The notes beneath the pieces were generated by a model that searched no databases, was not told the origin of the DNA, and saw nothing but the letters and a program-made list of their open reading frames with translations. From NCBI RefSeq assembly GCF_036365525.1, contig NW_027141646.1, forward strand, positions 558,001 to 622,000: a stretch of 64,000 bases of DNA. Reading direction: 5' to 3'. Made by a program: the position numbers and the translations under genes. This DNA comes from Heterodontus francisci (Eukaryota). Below are positions 1 through 64,000 of this stretch, in pieces (position 1 is the first letter of the stretch; the number at the start of each line of letters is the position of its first letter).

Positions 1-110
1 ACTGGCCAAGTACTGGAAAATGGGATTAGAATACTTAAGTACTTGATGGCCAGCATGTACATGATGGGCCGAAGGGCCTAGTTATGTGCTGTAGAACTCT
101 ATGACTCTAA
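1..110 (+). mobile_element. 3' tail of a CR1/HER1-like LINE
   Basis: Tail motif atgggccgaagggcct..tgtgctgta..actctatgactcta, of the same type as other LINE 3' ends in the window. Confidence 0.6.
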
Positions 111-120
111 ATGTGAGTTA

Positions 121-1405
121 ATTAAGGAAAAGCAGCATGGATTTCGTCAGGGAAGATCATGTTCAAGCAAATTGCTGAAGTCTTTTGAGGAGGTAACAAA
201 GAGGGTTGATGAGGGCAATGCTGTTGATGTGGTGTACATGGACTTTCAAAAGGCGTTTGATGCAGTGCCACACAACAGACTTGTGAGCAAACTTGTAGTT
301 CGTGCAATAAAATGGTCGGTCGCAACGAGATACGAAATTGCCTGAGTTACAGGAAACAAAGAGCAGTGGTTAATGGATGTTTTTTGGCTGGAGGAAGGTT
401 GTGATGGAGTTCCCCCAGGGATCAGTGTTTGGACCCTTGCTTTTCCTGATATAGGTTAATCTCCGAGACCTTAGTGCACAATTTCAAAGTATGCAGATGA
501 TACGAAACTTGGAAGCATTGTGAAATGTGAGGTGGATAGTGTAGAACTTCAAAAGGACATAGACAAGTTGGTGGAATGGACAGACAGGTGGCAGATGAAG
601 TTCAATGCAAAGAAATTGAGGTGATTCATTTTGGTAGTAAGAACATGGAGGAATTGTATAGAATAAAGGATACAATTCTAAAGGGGGTGCAGGAGCAAAG
701 GGACTGAGGTGTGTATGTGCATAAGTCATTGAAAGTGCAGGACAGGTTGAGAGTTTGTTTAATAAAACATACAGCATCCGAGGCTTCATTCATAGTGGAA
801 TAAAGTACAAGAGCAAGGAAGTTATGTTGAACCTCTGTAAGACACTAATTCAGCCTCAGCTGGAGTATGATGTCCAATTCTGGGCACCTCACATGAGGAA
901 AGTCCTGAGGGCATCAGAGAGAGTACAGAGAAACTTTGCAAGTATGGTTCCAGGGATGAGGAATTTCAGTTATGAAGATAGATTGGAGAAGTTAGGACTG
1001 TTTGACTTGGGGAAGACAAGACTGAGAGGTGATCTGATAGAGGTATTCAAAATCATGAGGGGTCTGGGTAGAGTAGGTAGAGAATAACAATTCCAACTCA
1101 TGAGAGGATCGAGAACGAGAGGGCACACATTTAAAGTATTTGATAAGAGTAGCAAAAGGTACATGAGGAAAATCTTTTTTATGCAGCAAGTGGTTACGGT
1201 CTGGAATGCACTGCCTGAGAATTTGGTGGAGGCAGGTTTGACTGAAGTATTCAAAAGGGAATTAGACAGTTGTATGAAAGGGCAGAATTTGCAGGGTCAC
1301 ATAGAGAAGGCAGGTGAATGGAACTGAGGGAGTTGCTCTTTCAGAGAACCGGTGCAAACACGATGGGCCAAATGGCCTCCTTCTGCACTGTAATGATTCT
1401 GTGAT
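121..1405 (+). mobile_element. Degenerate CR1/HER1-like LINE (reverse transcriptase C-terminal half plus 3' tail)
   Basis: Translates to VDVVYMDFQKAFDAVPH, KYADDTKL, LEYDVQFWAP, RLRGDLIEVFKIM and VWNALP with frameshifts; ends in atgggccaaatggcctccttctgcactgtaatgattct. Confidence 0.9.
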
Positions 1406-1456
1406 TCTTCTCACTGACCTTTCTACAAGTATAAGAATTACTTTTTCTTCCTGCAG

Positions 1457-1718
1457 GCAAACATTTGAAGGAACCAGAATGAAAGTCCTGACTCCTGGAC
1501 ACAAGGAAAAGAGCAGCCAGCTTGTTCCAACACACAGTTGATAGATACAGTATCACTCACAAAGCACAGTGACACAGCCAGCTCATCATTTCCACTGCAA
1601 CAAACAAAAGAAGTAGTCAGACCCACACTGATCCCAAGATCAAGAGACACATTTTCAATCCAACAGTCAAGCAGAACAGGAGAGATTGAAGTTGCTTCTA
1701 TTTCACTGCAGCTGACTG
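1457..1718 (+). other. Exon-like block of the repeated unknown transcription unit (copy E)
   Basis: Preceded by ctttttcttcctgcag and followed by gtagac; visibly homologous to 14461-14718, 29538-29794, 35159-35415 and 60861-61118. Confidence 0.45.
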
Positions 1719-1899
1719 GTAGACACATCAAACCCAGTCTAAAAACACACTCATTATCAGATTTAAATAAACTGTGTCAATTTGACTACATTTCAAATAA
1801 GATATCTTAACTAGAACAGGCAAAATTTACCTGATTGAAAGCTAGAAAATAAGTCCTAATATGTACCCCACAATATAAACTGAGCTACACATTACAAAC

Positions 1900-3360
1900 A
1901 AATCCAAACATTTCACTATGGGTCAGACAGAAACATACAGTATTCATTCTATTTTTTTACAATACAGAGAAATTTGACTGTACATACCAGGTCATGTATC
2001 AGATTGAAAGATTAACACTCACAATTAATTTGGCAGAGCGATGAATTGGCTACCAATTCGCAACTCATGTACAAGAATTGAATAAAACAGGCAGCTATGA
2101 AATAGTTAATCCATATTTTAAATTAAACACAAGGGACAAATATTGATACACAAAATTATGAAACAGTAGCCAACAGAATGCTTGAGGTACATATTAAGTA
2201 CAGGATACAGTAGGATCACACAGACACGTACAACACAGAGACACATAGATGCAAATTGAATCTGACACTGAAACAGGGTACCAGAGCTTATTGGATGGAG
2301 AATGAATCACATATACAGACACAGTACTCATAACTTACATATACTGAATGGGTCCAACATGCAGACACAGTACGGATGCTGGCTGATACAGAATTAATCT
2401 CACACTTGCACAATCCCCCAGAGGCAGAAACATAAGGAATGAATTGCAAACACACATTCTGTACTAGAGACTATCAAATTCAGAATGAACCTACATTGAC
2501 ACACAGGACCAGGGATTTAAAGATACAGAATGTGGCCCACAATCATGTCAAGTAAGAGAAGAGCTTAAGAACATAACAGATATGACCAAGTGTAGGCCAT
2601 TTGGCCTCTCCACCCTACCCTGCCATTTAATATGATCATGGCTGATCTGATTGTGCTTAACTTCACTTTCCTGGCTGTCCCAATAACCCTTTACTNNNNN
2701 NNNNNNNNNNNNNNNNNNNNNNNNNNNNNNNNNNNNNNNNNNNNNNNNNNNNNNNNNNNNNNNNNNNNNNNNNNNNNNNNNNNNNNNNNNNNNNNNNNNN
2801 NNNNNNNNNNNNNNNNNNNNNNNNNNNNNNNNNNNNNNNNNNNNNNNNNNNNNNNNNNNNNNNNNNNNNNNNNNNNNNNNNNNNNNNNNNNNNNNNNNAA
2901 CTATATAATGCATCCCACATTCACTTACATGACGTGAAACAGATGGACACAGTACAAATCTGATTCACATAGAGTAGGAGTGCCTAAAAAACACTGAGTC
3001 CACAATGCCATTCAATAATATTTCTTAACAGGTACAGAATGAATGCCACACTCACAAACTCTACCAGTCACAGAAAAACACAGAATAAGCAACACATTCA
3101 CAAACAATACCAGAGACACAGAGATATTGAATGAATCACATTCTCACTGTCAGTTGCGGAGACGGATGAAAAATGAATTAATCCACACTCACATTCAGTT
3201 TGAGAGACTGATGGATACAGAAGTATATTCACACTCACAGGCAGTACCAGAAACTGACATACACCACATTAATCCCACCTCATACAGAGTACCAGAGGCT
3301 GACATGATGAACTGGAACCAGACATAGTCACATAACAGAAAATAAATGTTACAGAATAAT
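1900..3360 (+). repeat. Highly degenerate 41-46-bp family tandem repeat, interrupted by a LINE tail (~2560-2695, minus) and a gap
   Basis: Recurring gatacagaat(g/t)aatc..acactcaca and cagtaccagagac words. Confidence 0.5.
2696..2898. other. Assembly gap (203 N)
   Basis: Run of N. Confidence 1.
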
Positions 3361-3390
3361 GTACTCATTTACATACGTTAAACTCACATA

Positions 3391-3462
3391 GTGATGTTGG
3401 TATAGTGCTGAGAATATCTGCTTTCCAAGCAGTTGACATGAGTTCCGTACTGCGGGTCAGAC
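3391..3462 (+). pseudogene. tRNA-Gly(TCC) pseudogene
   Basis: gtgatgttggtatagtgctgagaatatctgctttccaagcagttgacatgagttc aligns to vertebrate tRNA-Gly-TCC (GCGTTGGTGGTATAGTGGTGAGCATAGCTGCCTTCCAAGCAGTTGACCCGGGTTCG); T-arm and acceptor stem are destroyed. Confidence 0.7.
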
Positions 3463-4004
3463 CTCAATTCTGGTATCATGAAGCTTCATTTTATAACTTA
3501 AAAATGATCAATGTGATTTCCAAATTAAAACTTACAAAAGACTCTCATCATCCATGTGCATCTCCCACAATGCTGAACTTCAATTTTCTTTCAATGAAAT
3601 TTATGTTAAAGAAGACATGTCCTTTAAACTAATAAATGAGTTCACAGTCAGAAACAAGAGTGTGCAGATCTTTGTTAAATAACAATAAAAAGGGAGATAG
3701 GTAAAGTTCAGTTCACGAACGGTGCTCTGGGTAAAGATTGAACCCACACTCAGATAACAGAGAATGAAATAATATAAGGTAAACTCACACTCACAGACCA
3801 GGAACTGACGGGGACAGAGTACAAGCTAAACACAGACAAAATACAAAAAAAAGCAGTTTTAAAACTGAACAAGTCAATGCAATTTATAAAATGATTCTCA
3901 TCATCCATGTACGTCTCCCGGAAATTTATCTTCTTTTTTTTGAATAACTATAGATTTGAAATAGCCTTTAAACTGATCAGTTTTCAGTCTGAAACTAATA
4001 GTAA

Positions 4005-4220
4005 ACATAAAGTTATTTGCAGCACAGAACGAGGCTATTTGGCCCATCGAGTCCATGACAGCTCTCCACAGTGCAATCCAGTCACACTCACTCTACCGCT
4101 CGATCCCTGTAGCTCTGCAAGTTTAATTCCTTCAACTGCTGTGTCAATAATCTCTTGAAGTAATTGATTGTCTCCAGTACAGCACCCTTGTGGGAAGTGA
4201 GTTCCAGATCATCACCACTC
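4005..4220 (-). mobile_element. CR1-like LINE 3' end fragment
   Basis: acagcacagaacgaggctatttggcccatcgagtc...gtgagttccagatc; recopied at 50868 and 51780. Confidence 0.6.
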
Positions 4221-4358
4221 ACTCAGTGTTCGCCCGAAATCTCCTGCCCAATATCCTCAATTTCTGTCACTATGTCCTTGTACAATGAGCTAATGGGAAC
4301 TGTTTATCCTTGTCTCACTTGTCATGATGTTTCACACTTGTTGCAAATCTCCCTTCGG

Positions 4359-4908
4359 TCAGCTCGTCCACTGATCTTGCCTGTCACCGATCCACTAATA
4401 TCCCTGACTTTCTGACTCCCTCTGCTACTGTCTCTTCAACTGTTTCAATGTTGTTGATTCAATGGAGAACAAACCCGTCTCTACTGACTTCACACATTCT
4501 GATAAATCTCCTCTGTTCCCTCCAATGAGCAGAACTGGACGCAATACTCAACTACAACACCGTCACTGTGTTTATTTTACGCATCCGTATTTCTTGTTTA
4601 GAAAGAACAAGCGCACTCAAATGGAACACGAAGCCGGTGCTCTTATTTTAAACATTCTGAAACAAGGAGTATGGAATTCAAACCCATGCATGCAGAGCAC
4701 AACAGATTAGCAGTTCATCGTTTTAATCACTCGGCCACCTTGTCTTCTGTGAGTAAGCTGAAGTGCGGAGGAATGATCCGTGCAGAATGAAAAAGGTGAC
4801 GGGCTGGTGCTAACAGAACTGAAACAGTTGAAGAGACAGCAACAGAGGGAGTGAGAAAGTCAGGGATATCGGTGGATAGGTGACAGGCAAGAGCAATGGA
4901 CGAGCTGA
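4359..4908. repeat. ~90-bp inverted repeat (4359-4447 vs 4820-4908) enclosing a tRNA-Ser pseudogene
   Basis: tcagctcgtccactgatcttgcctgtcacc...tctcttcaactgtttca is the reverse complement of tgaaacagttgaagaga...ggtgacaggcaagagcaatggacgagctga. Confidence 0.85.
4661..4744 (-). pseudogene. tRNA-Ser(GCT) pseudogene
   Basis: Reverse complement GACAAGGTGGCCGAGTGATTAAAACGATGAACTGCTAATCTGTTGTGCTCTGCATGCATGGGTTTGAATTCCA matches vertebrate tRNA-Ser-GCT with many substitutions and a damaged B box. Confidence 0.85.
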
Positions 4909-4944
4909 CTGCGGCGAAATATTGTGGCTTCGCCGAGCACTAAA

Positions 4945-5130
4945 TTTGATTGGTTATCTAAAGTAAGCAATCAGATAAATGCAGAATCAAAAGAATTGAC
5001 TTCATTGTAAACCAGCCAATCACGAACACGGTTTTCACCCATCCTTCATTAACATAGATCTCTGGGGATGTGTATAAACTGCGAGTTCCGACCTTTAAGA
5101 GCCACCCACAACGTCTCTCAAAAAGCTACA
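4945..5130 (+). pseudogene. Histone gene shell (probably H2B): promoter fused to half stem-loop plus HDE, coding region deleted
   Basis: CCAAT boxes (gattgg, ccaatca), octamer-like cttcattaacat, TATA 5073-5078, then tttaagagccacccac..tctcaaaaagct about 15 nt later. Confidence 0.65.
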
Positions 5131-5809
5131 ACATTATCTCTTTAATATCAATTTGTTTTGATATTTTTAGCAAGTATTTTCTAACTGCCTTTGTGATCTC
5201 TGTTTTAATCCTACAGATTCTGGTTAATACAGTTTCACTGCCCGTGCGATCTTCCTGTCTCTACTTAATAATGTCCCGATCATTAATTAATGACCATTTG
5301 TGAGCGTTGTTCACGGACGCATCCATATTCGGCCCCTTTGCTATATTTCGACAATAACATCTGATTTAACGCGCAGGCATCATTTCTCAGTCACTCATAT
5401 CCCGAGATCAAGTTTGTCCTCAATAAGTAATCAGCACATTATCTAGAAACCCCGGTGGTGTGGGAACCCTCAGTCTCACTCTTTGACACCTGACACTAAG
5501 ATTATACACTCCGCTGTTGTCTCTCACCAATAGGGATCAATCTATAATCAGTGATGCGGTATCATTAGGAACATTGAGCTGAAATGGTTACAGAATGCTG
5601 TGAAAGAGGCTTTCTGTCCGCTGGTTATAGAATGTTTCAAAAAGGATAGAGAGTAAACCCGAATAGATGGTGGAATGTGAAAGCGAATCTGTAAATTGTT
5701 ACCACATGTGGAATAATACAATATAAAAAAGATTTTAAAATATTTGCGGTAAAACCAAGTTACCTATAAATGTGATGATCTATATTGAAGCCGCTCTGTG
5801 TTTTACAAA

Positions 5810-6010
5810 TATATTGGCGGGCTTTTCAAATTTGAAAAATCGTTTGCAGTCTGACAATTTTGCGCCATTATTTTCCGCCCTCATCTCCTTGGCGTCTCCG
5901 GATTGGTGAATTCAGCAGCTCTCTGATTGGTCACATGAAGAGTACAATGACACCCAGTGCAGAGTGACCAATCACCAGTGCCCCCGACTCCATTCCTCCC
6001 GAAGGTATAA
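5810..6010 (+). promoter_or_regulatory. H2A promoter
   Basis: ttggcgggcttttcaaatttgaaa, three CCAAT/ATTGG boxes, and tataaa at ~6006. Confidence 0.75.
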
Positions 6011-6460
<450 letters not shown>

Positions 6461-6490
6461 AGCGGTCTGACTTAAATCTGCGAACCCAAA

Positions 6491-6531
6491 GGCTCTTTTC
6501 AGAGCCACCCACTTTATCTGTGAAAGGGCTG
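6491..6531 (+). terminator. Histone 3' stem-loop and HDE (H2A)
   Basis: ggctcttttcagagcc-accca followed by purine-rich gtgaaagggctg. Confidence 0.95.
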
Positions 6532-6579
6532 CTTGCTGTCTGAGAGGCGGCAATTTTACAATGCCAGCGCTGCTTTGTA

Positions 6580-6945
6580 TTGGCACAGAAAGAGGCCACT
6601 TGGCCCATCGTGTCGGCCGAAAAACGACCCACCTATGCTAATCCCACCTTCCAGCATTCAGTCCGTCGCCCTGCAGATTACAGCACTTGAGATGCATATC
6701 CAGATTCCTTTTGTATGAGTTGAGGGTCTCTGCCTCAACTACCCTTTCAGGCAGTGAGTTCCAGACTCCCACCACCCTCTAGGTGAAAATAAAATCCTCG
6801 TTTTCCCTCTAATTTTTCTACCAATCACTTTATACATATGTCGCACAGTCACAGACCTCTCTGCTAAGACTCTTCACCTCCACTCTCTCCAGTCCCGCCA
6901 AAATGTTGTACTTTTCAATCAGATCTCCCCTCAGCCTTCTCAGTA
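6580..6945 (-). mobile_element. CR1-like LINE 3' fragment
   Basis: ttcaggcagtgagttccagactcccaccaccctct and aatcagatctcccctcagccttct (RLRGDLIE on the minus strand). Confidence 0.75.
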
Positions 6946-7051
6946 CTGGATTCGGTAATTTAACTGCTCGCCTCTTGTGATAGTTGTCAGGGATTTTAGC
7001 AATTCTACCGTTGATGCAAACGAAAGATTTAACACAATGATCGGCTCTCTA

Positions 7052-7633
<582 letters not shown>

Positions 7634-7639
7634 TCAGGG

Positions 7640-7875
7640 ACTGTCTATTTAAGACAGTAGAGGGACCGCCCTAGTGTTGTGATTGGATGCAGCCCCATCC
7701 ATCAGTCAAGTTTGAAACCAGCTCCGGGAAGTAAAAGGGCGGCGGGAAATGCTGTGCACTGATTGGTTGAACTGCAACTGAAACTGAAATTTTATCAATT
7801 TCAAAAAGCCCGCCAATTTCAGATCAGCAAACAAGGCAAAGATTAAAAAACACCTAATCTGGCGGGAACAATTAT
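7640..7875 (-). promoter_or_regulatory. H3 promoter
   Basis: taaata TATA-like (~7646), CCAAT boxes (7681, 7761), GGCGGGAA and TTGGCGGGCTTTTTGAAA motifs. Confidence 0.7.
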
Positions 7876-8129
7876 AAAATCTCACTCCTTGTAGCTTTAT
7901 TTCTTTCGTCCTGGATTCCCCCTCTGAGTCTTCCAACACAGTTTGAACAGTTGTCTCTGGCGGGAACAAGGCGCCAGTCATTACTTACTATCACGGCAGT
8001 AAATTCCGCTTCGTGCCGGCAGTTCAGACCTTCACGTATAAATTAACAAATGCAACCGTTTAATTCATGACGTGTTCGATAAATAATGAAGAGAAAAATA
8101 CAGTGAAAGATCTTTGATATGTAAATTTA

Positions 8130-8612
<483 letters not shown>

Positions 8613-9342
8613 TCACTCAAATCACTGCTGAATGAGAAACGAGCTGTTTCTGCTGCATTTTTTATACAGCCCGCCCAGACCTGACTGAGAAAGGGACAGA
8701 GAGTGAGAGGCGGGGCGGAGAGGAAACTGAGTAACAGACAGAGCAGAGAAATGATTTTCATCCTCCAGCTCCGCCTCCCACTTGCTGGAACCGCCAATTC
8801 AAAAAAAAAATTCTCAACAACAGAGCTTTGCACAAAACTTCCAGACTCTGCCTTTATAGTCAAAGATAACAGAAACCCGGAGCTTTTAAATAAGGATCTA
8901 TAACAATTAAAAGTTGATCATATATCCGCCTAGGTACAGTGCTTCCGATCACAAGTCAACCCGTTTCCACACACCTCCCCTCCCAGACGGATTGATCAGT
9001 TTACTAACACCTTATCCCAGCTGAATTAGATAAATTCATGTATTGGGGTTTGAGTTGTAATTCGGGGTTTCTCGCCAGTATTCCTGTGTTAGACCCTCTC
9101 ACTATGAATTAGTGAAACGAGCATGAACTGAGACTGTACCGAACAGATCCCCAGTTACAGTGAGGCAGGGACATCCCTCTGTTTTGTTGCAGAGAGTTGG
9201 GGTCGGGCTGAGAGTAGTGTCTGTCAGCGAGTCACCAGGGATCCTGCATTTACTTCCCATCATTTCTATGTGAAATGTGCACATGGCGGCGGGACAGGGA
9301 TCATGTGATAGGGGGATCAGCTCTTTCCTGAGAGATGTGGGT

Positions 9343-9358
9343 GGCTCTGAAAAGAGCC
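9343..9358 (-). terminator. Histone 3' stem-loop (H1 copy 1)
   Basis: Minus strand ggctcttttcagagcc-accca with HDE ggaaagagctg downstream. Confidence 0.95.
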
Positions 9359-9394
9359 TTTGGGTTCAGATGTCTACAAGTTTCCCGTGCAGTT

Positions 9395-10084
9395 TCACTT
9401 CTTTCCAGGGGCTGCTTTCTGAGCCTTTGCTGCTTTTGGCTTGGTCTTGCCCCTTGATGATTGAACTTTCTTGAGCTCCTTTCCGCCCGTGGCACTCTTG
9501 GGTTTTTTGGCCTTCTTCGCAGGAGACTTTTTCGGAAGTGTTGCTTTCTTTCCTGGGGATTTCTTTGGCGTTGCCGCCTTCTTGCTGGTCACTTTCTTGC
9601 CTGCTGCTTTCTTCGCTGCCGATTTCTTGGCTGCTAGTTTCTTGACTGGTAATTTCTTGGCTGCTGATTTCTAAGCTGTCACTTTCTTGCCACCTGTTTG
9701 CTTTTCGAAAGGTTTTTTGGCTGCTCCTGACTTCACTTTCTTTCCCACATCTCCCTTGGTTCCCTGCTTAGGGATTTTGAAGGAGCCGGATGCGCCCGTA
9801 CCGCTGCTGTGCACCGGGGAGCCTTTGTTCACATTCCTCCTGATACTTTGCTTGATTTGGGTCCTGAACTTACCCACATCCACACCGCTCCTACCCAGAG
9901 CCTTCTTTCTGGCGGGCAGTGAGGTCCCCCTGCGATCGGTGCAATCCGCCACAATCTTGAGGATCTGCTCGCTCAACGTGGGACCAGCTGACTTGTTCCG
10001 GGGAGCCGCTTTCTTCTTCTTCGGAGTCTTGACTTGAGCGGCGGCGGCTGGAAGAGCCGTTTCGGCGGCTGCTGTATCGGTCAT
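9395..10084 (-). pseudogene. H1: Linker histone H1 pseudogene (premature TAG at 9671-9673)
   Basis: MTDTAAAETA.., globular domain ..GTGASGSFK, K/A/P-rich tail continuing in frame to TGA at 9395; 690 nt; H1 box AAACACA upstream at 10230-10236. Confidence 0.92.
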
Positions 10085-10699
10085 GTCCGGGACTCTGCAC
10101 AAATTCTCTCTGTCAGTCAGAACTGGGTCAGAAATTAAGCCGGTTGTGGAGGCACTGAGCAACTTAAAGGCAGTGAGCGGACGGGGGCGGAGACAACCTG
10201 CTGTCAACTCCCGGCTCCTGCTGCCTCTCTGTGTTTCTCTCTGGTCCTAAACTCTCCAATACCACTGAAATTCGGGTACTGCAGAGTCCCAGACTAGATC
10301 CTTCCTGTCTCTGACATGACAATGCTTGCTGTCCAATAGTTTGCACTTGAAGTAAAGACTCCATTTCTGACTGAAACCCGTTTTATTGCTGCACTGATGG
10401 CGCTCTCTCCCCCGAAAACTGACATGTTCTCCACTTTTTGACTGAAATCTTGAAATGAACAAAGAAACTACACTGAATTCCCACTTTGGGGATGAGAAGG
10501 GGAGCAATGTGCTTCTTTGACTGCAAAATCTTGTTACTTGACACAAGAGGGACTCGGAAATCCGGCGATGAGACCGGTCCCACAAATACAGTGACATTAG
10601 ACTAACCCGCCAGCACCTTTAATACACTCTCTCTTACACAATATTCACATCTACACATTCTCATGTCGAACTGTTCGCTAAATGTAGAGTTCCCAGGAC

Positions 10700-11720
10700 A
10701 GGTTTTGAGCTCTCTGCTGAGGTAAATAGACCCCTCAGCTCCACTCTATCCAGGCTCTTCAACATTTTATACATTTCAATCAGATCTCCCGTCAGCCTTC
10801 TCTGTTCCAAGGAGAACAACCACAGTCTATCCAATATTTCCTCAGAGCTGCATTTTTAAGTCCCGGCAACATCCCGTTAAATCTCCTCTGTATCCTCTCT
10901 CGTGCAGTTAGTGTAATGAGGTGACCAGAACGGCACACATAACTCAAGTTCTGGCCTAACCAATGATGATAAAGTTCCAGCATACCCTTCCTCCTCTTAT
11001 ATTCTGTACCTCGGCTAATAAAGGAATGGATTCCATATGTCTTCTTAACCATATTATCACCCTGCCCTGTTACCTTCAGGGATCCGTGGACATTTACTCC
11101 AAGGTCCCTCACCCCCTCTGCACCTCTCAGTATTTTCTCATTAATCGTGTCTTCCTTTGCATTGTTTGACCTCCCCAAGTGCATCACGTCACACTTCTCC
11201 GGGTTGAATTCTATGCACCACTTTTCTGCCCTTCTGACCAGACCATAAACATCTTCCTCCAGTCCACAGCACTCCTCCTCGCTATCTACCACACGGCCAA
11301 TATTGGTGTCGTCTGTAAACTTCTTGATCGTGTCCCTCAACATTTATGTCCAACTTGTTCATATAAATCATCACAAAAACAGGGGACCCATTACTGAGCC
11401 CTGGGGAAAACCACTGGAAACAGCCCTCCAGTCTCAAAAGCAGCCGTCAACAATTACTCTTTGTTCCTGCCACTGAGGCAATTTTCCATCCACCTTGCTG
11501 CATTTCCCTGGATGACATGAAATTTTATTTTATAAAGAGTCTGTATTTTGGGACCCTGTCAAGAGCCTTGCTAAAATTCATGTGGAATCCATCAACAGTA
11601 CCACCCTCAGCTAACATCCTTTTTCAAATTCAATTCAGTTGGTATGTGCCTTTCTAAGTGACAGTTTATCTTGTCTCTCAGAATAGATTTCAATAATTTA
11701 CCCATTACTGAGGTTAGACT
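10700..11720 (-). mobile_element. CR1-like LINE RT fragment
   Basis: NYRPVSLTSVMGKLL, KFTDDTNIG, FNPEKCDVMHLG. Confidence 0.9.
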
Positions 11721-12259
11721 GACTGGCCTGTAATTATTGAGTTTTAGGCTGAACTGTAAGATTCGTTTTATCTCGAAAGATCCGCCTGGGGAAACAGACG
11801 TTAAAATCTCATCTCTCACTGATATGGTGCCAGAGGAAGACACATTATTAATCTCACAGTCCGGGAATGTGTCAGAGAGTGAGGCATACAATGTCCCAAA
11901 TGTAACTTTCTCTGCCCTGTTGAACTCTCTGTTATCTTTCAGCTCAAACCCTTCGCTATGACTCTCAGTGACAGACAGTTACACTCTGCTTAAATTGATC
12001 TCTGACTGTAACTGTCAGATATTAACTCCTGCCCCATTCCTGCAAACACATCGTCTCCCTCGGAGGATCAGTTTGAGAATTCGAGCTAATGAACAGCAAA
12101 CATAGTGCAGAGAATGATCTCAAGTTGAGCTTGGTAAAGGGGTCATCTCCCAGCTGGAAACCTTCTCTATTCTTGCCCACAGTCCCGGTTCCATTGCTCA
12201 AAATCAGATAAAACTGAACTGGAGAAAGTTCTGACTGATTTTTGTTTTTCAAACTATTG

Positions 12260-12640
12260 CCGAATGCAGCGCATGCGCGGTACAGCACCACCCCCACCAG
12301 TGATTGTGAATGAGCGAATGGACGCATGCGCGCTCCCCTCCGCCAGCAAATCTGTTCAACGCCATTTACTCAGTGAGCGGAAAGAGTTTGTTTTTAACAG
12401 AGGGAATGGATATATTACGGCCTCGGGGTAAGGCAGCAAACAGCAATCTGCTTCCAGCAGCACATTGCTTTAGGACCCTGTCCGCAGTCTGGATCAGAGA
12501 TCGCCATTGACTCCGGGGCAAGTTCAGGGGGCGTCGCGGGCTGTTTGTGAGAGGCAATGTGGAGGATGAACTGATACCGGAACATGGAGTGAGCGGAGGA
12601 ATGGAGAGGCCTTTCTCGGACTGTGTGTGAACTAGGTAAG
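12260..12640 (+). promoter_or_regulatory. CpG-rich promoter and first exon of the unknown repeated unit (copy A)
   Basis: Two GCGCATGCGC-type (NRF1) motifs, gcggaa ETS-like site, ATG 12406, donor cggg|gtaagg after 12427 and second donor ctag|gtaagt at ~12635. Confidence 0.6.
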
Positions 12641-12751
12641 TGAGACAGAACGTGAATAAGCTGCTGTAGAAAATCTTTGCTGTTTCTCGCCTCAGTTCTG
12701 TAATACATGTTCGTGGTTTAACTCCTGTTTCACGCTGTTTACTGTGAGTGT

Positions 12752-13672
12752 TGCGACAGGTTTGCGGCTGCCTGCAATGAATTTGGCCCGACCATCAGCC
12801 TCAAGAAAACAAACATCATGGGGCAGGATGTCAGAAATGCTCCATCCATCAATATTGGCGACCACGCTCTGGAAGTGGTTCAAGAGTTCACCTACCGAGG
12901 CTCAACTATCACCAGTAACCTGTCTCTAGATGCAGAAATCAACAAGCGCATGGGAAAGGCTTCCACTGCTATGTCCAGACTGGCCAAGAGAGTGTGGGAA
13001 AATGGCGCACTGACACGGAACACAAAAGTCCGAGTGTATCAGGCCTGTGTCCTCAGTACCTTGCTCTATGGCAGCGAGGCCTGGACAACGTATGTCAGCC
13101 AAGAGCGACGTCTCAATTCATTCCATCTTCGCTGCCTCCGGAGAATACTTGGCATCAGGTGGCAGGACCGTATCTCCAACACAGAAGTCCTCGAGGCAGC
13201 CAACATCCCCAGCTTGTACGGCGCTTGAGATGGCTTGGCCATGTGAGCCACATGGAAGATGGCAGGATCCCCAAATACACATTTTACAGCGAGCTCGCCA
13301 CTGGTATCAGACCCACCGGCCGTCTATGTCTCCGCTATAAAGACGTCTGCAAACGCGACATGAAATCCTGTGACATTGATCACAAATCGTGGGAGTCAGT
13401 TGCCAGCGTTCGCCAGAGCTGGCGGGCAGCCATAAAGACGGGGTAAAATGTGGTGAGTCGAAGAGACTTAGTAGTTGGCAGGAAAAAAGACAGAGGCGCA
13501 AGGGGAGAGCCAACTGTGCAACAGCCCGAGAAACAAATTTCTCTGCAGCACCTGTGGAAAAGCCTGTCACTCTAGAATTGGCCTTTATCGCCACTCCAGG
13601 CGCTGCTTCACAAACCACTGACCACCTCCAGGCGCGTATCCATTGTCTCTCGAGATAAGGAGGCCCAAAATA
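12752..13672 (+). mobile_element. 5'-truncated RTE-clade LINE
   Basis: ..TISLKKTNIMGQD..LEVVQEFTYRGS..DAEINKRMGKAS..TKVRVYQACVLSTLLYGSEAW..RLRWLGHV..; absent from the duplicate (empty site gagtgt|acagtg at ~60230). Confidence 0.9.
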
Positions 13673-13689
13673 TACAGTGAATAGTGGAA

Positions 13690-14000
13690 TCAAGATCTCG
13701 GGCGCACAGTTTCAGAATAAGGGATCTCCCATTTCTGACGGAGTGAAGGAGGAATTTCTTCTCTCAAAGCGTCATTATTCTTTGGAATTCTCTACCTCAG
13801 AGAGCAGTAGAGGCTGAGTTGTTAAATATATTAAAGGATGAGTTAAACGTTTGATCTCCATGGGAGTAATGTGTTCTGGGAGAAGGCAGGATAATGGAGC
13901 TGAATCCACGATCAGATCAGCCATAATCTTATTGAACTGTGGATCAGATTCGAGAGACTGAATGGCCTACTCCTGCTCCTACTTCTTAGGTTCTTATGTT
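13690..14000 (+). mobile_element. CR1-like LINE 3' end
   Basis: ggaggaatttcttctctca..tggaattctctacctcagagagcagt..aatggcctactcctgctcctacttctta. Confidence 0.75.
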
Positions 14001-14244
14001 ATAATGTCAGATTGAAATAGAAACCTGATCTGCACAAACATCCCTCAGGTAGTCCCAATCTTGGAGAAGTGCAGATGTTGGCTTGTTTCTGGATGTCACT
14101 AAATTGTTGTAAATCGGCAAAAACACCTGGTCAGCAGATGCTGAGATCTGCAGTGAAATCAGACACTGACATTCTTTGTATTTCTGGTGAGTATTTGTGG
14201 TTAGTAATAATGATTATTAATTGAAATGTTACATTTATCTCTTT

Positions 14245-14360
14245 AATAAAAGCAAAATACTGCCGGTGCTGGAAATGTGAAATAGAAACAAGAAATGTTG
14301 GAACCACTCAGCGGTCTGGCAGCATCTGCGGAAAGGAAGCAGAGTTAACATTCCGGGTCA
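14245..14360. mobile_element. Penelope-like repeat fragment flanked by a ~42-bp direct duplication
   Basis: taaaagcaaaatactgc..tgctggaaatgtgaaata..; gtaataatgattattaattgaaatgttacatt..atctcttt repeated at 14203 and 14361; single copy with no insert at ~60761. Confidence 0.6.
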
Positions 14361-14460
14361 GTAATAATGATTATTAATTGAAATGTTACATTAATCTCTT
14401 TTCTAGCTTCTACCTCAACTGATCTTCAGTTACAAGAGATATTGTTCTTCCTTTCTGCAG

Positions 14461-14718
14461 GCAAATACTTCAAGGGAACAGAATGAATGTGATGATTCCC
14501 AGGCACAAGGAAATGTACATTCAGCTCCATACAACACAGAGTAGGTTTGTTATCACTCCCAGAGGCCATCTGTTAATTCCAGAGTCACATGGAGCAGAAG
14601 TAGTCAAACTCTCACTGATCCCAAGTTCAGAGTCACATTTTCAATCCAGCAATCAAACAAAGCAGAAGAGAAAGACATTGTTTCCAATCCATTCCAATTC
14701 TGTACTGCTGAATGTTAG
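14461..14718 (+). other. Exon-like block of the repeated unknown unit (copy A)
   Basis: gttcttcctttctgcag acceptor and ttag|gtacat donor; homologous to four other blocks. Confidence 0.5.
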
Positions 14719-14844
14719 GTACATCAATCTCAATTCAAAAGCACACCCACTATCAGATTGAAAGACACTATATCAATCTCACAAGAGAGACACATCCTGG
14801 AGACAGTAAAATAGAGACTGAATCTCACCCTCACATACCTGAAA

Positions 14845-15330
14845 CTGTGTCCAGTTCTGGTCACCTCATTACAGTAAGGATATAATTGCACTAGAGAGGG
14901 TACTGAGGAAATTTCCGAGGATGTTGCCAGGACTGAAAAAATGCAGCTGTGAGGAAAGATTGGAAAGGCTGGGATAATTCTCTTTGGAACAGTGAAGGCT
15001 GAGGGAAGAGCTGATTGAAATGTACAGAATTTTGAGGGACCTGGACAGAGTGGAGGTGAAGGGTCTGAACAGAGAGGTCATTGACGAGGGCCATAGATTT
15101 AAAGTGATTGGTAGAAAAATTAGAGGGGCGATGAGGGAAAGAAAATCACCCAGAGGTTGTTGGGGGTCTGGAACTCACTGCCTGAAAGGATAGTTGAGGC
15201 AGGAACCCTCAACTGGTTCAAAAGTACTCTGAGTATGCACCTCAAGTGCCATAAGCTACAGGGTTCAGGACCAAATGAAGGTGGGATTAAGTGACCTCTT
15301 TCTGTGCCTTAAACTTTCTATGATTCTATG
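14845..15330 (+). mobile_element. CR1-like LINE 3' fragment
   Basis: VQFWSPHY..IIALERV.., tctggaactcactgcctgaaagg, tail tttctatgattctatga. Confidence 0.8.
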
Positions 15331-18300
15331 AAACTGATGATTTAAAAAAACATACCCATATACAGTAAACAGACAGACAGAGTAAAATTCACATTTACAA
15401 ATTATTAACGAGTTAAAGTAAAGATTAAAACCTCTAGCCACAGAAGGGAGACTGACAGCTCCAGAGAAGAAAATAAAACCACTCACATGCAAGAGACTGT
15501 CAGATCGAGAATAACACCAGAGTCACCTAACTGAAACTGCAGTTACCACGCAAGACACATGGACACATACCAGGGACTGAGAGGGACAAAGAAAAATCAA
15601 TTCTCCAATAAGAGAAATTGAATGAGAGGAATAACACACATACTTGTGTAGTAGACATTGATAGCTGCAGAAAAAAAGAAAATGTGCACACACACCTATC
15701 AGGAACTGTAAGCTGCAGATTAAAACACACAGACCAAAAATAGAAAGGTTCAGAGAAAAGCCCCATATCACACACTAGAGCTTGAAAGATACAGAATAAA
15801 CCCACAGTGTTATATCTTAACTTTACAGGTACAGCTTAAAAGTGACACATACCAGAAACCAACTGGTGCAAAGTAAAACTCACTCAAGTAACAGAAACTG
15901 AAAGGTAAAGATCAAAAAACAGAATCACATACAGAAAATGGCAGGTATAGAATAAAACAACAGTCACATATTGGAAGTTGGCAGGTGGGGGGGGGGGGTG
16001 GCGGAGGATCGGGGGGGGGAACACCTTCATGTTCCATAAACTGACAGTTACAGAGTAAAATAAACATTCATATACTATCAATGGACAGGTGCAGAATTAA
16101 CATCTCATTCACTTAACAGAAGCTAAAAGGTGCTGCAGAAAGCACATAATCAAATTCCAAAGATTGAAAGATACAGAATAAACCCACATTCACACACCAG
16201 AAACTGACAGGAACAGAACCCACATTCCATTCACAGAAACAGATAGGGACAGAACAAAGGCAACAATCACATCCCAGAAACTGACAGGAGCAGAACCCAC
16301 ATTCCATTCACAGAAACAGATAGGGACAGAACAAAGGCAACAATCACATACCAGAAACTGACAGGAGCAGAACCCATATTCCATTCACAGAAACGGATAG
16401 GGACACAACAAAGGCCACAATCACATACCAGAAACTGACAGGAACAGAACCCACATTCCTTTCACAGAAAGGGTCAGAACAAAGGGCGCAATCACATACC
16501 AGAAACTGACAGGGAAAGATAAAACACTTCACACATTTCAGAAAGTAACAGGTGCAGAATAACTGCCTCCCTCACATATGAGAAACTGACAGTGACAGAT
16601 TGATACCCATACTCGCATACTGGAAAATAACAGGTAAAGATTAAAATCTACATTTACATATCAGAAAATAGCAAATGCAGTATAAAAGCCACACTCAACT
16701 ACCAGAGAATGACAGACACAGAGTGAAATCCACAGTGAATGCCAAGAAATTTTCTGGAAGAGAGTGAAAATCTCTCATCCATAACTGACAGGTACAAAGA
16801 AAACCCAACACTTGCCCTTCACACACTGACAGATACAGAATAAAACAAAAATAATTAAGATGATTGATATACCAAATACTGACAGATACAGACTAAAACT
16901 CAAAGTCACTTTTATAAACTGACAGATACAGAATAAATTCAGCAGTCACAGACCAGAGAATTAAATGTACAAAGTAAACCTCACAGACACATGTCAGAAA
17001 CTGACATGTACAGATTAAAAATCACACTCACATTCTAGAGAATGTAGAGATGTGGTGTACAATCCACACTCAAAAGCCAGACTGAAACACGTACTTGTAT
17101 ACCAGAACATGACATATACAGGTTAAAAACCAGACCTGCACATTAGAAATTTAAATGCACAGGTTAAAACTTAAATTTACAAACCAGACAATCAAAGATA
17201 AAGAGTAAACAGCACTCATATACAAGTGAGTGTTAGATTAACAGTCAAACCCACATTCACATGCAATAAACTGAGGGGCACAAGTTCAAGACACACAAAC
17301 AAACATCAGAAACTGGAAGATACAGAATAAAACGTTTCTCACATAAAACAAAGTGACAGGTACAGATAAACCCACACTCAAAATCAGAAACTGACAGAGA
17401 TAAACTATAGACGAGGGATTAAGAGCTATCGAGTGAAACTTACACCCGTATCCAAGGAACTGAATAATACAGCAAAAGAAGTGAAAACAAACACTCACCC
17501 ACTAGAAAATATAACTGCACTAACATATAGAAACTGACAGGCATGAAGCAAACCCACTCACCCACAATACGGAAAAACACAACAGAGACTGAGAGACATG
17601 AAAGAAAAGCTACACACAAATACCAGAAAGTGACAATTACAGTTCCATACTGCAAAGTACAAAGGAAGCAAGGTAAAAAAACAACACTCACGATTCTGAG
17701 TTAGACTGATGTGGAGTAAAATCTAGATGCAAATACCAGAGTTTGACTGGTACAGCTATAAATCTGAATCACATAAGAAAGTGAGAGGTGCAGAGTAAGC
17801 CCCACAAACAGGGATCAGTATGTAACTGGTACAAAGTAAAATTCAAACCAACTTTTCAGAAACAGACAGGTAATGAGAAGAAAAAGACACAAACACAAAT
17901 ACCAGAGTATGAGGGTTACAGAGTAAAACCCATGCTTGTTTTTCAGGAATTGCCATGTACAGATTTAAAAACCTCTCATTCACATTAAAAACTTACAGAC
18001 ACAAAGGAAATCCCACACTCACACGTCAGAGACTGACAAATACTCAGAAAAAAACCTTAAAAACAGAGACTGACAGGAACAGGATTGAGCATACCATCAA
18101 GATAAACAAATGGCAGTTTCAGCATAAATCACAAATTCCCACTGCAGAGACTGACATGAACAGAGTTAAATGAACACCTATTGAGCAGAAATTAACAATC
18201 ATCCTTTAAATGTACAGTCACAGAATAGAAACTGTCAGGTCAAGGCCGAAGTAGATTCACGGAACAAATTGAAATATGGAATGTGAGCCTCATACTCAAA

Positions 18301-18874
18301 TACCAGAAGCTAATAGGTACACAGTAAAACTGATAATGACATACCAGACACACATAGACAGAGAAAAACAATATCACATCACAGAATCTGACAAGTAGAG
18401 AATAAAATGTATAGTAGCATATCAGAGATTGACAGGAAAAGCCCTACCATAAAGCAACAGGTACAGAATAATGGCCACACTGACAAGTGTGATTTTGATA
18501 GGTACAGGGGAAACGTTACACTCACCAGAGACATGCAGAGACAGAATAAAACCCACATAGACATAAAGAAACTCAGAGGTACATAGCAAAATCCACATTC
18601 AGATGCCAGAAACAGACAGGGAAAGTAAAACATATACTCACAAATCATGCACAGACAAATACAGAGTAATAGCAGCATTCACATTACAGAGACTGACAGA
18701 TGCAGGTTAAAATCCACAATCAATTACCACAAACAAAAAGGTACAGAATAAAACAGATATTTGCATTGCAGTAAATGACAACACGCTGGGTAAAATCCAC
18801 ATTCACACATCAGAAATGAAAGGGTGAAGAGTGATCCCACATTCACTCGCCAGAATAAAGAAGGTACAGTGTAA

Positions 18875-19085
18875 ATGAAAACAGAAAATGCTGGAAATAC
18901 TCTGCAAGTCTGGCAGCACCTGTGGAGAGAGGGAGACTGTTCACATTTCAGATCAATGATGAAAGGCCATTGACCTGAAAGGTGAACTCTGTTTCTGTCT
19001 CCACAGATGTTGGCAGGCCTGCTGAGTGTTTACAGCATTTTCTGTTTTTAAATTCCAGCATTCACAGTATTTTCCTTTGTATTAT
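18875..19085. mobile_element. Penelope-like repeat in head-to-head arrangement with a degenerate hammerhead motif
   Basis: aaaacagaaaatgctggaaatactc.. and its reverse complement flank tgatgaaaggccattgacctgaaa. Confidence 0.55.
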
Positions 19086-19654
19086 GTGCAATGTAAAGAG
19101 CTTTCTGCTATTCCAGAAATTGACAAGGACAAAACAATACTCATTCACATATAACAGATCGTGAGAGATTCAAACCAAAACCACTGTTCACATCAGCAGA
19201 AACTGACAGGTACATGACAAAACCAGCACATACATACCAGAAGCTGATAGATACATAATAAAACCCACACTCACATCAGAAGTTGGCAGGTAGATTGAAG
19301 CACGTGCTCATACATCGGATACTGACAGAAAAGAGTTAAAATCACACTCACATCAGAAGTAGACAGGTACAGTGGAAAACCCACATCTGTTTATCAGTAA
19401 TTGACAGATACAGAGAAAAACCCACAGTCACATTCCACATTCTGAGATAAAGAATAAATCCTTCACTATCATACCATACAAAGAGGGACAGATATTTGGA
19501 CAGATCTAGATGTGTAAGAGTTCCTTCATTGTTCCATAAATATAAACAAACAGATCCTGTCTTTCAGAGAGACAGATGGAGAATGACTTCCACACTCATA
19601 AAGTACCAGTGATGAACAGATACAGAACAAATGTTATTCATATACACACCTTTA

Positions 19655-20290
19655 TGATTATTTGAAGTGTATGTTTATGGGATGTGAGCATCTGTAGAAA
19701 GGAGAGTAATTGTTGTCCATCTCTCATTGCCCTTTAGAAGATGGTGTCGAGTGGCCTTCTTGCTCCCTCCAGTCTTTGTATTGTAGGTACACCCAAAGTG
19801 GTGTTAGGTAGGGAGTTGCAGAATTTGGACTGAATGATGATGCAGGAATGGTGTTATATTTTCAAGCCAGGATGACATATGAACTGGAGATGAACTTGCA
19901 GGTGGTAATGTTTTCATACATTTGCTGCCCATGTTCTACTTGGTAGCAGATGTCGGGGGTTTGGAAGGTGCTGTTTCATGGTGCTTCCTCAGGTTGATGC
20001 AGTATATCTTGTAGATGGTACACACTGTGCACTGGTGGTGGAGGGAGTAAATGATTAATCTGGTGAATGGTAAACCAATCAAGCCTGCTGCTTTGTCCTG
20101 GATGGTATAGAGTTTCTTGAGTGCTGTTTGGGGTGCACACATCCAGGCAACTGGGGAGTAATCCATCAGACTTCTGACTTGTGGCTTGTAGGTGATGGAA
20201 AGTCTTTAAGGAGTTAGGACATGAGTTACTAACCACAGAATATCCGGCTTCTGACCAGCTTTTGAAGCCATAGTGGTAATATGGCAAGAA
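19655..20290 (-). mobile_element. Degenerate LINE 3' fragment (L2/CR1 group)
   Basis: MDYSPVAWM..LYTIQDKAAGLIG..SLHHQCTV..IYKI on the minus strand. Confidence 0.7.
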
Positions 20291-22223
20291 AAGAATAAAT
20301 CCTGCAGTCATTTCCCGTAAAGTAACATGCACAGAATAATGGACATATGAAACAAGATAGTGACAGGCCTAGGACACAAGTCACAATCACTGATCATAGG
20401 CTTGTGGATACAGAATAAAACCCACAATCACATACCAGTAACTGAGAGATACATAGTAAAATCCACATTCATATGTCAGGAACAGAAAGGGAAAGTTAAA
20501 TACTTGCTGACAAATCTGACACAGACAGACACAGAGTAATAGCAACATTCACATTCCAGAGACTGACAGATATAGAGTAAAAGCTCCGATCAATTCCAAG
20601 ACACAAACAGGTACAGAATAAAATACATACTTGCTTTGTAGTAACTGACAGATACAGAATAAAATCCACATTCACATATCAGAAACTGACAGGTGAAGAG
20701 TAAAAGACACAGTAACATGTCACAAACTGACAGATAGAGGGTGATCTCACATTCACTTGCCAGAATATAAAAGGTAAAGAATTAAAATCTTTCTTCCAGA
20801 CCAGAAACGGACTGCACAGAATAAAGGAGCGACTTACATTGCAGTAACTGACCAGAACAGAGGAAAATCCATATTCACATGTCAGAAACTGACAGGAACA
20901 GAAAGAACACACACACACATCCCAGAAATTGGCACACAGAATAAAATTCACATGCCCATCTCAGATAATAACTTTACAGATGAAAATCCAGAATCATACA
21001 GCAGAGAGTGAGATGTTCAACTAAACCCAGCTTCTGACACGTGAGGCTAACACACACAGAGCAAAAACAATGCTCATGTCACATACCAGAAACAGGCAGA
21101 TGCAGATCACAACCCACACTCACATATCAGATACTGGCAGTTACAGTGTAAAATAACTCTTAATGATCAATGACTCGGATGCGATTCCGTCCACATTCAT
21201 TCATCAGAAACTTACAGATACAAATAATAAACAGTACTGACATAAAACAGATTGACAGGAACAGGTTAAAACCCACCCTCATATATAGATGTTTGATAGG
21301 TACAGAATATAGTCGAGGCCTCCAAACCAGAGACTGACATGTCGAGTGAAAACCAGACTCACCTGTCATCAATTAACATGTGCAGTGTAAAGCTACACAA
21401 ACATATTACTGACTAACATGTACAGAGGGAAAATCAAACAACCTTCCAGATCAGAAACTGACAGGCACAGATTAAACTCCAAATTCACATATCGGACACT
21501 AACAAAGAGAAAGGCCCAGAAACCCATTAGCACAGCTTCAATAATTAATAAGTACATTATTTAGAAACCCCGTTGGTGCAGGAACCCTCAGTCTCAATCT
21601 TTAACACCACACACTGAAAATCTACACTCCGCTTTTGTCTCCCACGAATCGGGACCAATTTATAATGTGTGATGTGTTTTTTTTAACATTGATCTGAAAT
21701 GTATCCGGTTACAGAATGCTGTGAATGAGGCTTTTTGCCTGCCGGTTACAGACTGTTTCAAAACAGGACAGAAAATGAAGCTGAATAGATGCTGGATTGG
21801 AAAAGCGAATCTGGAACTTGTGAGAAAATGTGAAATAATACAATATGGGGGATATTTTTACATCCCTGTCGTAAGGCTATATGATCTAATAACTTGATAT
21901 GCAGTGAAGCCGCTTCTTGTTTTAGAATTCTGTTGGCGGGCTTTTCAAATTTGAAAAAGAAACGGTTTGGAGTCTGCGAATCCGGCGCGGTTATTTTCTG
22001 CCTTATTAACGTGATGTCTCTGGATTGGTGAACTAAGCAACTATCTGATTGGTAACATGAACAACACAATGAGAAGCTGCACAGAGTGACCAATCACCAG
22101 TGTCCTCACTATCATTCATCCAGAAGGGATAAGTGGGTGGATTTGATCATTCTTCCTCAACTGTTTTGTAATGTAATTTTTATAGATTTTTGTGAATAAA
22201 GTATATTTTTGGGGGCAAAAATA

Positions 22224-22487
22224 GTGTCTGGAAGAGGGAAGACCGGTGGCAAAGCTCGGGGCAAGGCCAAGTCTCATTCCTCCTGGGTTGGATTGCAGTT
22301 CGCGGTGGGCCGTGTTCACTGGCTCCTGAGAAATAGGGAACTCTGCTAAGCGTGTGGGTGTCGGAACCCCGGTCTATCTGGCTGCTCTGCTCGAGTCTCT
22401 GACAGCTGAAATCCTCGAGCTGGCCGGTAACGCGGCCCGGGACAACAACAAGAAGTCCCGCATCATCCCCAGCCAACTCCAGCTGGC
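22224..22487 (+). pseudogene. H2A: Histone H2A pseudogene (ATG>GTG, indels, 3' third deleted and fused to the stem-loop at 22493-22508)
   Basis: gtgtctggaagagggaagacc..[34 protein letters not shown]..cagctggc|ccaaaggctcttttcagagac. Confidence 0.92.
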
Positions 22488-22848
22488 CCAAAGGCTCTTT
22501 TCAGAGACACCCACTTTATCTGTGAAAGGGCTGGTACCTGTCTGAGAGACGGCAATTTTATAATGCAAGCGCTGCTTTGTGTTGGTATGATTCGGGATTT
22601 AGCCGCTTGCCACAGGAGATATTTGTCAGGCATTTTAACAATTCCAGCGTTTCTGCACAAATAAAGCTTTTGTTGAGTCCTAAAATGATCGCCCGTCTAA
22701 TAAAATGATCTGTGCACATTGGTATCGCTGCTCTGGACCACATTTCTCTGATAACAGGTGATCGCAGCTCTTTGTTTTGCCGATTTGGTGGCTTTTAAAA
22801 GAGCCGTTGTGTTATTTGATGCCAAACTCAGTTCGGGGCAGGGTGAGT

Positions 22849-23316
<468 letters not shown>

Positions 23317-23702
23317 CTATTTAAGACAGTAGAGGGACCGCACTAGTGTTGTGATTGGATGCAGCCCCGTCCATCAGTCAAGTTTGAAACCAGCTCTGGG
23401 AAGGAAAAGGGCGGCGGGAAATGCCCCTCTCTGACTGGTTGAAATGTAACTGAAATGTAATCGAACTCAAAAAGCCCGCCAATTTCAGATAGCAAAACAA
23501 GGCAAAGATTTTAAAAAACCCTAATTTGGCGGGAAGAATTATGAAATCTGACTCCTTGCAGCTTCATTTATTTCGTCCGAGATCCCCCACTGCCTTACAG
23601 CTCGGTTTGACTCGGCCCTCACGAATACATTATCACTTGCAGCCGTTTCATTCATAACGCGCTGAATCAACATGGAACTGAAACACACAGTAAAGCAACG
23701 CG

Positions 23703-24128
23703 ACAGAGTTGGGTATCTGTTGCATGAATCACAAAAAGTTAGTATGCACGGACAACATGAGTTTAGGAAGACAAATGGAATGATGTCAGTTATTGCAAGG
23801 GGAATGGACTATTAAAGTAAGGAAGATTTGCTACAGTTGTCCAGGGTATTGGTGAGACTGCAGCTGTAATGCTGTGTAGTTTTGGTCTCCTTACTGATGA
23901 AAGCACAGAAATTGCATTAGAAGCAGTTCAGAGAACGTTCACTCGACTGATCGCTGGGATGAAGGGGTTATCTTCTGGGAAATGGTTGGACAGGTTGGCC
24001 TGTATCCATTAGAGTTAAGGAGAATGTGAAGTGATCTTGTTGAAATCCATAAGATCTTGAGAGCACTTGGCAGGGTGGATACTGAGAGGATGTTTCCCCT
24101 TATGAGAGAGACGAGAACCAGGAACACA
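23703..24128 (+). mobile_element. CR1-like LINE fragment truncating the third histone copy
   Basis: RKTNGMMSVIARGM.., ALEAVQRTFTRLI, atgtttcccctt. Confidence 0.75.
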
Positions 24129-26814
24129 AGGATCCTTGCTAAATGTGAAAGACACAGGAAGCATCTGAAAAGTGTATAGATTGAACCAATTAGGATACTC
24201 GGAACAATTCAGAACTTAATATGGTAAAAGAAAGGGTGATGGGGATGTCATTGATACACTTAGCAAGGGGCGAACAGAACATTGTTGGCACACTGAGAAG
24301 GAGAAGATAGACTATGGTCAACACAGCAAGAGAAGAAGAAGGAGGGAAGTCCATGTCCCAGCAAGCTCAGAATCAAGAACCAGTACTGAGTGTTACTGTA
24401 TACTTATTGCTGTTGTTAAGGATTAACTTTGTAGATCTTAGTTAAGCCCAATAAACTTTCTGACTTGAACACAGAACTTGACTCTGTACCTCGTAGGTCC
24501 ATCTTGGTCAAGAATCTCAAGGTGAGACAGGTTGGGTATTCTCTGTCTCACCTCTTTTCAGGTAACATCTACCTGAAACTTACAGCTCTTTACTATTTAC
24601 ATACATTGCTATGTATTTTGTCCTCCTCAAACTTCCAAATTATGGTCCCTTGAAAGCAATGTTGTTAATAAAGGTTTCTGTGTCAGCCGACTGCATACTT
24701 CTTCACATTAAAAAGACATCAGTTCGCTACTACACTCTGTCTCCTATCCTTTAGCCAACTACCATCTCAGCATACCAGTATCAATTTTTAACATGAACTT
24801 CTATTTTCTGTGTAACTCTGTTATGTACTACTTGATCGAATGCCTTTCAAAAAGCAGATATCCAACATCTATAGTACTACCTTCAGCAAAGTCAACCCCA
24901 AGAATTCAATCAGGTTAGTCGCACATGATTTGTCCTTAGCAAATCGGTACTGCTTGTCCCTTATTAACTCATCATTCTACAAGTTGAAGTTCATTTGATC
25001 CTTGAAACTTGTTTGCAATTGTTTTCGACCACTGATGATAAAATTAATTGGTCTGTAGTCACCAGCATTTTCCTTCCCGTTTCTAGAACAGGACTGTAAC
25101 ATTTGCACTGTTTCAGGCAACTGGATCTACTTCAATATCCAAACATTATCGTCAGGAATTCTGTTATCTGCATCAGTAATCTGAGATGCTTTCTATCTGG
25201 ACTCATTAACGTGAAGTGATCCCAATCTATTGAGAACCTCCTTTCTGTCTATTTTCATTCTATCCAATATCTCTGTACCCCTCCTCTACCGGGACATTAA
25301 CTTCATCCTTGCTTTTGTGAACAGACATATAACGCTCTCATTACCTTTTCCAACACAAGGAGATGTCCTTTCTTTATCCCTAAATGGTCCGCAATTTCTT
25401 GCACCATCATTTTGTATTTTTGTATATTTATCAATGATTTTTGTTTCTCTCTGTTGTTACTCATTAATATTTTCTTATAATCTCTTGCAAACATTGTTCT
25501 TTTTTTACCTGCACTTTCACTATTCTGCCTGGAAGGAATTATGGTGATGTCGAGGATATGGGATATTTGTACAAATCACTGCCATTATTATTGAAGTGAT
25601 TGGCGCTGCAAACAATCTTTGAGTCATATTCATCAAAAGCAAATTATTGGTAACGTGTGGCGCTGAGACTGGAAGGTTGTCTGAAAAAGGCAGGGGAGCG
25701 GGTGCAGGGGCGGCTCCTCATTTGGCCAAAACACTCTGGTCGAAGTGCAAGAGTGAGTCCGAGTATTTCCAGGATGAAGAATAAATATCTGTTTAATATC
25801 ATGCGGAGTGAAACTCTTGGTCACGGAAATGATACCTGTAAGGCCTTGTGCTGTCAATCTGCCGTGTGTATGGGAGGGAAGGATGGAGTGGAAGAGCCTC
25901 TGTATTTCCCCAGTACTGAATTGCAGTGGGTTGGATGTTTTATCAGTCTCTAACTCTGCCTGTTGGGTGAGTAGGCGACAGAAACGATACCAGTTCCCAT
26001 CCCTGTGTGACTGTCACTCCTTCTGTTGTGTGTGTGCAGGATTAAACCCTGAGTCCCTCGATCCAGCTCTGGCTGCTATATCTGGAAAGATGCTGAATCT
26101 TTCAGTAGTTGATCTGCTCAAACCGAGCTCAAGGCCTGAGTGGTGAACAGAATTTCACATTAATTGTGTGAATAATACTATGATTGAACAGCAGGTTATG
26201 ATCGACTGGACCAAAGGCTGGAAAAATTCCTGTCCATAAATCTTTCAACAGGGAGTTCGAGGATCTCCTGACTCCGAGCGTTTCAGGGATAAAGGAGTAG
26301 AAATCGGCAACTGAGCCCTGAAAATTCACAGCAAAGACTGTGTACATGAGGATATTTAACAACCGGGAGCTGAAACTCTGGGACGGGCTCTATTTTCACT
26401 GTGTTTGTGTGTCCGGTATAATCGCGGCAGCTCCGTGTCTCTCTTGTTTAGAATGAAACGATGAAGATCCGCCATTCGGTATTACACACATTGATCGCGG
26501 GTTTTACTCCGGTTAAACAAACCTTTGCTGACTGAAATGAATTCTACAAGGTCCCAGCAAACACACCTACTTCCTCCTTCCTCCCATGTTTCTGTCGGAT
26601 TGTTTTGAGAGGAGGGCCTCAATAATAACAAACAGCCTGCAGGGGGAGACGGCAATTTGAACATCTAAATGGGATCAGCTCCCGGCTTTCTAGGTTATAG
26701 ATTCCCTCCACCCCTCCCCACCCACCCTCCACCCTAACCCCATGTTCAGTTTCACTGTTCACACATTAATGAGGGTGAAATGGGGAAAGTTCCCATTTAT
26801 TTTCGTTGCAGAGA

Positions 26815-27100
26815 GCTGCGCACGCGCTGTATAGCCCCGCCCACTGGAGACGTCATCATGAGGAGAAGAGCGCATGCGCTCCCCTTCCCCGAACACTGCC
26901 TCTGAGCGTCATTCAGTGAGTGAGCGGAAGATTGTTTCAATCAGCTGCGAATGGAGACATCCGGGTCCCGGGGTAAGTGAACAAACAACATCTGCTTCCA
27001 GCAGCAACACCAGGTTTGGGAGCGAGTCTGCAGATGTGTTCAGAGATTAACATTGAATAGCGGGGAAGTTCAACGGGAGTCGGGGACTGTGTTGAATGAA
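26815..27100 (+). promoter_or_regulatory. CpG-rich promoter and first exon of the unknown repeated unit (copy B)
   Basis: GC box ccccgccc, gacgtca, gcgcatgcgc, gcggaag, ATG 26951, donor cggg|gtaagt after 26972; homologous to 12260-12550. Confidence 0.65.
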
Positions 27101-27103
27101 CAG

Positions 27104-27760
27104 TAGAGGCCTGGATACCCGAGTCCAACCCGAGCGGGACCCGAGCACATGTGTCCGCCTCGGCTCGGGCCCAGCTTGTGGCTCCGGCTTTCGGGCTCGG
27201 GTCCAGTTCGGGTTCGGGTCGGACACACTCGGTCAGTCTCTGCTGGTCTGTATTGAAATAAAAAAAAACTGACCGGAGCTGGGAGTCCGGGTCGGAATTG
27301 AGTCTGCGCAGTGAGCCGGTGCCGTTACTGTCATCACGCATGCGCTGCAGATTTTAGCAGGTTGGGGGTCAAGAAGAGTTGGGTCGGGTCCGCTGATGTT
27401 CGGTCGGGTTGTTGGTGTGTGTGTGGACTCAAGTCCTAACAGTGAACAGTTTAATTTTTTTATATAAATACTGCATATTTTATAATCAATTTATGATAAT
27501 TATTCATTCAGGACCTTCCTGTTCTCTGCATTTCATCTGCTCACTGGATAAACTTGCAGCAAGTATTTCAACCCGTAAAGCATGAGTTTACATAATGTAT
27601 AATGATATTTACTGAGACTTCGGTCAATCGCTGTGTTTAGTTTAAGCAATACAGATCCTGGTAAAGTGTGGAAACAACTCCATGGGTTTCTATTTAACTC
27701 GTGACCAAACAATCACTGACATTGTGCTCCAATCTTCATCTTTTAAACAATCTTTCAACC
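27104..27760 (+). mobile_element. hAT-type terminus / truncated non-autonomous element
   Basis: Begins TAGAGGCCTGG with dense CGGGTC/CCCGA subterminal words; starts where homology to copy A ends; second terminus missing. Confidence 0.55.
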
Positions 27761-28076
27761 AGCTGAAACAGATTGTTTATCTGACATTGCCACAAAAACT
27801 TACAAAGATGTCAAAAGATAGATGGACACTCTGAAAGCTTTGGAGGTTTGAGATTCATCCATGACATCAAATAATCTAGGCTAAGAATATTTTTCTTTAA
27901 AAAAAGTGAAAGGTAACTTCATGCAAAATTGTATTAAATGTCAATGCTGGAAATTGTTCAACATGCTTTGTCAATGTTAACATATATGATTTGTTTTGCT
28001 TTGTCGGCTATTCGAGGTGCTGGCTATTATGTGTTTGCTGATCAACCAGAAGTCTTCAATCAAACAGTAATGTAGA

Positions 28077-28630
28077 TCTGCAGTACTGTAGACTAATGAT
28101 CAGACAGCACTGGGAATATGCAGTACTGTAGACTAATGATCAGACAGCACCGGGAATCTGCAGTACTGTAGACTAATGATCAGACAGCACCGGGAATCTG
28201 CAGTACTGTAGGCTAATGATCAGACAGCACCGGGAATGTGCAGTACTGTAGACTAATGATCAGACAGCACCGGGAATGTGCAGTGCTGTAGACTAATGAT
28301 CAGACAGCACCGGGAATCTGCAGTACTGTAGACTAATGATCAGACAGCACCGGGAATCTGCAGTACTGTAGACTAATGATCAGACAGCACCGGGAATCTG
28401 CAGTACTGTAGACTAATGATCAGACAGCACCGGGAATCTGCAGTACTGTAGACTAATGATCAGACAGCACAGGGAATCTGCAGGATTGTAGACTAATGAT
28501 CAGACAGCACCGGGAATCTGCAGTACTGTAGACCAATGATCAGACAGCACCGGGAATCTGCAGTACTGTCGACTAATGATCAGACAGCACCGGGAATCTG
28601 CAGTACTGTACATTAACAATCAAACAGCAC
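28077..28630 (+). repeat. 40-bp minisatellite (~13.5 units)
   Basis: cagtactgtagactaatgatcagacagcaccgggaatctg in tandem with no spacers. Confidence 0.98.
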
Positions 28631-28689
28631 AGCGAAAGCCTGCTATCTGATCTGTCATTTTTCCAACCAATCAATCTTTCCTTTCACTG

Positions 28690-29365
28690 AACGTAACTTG
28701 CAGGTACAGCATGCAATTAACAAGGTAAATGGTATGTTGGCCTTCATTGCAAGAGGATGAGTATAGGAGTCAAGATGTCTTGCTGCAATGAAATAGAGCC
28801 TTGTTGAGACTGTACCTGGAGTATTGTGTGCAGTTTTGGTCTCTTGCCTAGAAAAAGATATACTTGTCATAGACGGAGTGCAATGAAGGTTCACCAAACT
28901 AATTCCAGGGATGAAGGGATTGCCTTATGAGGAAAGATTAAACGGACCGGGCCTTTATTCTCTGGAGTTTAGAAGAATGAGAGGTGATCTCATTCAAACA
29001 TACAAAATTCTTACAGGGCTCAACAGTGTAGATGCAGGAAGGATGTTTCCCCGGACTGGGGATCTCGAACCAGGGGACACAGTCTCAGAATAAGGAGCAG
29101 GCCATTTAGGACTGAGATGAGGAGGAATTTCTTCACTCAGAGGCTGGTGAATCTTTGGAATTCTCTACCCCAGAGGGCTGTGGATGCTCAGTCATTGAGT
29201 ATGTTCAGGATGGAGAGCGATACATTTCTATATACTAAAAACATCAAGGGTTACAGGGATAGCGCAGGAAAATGGTGTTGAGGTAGATCAACCACGATCT
29301 CATTGAATGGTGGAGAGGCCTCAAAGGGCTGAATGAGCTACTCCTGCTCCTAGTTCTTCTGTTAA
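28690..29365 (+). mobile_element. CR1-like LINE 3' fragment
   Basis: MKGLPYEERL..LYSLEFRRMRGDLIQTYKIL plus 3' tail. Confidence 0.88.
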
Positions 29366-29537
29366 TGTGTTGTAGTCAGGTTAAGGGGGAACAAAACTGT
29401 GCTGCTGCACTGCAGTGCTGTCCAACACTGACACTTTGTTTCACCGGGTTCCCACTGTGGAAATGACAATGATGAAACTGTAAAGTTCTAACCCTCACCA
29501 GTTCTTGTCTTGCAAGGAATACTTCTCCTTTGTGCAG

Positions 29538-29794
29538 GAACCGGAATAGATGTGATGTTTCCCAGGACCAAGGAACAGTGCAGCCCAGATCCTTCTAACA
29601 CACAGTAGGTACGTGATCATTCCCATAGTGTAAAGGTACAGACAGCTCACCAGTTCCACTGTCAGGGACACCAGAAGGAGTCAGTCTCAAACTGATCCCA
29701 AGATCCAGACACACATTTTCAATCCCAACAAGGTAAATAGAGCAGGAGAGACAGACATTGTATCCAGTTCAAACCAATTCAGTAATGCTGACAG
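29538..29794 (+). other. Exon-like block of the repeated unknown unit (copy B)
   Basis: cttctcctttgtgcag acceptor and acag|gtagag donor; shares ctgatcccaagatc..acacattttcaatcc with the other copies. Confidence 0.45.
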
Positions 29795-29829
29795 GTAGAG
29801 ACATGAATCCCAGGTCAACTCTCAGATCT

Positions 29830-30722
29830 AAATAGAGTCATATACAGCAGAGGAGGCTATTCGGCTAATTGACTCCATGTTTACTCTCCACAAAGCAATA
29901 CAGTCAGTCCCACTCCCTGTCTCGATCCCCGTGGCCCTGCAAGTCTATTTCTCTCAGGTGACCATCCAACATCCTACTGAAGTCAGTGATTGTCTCCATT
30001 TCCACCTCCCTTGTGGGCAGTGAGTTCCAGGTCATTACCACCCTCTGTGTAAAACAGTTTTTCCTCATATTCTCCCTGAATCTCTGGTCAAAAACATTCA
30101 ATCTGTGTAAACTAGTCCTTGTACCAATTGTTAATGGGAACAATTTTTCCCTTTCCAGCGTGCCTGTTAAAATCCTGAACACTTCAGTTAAATCTCCCCT
30201 CAATCTCCTTTGTTATGAGGAGAAAAAGCCCAGCTTTTCCAACCTAACCTTGTAACTGAAATCCTCCATCCGTGAAACCATTCTGGTAAATCTCCTCTGC
30301 ACCCTCTCAAGGACCCTCCCATCCATGCTGAGGTATGGTGACCAGAACTGGACCAGAGCTTTGTAAAGGTTCAGCATAACTTCGCTGCCTTTGTCCTCAA
30401 TGCCACTGTTTATAAAGCCCAAGATCCCATATGTTTTACTAACCACTCTCTCAATACCTCCTGCCACCTGCAATGATCTATGCACTTGCACCCTCAGGCC
30501 CCTCTATTCCTGCAAAATCTTTAGAACTGGGCCAATAATTATATATTGCCTCTCCCTATTCCTTCTGCCAAAATGCATCATCTCACACTTGTCAGTATTA
30601 AATTCCATCTGCCACCTCTCTGCCCATTCTCCTAGCCTGTCTATGTGCTGTTGCAGGCGGTTCATATCATCCTCTCTGTTTGCCTCACCTCCATGTTTGG
30701 TGTTGCCATCAAATTTTGAAAT
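29830..30722 (-). mobile_element. CR1-like LINE 3' fragment
   Basis: YGILGFIN..EVMLNLYKALV..LERVQRRFTRMV..RGDLTEVFRIL. Confidence 0.88.
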
Positions 30723-31379
30723 AGACTCTGTGCACGCTGAGTTATAAATTAAATATTAGACAGATCTGACACACTGGACTCGATTGAAAGGTGTTGAATT
30801 CATACCAGGTAGATGCTCCAGGAAACAAATTAAAATGTCTCCCACTTAACCTACAGTATGAGTTTAAACAATATTCATCCCAATAGTGTAACCTTACACC
30901 CAGCTTAGATGCAAGTCCAAAATTCTGTGCAGTATCAGATTGAGTGATGCTGTAAAATAGTGAAACCCCGAGGGACAACTTTGATCACAGTTCAGCATTC
31001 ATCCACATTATGCAGCTGCAAGATGCAGTGTCAATTGTTTTCGGCCCAGAGCTACAAATTACATCCCATTTCAAACTGAAAGATACAGTGTCAATTCCAT
31101 CACTGTAGATTGAGCTCCAGGATACAAGCCAGTCTGAAAACCTCATGCACTATCATTAGTGCTGTAAAGGTTGGGGTAAAATTATGTATCACTGATGTGT
31201 TTACAGTGAGACTGAGTCAATGGTAGTTATAACACTCTCATATTCGTTAAATAAAATCTACAGAATCAAACCCAGTGTTGTCATCATTTAAATTAAATGT
31301 GACGTAAATACCTACTGAGGTATTAATGTTAAATATATTATTTGAGAGACCAGAGGTGAGATGCAAATGAAATACATCT

Positions 31380-32640
31380 GACAAATGAACAGCAGATGCA
31401 CAAACATACAAGAGACTGACAGATACAGACTAAATCTCACACTCTCCTCCAGTACCACAAACAGAGTGAATCACATGCTTACACACTGTAGCAGGGAATG
31501 TCAGACCCCTCAAACAGTACCACAGACTGATAGGTACAGACAGAATGCCACACACATACACTACTGACATAGACAAACTGAACCACACATTCACATACAG
31601 TGCCAGAGACTGAAAAATACAGAATTAATCCCACTTATACACAGTACCAGAGTCTGACAGAGAATGAATTTCTCTCTCTCTCACACAGAAAACACACACA
31701 CATTCAGATGCAGTAACGGAGACTTACAGATAAAAAAGATAGTGCACACTGACAATAAACTATATAGACTGACAAATACTGAATGAATCCCATATTCACA
31801 AACAATACCAGACATTGAGAAATACAGAATTAAACTCGAACTGATAGACTGCAACAGAGAATGACACAAACAGCATTAATCACTCACTCGTACTTTAGCA
31901 CAAACTGACATAGACAGAAAGAACCTAACACACACAAACAGTACCAGTGACTGAGAGATACAGAATGAACCCCACATTCACAGACAGTAGCAGAGACAGA
32001 TAGGGAAAGTATCCAACACTCTCATAGAGTAATGAACACGGAGAATGAATCCAAAACACACACACACTTTCCCATGGACAGACAGATACAGGTAGAATTC
32101 GACACGCACAGTAGCAGAGACTGATATAAATATAAAATACATCCCATGCTCACATACTGCAACAGAGACTGACAGTAACAATATTAATCCCACACATGAA
32201 AAAATAGCAGAGACTGACAGATGCAGGTAAAATACAAAAACACACACAGTACCAGACAGTGTGTGATACAGAATTAATCTCTCATTCATATTGAATCAGA
32301 GTGTCAGAGGCAGAATGAATCTCACACGAATAAACTGCACCAGGGACTGAGAGATCCAGAATCAATTTCTCTCACACAAAGATACAATAGCAGAGAAAGT
32401 CAGATACAGAATGAATCCGGATTCCCATAGAGTGGCAGATACAGACTGAAACACTCACTAACATACTATAGCAGAGCAGAGTGAATACAGAATAAATTCC
32501 ACACACACGGACAACAGAGAGAGAGACAGAAAGATCCAGAACTAATTTAACACTTACACAGTAACAGATTATGACAGCGAGAGACTTAGACCCAAACAAC
32601 ATACTGTACGAGAGAGTGACAGCTAGAGAATTAATCCCAC
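31380..32640 (+). repeat. Degenerate 46-bp family array
   Basis: acagtaccagagactgacagatacagaatgaatcccacac-like monomers. Confidence 0.75.
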
Positions 32641-33602
32641 ACTCAAACAAAGTAACAGACACTGACAGATACAGAATTATTCCCACACTCACACACAGTA
32701 AAATACACTGACAGATACTGAACTAATCCCACACTCACACACAGTAACAGACACTGACAGATACAGAATTAATCACATCATCACACACAGTAACAGATAC
32801 TGACCGATACAGAATTAATCCCACACTCAAACACAGTGACAGATACTGACAGATACAGAATTAATCACATCATCGCACACAGTAACAGACACTGACAGAT
32901 ACTGAACTAATCCCACACTCACACACAGTAACAGACACTGACAGATACTGAATTAATCCCACACTCACACACAGTAACAGATACTGGCAGATACAGAATT
33001 AATCCCACACTCATACACAGGAACAGACACTGACAGATACTGAACTAATCCCACACTCACACACAGTAACAGACACTGACAGATACTGAATTAATCCCAC
33101 ACTCACACATAGTAACAGACAATCACAGATACTGAATTAATCCCACACTCACACACAGTAACAGACACTGACAGATACAGAATTAATCCCACACTCACAC
33201 ACAGTAACAGATACTGACCAATAAAGAATTAATACCACATTCAAACGCAGTAACAGACACTGATTGAAACAAAATTAATCCCACACTCACACACAGTAAG
33301 ACACTGACAAATACTGAATTAATCCCACACTCACACACAGTAACAGACACTGACAGATAAAGAATTAATCCCACACTCACACACAGTAACAGACACTGAC
33401 AGATACAGAATTAATCACACACTCACACACAGTAAGACACTGACAGATACCGAATTAATCCCACACTCACACACAGTAACAATCAGTGACAGATACAGAA
33501 TTAATCCACTCTCACACACAGTAACAGACACTGACAGATACAGAATTAATCCCACACTCTCACACAGTAACAGACACTGAAAGTAACAGAATTAATCCCG
33601 CA
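32640..33602 (+). repeat. Homogeneous 46-bp minisatellite (~21 units)
   Basis: agtaacagacactgacagatactgaattaatcccacactcacacac with period 46 (32881 to 32927). Confidence 0.97.
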
Positions 33603-34199
33603 CAATATATTTGCTTGACATTTAATTTAAATGATGGCAACACAGTGTTTGATGCTGTTGGTTTTATTTAACTATTATGAGAGTCTTTTGAACTACTATT
33701 GTCTCAGTCTCCCTATAATCACGAGAGAGAGACATACTATTAGTCCAAGCTTTACAGCACTCATGATAGTGCATGAGGTTTTTAGACTGGCTTGTATTCT
33801 GGAACTCAATGTACAGTGATGGAATTGACATAGTATCTTTCAGTTTGAAATGGGATGTAATGTGTAGCTCTGGGCTGAAAACAATTGACACTGCATCTTG
33901 CAGCTGTATAATGTGGATGAATGCTGAACTGTGATCAAAGTTGTCCCTCGGGGTTTCTTTATTTTACAGCATCACTCAATCTGATACTGCACAGAATTTT
34001 GGACTTGCATCTAAGCTGGGTGTGAGGTTACACTATTGGGATGAATATTGTTTAAACTCATACTGTAGGTTAAGTGGGTGACATTTTAATTTGTGTCCTG
34101 GAGCATCTAGCTGGTATGAATCCAACACCTTTCAATCGAGTACAGTGTGTCAGATCTATCTAATATTTAATTTGTAGCTCAGCCTGCACAGAGTCTATT

Positions 34200-35110
34200 T
34201 CAAAATTTGATGGCAACACCAAACATGAAGGAGAGGCAAACAGTGAGGATGATATTTACCGCCTGCAACAGGACATAGATAGGCTAGTAGAATGGGCAGA
34301 GAGGTGGCAGATGGAATTTAATACTGACAAGTGTGAGGTGATGTTTTTGGCAGAAGGAATAGGGAGAGGCAATATATAATTATTGGCACAGTTCTAAAGA
34401 ATTTGCAGCAACAGAGGGTCCTGAGGGTGCAAGTGCAGAGATCATTGTCGCTGGCAGGACATATTGAGAGAGAGGTTAGTAAAGCATATGGGATCTTGGG
34501 CTTTATAAACAGAGGCATTGAGTACAGAAACAGGGAGGTTATGCTGAACCTTTATAAAGCTCTGGTTAGACCCCCAACTGGATTACTGTGTCCAGTTCTG
34601 GTCACAATCCCTCAGCATGGATGGGAGGGTCCTTGAGAGGGTGCAGAGGAGATTTACCAGAATGGTTTCAGGGATGGAGGATTTTAGTTACAAGGTTAGG
34701 TTGGAAAAGCTGGGCTTGTTCTCCTCAGAACAAAGGAGATTGAGGGGAGATTTAACTCAAGTGTACAAGATATTAACAGGCAAGCTGGGAAGGGAAAAAC
34801 TGTTCCCATTAACAAATGGTACAAGGACTAGGTTACACAGATTGAATGTTTTTGACCAGAGATTCAGGGGGAATATGAGGAAACACTGTTTTACACAGGG
34901 GGTGGTAATGACCTGGAACTCACTGTCCACAAGGGACGTGGAAGTGGAGACAATCACTGACTTCAGTAGGATGTTGAATGGTCACCCAAGAGAAATAGAA
35001 TTGCAGGGCTATGGGGATCCAGCCAGGGAGTGGGACTGACTGTATTCCTTCGTGGAGGGTAAACCTGGAGTCAATTGGCCGAATAGCCTCCTCTGGGCTG
35101 TAAATGACTG
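34200..35110 (+). mobile_element. CR1-like LINE 3' fragment (mirror of 29830-30722)
   Basis: KAYGILGFINRGIEYRNREVMLNLYKALVRP; RRLRGDLTQVYKIL. Confidence 0.88.
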
Positions 35111-35158
35111 TCTGATTCTGTTGAAATCTGAGAGTTGACCTGGGATTCATGTATCTAC

Positions 35159-35415
35159 CTCTCAGCAGCACTGAATTGGGTTGAACTGGATACAATGTCT
35201 GTCTCTCCTGCCCTGTTTACCTTGTTGGGATTGAAAATGTGTGTCTGGATCTTGGGATCAGTTTGAGACTGACTCCTTCTGGTGTCCCTGACAGTGGAAC
35301 TGGTGAGCTGTCTGTGCCTTTACACTCTGGGAATGATCACGTACCTACTGTGTGTTAGAAGGATCTGGGCTGTACTGTTCCTTGGTCCTGGGAAACATCA
35401 CATCGATTCCGGTTC
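35159..35415 (-). other. Exon-like block of the repeated unknown unit (copy C)
   Basis: Reverse complement of 29538-29794 with acceptor and donor retained. Confidence 0.45.
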
Positions 35416-35584
35416 CTGCACAAAGGAGAAGTATTCCTTGTAAGACAAGAACAGGTGAGGGTTAGAACTTTACAGTTTCATCATTGTCATTTACACAGTG
35501 GGAACCCGGTGACACAAAGTGTCAGTGTTGGACAGCACTGTAGTACAGCAGCACAGTTTTGTTCCCCCTTACCCTGACCACAGC

Positions 35585-36240
35585 ACAAGAACATAAGAAC
35601 TCGGAACAGGAATAAGCCATTCAGCCCTTTGAGCCCTCTCCACCATTCAATGAGATCATGATTGGTCTGCTTCAACACCTGTAACCCTTGACATTTTTTA
35701 ATATATAGAAATGTACCGATCCCCATCTTCAACATACTCAATGTCTGAGCATCCACAGCCCTCTGGGGTAGAGAATTCCAAAGATTCACCCGCCTCTGAG
35801 TGAAGGAATTCCTCCTCATCTCAGTCCTAAATGGCCTGCTCCTTATTCTGAGACTGTGTCCCCTGGTTCTAGATCCCCAGTCAGGGGAAACATCCTTCCT
35901 GCATCTACCCTGTCGAGTCCTGTAAGAATTTTGTATGTTTGAATGAGATCACCTCTCATTCTTCTGAACTCCAGAGAATAAAGGCCCGGTCTGCTATATC
36001 TTTCCTGATAAGGTAATCCCTTCATCCCTGGAATTAGTTTGGTGTACCTTCCTTGCACTACCTCTATGACAAGTATATATTTTTATAAGTAAGAGACCAA
36101 AACTGCACACAATACTCCAGGTACAGTCTCAACAAGTCTCTATTTCATTGCAGCAAGACATCTTTACTCCTATACTCATCCTCTTGCAATGAAGGCCAAC
36201 ATCCCATTTACCTTGTTAATTGCTTGCTGTACCTGCAAGT
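35585..36240 (-). mobile_element. CR1-like LINE 3' fragment (mirror of 28690-29365)
   Basis: LYSLEFRRMRGDLIQTYKILTGLDRVDAGRMFP. Confidence 0.88.
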
Positions 36241-36304
36241 TATCTTCAGTGAAAGGAAAGATTGATTGGTTGGAAAAATGACAGATCAGATAGCAGGCTT
36301 TCTC

Positions 36305-36545
36305 AGTACTGTCTGATCATTAGTCTGCAGTACTGCAGATTCCCGGTGCTGTCTGATCATTTGTCTACAGTACTGCAGATTCCCGGTGCTGTCTGATCAT
36401 TAGTCTACAGTACTGCAGATTCCCAGTGCTGTCTGATCATTAGTCTACAGTACTGCAGATTCCCAGTGCTGTCTGATCATTAGTCTACAGTACTGCAGAT
36501 TCCCTGTGCTGTCTGATCATTAGTTTACAGTACTGTAGATCTACA
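36305..36545 (-). repeat. 40-bp minisatellite (~6 units), inverted relative to 28077
   Basis: gtgctgtctgatcattagtctacagtactgcagattcccg units. Confidence 0.97.
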
Positions 36546-37209
36546 GTACTGATTGATTGAAGACATCTGGTTGATCAGCATACACATAATGGCCTGCACA
36601 TTGATTAGCCTGCAAAGGAAAACAAAACATATATGTTAATGTTGACAAAGTATGTTGAACAATTTCTAGCATTGACATTTAAAACATTTTGACATAAAGT
36701 TTCCTGTCACTTTTTTAAAGAAAATTTTCTTAACACAGATTATTTGATGTCACAGGTGAATCTCAACTCTCCAAAGCTTTCAGATTGTCCATCTATGTTT
36801 TAGATCTTTGTAAGTTTTTGAAGCACTGCCAGATAAACAATCCGCAAGTGATGCTTGTTAATTGTTTTCCACACTGGACTGTCTTGTTCCTCTATAAGAT
36901 TACAGTTCAGTCTTAGAAGAGATAAAACATCCCAGAAACCCTGATTTGAAGTATTAAAATGCAAAAAAAATAATCTAAAAGTTATCAAATACAGCTATGT
37001 ATTTACTGAAAATCTGTCTTCAAACTCCTTGAGTACATAAAATTAAAGATCTCAACTCTCAGAGTGGAAGTAAGTTTTTGTAGATAACTTTCAAATACAG
37101 ACAGTGTTTCTCTTTTCTGTCAGAAATATCTGCCTGTCTCTTCTGAGACTTTAAAACAATGTCTTGACTCCCTCATGATTTTTAAGCAGTCTTCTCATGA
37201 GATTTTCCA

Positions 37210-37385
37210 TTTTCTCTCCACAAAGAAAGGCTTGCTCTTCTGGAGCACCTTTCACAATCACAGGACGTCCCAAACCACTTTCCACCCAATGAAGGTCTTT
37301 GCGAATTGTAGTCACTGTTGCAAAGTAGGAAACACAACAGCCATTGCCCACAGCAAGTTCCCACAAACAGCACTGTGATAATAAC
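37210..37385 (-). mobile_element. Deu-domain SINE 3' fragment (SacSINE1/AmnSINE1-like)
   Basis: Minus strand gctgtttgtgggaacttgctgtg..ttcctactttgcaacagtgactac..tttgggacgtcctgtgattgtgaaaggtgct resembles the DeuSINE 3' consensus as I recall it. Confidence 0.6.
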
Positions 37386-37489
37386 CAAATAAAACAGAAA
37401 CAAATCGTGTCAAACCGCAGATTACAAAGAAAACAAACAGCCTACTCCAACGAGGCACCCAATCAGCAGTGAGGTGAACATTGGATTTA

Positions 37490-38735
37490 GTAGTCTCAGT
37501 TACAGACATAACAGGTCAGTCGTCCCATTCACAGACATAGCAAGTAAGTAGTCTCAGTTACAGGCAGGGCAATTAAGTAGTCTCAGATACAGACAGAGCA
37601 AGTAAGTAGTCTCAGTTACAGACATAACAGGTCAGTCGTCCCATTCACAGACATAGCAAGTAAGTTGTCTCTGTTACAGGCAGGGCAAGTATGTAGTCTC
37701 AGTTACAGGCAGAGCAAGTAAGTAGTCTCAGTTACAGACATAACAGGTCAGTCGTCCCATTCACAGACATAGCAAGTAAGTAGTCTCAGTTACAGACAGA
37801 GCAAGTAAGTAGTTTCAGTTCCAGGCAGACCAAGTAAGTTGTCTCAGTTACAGACACAGCAAGTAAGTAGTCTGAGTTACAGACATAACAGGTCAGTCGT
37901 CCCATTCACAGACATAGCAAGTATGTAGTCTCAGTTACAGGCAGGGCAAGTAAGTAGTCTCAGTTACAGACAGAGCAAGTAAGTAGTCTCAGTTACAGAC
38001 AGAGCAAGTAAGTAGTCTCAGTTCCAGGCAGAGCAAGTAAGTAGTCTCAGTTACAGACAGAGCAAGTAAGTAGTCTCAGTTCCAGGCAGAGCAAGTAAGT
38101 AGTCTCAGTTACAGACATAGCAAGTAAGTAGTCTCCGTTACAGGCAGACCAAGTAACTAGTCTCAGTTACAGACATAACAAGTAAGTAGTCTCAGTTACA
38201 GACATAGCAAGTAAGTAGTCTCAGTTACAGGCAGAGCAACTAAGTAGTCTCAGTTACAGGCAGGGCAAGTAAGTAGTCTCAGTTACAGACATAGCAAGTA
38301 AGTAGTCTCAGTTACAGGCAGAGCAGGTAAGTAGTCTCAGTTACAGAGATAACAGGTCTGTCGTCCCATTCACAGACACAGCAAGTAAGTAGTCTCAGAT
38401 ACAGGCAGGGCAAGTAAGTAGTCTCAGTTACAGGCAGGGCAAGTAAGTAGTCTCAGTTACAGACATAGCAAGTAAGTAGTCTCAGTTACAGGCAGAGCAG
38501 GTAAGTAGTCTCAGTTACAGAGATAACAGGTTAGTCGTCCCATTCACAGACAGAGCAAGTAAGTAGTCTCAATTACAGAGATAGCAAGTAAGTAGTCTCA
38601 GTCACAGACAGGGCAAGTAAGTGGTCCCAGTCCCAGACATAGCAAGTAAGTAGTCTCAGTTACAGGCAGAGCAAGTAAGCAGTCTCAGTCACAGCCACAG
38701 CAAGTCAGTAGTCTCTGTTATAGACATAGCAAAGA
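37490..38735 (+). repeat. 29-bp minisatellite with an interspersed ~50-bp variant
   Basis: agcaagtaagtagtctcagttacagacag units; the variant carries aacaggtcagtcgtcccattcacagacat. Confidence 0.97.
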
Positions 38736-38750
38736 AAAGAACAAAAGGTC

Positions 38751-40577
38751 TTATAAATTGTCATGTAAAAAAAGAATAGAGTCAACAGTGGAAGGCTGAA
38801 GGACAGTCCTCCACTGGTTGATTGTCCTTCCAGCTACACTGAAGTTCCTCTCCCTGATGCGACAGCTCGCCAGAATGCAAAGTATACTTCTAGCCAGCCT
38901 GGTCAATTTAGGGTATGTTACACTGTGTTCCTTCCACCAGCCCAACAGATCACGTTCGTTTTCCATCGCCGACACAGCAGGTCTCTGTGCTGTGTACTGC
39001 TGCACTTCATCATTTGTGTCTATTTCTTCATGAACATTCTCCCAGTCAGCAAATGCAGTCACTGCTTTTTTGGCAGCTGTAGGTTCATTATCAACCATTG
39101 TCGTTTCCTTCACCGGGTCTTCTGTTTTATTATTGTTGATAAGTCTGCGCACTTCGGAATAAACTTCTTCCCTATCATGGCTGGATAACATTCGCAGCTG
39201 ATTAAATTTAGGCCAGAGAAATGTCGGTATTTTGTGCTCGTCATTTATTTTAACTTTCTTGAGAAGCCACTGTCTGTTCCGTTCCCTGACAACTGCTTGT
39301 GTTGGAGTATCTGAAGACAGTGGCATACAGAGTCGTTTAATTTTCTGAAACCACGGAATTACCAGGTTCTATGTAGGATATTGGTCTCCCTCGAGTTCCC
39401 TCTGAGCTTCATAAAATGGTCGGAGGAAATCCACCAAAAACTGCAAGACATCAGGGGTGATATTTTCCAGCCTGGAGCTTTCCTCACTCTGTTCCAGTTT
39501 CTCGTGCAGCTCATGATAAATATCCTGAATTGAATTCAGTGTCAGATACACAGTACTGTACCTCCTTTCTTCCATTCGATTTAAAGTTTTAAACAACTGT
39601 GCAGCAAGACTAGACTGTATAATATATGTCAGCAAGTTTTTGGCATGATGTATAGTTTCTACAACTTCCGGAGCTTCAGAAGCTAATTCGTTTGGATCAA
39701 GTGAATGTTGAAGGACCGTGTTATATACATGGTCCTGACAATCCAGACGTTGATATGGTCCAAGAGAAAACACTATGTTAGTGCCTTGACCTATCACCCA
39801 GACTAGTTTATGTAAATTTGCTGGGTCGAATCCAAATGTATTCACGAGCAGATTTAAAATCTCCTGCCTGATGTTTCTGCCAGTTTTGACGTCCTCCAGT
39901 GGAAACATTGCTGTTGTTAAAACTTTGACATGAAGTTTAAAATCTACTGTGATGTAATGACAAGTTATCGACATATAATGGATTTTATTGTAGTCGTCCG
40001 TCCACATGTCAGTTGTCATTCCCACATTCACATCCTTCAGTATGTCAGTAATCTGAGAAATTAGTTCTTTTCTCTTTTCTTTGGCCACATCACGACACCT
40101 TCTTGAAACTGTACTTGGATTTGGGAACACACTTGATGCTGATACTTGACCGTATGTCGCTCCCATATTGATAAGCTCTTGTGCTAGCTCAACAAACCCT
40201 TCACCAGAGACAGTTTGGAAAGATCGAATATCTTTGCAACAGAAACTCACGCATTTGTCTATAATTTCTGATTTCTTGTGAGTGGGTATGTTTTTTTTTG
40301 TCCGTACAAAGGAAATTAAGTCTGACCGCCTTGGCTCTGCTGCGGGTCGAGTACATCCTTTTACAGTGTGCCGTGGCAAAGATGAATTACCTGTCTTTTT
40401 GCTGTGATATTTTAGTAGAAGTTTGCAAGATTTACATTGTACAAATCCACTTGAACTTTTACTATTGCGGAAAACAAAAACATTGAAATGTTCCCACACA
40501 GAAGATCTACGTTTTCCAGCTTCAGGACTTTCCACTGCTAAACATTCTCCAGTCGACAGCATTTGTTTTACATCCAT
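38751..40577 (-). mobile_element. Hermes/hobo-like hAT transposase pseudogene (608 codons, one in-frame TAG at 39369-39371)
   Basis: BED finger (SSVWEHF..CKSC..SSLPRH..C), TTDMWTDDY, CQDH (CxxH), YPT*NLVIPW, C-terminal WWKEH..YPKL..ERNFS..VDSILFLH; the two listed ORFs are in the same frame. Confidence 0.92.
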
Positions 40578-40604
40578 AGTGTACTGAAGTGTAAAATCAC
40601 TATG

Positions 40605-40651
40605 GACACATGTAGTCGGGGCTAGTCGTGCTTGGGTCAGGCGGCCAGGCT
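40605..40651 (-). mobile_element. Degenerate hAT-type terminus 74 bp upstream of the transposase ATG
   Basis: ggacacatgtagtcggggctagtcgtgcttgggtcaggcggccaggcttta aligns with the terminus at 41730-41783. Confidence 0.45.
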
Positions 40652-40985
40652 TTAAGTCAGATTTCTACTTCCAAGTCCTGTTGTTGAAGGGAAAACAAGC
40701 AGACACTGTTTAAAATGTGTCCTTAAACTTCTCACCCAGTCTTTAAAAAACTGCCGCATCGTTATAGTGCAGCCATCTTTTACTGCTGTTCACTGTCCAA
40801 TAACAATGAACAGTGAGACTCTGGATCTGAACCGGGAACATTCATTACAGTTTGGAGACAGAAAGCAGCAATGATTTTCAATGGTGAGTTCTTCTCATTC
40901 TGTCTCTCTCACCCTGTCCAGACACTGCCTGAGATATACCTCTCTCTTCTCCTGACTCACTCCATGTCCCAGGACCAGTACCTGC

Positions 40986-41783
40986 TAAAGGCCTGCTACT
41001 GGACCCGAACCCAACAGGACCTGACGACGTGTGTCGGGTTTGGGTCGATCACTCTTCCGGGTCGAGCTCTTGGGCTCGGTTCGGACAAACACAGTATTAA
41101 TCTGACTTGAAAGGTTGTTTAAAAAGATGAAGATTGGAGCCACGACGTCAGTGATTGTTTGGTCATGAGTTAAACAGAAACCCATGGAGTTGTGCCACAC
41201 TGTACCAGTATCTGTATTGCTTAAAATAAACACAGCGATTACCCGAAGGCTCAGTAAATATCATTATACATTATGTAGACTCCTGCTTTCCAGGTTGAAA
41301 TACTTGCTGCAAGTTTATCCAGTGAGCAGCTGAGATGCAAAGTGCAGTAATGTTCTGAGTGATTAATTATTATAAAATGATGATAAAATATACAGTATTT
41401 GTATTAAAAATATAACTTATTCACTGTCAGGACTCTAGTCTACACACACACACACAGTACCTGACCGAACCACAGTGGACCCGAACCCGACACTACCCGA
41501 CCATTCCTTTTCTTCCCTTCCTGACACTCAGCCTGCAAGAAGCTGCAGCGCATGCGTGATGAGGGCAAAGTGACGGCACCGGCTCACCGCGCAGACTCAA
41601 TTCCGACCCGGACTCCCAGCTCCGGTCGGTTTTTTTAAATTTCAAAACTGACCAGCAGAGACTGACGGAGTGTGTCCGACCCGAACCCGAGTCCGAAAGC
41701 CGGAGCCGCAAGCTGGGCCCGAGCCGAGGCGGACACATTTGCTCGGGTCCCGCTCGGGTTGGACTCGGGTATCCAGGCCTCCA
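40986..41783. mobile_element. Putative ~800-bp hAT-type MITE with imperfect ~55-bp terminal inverted repeats
   Basis: Left end taaaggcctg..acccgaaccc..tgtgtc; right end (reverse complement) tggaggcctg..acccgagtcc..tgtgtc; CGGGTC-rich subterminal regions; no TSD found. Confidence 0.5.
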
Positions 41784-41784
41784 G

Positions 41785-42070
41785 AGTACATTCCACACAG
41801 TCCCCGACTCCCGCTGAACTTCCCGCTATTCAATGTTAATCTCTGAACACATCTGCAGACTCGCTCCCAAACCTGGTGTTGCTGCTGGATGCAGATGTTG
41901 TTTGTTCACTTACTCCGGGACCCGGATGTCTCCATTCGCAGATGATTTGAACAATCTTCCGCTCACTCACTGAATGACGCTCAGAGACAGTGTTGGGTGA
42001 GGGGTGCGCATGCGCTCTTCACTTCATTATGACGTCCCAGTGGGCGGAGCTATACTGCGCTTGCGCAGAT
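41785..42070 (-). promoter_or_regulatory. CpG-rich promoter and first exon of the unknown repeated unit (copy C)
   Basis: tgcgcatgcgc, tgacgtc, gggcgg, ATG at 41935, donor gtaagt at 41913-41908. Confidence 0.6.
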
Positions 42071-44439
42071 CTCTGGAACAATTCAGCGTTCAAAACTCAA
42101 TGGGAACTTTCCCCATTTCACCGTCGTCAATGTGTGAACAATGAAACTGAACATAGGGTTAGGGTGGAGGGAGGGTGGGGAGGGGTGGAGGGAATCTATA
42201 ACCTAGAAAGCCGGGAGTTTATCCCATTTAGATGTTCAAATTGCCGTCTCTCCCTGCAGGGTGTTTGTTATTATTGAGACCCTCCTCTCAAAACAATCCG
42301 CCAGAAACATGGGAGGAAGGAGGGAGTCGGTGTGTTTGCTGGGACCTTGTAGAATTAATTTCAGTCAGCAATGGTTTGTCTAAACGGAGTGAAACCCGCG
42401 GTCAATGTGAGTAAGACCGAATGGCGATCTTCATCGTTTCATTCTAAACAAGAGACACGGAGCTGCCGCGATTATTCCGGACACACAAACACAGTGACAA
42501 TAGAGCTCATCCGAGAGTTTCAGCTCCCGGTTGTTAAATGTCCTCATGTACACAGTCTTTGCTGTGAATTTTCAGGGCTCAGTTGCCGATGTCTAGTCCT
42601 GTATCCCCTAAACACTCGGAGCCAGGAGATCTTCACACTCCATTTTGAAAGATTTATGGACAGGAATTTTTCTAAAATTAGGCTGAGTCGATCATAACCT
42701 GCTGATCAGGCACAGTATTATTGAAAGAATTAATGAGACATTCTGTTCACTACTTGGGTCTTGAACTCGATTTGAGCAGATCAACAAGTGAAAGGTTCAG
42801 CATTTTTCCAGATATAGCAGACAGAGCTGGATAGAAGGACTCTGGGTTAATCGTGCACACACAGGACAGTTTGAGTGACAGTCACACAGGGACGGGAAAT
42901 AGTCTCAATTCCGTTGCCTACTCACCCAACAAGGACAATTCGGGACTGACTGAACATCCAACTCACTATAATTCAGTACTGGAGAAAGACAGAGACTTGT
43001 CCACTCCATCTTTCCTTACTGTATCTGGGACATTATGTATTGGAAAGTGTTCCAGTGCCTCTCACTCTCAGACAACAACTGACATGTGTTCAGACAGTCA
43101 GTGCTAGTCTTTCACTTTCCATGAATAGGCGCCTCTCCAAGAACCTGTAAATCCAATATCCCGAAGCAGCTGTTCCACCCAGAACTTGGTCATGGCAGGA
43201 GAACCCCAGGAGGACAGTGGAAACACTTCAGAGATGTCCTCAAATCATCCCTCATTTGGGAAGACATTGTACATTTCAGGGATATTTGTCAGGAACATGC
43301 AAAGGCGAAGTCGAGGCAGCGAAGGCAGCACCCACACCTCCAATGCAGTCATTTACCTGACCCTTCCAGCACCACCTGTCCCTGATATGACAGAGTCTGC
43401 ATATCATGCATTGGACTTATCAACCATTTCAGAACTCATCAAACTGGAGTGGAGAAAAGTCATCCTTGATCGCGAGGGACTGTCTGAGATGGAAGAGAAT
43501 AAATATGCCAATATAATGATCAGCAATAATAATGAACTGGATAGGGAGGAGATCGAGAGCAGGGCGATAGAATAGGGAGGGGAAGTGGCCTGTGACGTTT
43601 ATATAATGTAACACATTGACAGAGATCCTGTTCTATTTGGGTAAAGACATATTCAAGATAGAAAAATGTAAACTACTCTCTCGCTGACATATTGTACCAG
43701 AGACAACCTCTCTATTATTCCAAACTCAAAACAGGGCCAGATTATGAACAAATACTGTATTTCTCACTGAACCACTTTTACCTGTTGGACTCTCTGCAGA
43801 TTCGCAGGACAAGGCCATTCAGATATATTTTCAGTAACTGAGAGATTCATTCTGATGACATTAAGCAGAGACTATCAGATGTATAACTTTCATCCCTCAA
43901 AAACTCGGATTCACTTTTGCACTTCGACGAGATCCGTTTGGACAGTTTAGGAGCCGCCCCCTCACCCCTTCCTCCGCTTTATTCCGACCATGTTCCAGTC
44001 TCAGTGTCACACACGTTACCATTAATTTGCTTTTGATCCATATAATTCAAAGGTTGTTTGCAGCGACAATCATTGAAATAATGATGATAATTATTTGTAC
44101 AAAATATCCCATATCCACCCTATCACCATGATTACAAGCAGGCAGAATCAGGGGAAGGAAAAATCTGGTAACAAAGACTATTGTTTTTGACATCACTGGT
44201 GAGTTAATAAAGGACAACCAGTACGGATTTGCTCAGGGCAAATCATGTGCCACTAACATGATTGAATTCTTGTGGTTGAAGTGACTGAAGGTAGTACAGT
44301 AATTATTGGATATATGCTCTTCCAAAGGCATTCAATCAAGTAGTGAATAATAGACTTACATGGAGAATAGAAATGCATGTTAAAATTGACACTGGTATGA
44401 GATGGTAGTTGGTTAAAGGATAGGAAGCTACTCTGTGAC

Positions 44440-44668
44440 CTTGTCTTAATTACACCTTCTCCTTTGTTATCTCTTGCCCCACCCCTGCTTTACTTGCTTA
44501 TAACCTTTGACAATTCGAATATTTGCTCGTTCTGAAGTAGGGTCACAGACCGGTAACGTTAACGTTGCTTCTCTCTCCAGAGATGCTGCCAGACCTGTTG
44601 AGTATTTACAGTATTTCTTGTTTTTATTTCAGATCTCCAGCATCCGCAGTATTTTGCTTTTATTTTAG
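44440..44668 (+). mobile_element. Penelope-like repeat fragment with a degenerate hammerhead motif
   Basis: tctgaagtagggtcacagaccggtaacgttaac..gatgctgccagacctg..ccagcatccgcagtattttgcttttatt. Confidence 0.55.
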
Positions 44669-45959
44669 AGTTTAGTAGTGAACTGATCCTTTCTGCTGAC
44701 TGGGCAGAACTATGCAGTGGGGTGACGCAGAAAACTGTACGAAGAACATTACTTCGATAGGGCCCACAATGTTGAAGTTTGAGGAGGACAAAATACACAG
44801 TAATGCATGCAAATAGTAAAGAGCTGTAAGTTTCAGGTAGATGTTACCTGAACAGAGGTGAGACAGAGAATACCCAATCCATCTCACCTTTAGATTCCTG
44901 ACCAAGATAGACCTACAAGGTACAAACTCAGGTTCTGTGATCAAGTCAGAGAGTTTATTAGGTTTAACTAATGCACAAAGTTAATAATTAACAAGGCAAT
45001 AGATATTCAGTAACACACAACACCCGTTCTTGTTTCTGTGCTTGCTGCAGCAAGGACTTCTCTCCTTCTTCATCCCTTGCTGTGTTTTCTTGACTGTATT
45101 CTATCTTCTCCTTTTAAGTACCAACGATCATTTGTTGACCCCTGTCTAAGTGTGCTGACGATGTCCTGTTAAACCCTTTCTTTTATCCTTCCTGTGGTGC
45201 AAGGATGTTACCATATTAGTTTTGAATTGTTCTAAGTGTCTTAATTGGTCCAGGTTGACATCATTGTTTGACACTAGTTAGTTCATGGTTGAATCTACAC
45301 ACATTACAGATGTTTCCCGAATCTTTCTATTTTAGCAAAGATCCTAAAGGTTACATTCTTACTGATCCCAGACATTTTTTCTTTAATTCTGCCTTTATCC
45401 CATCTCGATCCCTGCAAGGAGTGCTGGTTTCTTTCCCATTGTCCTCACACAAATGTTTAAACAAAGTATAGCCTTGAAAACACATTTCATAATAAAGCAA
45501 GCAACAGATCAAACAGACTTCAATATATTGATGTACAAAGCATATCATTAATCCTATTATTTTAGCTGTCCTTTTTTGTCACAAACGCAAAATATGTCAC
45601 GGTCCATCGCCCCCACATTGTGGATCCCCCTCCAGCTGCATGGGTTGTCTTTTTTTTCCTATGGCTCCGTGCATCTTCCACACTGATACATCTCTCAAGA
45701 TGAGATTTTAACATAGTTCAGTGAAGATCACCGTCATGCTTTACAATCCAACCTTGACATTGCAGTTTTTGCATAAATGTAAGCTATGAAAATACTCTAA
45801 ACTTTACACAGCGGTGAGCAGTGTTCAGGTGATACAGAAAATCTGGTGCGTTGGGCAGAGACAATCAGATCTATCAAAGTCTCTTGATGTTATGCTCCCA
45901 TCTATTTTACTTACAACACAACTATTATTTTGTTATTGAAAAGCTTGGATAGATGGCTT

Positions 45960-46290
45960 TGGATTGTGTTATCTCAGTAAGTGGTTGTTCTCATTCCAGT
46001 AATGTGGATTGAGTGGAGATCTGATGCAGGTATAGGTAAGTTAGACAAGGAGAACCTGTTCCCATTATTTGATGGTACAAGGACGAGGAGACACAGATTG
46101 ATGGTTTTGGGAAAGAGATGCAGGGAAATGTGAGGAAGCACTTTTTGCTTTACCTGCGTCAACTGTCTGCCCACAAGTGTGGTGGAAGCAGAGACAATCA
46201 ATGATTTCAATAGGAAATTGGAGAAACTCTTGAAGGAAAAAAACTTGCTGCAGGGCGACGCTGATCAAGCAGGAGAATGAATCTGATTGG
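45960..46290 (+). mobile_element. CR1-like LINE 3' fragment (mirror at ~48225-48525)
   Basis: gacaaggagaacctgttcccatt..ctgcccacaagtgtggtggaagcagagacaatc. Confidence 0.6.
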
Positions 46291-46388
46291 ATGATGAGAA
46301 TATTTTATCAATTTCAATTCTGTCAAGACTTTGACATTTTTTTCCTTAGTAAAACACTGCAACATGAAGTCAACCTGCAATTTAAGAG

Positions 46389-46460
46389 TGCGACGGCCGG
46401 GAATCGAACACATGTCAAACGCTTGGAAGGTAGCTATGCTCACCGCTATACCACCATCGC
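46389..46460 (-). pseudogene. tRNA-Gly(TCC) pseudogene, full 72 nt
   Basis: GCGATGGTGGTATAGCGGTGAGCATAGCTACCTTCCAAGCGTTTGACATGTGTTCGATTCCCGGCCGTCGCA; acceptor stem pairs, anticodon and T stems broken. Confidence 0.88.
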
Positions 46461-46547
46461 TTACGATACTGTCTGCTTCGGGCGTCGGTGTGATTAACAG
46501 AACGCTTTGCAATCATTTTAACTTGTACCTGAGCAATAAGTTTACGT

Positions 46548-46750
46548 TAATAAAAAGACAATACTGTGAATGCTGGAAATCTGAAATAAAAACAGAAAGT
46601 GCTGCAAATATTCTGATCAAAGGTCACTCACCTGAAACGTTAACTCTGCTTCTCTCTCCACAGATGCTGCCAGAACTGCTGAGTATTTCCAGCATTTCTT
46701 GTTTTTATTTCAGATTTCCAGCATCCGCAGTATTTTGCTTTTATTTTAGA
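46548..46750. mobile_element. Penelope-like repeat, inverted arrangement, with a degenerate hammerhead motif
   Basis: tgctggaaatctgaaataaaaacagaaa..ttctgatcaaaggtcactcacctgaaacgttaac..ttttatttcagatttccagcatccgcagtattttgc. Confidence 0.55.
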
Positions 46751-47230
46751 ATTTCGTCGTGAACTGATCCTTTTTGCTTACTCGGCAGAACTATGCAGTG
46801 GGATGTCGCAGAAAACTGTACAAAGAATAATGTTTTTATCGGGCCCACATTTTCGAAGTTTGAGGAGGACAAAATACATAGCAATGTATGCATATAGTAA
46901 AGAGCTGTAAGTTTCAGGTGGATGTTACCTGAACAGAGGTGAGACAGAGAATACCCAACACATCTCACCTTTAGATTCCTGACCAAGATAGACCTACAAG
47001 GTACAAACTCAAGTTATGTGACCAAGTCAGAGAGTTTATTAGGCTTAACTAAGATGCACAAAGTTAATACTTAACAATGGTAATAGATATTCAGTAACAC
47101 ACAACATCCGTTCTTGTTTCTGTGCTTGCTGCGGCACGGACTTCTCTCCTTCTTCTTCCTTTGCTGTGTTTTCTTGACTGTGTTCTACCTTCTCCTTCAA
47201 AGAGCTAACGATCTTCTGTTGACCCCTCTC
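46660..47230 (+). repeat. Direct duplication of ~44575-45140
   Basis: Colinear match including gaagtttgaggaggacaaaatac and caagatagacctacaaggtacaaactc. Confidence 0.9.
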
Positions 47231-47239
47231 ATTGCTGAA

Positions 47240-47868
47240 CCTGACAGATGCAGGATAAAATCAACATTCACATACCAGGAACTGACAGATACAGAGTAAA
47301 ATCAACATTCACATACCAGGAACTGACAGTTACAGAGTAAAATCAACATTCACATACCAAAAACTGACAGGTGCAGAGTAAAATATACATTCACATACCA
47401 GGAAATGACAGGTCCAGAGTAAAATCAACATTCACATACCCGGAACTGACAGGTACAGAGTAAAATCAACATTCACATACCAAAAACTGACAGGTACAGA
47501 GTAAAATCAACATTCACATACCAGGAACTGACAGGTACAGAGTAAAATCAACATTCACATACCAGGAACTGACAGGTACAGAGTAAAATCAACATTCACA
47601 TACCAGGAACTGACAGATACAGAGTAAAATCAACATTCACATACCAGAAACTGACAGGTACGGAGTAAAATCTACATTCACATACCAGGAAGTGACAGGT
47701 ACAGAGTCAAATCAACATTCACATACCAGGAACTGACAGGTACAGAGTAAAATCAACATTCACATACCAGAAGCTGACAGGTACAGAAGAAAATCAACAT
47801 TCACATACCAGGAACTGAAAGGTACTGAGTAAAATCAACATTCACATACCAGGAACTGACAGGTACAA
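47240..47868 (+). repeat. Homogeneous 41-bp minisatellite (~15 units)
   Basis: ccaggaactgacaggtacagagtaaaatcaacattcacata with period 41 (47521 to 47562). Confidence 0.98.
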
Positions 47869-48014
47869 TACAGATCGTTGGCCGGTATTTATTTTAAAGC
47901 AGGGAATTAAAAAGTGACGCAATGATCGAACTGATCCATGAACGGTCTTGTCGGAGATCTCTAAGTTACCTTCAGCTGAAATGTGAGCAGTTGGTATTCA
48001 AATAACTGCAGTAA

Positions 48015-48125
48015 ATCGATTTTTTCTGAGAGGCTGTCAGTGGATCTTAAAAGAGCCGGTGTGCATGGTGCTTTATTTTTGTACATTGTGGAGATCTGCA
48101 AGGAGCTGTTGAGCTTGGTCACCGC
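48015..48125 (-). pseudogene. H2B: Remnant 3' end of a histone H2B gene with a degenerate stem-loop
   Basis: gcggtgaccaagctcaacagctcc = AVTKLNSS (H2B ends AVTKYTSSK); stem-loop ggctcttttaagatcc at 48042-48057 then tctcagaaaaaat. Confidence 0.6.
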
Positions 48126-48144
48126 AATGTCCAATCGCAGGTCA

Positions 48145-50865
48145 TCTTTATGTTGCAGTATTTTACAAAGGAATAAAATGTCAAAGCTATTACAGAATTG
48201 AAGTTGATAAAATATTCTCATCATCCAATCAGATTCATTCTCCTGCTTGTTCGACGTCGCTCTGCAGCAAGTTTGTTTCCTTCAAGTGTTTCTCCAGTTT
48301 CCTATTGAAATCATTGATTGTCTCTGCTTCCACCACACTTGTGGACAGACAGTTGCAGCAGGTAAAACAACATTCCCCTGCATCTCTTCCCCAAAATCAA
48401 TTTTCTCTCTCTCCTAGTTCTTGCACCATCAACTAATGGGAACAGGTTCTCCTTGTCTAAATTACGTACACCTGTATCAAATTTCCCCTCAATCCACATT
48501 GCTGCAAGGAGAACAACCACTTACTGAGATACACAATCCAGAGCCATCTATCCAAGCTTTTCAAGAAGAAAAGAATAGTTGTGTTGTAAGCATGGCTAGG
48601 AGCACAACACCAAGAGACTTTGAGAGATCAACTGATAGTTTCTGTCCAATACACCAGATTTTAGTTCAGTTTAGAGATACACCACTGAAACAGGCCCTTC
48701 GGCCCACCGAGACTGTGCCGACCATCAACCACCCATTTATACTAATGCTACACTAATCCCATATTCCTATCACGTCCGCACCTGTCCTATATTTCCCTAC
48801 CTACACATTGGCTAATGGCCAATTTACCTATCTACCTGCAAGTCTTTGGCATGTGGGTGGAAACTGGAGCATCCGGAGGGAACCCACGCAAACACAGGGA
48901 GACCTTGCAAACTACACACTGGCAGTGCCCAGAATTGAACTCGGGTCACTGGAGCTGTGAGGCTAACCACTGCACCACTGAACACTGCTCACCGCTGTGT
49001 AAAGTTCAGAGCATTTACATAGCTTACATTTATGCAAGAGCCGCAATGTCAAGGTTGGATTGTAAAGCATGACGTTCATCTTCACTGAACTATGTCAAAA
49101 TGTCATGTTGAGAAATGTGTCAGTGTGGAAGATGCACGTAGCCATTGGAAAAAAAGGCAAGTCATGTAGCTGGAGGAGAATCCACAATGTGGGGGCGATG
49201 GACCGTGACATATTTTACGTTTGTAAAAAAATAAGGACAGCGAAAGTAATCGGACGAATGATATGCTTTGTACATCAATATATTGAAGTCTGTTTGATCT
49301 GTTGCTTGCTTTATTATGAAATGTGTTTTCAAGTCTATACTTTGTTTAAACCTTTGTGTGAGAACAATGGGAGAGACACCAGCACTCCTTGCAGGCAGAG
49401 AGATGAGATGAAGGCAGAATTAAAGAAAAAAAAAGTTCTGGCATCAGCAAGAATGTAACCTTTAGGATCCTTGCTAAAATAGAAAGAATCGGGTAACATC
49501 TGTAATGTGTGTAGATTCAACCATCCTTGTCCTGCGAATCTGCAGAGAGTCCAACAGGTAAAAGTGGTTCAGTGAGAAATACAGTATTTGTTCATAATCT
49601 GGCCCTGTTTTGAGTTTGGAAATAATAGAGAGGTTGGCTCTGGTACAATATGTCAGCGAGAGACTAGTTCACATTTTTCTATCTTGAATAAGTATTTACC
49701 GAAATAGAACAGGATCTCTGTCAATGTGTTACATTGTATAAACGTCACAGGCCACTTCCCCTCCCTATTATATCGCCCTGCTCTCGATCTCCTCCCTATC
49801 CAGTTCATTATTATTGCTGATCATTATATTGGCTTATTTATTCTCTGCCATGTCAGACAGTCCCTCGTGATCAGGGATGACGTTTTTCCACTCCAGTTTT
49901 ATGGGTTCTGAAATGGCTGATAAGTCCAATGCATGATCTGCAGACTCTGTCACATCAGGGACAGGTGGTGCTGGAAGGATCAGGTAAATGACTGCATCGG
50001 AGGTTTGGGTGCTCCCTTCGCTGCCTCGAGTTCACCTTTGCATGTTCCTGACAAATATCCCTGAAGTGTACAATGTCTTCCCAAATGAGGGATAATTTGA
50101 GGACATCTCTGAAGTGTTTCCACTGTCCTCCTGGGGTTCTCCTACCTTGACCAAGTTCTGAGTAGAACAGCTGCTTCGGGATATTGGATTTACAGGTTCT
50201 TGGAGAGGCGCCTATTCATGGTAAGTGAAAGACTAACACTGACTGTCTCGACACATGTCAGTTGCTGTCTGCGAGTGAGAGGCACTGGAACACTTTCCCT
50301 TACATAATGTCCCAGACACAGTAAGGCAAGATGGAGTGGACAAGCCTCTGTCTTTCTCCGGCACTGAATTATAGTGAGTTGGATGTTTAGTCAGTCCCGA
50401 ACTGTCCTTGATGGGTGAGTAGGCAACGGAATCGAGATCAGTTCCCGTCCCTGTGTGACAGTCACTCCTACTGTCCTGTGTGTGCAGGATTAACCCTGAG
50501 TCCCTCTATCCAGCTCTGTCTGTTATCTCTGCAAAAATGTTGAACCTTTCACTTGTTGATCTGCTCAAAACGAGTTCAAGACCCAAGTAGTGAACAGAAT
50601 GTCTCATTAATTCTTTGAATAATACTATGATTGAACAGCAGGTTATGATCGACTCAGCCAAAGTTTAGAAAAATTCCTGTCAATAAATCGTTCAAAAGGG
50701 AGAGCGATGATCTCCTGGCTCCGAGTGTTTAAGGGATACAGGGCAAGGAATCGGCAACTAACCCCAGAGATTCACAGCAAAGACTGTGTACATGAGGACA
50801 TTTAACAACCGGGAGCTGGAACTCTGGGACGGGCTCTATTGTCACTGTGTTTGTGTGTCCGGTGA
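48145..50865 (-). repeat. Right arm of the second inverted duplication
   Basis: Reverse complement of 45285-46400 and then 42480-43815. Confidence 0.88.
48661..48980 (-). mobile_element. tRNA-derived V-SINE (HE1-like)
   Basis: V-domain ggagcatccggagggaacccacgcaaacacagggagaccttgcaaactacacac, B-box-like aattgaactcggg, LINE-type tail aaacaggcccttcggccc; absent from the mirror arm at ~45830. Confidence 0.85.
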
Positions 50866-50867
50866 GT

Positions 50868-51232
50868 CCAGTCACACTCACTCCACCGCTCGATCCCTGT
50901 AGCTCTGCACGTTTAATACCTTCAAACGCTGTGTCAATAATCTCTTGAAGTCATTGATTGTCTCTACTTTCAGCTCCCTTATGGGAAGTAAGTTCCAGAT
51001 CATCACCACTCAGTCCGTAATCGCCAGACATCTCCTGCCCCAAATCCTCAATTTCCGTCACTATGTCCTTGTACAATGAGCTAATGGGAACTGTTTTTCC
51101 TTGTCTCACTTGTCATGATGTTTCACACTTGTTGTAAATGTCCCTTCAGTCAGCTCGTCCATTGATCTTGATGTCACCTATCCACCAATATCCCTGACTT
51201 TCTGAATCCCTCTGCTACTGTCTCTTCAACTG
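50868..51232 (+). repeat. Extra local copy of 4078-4442 / 51847-52212
   Basis: ccagtcacactcactccaccgctcg...tctcttcaactgt. Confidence 0.85.
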
Positions 51233-52425
51233 TAGACCTCAATTCTGGCTTCATGCAGCTTCATTTTATAACTTAAAAATTATCAATGTGATTTCCAAAT
51301 TAAAACTTACAAATAGACTCTCATCACTCATGTGCATCGCCCACAATGCTGAGCTTCGATTTTCTTTTAATGAAATCTATGTTAAACAAGACATGTCCTT
51401 TAAACTAATAAATGAGTTCTCAGTCAGCAAAAAGAGTGCAGATCTTTGTTGAACAATCATAAAAAGGGAGATAGGTAAAGTTCAGTTCACAAACAGTGCT
51501 CTGGGTAAAGATTGGACCCACACTTATATAACAGAGAATGAAAGATAAAGAGGTAAACTCACACTCACAGACCAGGAACTGATGGAGACAGAGTACAAGC
51601 TGCACACAGACAAAATATTAAAAAAACAGTTTTAAAACAGAACAAGTCAATGCAATTTATAAAATGATTCTCATCATCCATGTACGTCTCCCGTAAAGTT
51701 ATCATTTTTTGAATAAATATCGATTTAAAATAGCCTTTAAACTGATCAGTTTTCAGTCAGAAACTAATAGTAAACATAGAGTTATTTACAGCACCGAAGG
51801 AGGCTATTTGGCCCATCGAGTCCATGACTGCTCTCCACAGTGCAATCCAGTCACACTCACTCCACCGCTCGATCCCTGTAGCTCTGCAAGTTTAATTCCT
51901 TCAAATGCTGTGTCAATAATCTCTTGAATAATTGATTGTCTCTACTTCCAGCTCCGTTGTGGGAAGTGAGTTCCAGATCATCACCACACACACCGTGTTC
52001 GCAGCAATTCTCCTGCCCAAAATCCTCAATTTCTGTCACTGTGTCCTTGTACAATGAGCTAATGGGAACTGTTTATCCTGGTCTCAGTTGTCATGATGTT
52101 TCACACTTGTTATAAATCTCCTTTCAGTCAGCTCGTCCACTGATCTTGCCTGTCACCTATCCACTAATATCCCTGACATTCTGACTCCCTCCACTACTGT
52201 CTCTTCAACTGTTTCAATGTTGTTGATCCAATGGAGAACAAACCCATCTCTACTTCACACATTCTGATAAATCTCCTCTGTACCCTCAAATAACCAGAAC
52301 TGGATGCAATACTCCACTACAACCCCGTCACCGTGTTTATTTTACACATCCGTCTGTCTTGTTTCGAAAGAAACAGTGCACTCGAATGGAACACGAAGCC
52401 CGTGCTCTTATTTTAAACATTAAGA

Positions 52426-52509
52426 CACAAGGAGTATGGAATTCAAACACACGCATGCAGATCACAACAGATTAGCTGTTCATCGTTTTAATCACTCGGC
52501 CACCTTGTC
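52426..52509 (-). pseudogene. tRNA-Ser(GCT) pseudogene, duplicate
   Basis: Paralog of 4661-4744, also inside the ~90-bp inverted repeat. Confidence 0.8.
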
Positions 52510-52709
52510 TTCTGTGAGTAAGCTGAAGTGAGGAGGAATGATCCGGGCAGAATTAAAAAGTTGACGGGCTGGTGCCAACAGAACTGAAACAGTTGAAGAG
52601 AGAGTAGCAGAGGGAGTGAGAAAGTCAGGGATATCGGTGGATAGGTGACAGGCAAAAGCAATGGATGAGCTGACTGCGGCGAAATATTGTGGCTTCGCGG
52701 AGCACTAAA

Positions 52710-52895
52710 TGTGATTGGTTACTTTAGATACCCAATCAGGTAAATACAGAATCTCAAGAATTGACTTCATTGTGAACCAGCCAATTAAGAACATGGTTTT
52801 CACCCATCCTTCATTAACATAGATCTCTGGGGATGTGTATAAAATGCGAGTTCCGAACTTTAAGAGCCACCCACAACGTCTCTCAAAGAGCTACA
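52710..52895 (+). pseudogene. Histone gene shell (probably H2B), duplicate
   Basis: CCAAT boxes, cttcattaacat, tataaaa at 52838, then tttaagagccacccac..tctcaaagagct. Confidence 0.65.
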
Positions 52896-53828
52896 ACATT
52901 AATCTCTATAATATCAATTTGTTTTGATATTTTTAGCAAGTATTTTCTAACGGCCTTTGTGATCTCTGTTTTAATCCCACAGATTCTGGTTAATACAGTT
53001 TCACTGCCCGTGCGATCTTCCTGTCTCTACTTAATAATGTCCCGATCATTAATTACTGACCATTTGTGAGCTTTGTTCACGGACGCGTTCATATTCGGCC
53101 CCTCTGCTGTATTTCGATAATAAAATCTGATTTAACGCACAGGCATCATTTCTCAGTCACTCATATCTCGAGATCAAAGTTTGTCCTCAATAAGTAATCA
53201 GCACATTATCTAGAAACCCCGGTGGTGTGGGAACCCTCAGTCTCACTCTTTGACACCTGACACTAAGATTATACACTCCGCTGTTGTCTCTCACCAATAG
53301 GGATCAATCTATAGTCAGTGATGCGGTATCATTAGGAACATTGAGCTGAAATGGTGACAGAATGCTGTGAAAGAGGCTTTCTGTCCGCTGGTTATAGAAT
53401 GTTTCAAAAAGGATAGAGAGTAAACCCGAATAGATGGCGGAATGTGAAAGTGAATCTGGAAATTGCTACCACATGTGGAATAATACAATATGAAAAAGAT
53501 TTTAAAATATTTGCTGTCAAACCAAGTTACCTATAAATGTGATGATCTATATTGAAAACGCTCTGAATTTTACAAATATATTGGCGGGCTTTTCAAATTT
53601 GAGAAATCGTTTGCAGTCTGACAATTTCGCGCCGTTATTTTCCGCCCTCATCTCCTTGGCGTGTCCGGATTGGCAGCTCTCTGATTGGTCAAATGAAGAG
53701 TGCAATGACACCCAGTGCAGAGTGACCAATCACCAGCGCCCCCGATACCATTCCTCACGAAGGTATAAATGGGACTATTGTGGGCTTTTCTCAGCAGTTT
53801 TCCTGAAAGTGTTTGTCAGATTGTGGAA

Positions 53829-53860
53829 ATGTCTGGAAGAGGGAAGACCGGTGGGAAAGC
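53829..53860 (+). pseudogene. H2A: H2A remnant: first ~10 codons only, rest of the gene and stem-loop deleted
   Basis: atgtctggaagagggaagaccggtgggaaagc joined to ccatcgtgtcg (position ~6605 in copy 1); promoter retained at 53580-53770. Confidence 0.88.
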
Positions 53861-54436
53861 CCATCGTGTCGATGCCGGCCGAAAAACGACCCACCTATTC
53901 TAATCCCACCTTCCAGCATTCAGTCCATCGCCCTGCAGATTACAGCACTTGAGATGCATATCCAGATTCCTTTTCAATAAGTTGGGGGTCTCTGCCTCAA
54001 CTACCCTTTCAGGCAGTGTGTGGCAGACCCCCACCACCCTCTGGGTGAAAATAAAATCCTCGTTTTCCCTCTAATTTTTCTACCAATCACTTTAAACATA
54101 TGCCCCATTGTCAATGACCTCTCTGCTAAGACTCTTCACCTCCACTCTGTCCAGTCCCGCCAAAATGTTGTACATTTCAATCAGATCTTCCCTCAGCCTT
54201 CTCCGTACTGGATTCGGGCATTTAGCGGCTTCCCTCTTGTGATATTTGTCAGGGATTTTAGCAATTCTACCGTATATACAAACGAAAGCTTTTACACAAT
54301 GATCGGCAAATAAAGCTTTTGTTTAGTCCTAAACTGCTCGCCCCTCCAATAAAATGATCTGTGCACATTGGTTTCGCTGCTCTAGACCACATTTCTCTGC
54401 TGCAGAGATCGCAGCTCTTTGTCTTGCCGATTTGGT

Positions 54437-54452
54437 GGCTCTTAAAAGAGCC
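54437..54452 (-). terminator. Histone 3' stem-loop (intact H3)
   Basis: ggctcttttaagagcc-acca with HDE caaagagctg. Confidence 0.93.
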
Positions 54453-54495
54453 GTTGTGTTATTTGATGCCAAACTCAGTTCGGGGCAGGGTGAGT

Positions 54496-54963
<468 letters not shown>

Positions 54964-55231
54964 CTATTTAAGACAGTAGAGGGACCGCCCTAGTGTTGTG
55001 ATTGGATGCAGCCCCGTCCATCAGTCAAGTTTGAAACCAGCTCTGGGAAGGAAAAGGGCGGCGGGAAATGCTGGGCCCTGATTGGTTGAACTGCAACTGA
55101 AACTGAAATTTAATGAATTTCAAAAAGCCCGCCAATCTCAGATTAGCAAACAAGGCAAAGATTTTTTTTGAAACGACACCTAATATAACGGGAACAATTA
55201 TAAAATCTCACTCCCTGTAGCTTTATTTGTT

Positions 55232-55388
55232 ATTCATTGGTCAAGTGGTCATTGGATAGACATATGGATGAAAATGGAATAGTGTATGTCAGATGGTGTA
55301 GATTAGATTAGAATTAGAATTAGGTTGCACGGGTCGGCGCAACATCGAGGGCCGAAGTGCGCTGTAATGTTCTAATTCTAATTCTAAA
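55232..55388 (+). mobile_element. Short CR1-type 3' tail insertion with (ttctaa)n end, specific to copy 2
   Basis: ggtcggcgcaacatcgagggccgaag..ctgtaatgttctaattctaattctaa; empty site at ~7905. Confidence 0.7.
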
Positions 55389-55770
55389 GTCCTAGATCCC
55401 CCTCTGTGTCTTTCAACACAGTTTGAATAGTGGTCTCTGGCGGGAATAAAGCGCCAGTCATTACTAACTATAACGGCAGTAAATCCCGCTTCGTGCCGGC
55501 AGTTCAGTCCCTCACGTATAAATTATCAAATGCAACCGTTTAATTCATGATGCGTTTGATAAACAATGAACAAAAAAAGACAGTGAAATTTCTGTGATAT
55601 GTAAATTTAATGAGAGACTGTAATGATGAATAAAGCCGTTGTTGATAAAGATAAACAATATGCAGATAACTTGATCTTATTAATTCCAATTCCAATGTCA
55701 CTGCTATCTATGTGAGTCTTTGGGTGGCTCTTGGAAGAGCCTTTGTGTTTGGTAGAAAGGGTGGATTTGT

Positions 55771-56097
<327 letters not shown>

Positions 56098-56877
56098 TCA
56101 AATCACTGCTGAATGAGAAACGAGCTGTTTCTGCTGTCTTTTTTATACAGCCCGCCCGGACCTGACTGAAAAAGGGACAGAGAGTGAGAGGCGGGGCGGA
56201 GTGGAAACTGAGTGACAGACAGAGCAGAGAAATGTCTTTCATCCTCCAGCTCCGCCTCCCACTTGCTCGAACCGCCAATTTAAAAAAAAACATTGCTCAA
56301 CAACAGAGCTCAGCACAAAACTTCCAGACGCGGCCTTTCTAGTCAATGATAACAGAAACCCAGAGCTTTTAGATAAGGATCTATAACAATTAAAAGTTGA
56401 TCATATATCCGCCTAAGTACAGTGCTTCCGATCACAAGTCAACCCGTTTCCACACACCTCCCCTCCCAGACGGATTGATCAGTTTACTAACACCTTACCC
56501 CAGCTGAATTAGAGAAACTCATGTATTGGGGTTTGAGTTGTGATTTGGGGTTTCTCGCCAGTATTCCTGTGTTAGACCCTCTCACTCTGAATTAGTGAAA
56601 CGAGCATGAACTGAGACTGTACCGAACGTATCCCCAGTTACAGTGAGGCCGGGACATCCCTCTGTTTTGTTACAGGGAGTAGGGGAAGGGCTGAGTGTAG
56701 TGTATATCAGTGAGTCACCAGGGATCCTGCATTTACTTCCCATAATTTCTATGTGAAATGTGCACACGGCGGCGGGACAGGGATCATTTGATCGGGGCAT
56801 CAGCTCTTTCCTGAGAGATGTGGGTGGCTCTGAAAAGAGCCCTTGGGTTCAGATGTCTACAAGTTTTCCGTGCAGTT

Positions 56878-57566
56878 TCACTTCTTTCCAGGGGCTGCTT
56901 TCTGAGCCTTTGCTGCTTTCGGTTTGGTCTTGCCCCTTGATGATTGAACTTTCTTGAGTGCCTTTCCGCCCGTGGCACTCTTGGTTTTTTGGCCTTCTTC
57001 ACAGGAGACTTTTTCGGAAGCGCTGCTTTCTTCGCTGGGGATTTCTTTGGCGTTGCCGCCTTCTTGCTGGCCACTTTCTTGCCTGCTGCTTTCTTCGATG
57101 CCGATTTCTTGGCTGCTAGTTTCTTGACTGGTAATTTCTTGGCTGCTGATTTCTTTGCTGTCACTTTCTTGCCAGCTGTTTTCTTCACTGAAGGTTTTTT
57201 GGCTGCTCCTGACTTCACTTTCTTTCCCACATTTCCCTTGGTTCCCTGCTTAGGGATTCTCAAGGAGCCGGAGGCGCCCGTTCCACTGTTCTGCACCAGG
57301 GAGCCTTTGTTCACATTCCTCCTGATACTTTGCTTGATTTGGGTCCTGAACTTACCCACATCCACACCGCTCCTACTCATAGCCTTCTTAATGGAGGGCA
57401 GTGAGGTCCCCCTGTGATTGGAGCAATACGCCACAATCTTGAGGATCTTCTCGCTCAACGTGGGACCGGCTGAATTGTTCCGGGGAGCCGCTTTCTTCTT
57501 CTTGGGTGTCTTGACTTGAGCGGCGGCGGCTGGAGGAGCCGTTTCGCCGGCTGCTGTGTCGGTCAT
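56878..57566 (-). pseudogene. H1: Histone H1 with a 1-bp deletion in the C-terminal tail (~56983), reading through the stem-loop at 56826-56841
   Basis: 689 nt vs 690 in copy 1; N-terminal and globular domains and most of the tail are intact; could be a sequencing indel. Confidence 0.8.
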
Positions 57567-58194
57567 GTCCAGGACTCTGCACAAATTCTCTCTGTCAGTA
57601 GGAACTGGGTCAGAAATGAAGCCGGTGGTGGCGGCACTGAGCAACTTAAAGGCAGTGAGCGGACGGAGGCGGAGGCAACCTGCTGTCAGCTCCCGGCTCC
57701 TGCTGCCTCTCTGTGTTTCTCTTTGGCCCTAAACTCTCCAATTCCACTGAAATTCGGGTACTGCAGAGTCCCAGACTAGATCCTTCCTGTCTCTGACATC
57801 AGAATGCTTGCTGTCGAAAGGTTTGCACTTGAAGTAAAGACTCCATTTTTGACTGAAACCTTTTTTATTGCTGCACTGATGGCGCTCTCTCCCCCGATAG
57901 CTGACGTGTTCTCTACATTTTGACTGAAATCTTGAAATCAACAAAGAAACTACACTGAATTCCCACTTTGGGAATGAGAAGGGGAGCAATGTGCTTCTTT
58001 GACTGGCAAATCTTGTTACTTGACACAAGGGGGACTCGGAAATCCGGCGATGAGTCCTGACCCACAAACACAGTGACATTAGACTAACCCGCCTGCCCCT
58101 TTAATACACTCTCTCTTACACAATATTCACATCTACACATTCTCATGCCGAACTGTTCGAAAAATGTAGAGTTCCCAGGACAGGTTTTGATCTC

Positions 58195-59215
58195 AATGCT
58201 GAGGTAAATAGACCCTTCAGCTCCACTCTATCCAGGCCCTTCAGCATTTTATACATTTCAATCAGATCTCCCGTCAGCCTTCTGTGTTCCAAGGAGAACA
58301 ACCACAGTCTATTCAATCTTTCCTCAGAGCTGCATTTTTCAGTCCCGGCAACATGCTCGTAAATCTCCTCTGTACTCTCTCGAGTGCAGTTACATCCTTT
58401 CTGTAATGACGTGACCAGAACTGCACACAGAACTCAAGTTCTGGCCTAACCAATGATGATAAAGTTCCAGCATACCCTTCCTCCTCTTATATTCTATAAC
58501 TCGGCCAATAAAGGAAAGGATTCCATATGTCTTCTTAACCATATTACCGCCCTACTCTGTTACCTTCAGGGATCCGTGGACATTTACTAGAAGGTCACTC
58601 ACCTCCTCTGCTCCTCTCAGTATTTTCCCATTAATCGTGTATTGCTTTGCATTGTTTGACCTCCCCAAGGGCATCACGTCACACTTCTCCGGATTGAATT
58701 CTATTTGCCACTTTTCTGCCCTTCTGACCTGACCACAAACATCTTCCTCCGGTCCACAGCAATCCTCCTCGCTATCAACCACACGGCCAATATTGGTGTC
58801 GTCTGCAAACGTCTTGATCGTGTCCCTCAACATTTATGTCCAAATTGTTTGTATCGATCATCAACAAAACAGGGGACCCATTACTGAGCCCTGGGGAAAA
58901 CCACTGGAAACAGCCCTCCAAGTCTCAAAAGCAGCCTTCAACAATTCCTGCCACTGAGCCAATTTTGCATCCACCTTGCTGCATTTCCCTGGATCCCATG
59001 AGATTTTATTTTTTAAAGATTCTGTATTTTGGGACCTTGTCAAAAGCTAAAATTCATGTGGAATCCATCAACAGTACCACCCTCAGCGAACATCCTTTTT
59101 CAAATTCAATTCAGTTTGTATGTGCCTTTCTAAGTGACAGTTTATCTTTTCTCTCAGAATAGATTTCAATAGTTTTCCCACTACTGAGGTTAGACTGAGT
59201 CGCCTGTAATTATTG
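58195..59215 (-). mobile_element. CR1-like LINE RT fragment (duplicate of 10700-11720)
   Basis: KTFADDTNIG, FNPEKCDVM, SGFPQGSVMGPLF. Confidence 0.9.
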
Positions 59216-59739
59216 AGCTGTCGACTGAAATGTAAGATTCGTTTTTATCTCGAAAGATCCGCCTGGGGAAACAGACGTTACAATCTCATCTCTCACTGAT
59301 ATGGTGCCAACGGAGGACACATTATTAATCTCACAGTCCGGGAAAGTGTCAGAGAGTGAGGCATACAATGTCCCAAGTGTAACTTTCTCTGCCCTGTTGA
59401 ACTCTCTGTAATCTTTCAGCTCAAACCCTTCGCTATGACTCTCAGCGACAGACAGTTTCAATCTGATTAAATTGATCTGTGACTGTAACTGTCAGAAATT
59501 GACTCCTGCGCCATTCCTGCAAACACATCGACTCCCTCGGAGGATCACTTTGAGAATTCGAGCGAATGAACAGCAAACATATTGCAGAGAATGATCTCAA
59601 GTTGAGCATGGTAAAAGGGTAATCTCCCAGCTGGAAACCTTCTCTAATCTTGCCCACAGTCCCGGTTCCATTGCTCAAAATCAGATAAAACTGAACTGGC
59701 GAAAGTTCCGATTGTTTTTTGTTTTTCAAACCATTGCCG

Positions 59740-60122
59740 AATGAGGCGCATGCGCGGTACAGCACCGCCCCCACCAGTGATTGTGAATGAGCGAAGGAGC
59801 GCAATGCGCGCTCCCCTCCGCCAGCAAATCCGTTGAAAGCCATTTACTCAGTGAGCGGAAAGAGTTAGTTTTTAACAGAGGGAATGGAGATATTACGGCC
59901 TCGGGGTAAGGCAGCAACAGCAATCTGCTTCCAGCAGCACATTGCTTTGGGACCCTGTCCGCAGTCTGGATCAGAGATCGCCATTGACTCCGGAGCAAGT
60001 TCAGGGGGAGTCGCGGGCTGTTTGTGAGAGGCAATGTGGAGGATGAACTGATCCCGCAACATGGAGTGAGCGGCGGAATGGAGAGGCCTTCCTCGGCCTG
60101 TGTTTGTGCACTGGGTAAGTGA
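59740..60122 (+). promoter_or_regulatory. CpG-rich promoter and first exon of the unknown repeated unit (copy D)
   Basis: gcgcatgcgc, ccgcccc, ATG 59884, donor after 59905, second donor ctgg|gtaagt at ~60115. Confidence 0.6.
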
Positions 60123-60860
60123 GACAGAACGTGAATAAGCTGCTGTTGAAAGTCTTTGCTGATTCTCGCCTCAGTTCTGTGATGCATGTTCGTGGTTTAA
60201 CTCCAGTTTCACGCTGTTTACTGTGAGTGTACAGTGAATAGTTGAATCAAGATCCAGGCTGCACAGTTTCAGAATAAGGAGTCTCCCATTTTAGACGGTG
60301 GTAAGGAGGAATTTCTTCTCTCAAAGCGTCAGTCATCTTTGGAATTCTCTACCTCAGGGAGCACTGGAGGCTGGGTTGTTAAATATATTCAAGGATGAGT
60401 TAAACTTTTGATCTCCATGGGAGTAATTTGTTCGGGGAGCAGGTAGGATAATGGAGCTGAATCCAGGATCAGATCAGCCATGATCTCATTGAATGGCGGA
60501 TCAGACTCGAGAGGCTGAATGGCCTACTCCTGCTCCTACTTCTTAGGTTCTTATGTTATAATGTCAGATGGAAATAGAAACCTGATCTGTACAAACATCC
60601 CTCAGGTTATCCCAATCTTGGAGCAGTGCAGATGTTGCCTTGTTTCTGGATGTCACTAAATTGTTGTAAATCGGCCAAAACACCTGGTCAGCAGATGCTG
60701 AGATCTGCAGTGAAATCAGACACTGACATTCTTTGTATTTCTGGTGAGTATTTGTGGTTAGTAATAATGATTATGGATTGAAATGTTACATTAATCTCTT
60801 TTCTAGCTTCCACCTCAACTGATCTTCAGTTCCAAGATATGTTGTTCTTCCTTTCTGTAG

Positions 60861-61118
60861 GCAAATACTTCAAGGGAACAGAATGAATGTGATGATTCCC
60901 AGGTACAAGGAAATGTGCAGTCAGCTACTTGCAACACAGAGTTGGTATGCTATCACTCCCAGAGGCCATCAGTTAATTCCAGAGTCACATGGAGCAGAAG
61001 TAGTCAAACTCTCACTGATCCCAAGTTCAGAGACACATTTTCAATCCAGCAATCAAACAAAGCAGAAGAGACAGACATTGTGTCCAATGCATTCCAGTTC
61101 TGTACTGCTGAAAGTTAG
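60861..61118 (+). other. Exon-like block of the repeated unknown unit (copy D)
   Basis: gttcttcctttctgtag acceptor and ttag|gtacat donor. Confidence 0.5.
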
Positions 61119-61306
61119 GTACATCAATCTCAATTCAAAAGCACATCCACGATCAGATTGAAAGACACTATATCAATCTCACAAGAGGGACACATCCTGG
61201 ATACAGAAAGATAGAGATTGAACCGTACCCTCACATACCTGAAACTGTGTACAGTTCTGGTCACCTCATTACAGAAATGATGTAACTGCACGAGAGAGGG
61301 TAAAGA

Positions 61307-62182
61307 GGTGCTGTCTGATCATTAGTCTACAGTACTGCAGATTCCCGGTGCTGTCTGATCATTAGTCTCCAGTACTGCAGTTTCCCGGTGCTGTCTGATC
61401 ATTAGTCTACAGTACTGCAGATTCCCGGTGCTGTCTGATCACTAGTCCACAGTACTGCAGATTCCCGGTGCTGTCTGACCATTAGTCTCCAGTACTGCAG
61501 ATTCCCGGTGCTGTCTGATCATTAGTCTCCAGTACTGCAGTTTCCCGGTGCTGTCTGATCATTAGTCTAGAGTACTGCAGATTCCCGGTGCTGTCTGATC
61601 ACTAGTCCACAGTACTGCAGATTCCCGGTGCTGTCTGATCACTAGTCCACAGTACTGCAGATTCCCGGTGCTGTCTGATCATTAGTCTACAGTACTGCAG
61701 ATTCCCGGTGCTGTCTGATCACTAGTCCACAGTACTGCAGATTCCCGGTGCTGTCTGATCACTAGTCCACAGTACTGCAGATTCCCGGTGCTGTCTGATC
61801 ATTAGTCTACAGTACTGCAGATTCCCGGTGCTGCCTGATCATTAGTTTACAGTGCTGCAGATTCCCAGTGCTGTCTGATCATTAGTCTACAGTACTGCAG
61901 ATTCCCGGTGCTGTCTGATCATTAGTCTACAGTACTGCAGATTCCCGGTGCTGTCTGATCATTAGTCTACAGTACTGCAGATTCCCGGTGCTGTCTGATC
62001 ATTAGTCTACAGTACTGCACATTCCCGGTGCTGTCTGATCATTAGTCTACAGTACTGCAGATTCCCGGTGCTGTCTGATCATTAGTCTACAGTACTGCAG
62101 ATTCCAGGTGCTGTCTGATCATTAGTCTACAGTACTGCATATTCCCAGTGCTGTCTGATCATTGGTCTACAGTACTGCAGAT
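61307..62182 (-). repeat. 40-bp minisatellite (~22 units)
   Basis: ggtgctgtctgatcattagtctacagtactgcagattccc in tandem. Confidence 0.98.
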
Positions 62183-63154
62183 CTACATTAATGTTTGATT
62201 GAAGACTTCTGGTTGATCAGCATACACATAATAGCCAGCACCTCGAATAGCCGACAAATCAAAACAAAACATATATGTTAACATTGACAAAGCATGTTGA
62301 ACAATTTCCAGCATTGACATTTAATACAGTTTTGCATGAAGTTACCTATCACTTTTTTTAAAGAAAAATATTCTTAGCCTAGATTATTTGATGTCATGGA
62401 TGAATCTCAAACCTCCAAAGCTTTCAGAGTGTCCATCTATCTTTTGACATCTTTGTAAGTTTTTGTGGCACTGTCAGATAAACAATCTGTTTCAGCTGGT
62501 TGAAAGATTGTTTAAAAGATGATGATTGGAGCACAATGTCAGTGATTGTTTGGTCACGAGTTAAATAGAAACCCATGGAGTTGTTTCCACACTGTACCAG
62601 TATCTGTATTGCTTAATATAAACACAGCGATTGCCCGAAGGCTCAGTAAATATCATTATACATTATGTAAACTAATGCTTTACAGGTTGAAATATTTGCA
62701 GCAAGTTTATCCAGTGAGCAGCTGAAATGCAGAGAGCAGGAAGGTTCTGAATGAATAATTATCGTAAAATGATTATAAAATATACAGTATTTATATAAAA
62801 AAATTAAACTGTTCACTGTCAGGACTCCTGTCTACACACACACCAAGAACCCGACCGAACAACAGCGGACCCGACTCAACCCTTCCTGACACCCAACCAA
62901 AAAAAGGTGCAGCGCATGCGTGATGACAGTGCCGGCACCGGCTCACTGCGCAGACTCAATTCCGACCCGGACTCCCAGCTCCGGTCAGTTTTTTTTTAAT
63001 TTCAATACTGACCAGCAGAGACTGACCGAGTGTGTCCGACCCGACCCGAACTGGACCCGAGCCCGAAAGCCGGAGCCGCAAGCTGGGCCCGAGCCGAGGC
63101 GGACACATGTGCTCGGGTCCCGCTCGGGTTGGACTCGGGGATCCAGGGCTCTCG

Positions 63155-63435
63155 TGTACATTCCACACAGTCCCCGACTCCCGCTGAACTTCAACGCTAT
63201 TCAATGTTAATCTCTGAACACATCTGCAGACTCGCTCCCAAACCTGGTGTTGCTGCTGGAAGCAGATGTTGTTTGTTCACTTACCCGGGACCCGGATGTC
63301 TCCATTCGCAGCTGATTTAAACAATCTTCCGCTCACTCACTGAATGACACTCAGAACCAGTGTTGGGGGAGCATGCGCTCTTCTCCTCATGATGACGTCT
63401 CCAGTGGGCAGGGCTATACCGCGCGTGCGCAGCTC
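63155..63435 (-). promoter_or_regulatory. CpG-rich promoter and first exon of the unknown repeated unit (copy F)
   Basis: gcatgcgc, tgacgtc, ATG at 63305, donor gtaagt at 63284-63279. Confidence 0.55.
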
Positions 63436-64000
63436 TCTGCAACGAAAATAAATGGGAACTTTCCCCATTTCACCCTCATCAATGTGTGAACAATGAAACT
63501 GAACATGGGGTTAGCGTGGAGGAAGGGTGGGGATTGGTGGAGGGAGAGTGGGGTGGGGTGGAGGGAATTTATAACCTAGAAAGCCGGGAGTTGATCCTAT
63601 TTAGATGTTCAAATTGCCGTCTCTCCCTGCAGGGTGTTTGTTATTATTGAGACCCTCCTCTCAAAACAATCCGACAGAAACATGGGAGGAAGGAGGAAGT
63701 CGGTGTGTTTGCTGGGACCTTGTAGAATTCATTTCAGCCAGCAAAGGTTTGTCTAACCGGAGTGAAACCCGCGGTCAATGTGAGTAATACCGAATGGCGA
63801 TCTTCATTGTTTCATTCTGAACAAGAGAGACACGGAGCTGCCGCGATTATACCGGACACACAAACACAGTGACAATAGAGCCCGTCCCAGAGTTTCAGCT
63901 CCCGGTTGTTAAATGTCCTCATGTACACAGTCTTTGCTGTGAATTTTCAGGGCTCAGCTGCCGATTTCTACTCCTGTTTCCCTGAAACACTGGGACCAGC

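What the first reader, a model, noticed from the sequence alone, without database searches (positions are those of the whole stretch)
12260..21510. Unannotated repeated transcription-unit-like module: NRF1/ETS CpG promoter, micro first exon, ~260-bp exon, long 41-46-bp repeat array
Seen in the sequence: five homologous CpG promoters (12260+, 26815+, 42070-, 59740+, 63435-) in two clearly diverged subfamilies. All keep GCATGCGC, GCGGAA, a G+4 ATG and a GTAAG donor 22 nt after the A of ATG (21 in the last copy), giving MDILRPR-G or METSGSR-G. Downstream on the same strand is a homologous ~260-bp block (1457, 14461, 29538, 35415-, 60861) that starts right after a polypyrimidine+YAG acceptor and ends at a GT. 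In copies E, A and B it is followed by kilobases of 41-46-bp repeats. Splicing exon 1 to exon 2 gives only a short peptide (MDILRPRGKYFKGTE* in copy A), and no long ORF follows. Inference: either a multi-copy repeat-rich lncRNA or micropeptide gene family interleaved with histone genes, or the orphaned 5' ends of a gene family (for example zinc-finger genes) whose coding exon is not in this window. Retention of promoter motifs, ATG spacing and splice sites across diverged copies suggests past selection.
Basis: partly seen in the sequence, partly recalled or inferred. Interest (0 to 1): 0.72.

Follow-up and report, generated by a model that had tools for sequence, protein, structure and literature searches.

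The report
Noncoding RNA genes among shark histones
Hundreds of copies of a repeat-filled gene with no long reading frame lie among the histone genes of this shark-like genome, at least one subfamily makes a spliced RNA, and many copies end just in front of a histone gene, so their transcription likely helps tune histone output, though they could be mere passengers.

Summary
The module is real and far larger than the window shows: at least 386 copies in about eight old subfamilies (66-84% alike), found almost only in histone clusters.

Two retro-captured junction pieces elsewhere in the genome show germline transcription and splicing. They use a second donor (12636), so exon 1 is about 250 nt, not a micro-exon. 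Contigs of two probable RNA studies cover exon 1, exon 2 and the whole array but not the upstream DNA.

No conserved micropeptide, no zinc-finger link, no conserved RNA fold. Exon 2 is no more conserved than intact intron.

In 27 of 27 cases where a histone gene comes next it is on the same strand, and one array type ends about 330 nt before H2B. These trace to only about three independent junctions.

Best reading: a multicopy lncRNA family acting in cis by transcribing toward histone promoters (inferred, 0.4). Passenger 0.3, scaffold RNA 0.2. No earlier scan note or paper found on it.

The parts
12260..12390 (+). Copy A promoter: CpG island, two NRF1-like palindromes (12269, 12324), GTGAGCGGAA ETS-like site (12377); start site probably near 12380-12390 (inferred)
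   Evidence: RNA-contig depth 0 and 0.93 in bin 11900-12226 against 72 and 32 in bin 12227-12553
12390..12635 (+). Copy A exon 1 (about 250 nt). Donor 1 GT at 12428 has no support as the used donor; donor 2 GT at 12636 is the one in processed copies
   Evidence: X2 contig 12391-12629 reads across donor 1
12636..14460 (+). Copy A intron with RTE-like LINE piece (12751-13673), CR1-like 3' end (13686-14013) and a short insertion with duplicated flank (14239-14362); transposon class names recalled
14461..14760 (+).
15340..21504 (+). Degenerate 41-bp AC-rich repeat array with LINE/SINE inserts; covered by RNA contigs along its length; longest stop-free frame under 90 codons
22224..22494 (+). Same-strand H2A pseudogene (start codon lost, truncated) about 720 nt after the array end
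1457..3828 (+). Copy E last exon and array; its promoter lies about 2.1-2.6 kb upstream of the window start and has AAG in place of the ATG; followed by an H2B promoter/3'-end remnant and H2A (6071, +)
26781..33603 (+). Copy B: promoter, exon 1 interrupted by a hAT-like miniature element from about 27102, 40-bp satellite and CR1 in the intron, exon-2 head at 29538, 46-bp array 31404-33603; converges on copy C
35098..42115 (-). Copy C: promoter, exon 1 with hAT-like miniature element, donor 2 GT at 40912, a third donor further on, broken hAT transposase 38751-40577 in the intron, exon-2 head from 35415; no array of its own
59697..61220 (+). Copy D (A subfamily): promoter, exon 1 to 60114, intron, exon-2 head from 60861; cut off by a 40-bp satellite at 61307-62182
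63007..63467 (-). Copy F (B subfamily): promoter and exon 1 only; no exon-2 block before it meets copy D
47237..47867 (+). Isolated, homogenised block of the 41-bp repeat without promoter or exon-2 head

Best explanation
This is a family of at least 386 repeat-rich genes without a long reading frame, embedded in histone clusters and spliced in at least subfamily A, whose transcription toward the next histone promoter likely tunes that histone gene in cis. Shown: copy number, anatomy, spliced junction in two retro-captured pieces, same-strand position before histone genes. Probable: RNA cover of exons and array (the runs are guessed to be RNA). Inferred: a CpG-island promoter fires, exon 1 splices to the acceptor, and polymerase runs through several kb of repeats up to or into the H2B, H4 or H2A promoter, damping it (SRG1/LUTI-like) or keeping it open. 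The act of transcription would matter more than the RNA sequence. The units spread with the histone genes by segmental duplication, not by their own transposition (inferred from retained introns and shared flanks).
For: 386 exact core matches, control 0. Eight exon-2 subfamilies, 66-84% alike among the seven full-length ones compared. Every longer stretch fetched around intact units holds histone genes. Processed piece on C26 (33 nt of exon 1 joined to 438 nt of exon 2, then a CR1 3' end) and a 31-nt junction piece before a SINE, 14 copies on C49. Contigs of X1 and X2 (two studies) cover exon 1, exon 2 and all array bins, not the upstream bin, although upstream DNA is shared by 29 of 30 promoter loci examined. 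Promoter CpG o/e 0.44-0.9 in the seven clusters scored against 0.16-0.18 in exon 2 and arrays. An acceptor AG at or one base from the same place in 8 of 8 subfamilies. At least one upstream donor in seven of eight, read by eye. Of 65 exon-2 blocks in 864 kb, 27 have a histone gene as next non-array feature, and all 27 are same-strand. The beta-type array ends about 330 nt before the H2B ATG, next to its CCAAT boxes. Weak sequence constraint fits a transcription-act mechanism. Cover continues past the array end at 21579 and 21609.
Against: The 27 cases trace to about three independent junctions (array/H2B promoter, array/H4, array/H2A spacer), so orientation alone gives p of about 1/8. The other 38 blocks lead to another unit or run off the fetched stretch, and B, C and delta copies face each other. 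The H2A after copy A is a pseudogene, and 5 of the 9 H4 neighbours are 5'-truncated fragments. Subfamily beta, which abuts intact H2B, has lost donors 1 and 2, and its expression is untested. No strand, start or end information: contigs only, and the RNA label is a guess. Array 0.138 against transposon inserts 0.159 derived alleles per site (p=0.07), exon-2 head 0.125 (p=0.17). Exon 0.78 against intact intron 0.75 (p=0.24). LINE pieces inside units are sense-biased, 61 against 22 (not independent), the opposite of what purifying selection on a transcript usually leaves (established knowledge).
Confidence: 0.4

Rival explanations
1. Transcribed passenger: an old promoter plus minisatellite that is carried along by histone-cluster duplication, stays unmethylated and active because of its neighbourhood, and does nothing.
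For: No significant constraint on exon 2 or arrays. Many truncated or interrupted copies. Donors lost in beta. Sense-biased LINE inserts. The same repeat expands into pure satellite of 37 kb or more on C45.
Against: Promoter motifs, CpG islands and an acceptor persist across subfamilies 16-34% diverged. CTGACAG cores took 7 changes against 17.3 expected (p=0.004, one of 10 motifs tried). Exon exceeds intron when subfamilies with partly replaced introns are included (p=0.002 and 0.011).
Confidence: 0.3
2. Architectural RNA acting in trans or locally: the unstructured CA-rich array is a multivalent platform for RNA-binding proteins and helps build the histone locus body or a germ-cell granule, like Xlsirt or hsr-omega.
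For: The array is in RNA at depths like the exons. It is AC-rich on the sense strand with about 40% A, and not clearly structured (z=-1.5). Tandem CAC pairs, the RBPMS element (PMC4114688, passages), exceed shuffles in most arrays. There is a hint of constraint on CTGACAG. Germline expression is implied by the retro-captured pieces.
Against: CAC sites are not slower than other array sites (59 against 61.5 expected), and the CAC-pair excess is modest in A-type arrays (38 against 31). Array length varies from none to 8 kb. There are no localisation data.
Confidence: 0.2
3. 5' ends of coding genes (zinc-finger or other) or a micropeptide family.
For: A G+4 ATG is present in five promoter clusters. 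Copy D has an 85-codon open frame from the acceptor. The genome has many zinc-finger genes.
Against: No zinc-finger motif in 264 kb, and only one unrelated three-finger piece in a further 200 kb. No homology upstream of 20 zinc-finger exons. No protein match. ATG, frame and donor are not conserved. The processed copy runs on unspliced past the proposed exon end.
Confidence: 0.05
4. Non-autonomous mobile element, or a piRNA trap locus.
For: High copy number. Some C-type promoter copies lie next to hAT sequence with no histone gene within 5 kb (7 of the 11 promoter-centred 10-kb stretches). Divergent pairs share one promoter.
Against: Introns are retained, upstream homology fades gradually 0.3-1.2 kb out with no terminal repeat seen, and flanks are co-duplicated for kilobases. 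Transposon inserts are mostly sense, not antisense as a trap would need.
Confidence: 0.05

Closest known systems
SRG1 and other upstream interfering lncRNAs; LUTI isoforms (PMC4111732, passages read; PMC5655139 and PMC6469420, start of abstract in listing only)
   Same: Noncoding or poorly translated transcript from a distal promoter, on the same strand, running toward a coding gene's promoter.
   Different: Those are single-copy and functionally tested. This is a several-hundred-copy family with kilobases of repeats before histone genes, and neither read-through nor repression is shown.
Xlsirt, hsr-omega and similar repeat-rich lncRNAs (named in a table of PMC4111732, and a reference title in PMC4114688; their anatomy is recalled)
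   Same: Family or array of short tandem repeats with a unique head, noncoding, germline-linked.
   Different: No sequence relation tested or claimed. Here each copy has its own CpG promoter and intron and sits in histone clusters. Localisation unknown.
Transcribed satellite DNA on newt lampbrush loops (PMC5615363, passages read; that satellite 1 lies between histone clusters is recalled)
   Same: Tandem repeats next to histone genes that are transcribed; the repeat here also forms pure satellite blocks.
   Different: Newt satellite RNA is described as read-through from upstream gene promoters. Here the array has a dedicated promoter and spliced first exon and lies upstream of the histone gene.
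LINE-RNA chimeric retro-insertions (PMC13174262, start of abstract in listing only)
   Same: The C26 and C49 pieces look like template-switch chimeras of this RNA with a LINE and a SINE.
   Different: These are by-products used here as evidence of splicing, not the family itself; no target duplication was evident.

Membership tests
Spliced Pol II long noncoding RNA gene | Transcribed, longer than 200 nt | tested here: met
   Retro-captured spliced pieces; contig cover of exons and array but not upstream DNA in two studies, RNA label guessed. Subfamily A only.
Spliced Pol II long noncoding RNA gene | Intron removed at GT-AG sites | tested here: met
   Junction of donor 12636 to acceptor 14460 present in 15 genomic places from two events. 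Not shown for other subfamilies (searches found none).
Spliced Pol II long noncoding RNA gene | No conserved coding frame | tested here: met
   ribosome data not available.
SRG1/LUTI-type interfering transcript | Same-strand distal promoter upstream of the target gene | tested here: met
   27 of 27 (of 65 blocks); about three independent junctions.
SRG1/LUTI-type interfering transcript | Transcription runs through the downstream promoter | tested here: inconclusive
   Cover at 21579 and 21609, past the array end; nothing for an intact histone gene.
SRG1/LUTI-type interfering transcript | Downstream gene changes when upstream transcription is blocked | not testable with these tools
   Needs perturbation.
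Architectural repeat lncRNA (Xlsirt/hsr-omega type) | Repeat array retained in the RNA | tested here: inconclusive
   Array covered by contigs; mature and nascent RNA cannot be told apart.
Architectural repeat lncRNA (Xlsirt/hsr-omega type) | Localises to a body and binds specific proteins | not testable with these tools
   Needs FISH and pull-down.
C2H2 zinc-finger gene 5' end | Homology to zinc-finger gene promoters/first exons or a finger exon downstream | tested here: not met
Known structured ncRNA (snRNA, snoRNA, tRNA, miRNA host) | Rfam/tRNA match or covarying fold | tested here: not met
   Only histone stem-loops in Rfam; no tRNA; 0 of 24 predicted pairs with compensatory change.
Non-autonomous transposon | Defined termini, terminal repeats or target duplications | tested here: not met
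   Gradual homology edges and co-duplicated flanks; no dedicated empty-site search was made.

The most novel reading that the evidence does not exclude
Sharks control their histone genes with a dedicated, co-amplified layer of hundreds of upstream lncRNA genes. Each is read from a housekeeping-type promoter through a repeat array into the histone promoter, in some copies ending at the histone stem-loop as a long untranslated histone isoform, while the repeat RNA gathers proteins at the locus. This would be a vertebrate, family-scale LUTI system for replication-dependent histones.
Probability: 0.2. Interest if true: 0.85.

Novelty: new variant of a known kind. Interest (0 to 1): 0.55.

Why it matters
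Replication-dependent histone genes are normally intronless units with compact promoters and are not known to carry their own lncRNA partners (own knowledge; four literature searches found no such description). A family of hundreds of spliced repeat RNAs built into the histone repeat unit gives a concrete test of whether upstream noncoding transcription or a local repeat RNA regulates histone loci in a vertebrate. Even as a passenger, it shows a satellite with its own promoter evolving by birth and death alongside histone genes, and it will confuse annotation of shark histone clusters.

Tried and rejected
Zinc-finger 5' ends: rejected. The idea that the repeat is half a zinc-finger unit also failed: best E=2 in 30 finger exons.

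Micropeptide: rejected. The 85-codon exon-2 frame gave 14 candidates and none at E<=0.1 among longer proteins only, which is weak evidence, and no Pfam family.

Structured RNA or snoRNA: no Rfam match, no covariation, array fold z=-1.5.

Retro-junction searches for donor 1 of A and of B gave 0. A generic search gave 7 hits: the C26 copy, two ordinary units with a changed acceptor base, and four with no further homology. Absence is weak evidence.

The splice junction was not among the 15 joints shown of 147, where transposon joints filled the table. Runs X9 and X11 (other organisms) had depth in only 9 and 8 of 30 bins, nearly all holding transposon pieces, at 85% likeness; this shows nothing about absence.

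Metagenome contigs: 0 matches. Earlier scan notes: none by sequence.

I first read the sequence upstream of the gamma subfamily as a new antisense exon. One search shows it is ordinary intron of the family, with a third donor.

The first within-family rate estimate (12 copies) was discarded because three copies with deletions were misaligned; one search uses 9 copies.

Expression of subfamilies other than A and read-through into an intact histone gene remain untested.
Full report
Setting. The window is G000:C1600:558001-622000 of a 6.0-Gb genome. It is a histone cluster with H2A, H3, H4 and H1 genes and four Rfam histone stem-loops.

Observation. The five promoters align over about 300 nt and the five downstream blocks over about 280 nt. 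Tandem arrays of period 41 and 46 follow copies A and B, and a more decayed one follows E. Copy E's promoter lies just upstream of the window.

Scale. First-look candidates were 1525, 2199 and 2079 for three exon-2 queries and 1070 for promoter A, with only 40 scored each. A 34-35-nt exon-2 core pattern has 386 exact matches, control 0, with listed places on C21, C26, C28, C35 and C45 (100 of 386 listed). A B-type exon-1 pattern has 119. In 864 kb fetched around chosen hits, 64 exon-2 blocks fall into eight subfamilies, 66-84% alike among the seven full-length ones compared. Promoters fall into nine clusters, two of them partial or decayed singletons. Ten of the eleven stretches hold histone genes; the exception is C26, a processed copy. 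Of 11 promoter-centred 10-kb stretches picked for looking isolated, 7 had no histone gene, so the link is strong but not absolute.

Splicing and transcription. On C26, 33 nt from the end of a longer exon 1 are joined exactly to the acceptor, followed by 438 nt of exon 2 at 94% and then a CR1-like 3' end. On C49, a 31-nt piece (10 nt of exon 1, 21 nt of exon 2) precedes a SINE in 14 duplicated places. These look like two template-switch captures of the spliced RNA, which implies germline transcription (inference); no target duplication was evident. Both use the second donor (12636).

RNA contigs. Runs X1 and X2 come from two studies, and the tool only guesses that they are RNA. Their depth is 0 and 0.93 in the bin upstream of the promoter, 72 and 32 over exon 1, 165 and 125 over the exon-2 head, and 7-522 in array bins without large transposon inserts. 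The upstream DNA is shared by 29 of 30 promoter loci, so DNA reads should have covered it. One X2 contig spans 12391-12629 with 9 letters left over, which fits an end at the fork at donor 2 (inference; the letters were not shown). Thirty of 39 listed read differences equal the paralog in the flank, so the signal comes from the subfamily, not this copy. The junction itself was not among the joints shown.

Not coding. Two E-type promoters have AAG for the ATG. Spacing and donor 1 vary or are lost across clusters. The longest stop-free sense frame in 38 arrays is 159 codons, and 77-86 in copy A. The zinc-finger tests were negative.

Selection. CpG o/e is 0.44-0.9 at the promoters scored and 0.16-0.18 in exon 2 and arrays, which points to long-term germline hypomethylation (established knowledge). 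An acceptor AG is kept in 8 of 8 subfamilies, which alone is not unlikely at this divergence. Three successive donors exist and every subfamily but beta keeps at least one (by eye). Exon-2 head against intron: 0.78 against 0.75 in five subfamilies with intact introns (p=0.24), and 0.78 against 0.68-0.71 when partly replaced introns are included (p=0.002, 0.011). Among 9 A-type copies, arrays (593/4300) and exon-2 head (36/288) are not significantly slower than transposon inserts (187/1174). Only the CTGACAG core is slower (7 against 17.3, p=0.004, one of ten motifs). There is no covarying fold. So the promoter and splice signals look maintained and the RNA body barely so.

Position. Of 65 exon-2 blocks, 27 have a histone gene as the next non-array feature, and all 27 are on the same strand (9 H4, 13 H2B, 5 H2A). 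The beta-type array ends about 330 nt before the H2B start, adjacent to its promoter boxes. Copy E is followed by an H2B remnant and then H2A. These reduce to about three independent junctions, and several neighbours are broken, so the pattern is suggestive only.

Mechanism. I commit to action in cis by transcription toward the histone promoter (0.4), because maintained initiation and splicing signals, a loosely constrained body and a tandem position fit that best. Passenger (0.3) and scaffold RNA (0.2) remain close. That it is a lncRNA gene family I put at about 0.85.

Literature. Searches returned nothing describing such units. The passages shown (12 of 28 places) of the elasmobranch genome preprint 10.1101/2025.06.08.657570 mention histone clusters with tRNA loci only; its supplements were not seen and could bear on this. 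PMC12046345 (passages) added nothing specific. The library lacks most subscription papers, and database annotations of shark genomes could already list these loci as unnamed ncRNAs.

Verdict. Real, undescribed as far as searched, anatomy corrected, function unproven. New variant of a known kind; interest 0.55.

Noticed in passing
G000:C45 about 17,268,000-17,310,000 (L231-L235); window 47237-47867; flank 120673-129204 relative to window: The unit's repeat also forms homogeneous satellite: at least 37 kb on C45, 8.5 kb of the 46-bp form in the flank, and small solo blocks.
   Followed up: partly
window 37489-40577 (-) and about 92 kb immediately upstream of the window: A hAT transposase (Hermes DNA-binding and hAT dimerisation domains, split by a stop) sits in copy C's intron in sense with its promoter. 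The 29-bp repeat beside it has expanded to about 90 kb just upstream of the window.
   Followed up: partly
L180, L178-L177 region, L218, L242-L243, L207 (C28, C35, C21): In five alpha-type copies the array is fused directly to the last third of H4, so a transcript would run into an H4 3' end.
   Followed up: no
window about 4990-5150: An H2B-like promoter joined directly to a histone-like 3' end with no coding part between, suggesting a clean deletion of H2B.
   Followed up: no
window 28076-28630, 36300-36540, 61307-62182: A separate 40-bp satellite, about 95% homogeneous, inserted in three units.
   Followed up: no
L192-L205 (C49, 0.5-5.5 Mb): A duplicated block with CTCF-like motifs (motif recalled), a short tandem repeat and the SINE carrying the junction piece, in at least 14 copies.
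   Followed up: no
units across 864 kb: LINE fragments inside units are mostly in the sense orientation (61 against 22, copies not independent).
   Followed up: partly
L175:4250-5950; L236:2150-3900: Head-to-head pairs in which a unit lacking its own promoter and first exon lies about 500 nt from another unit's promoter, which may drive both.
   Followed up: partly
C35, C28, C21 clusters: H2B and H2A are arranged in tandem here rather than divergently, and these clusters showed only H2A, H2B and H4 in the stretches fetched.
   Followed up: no
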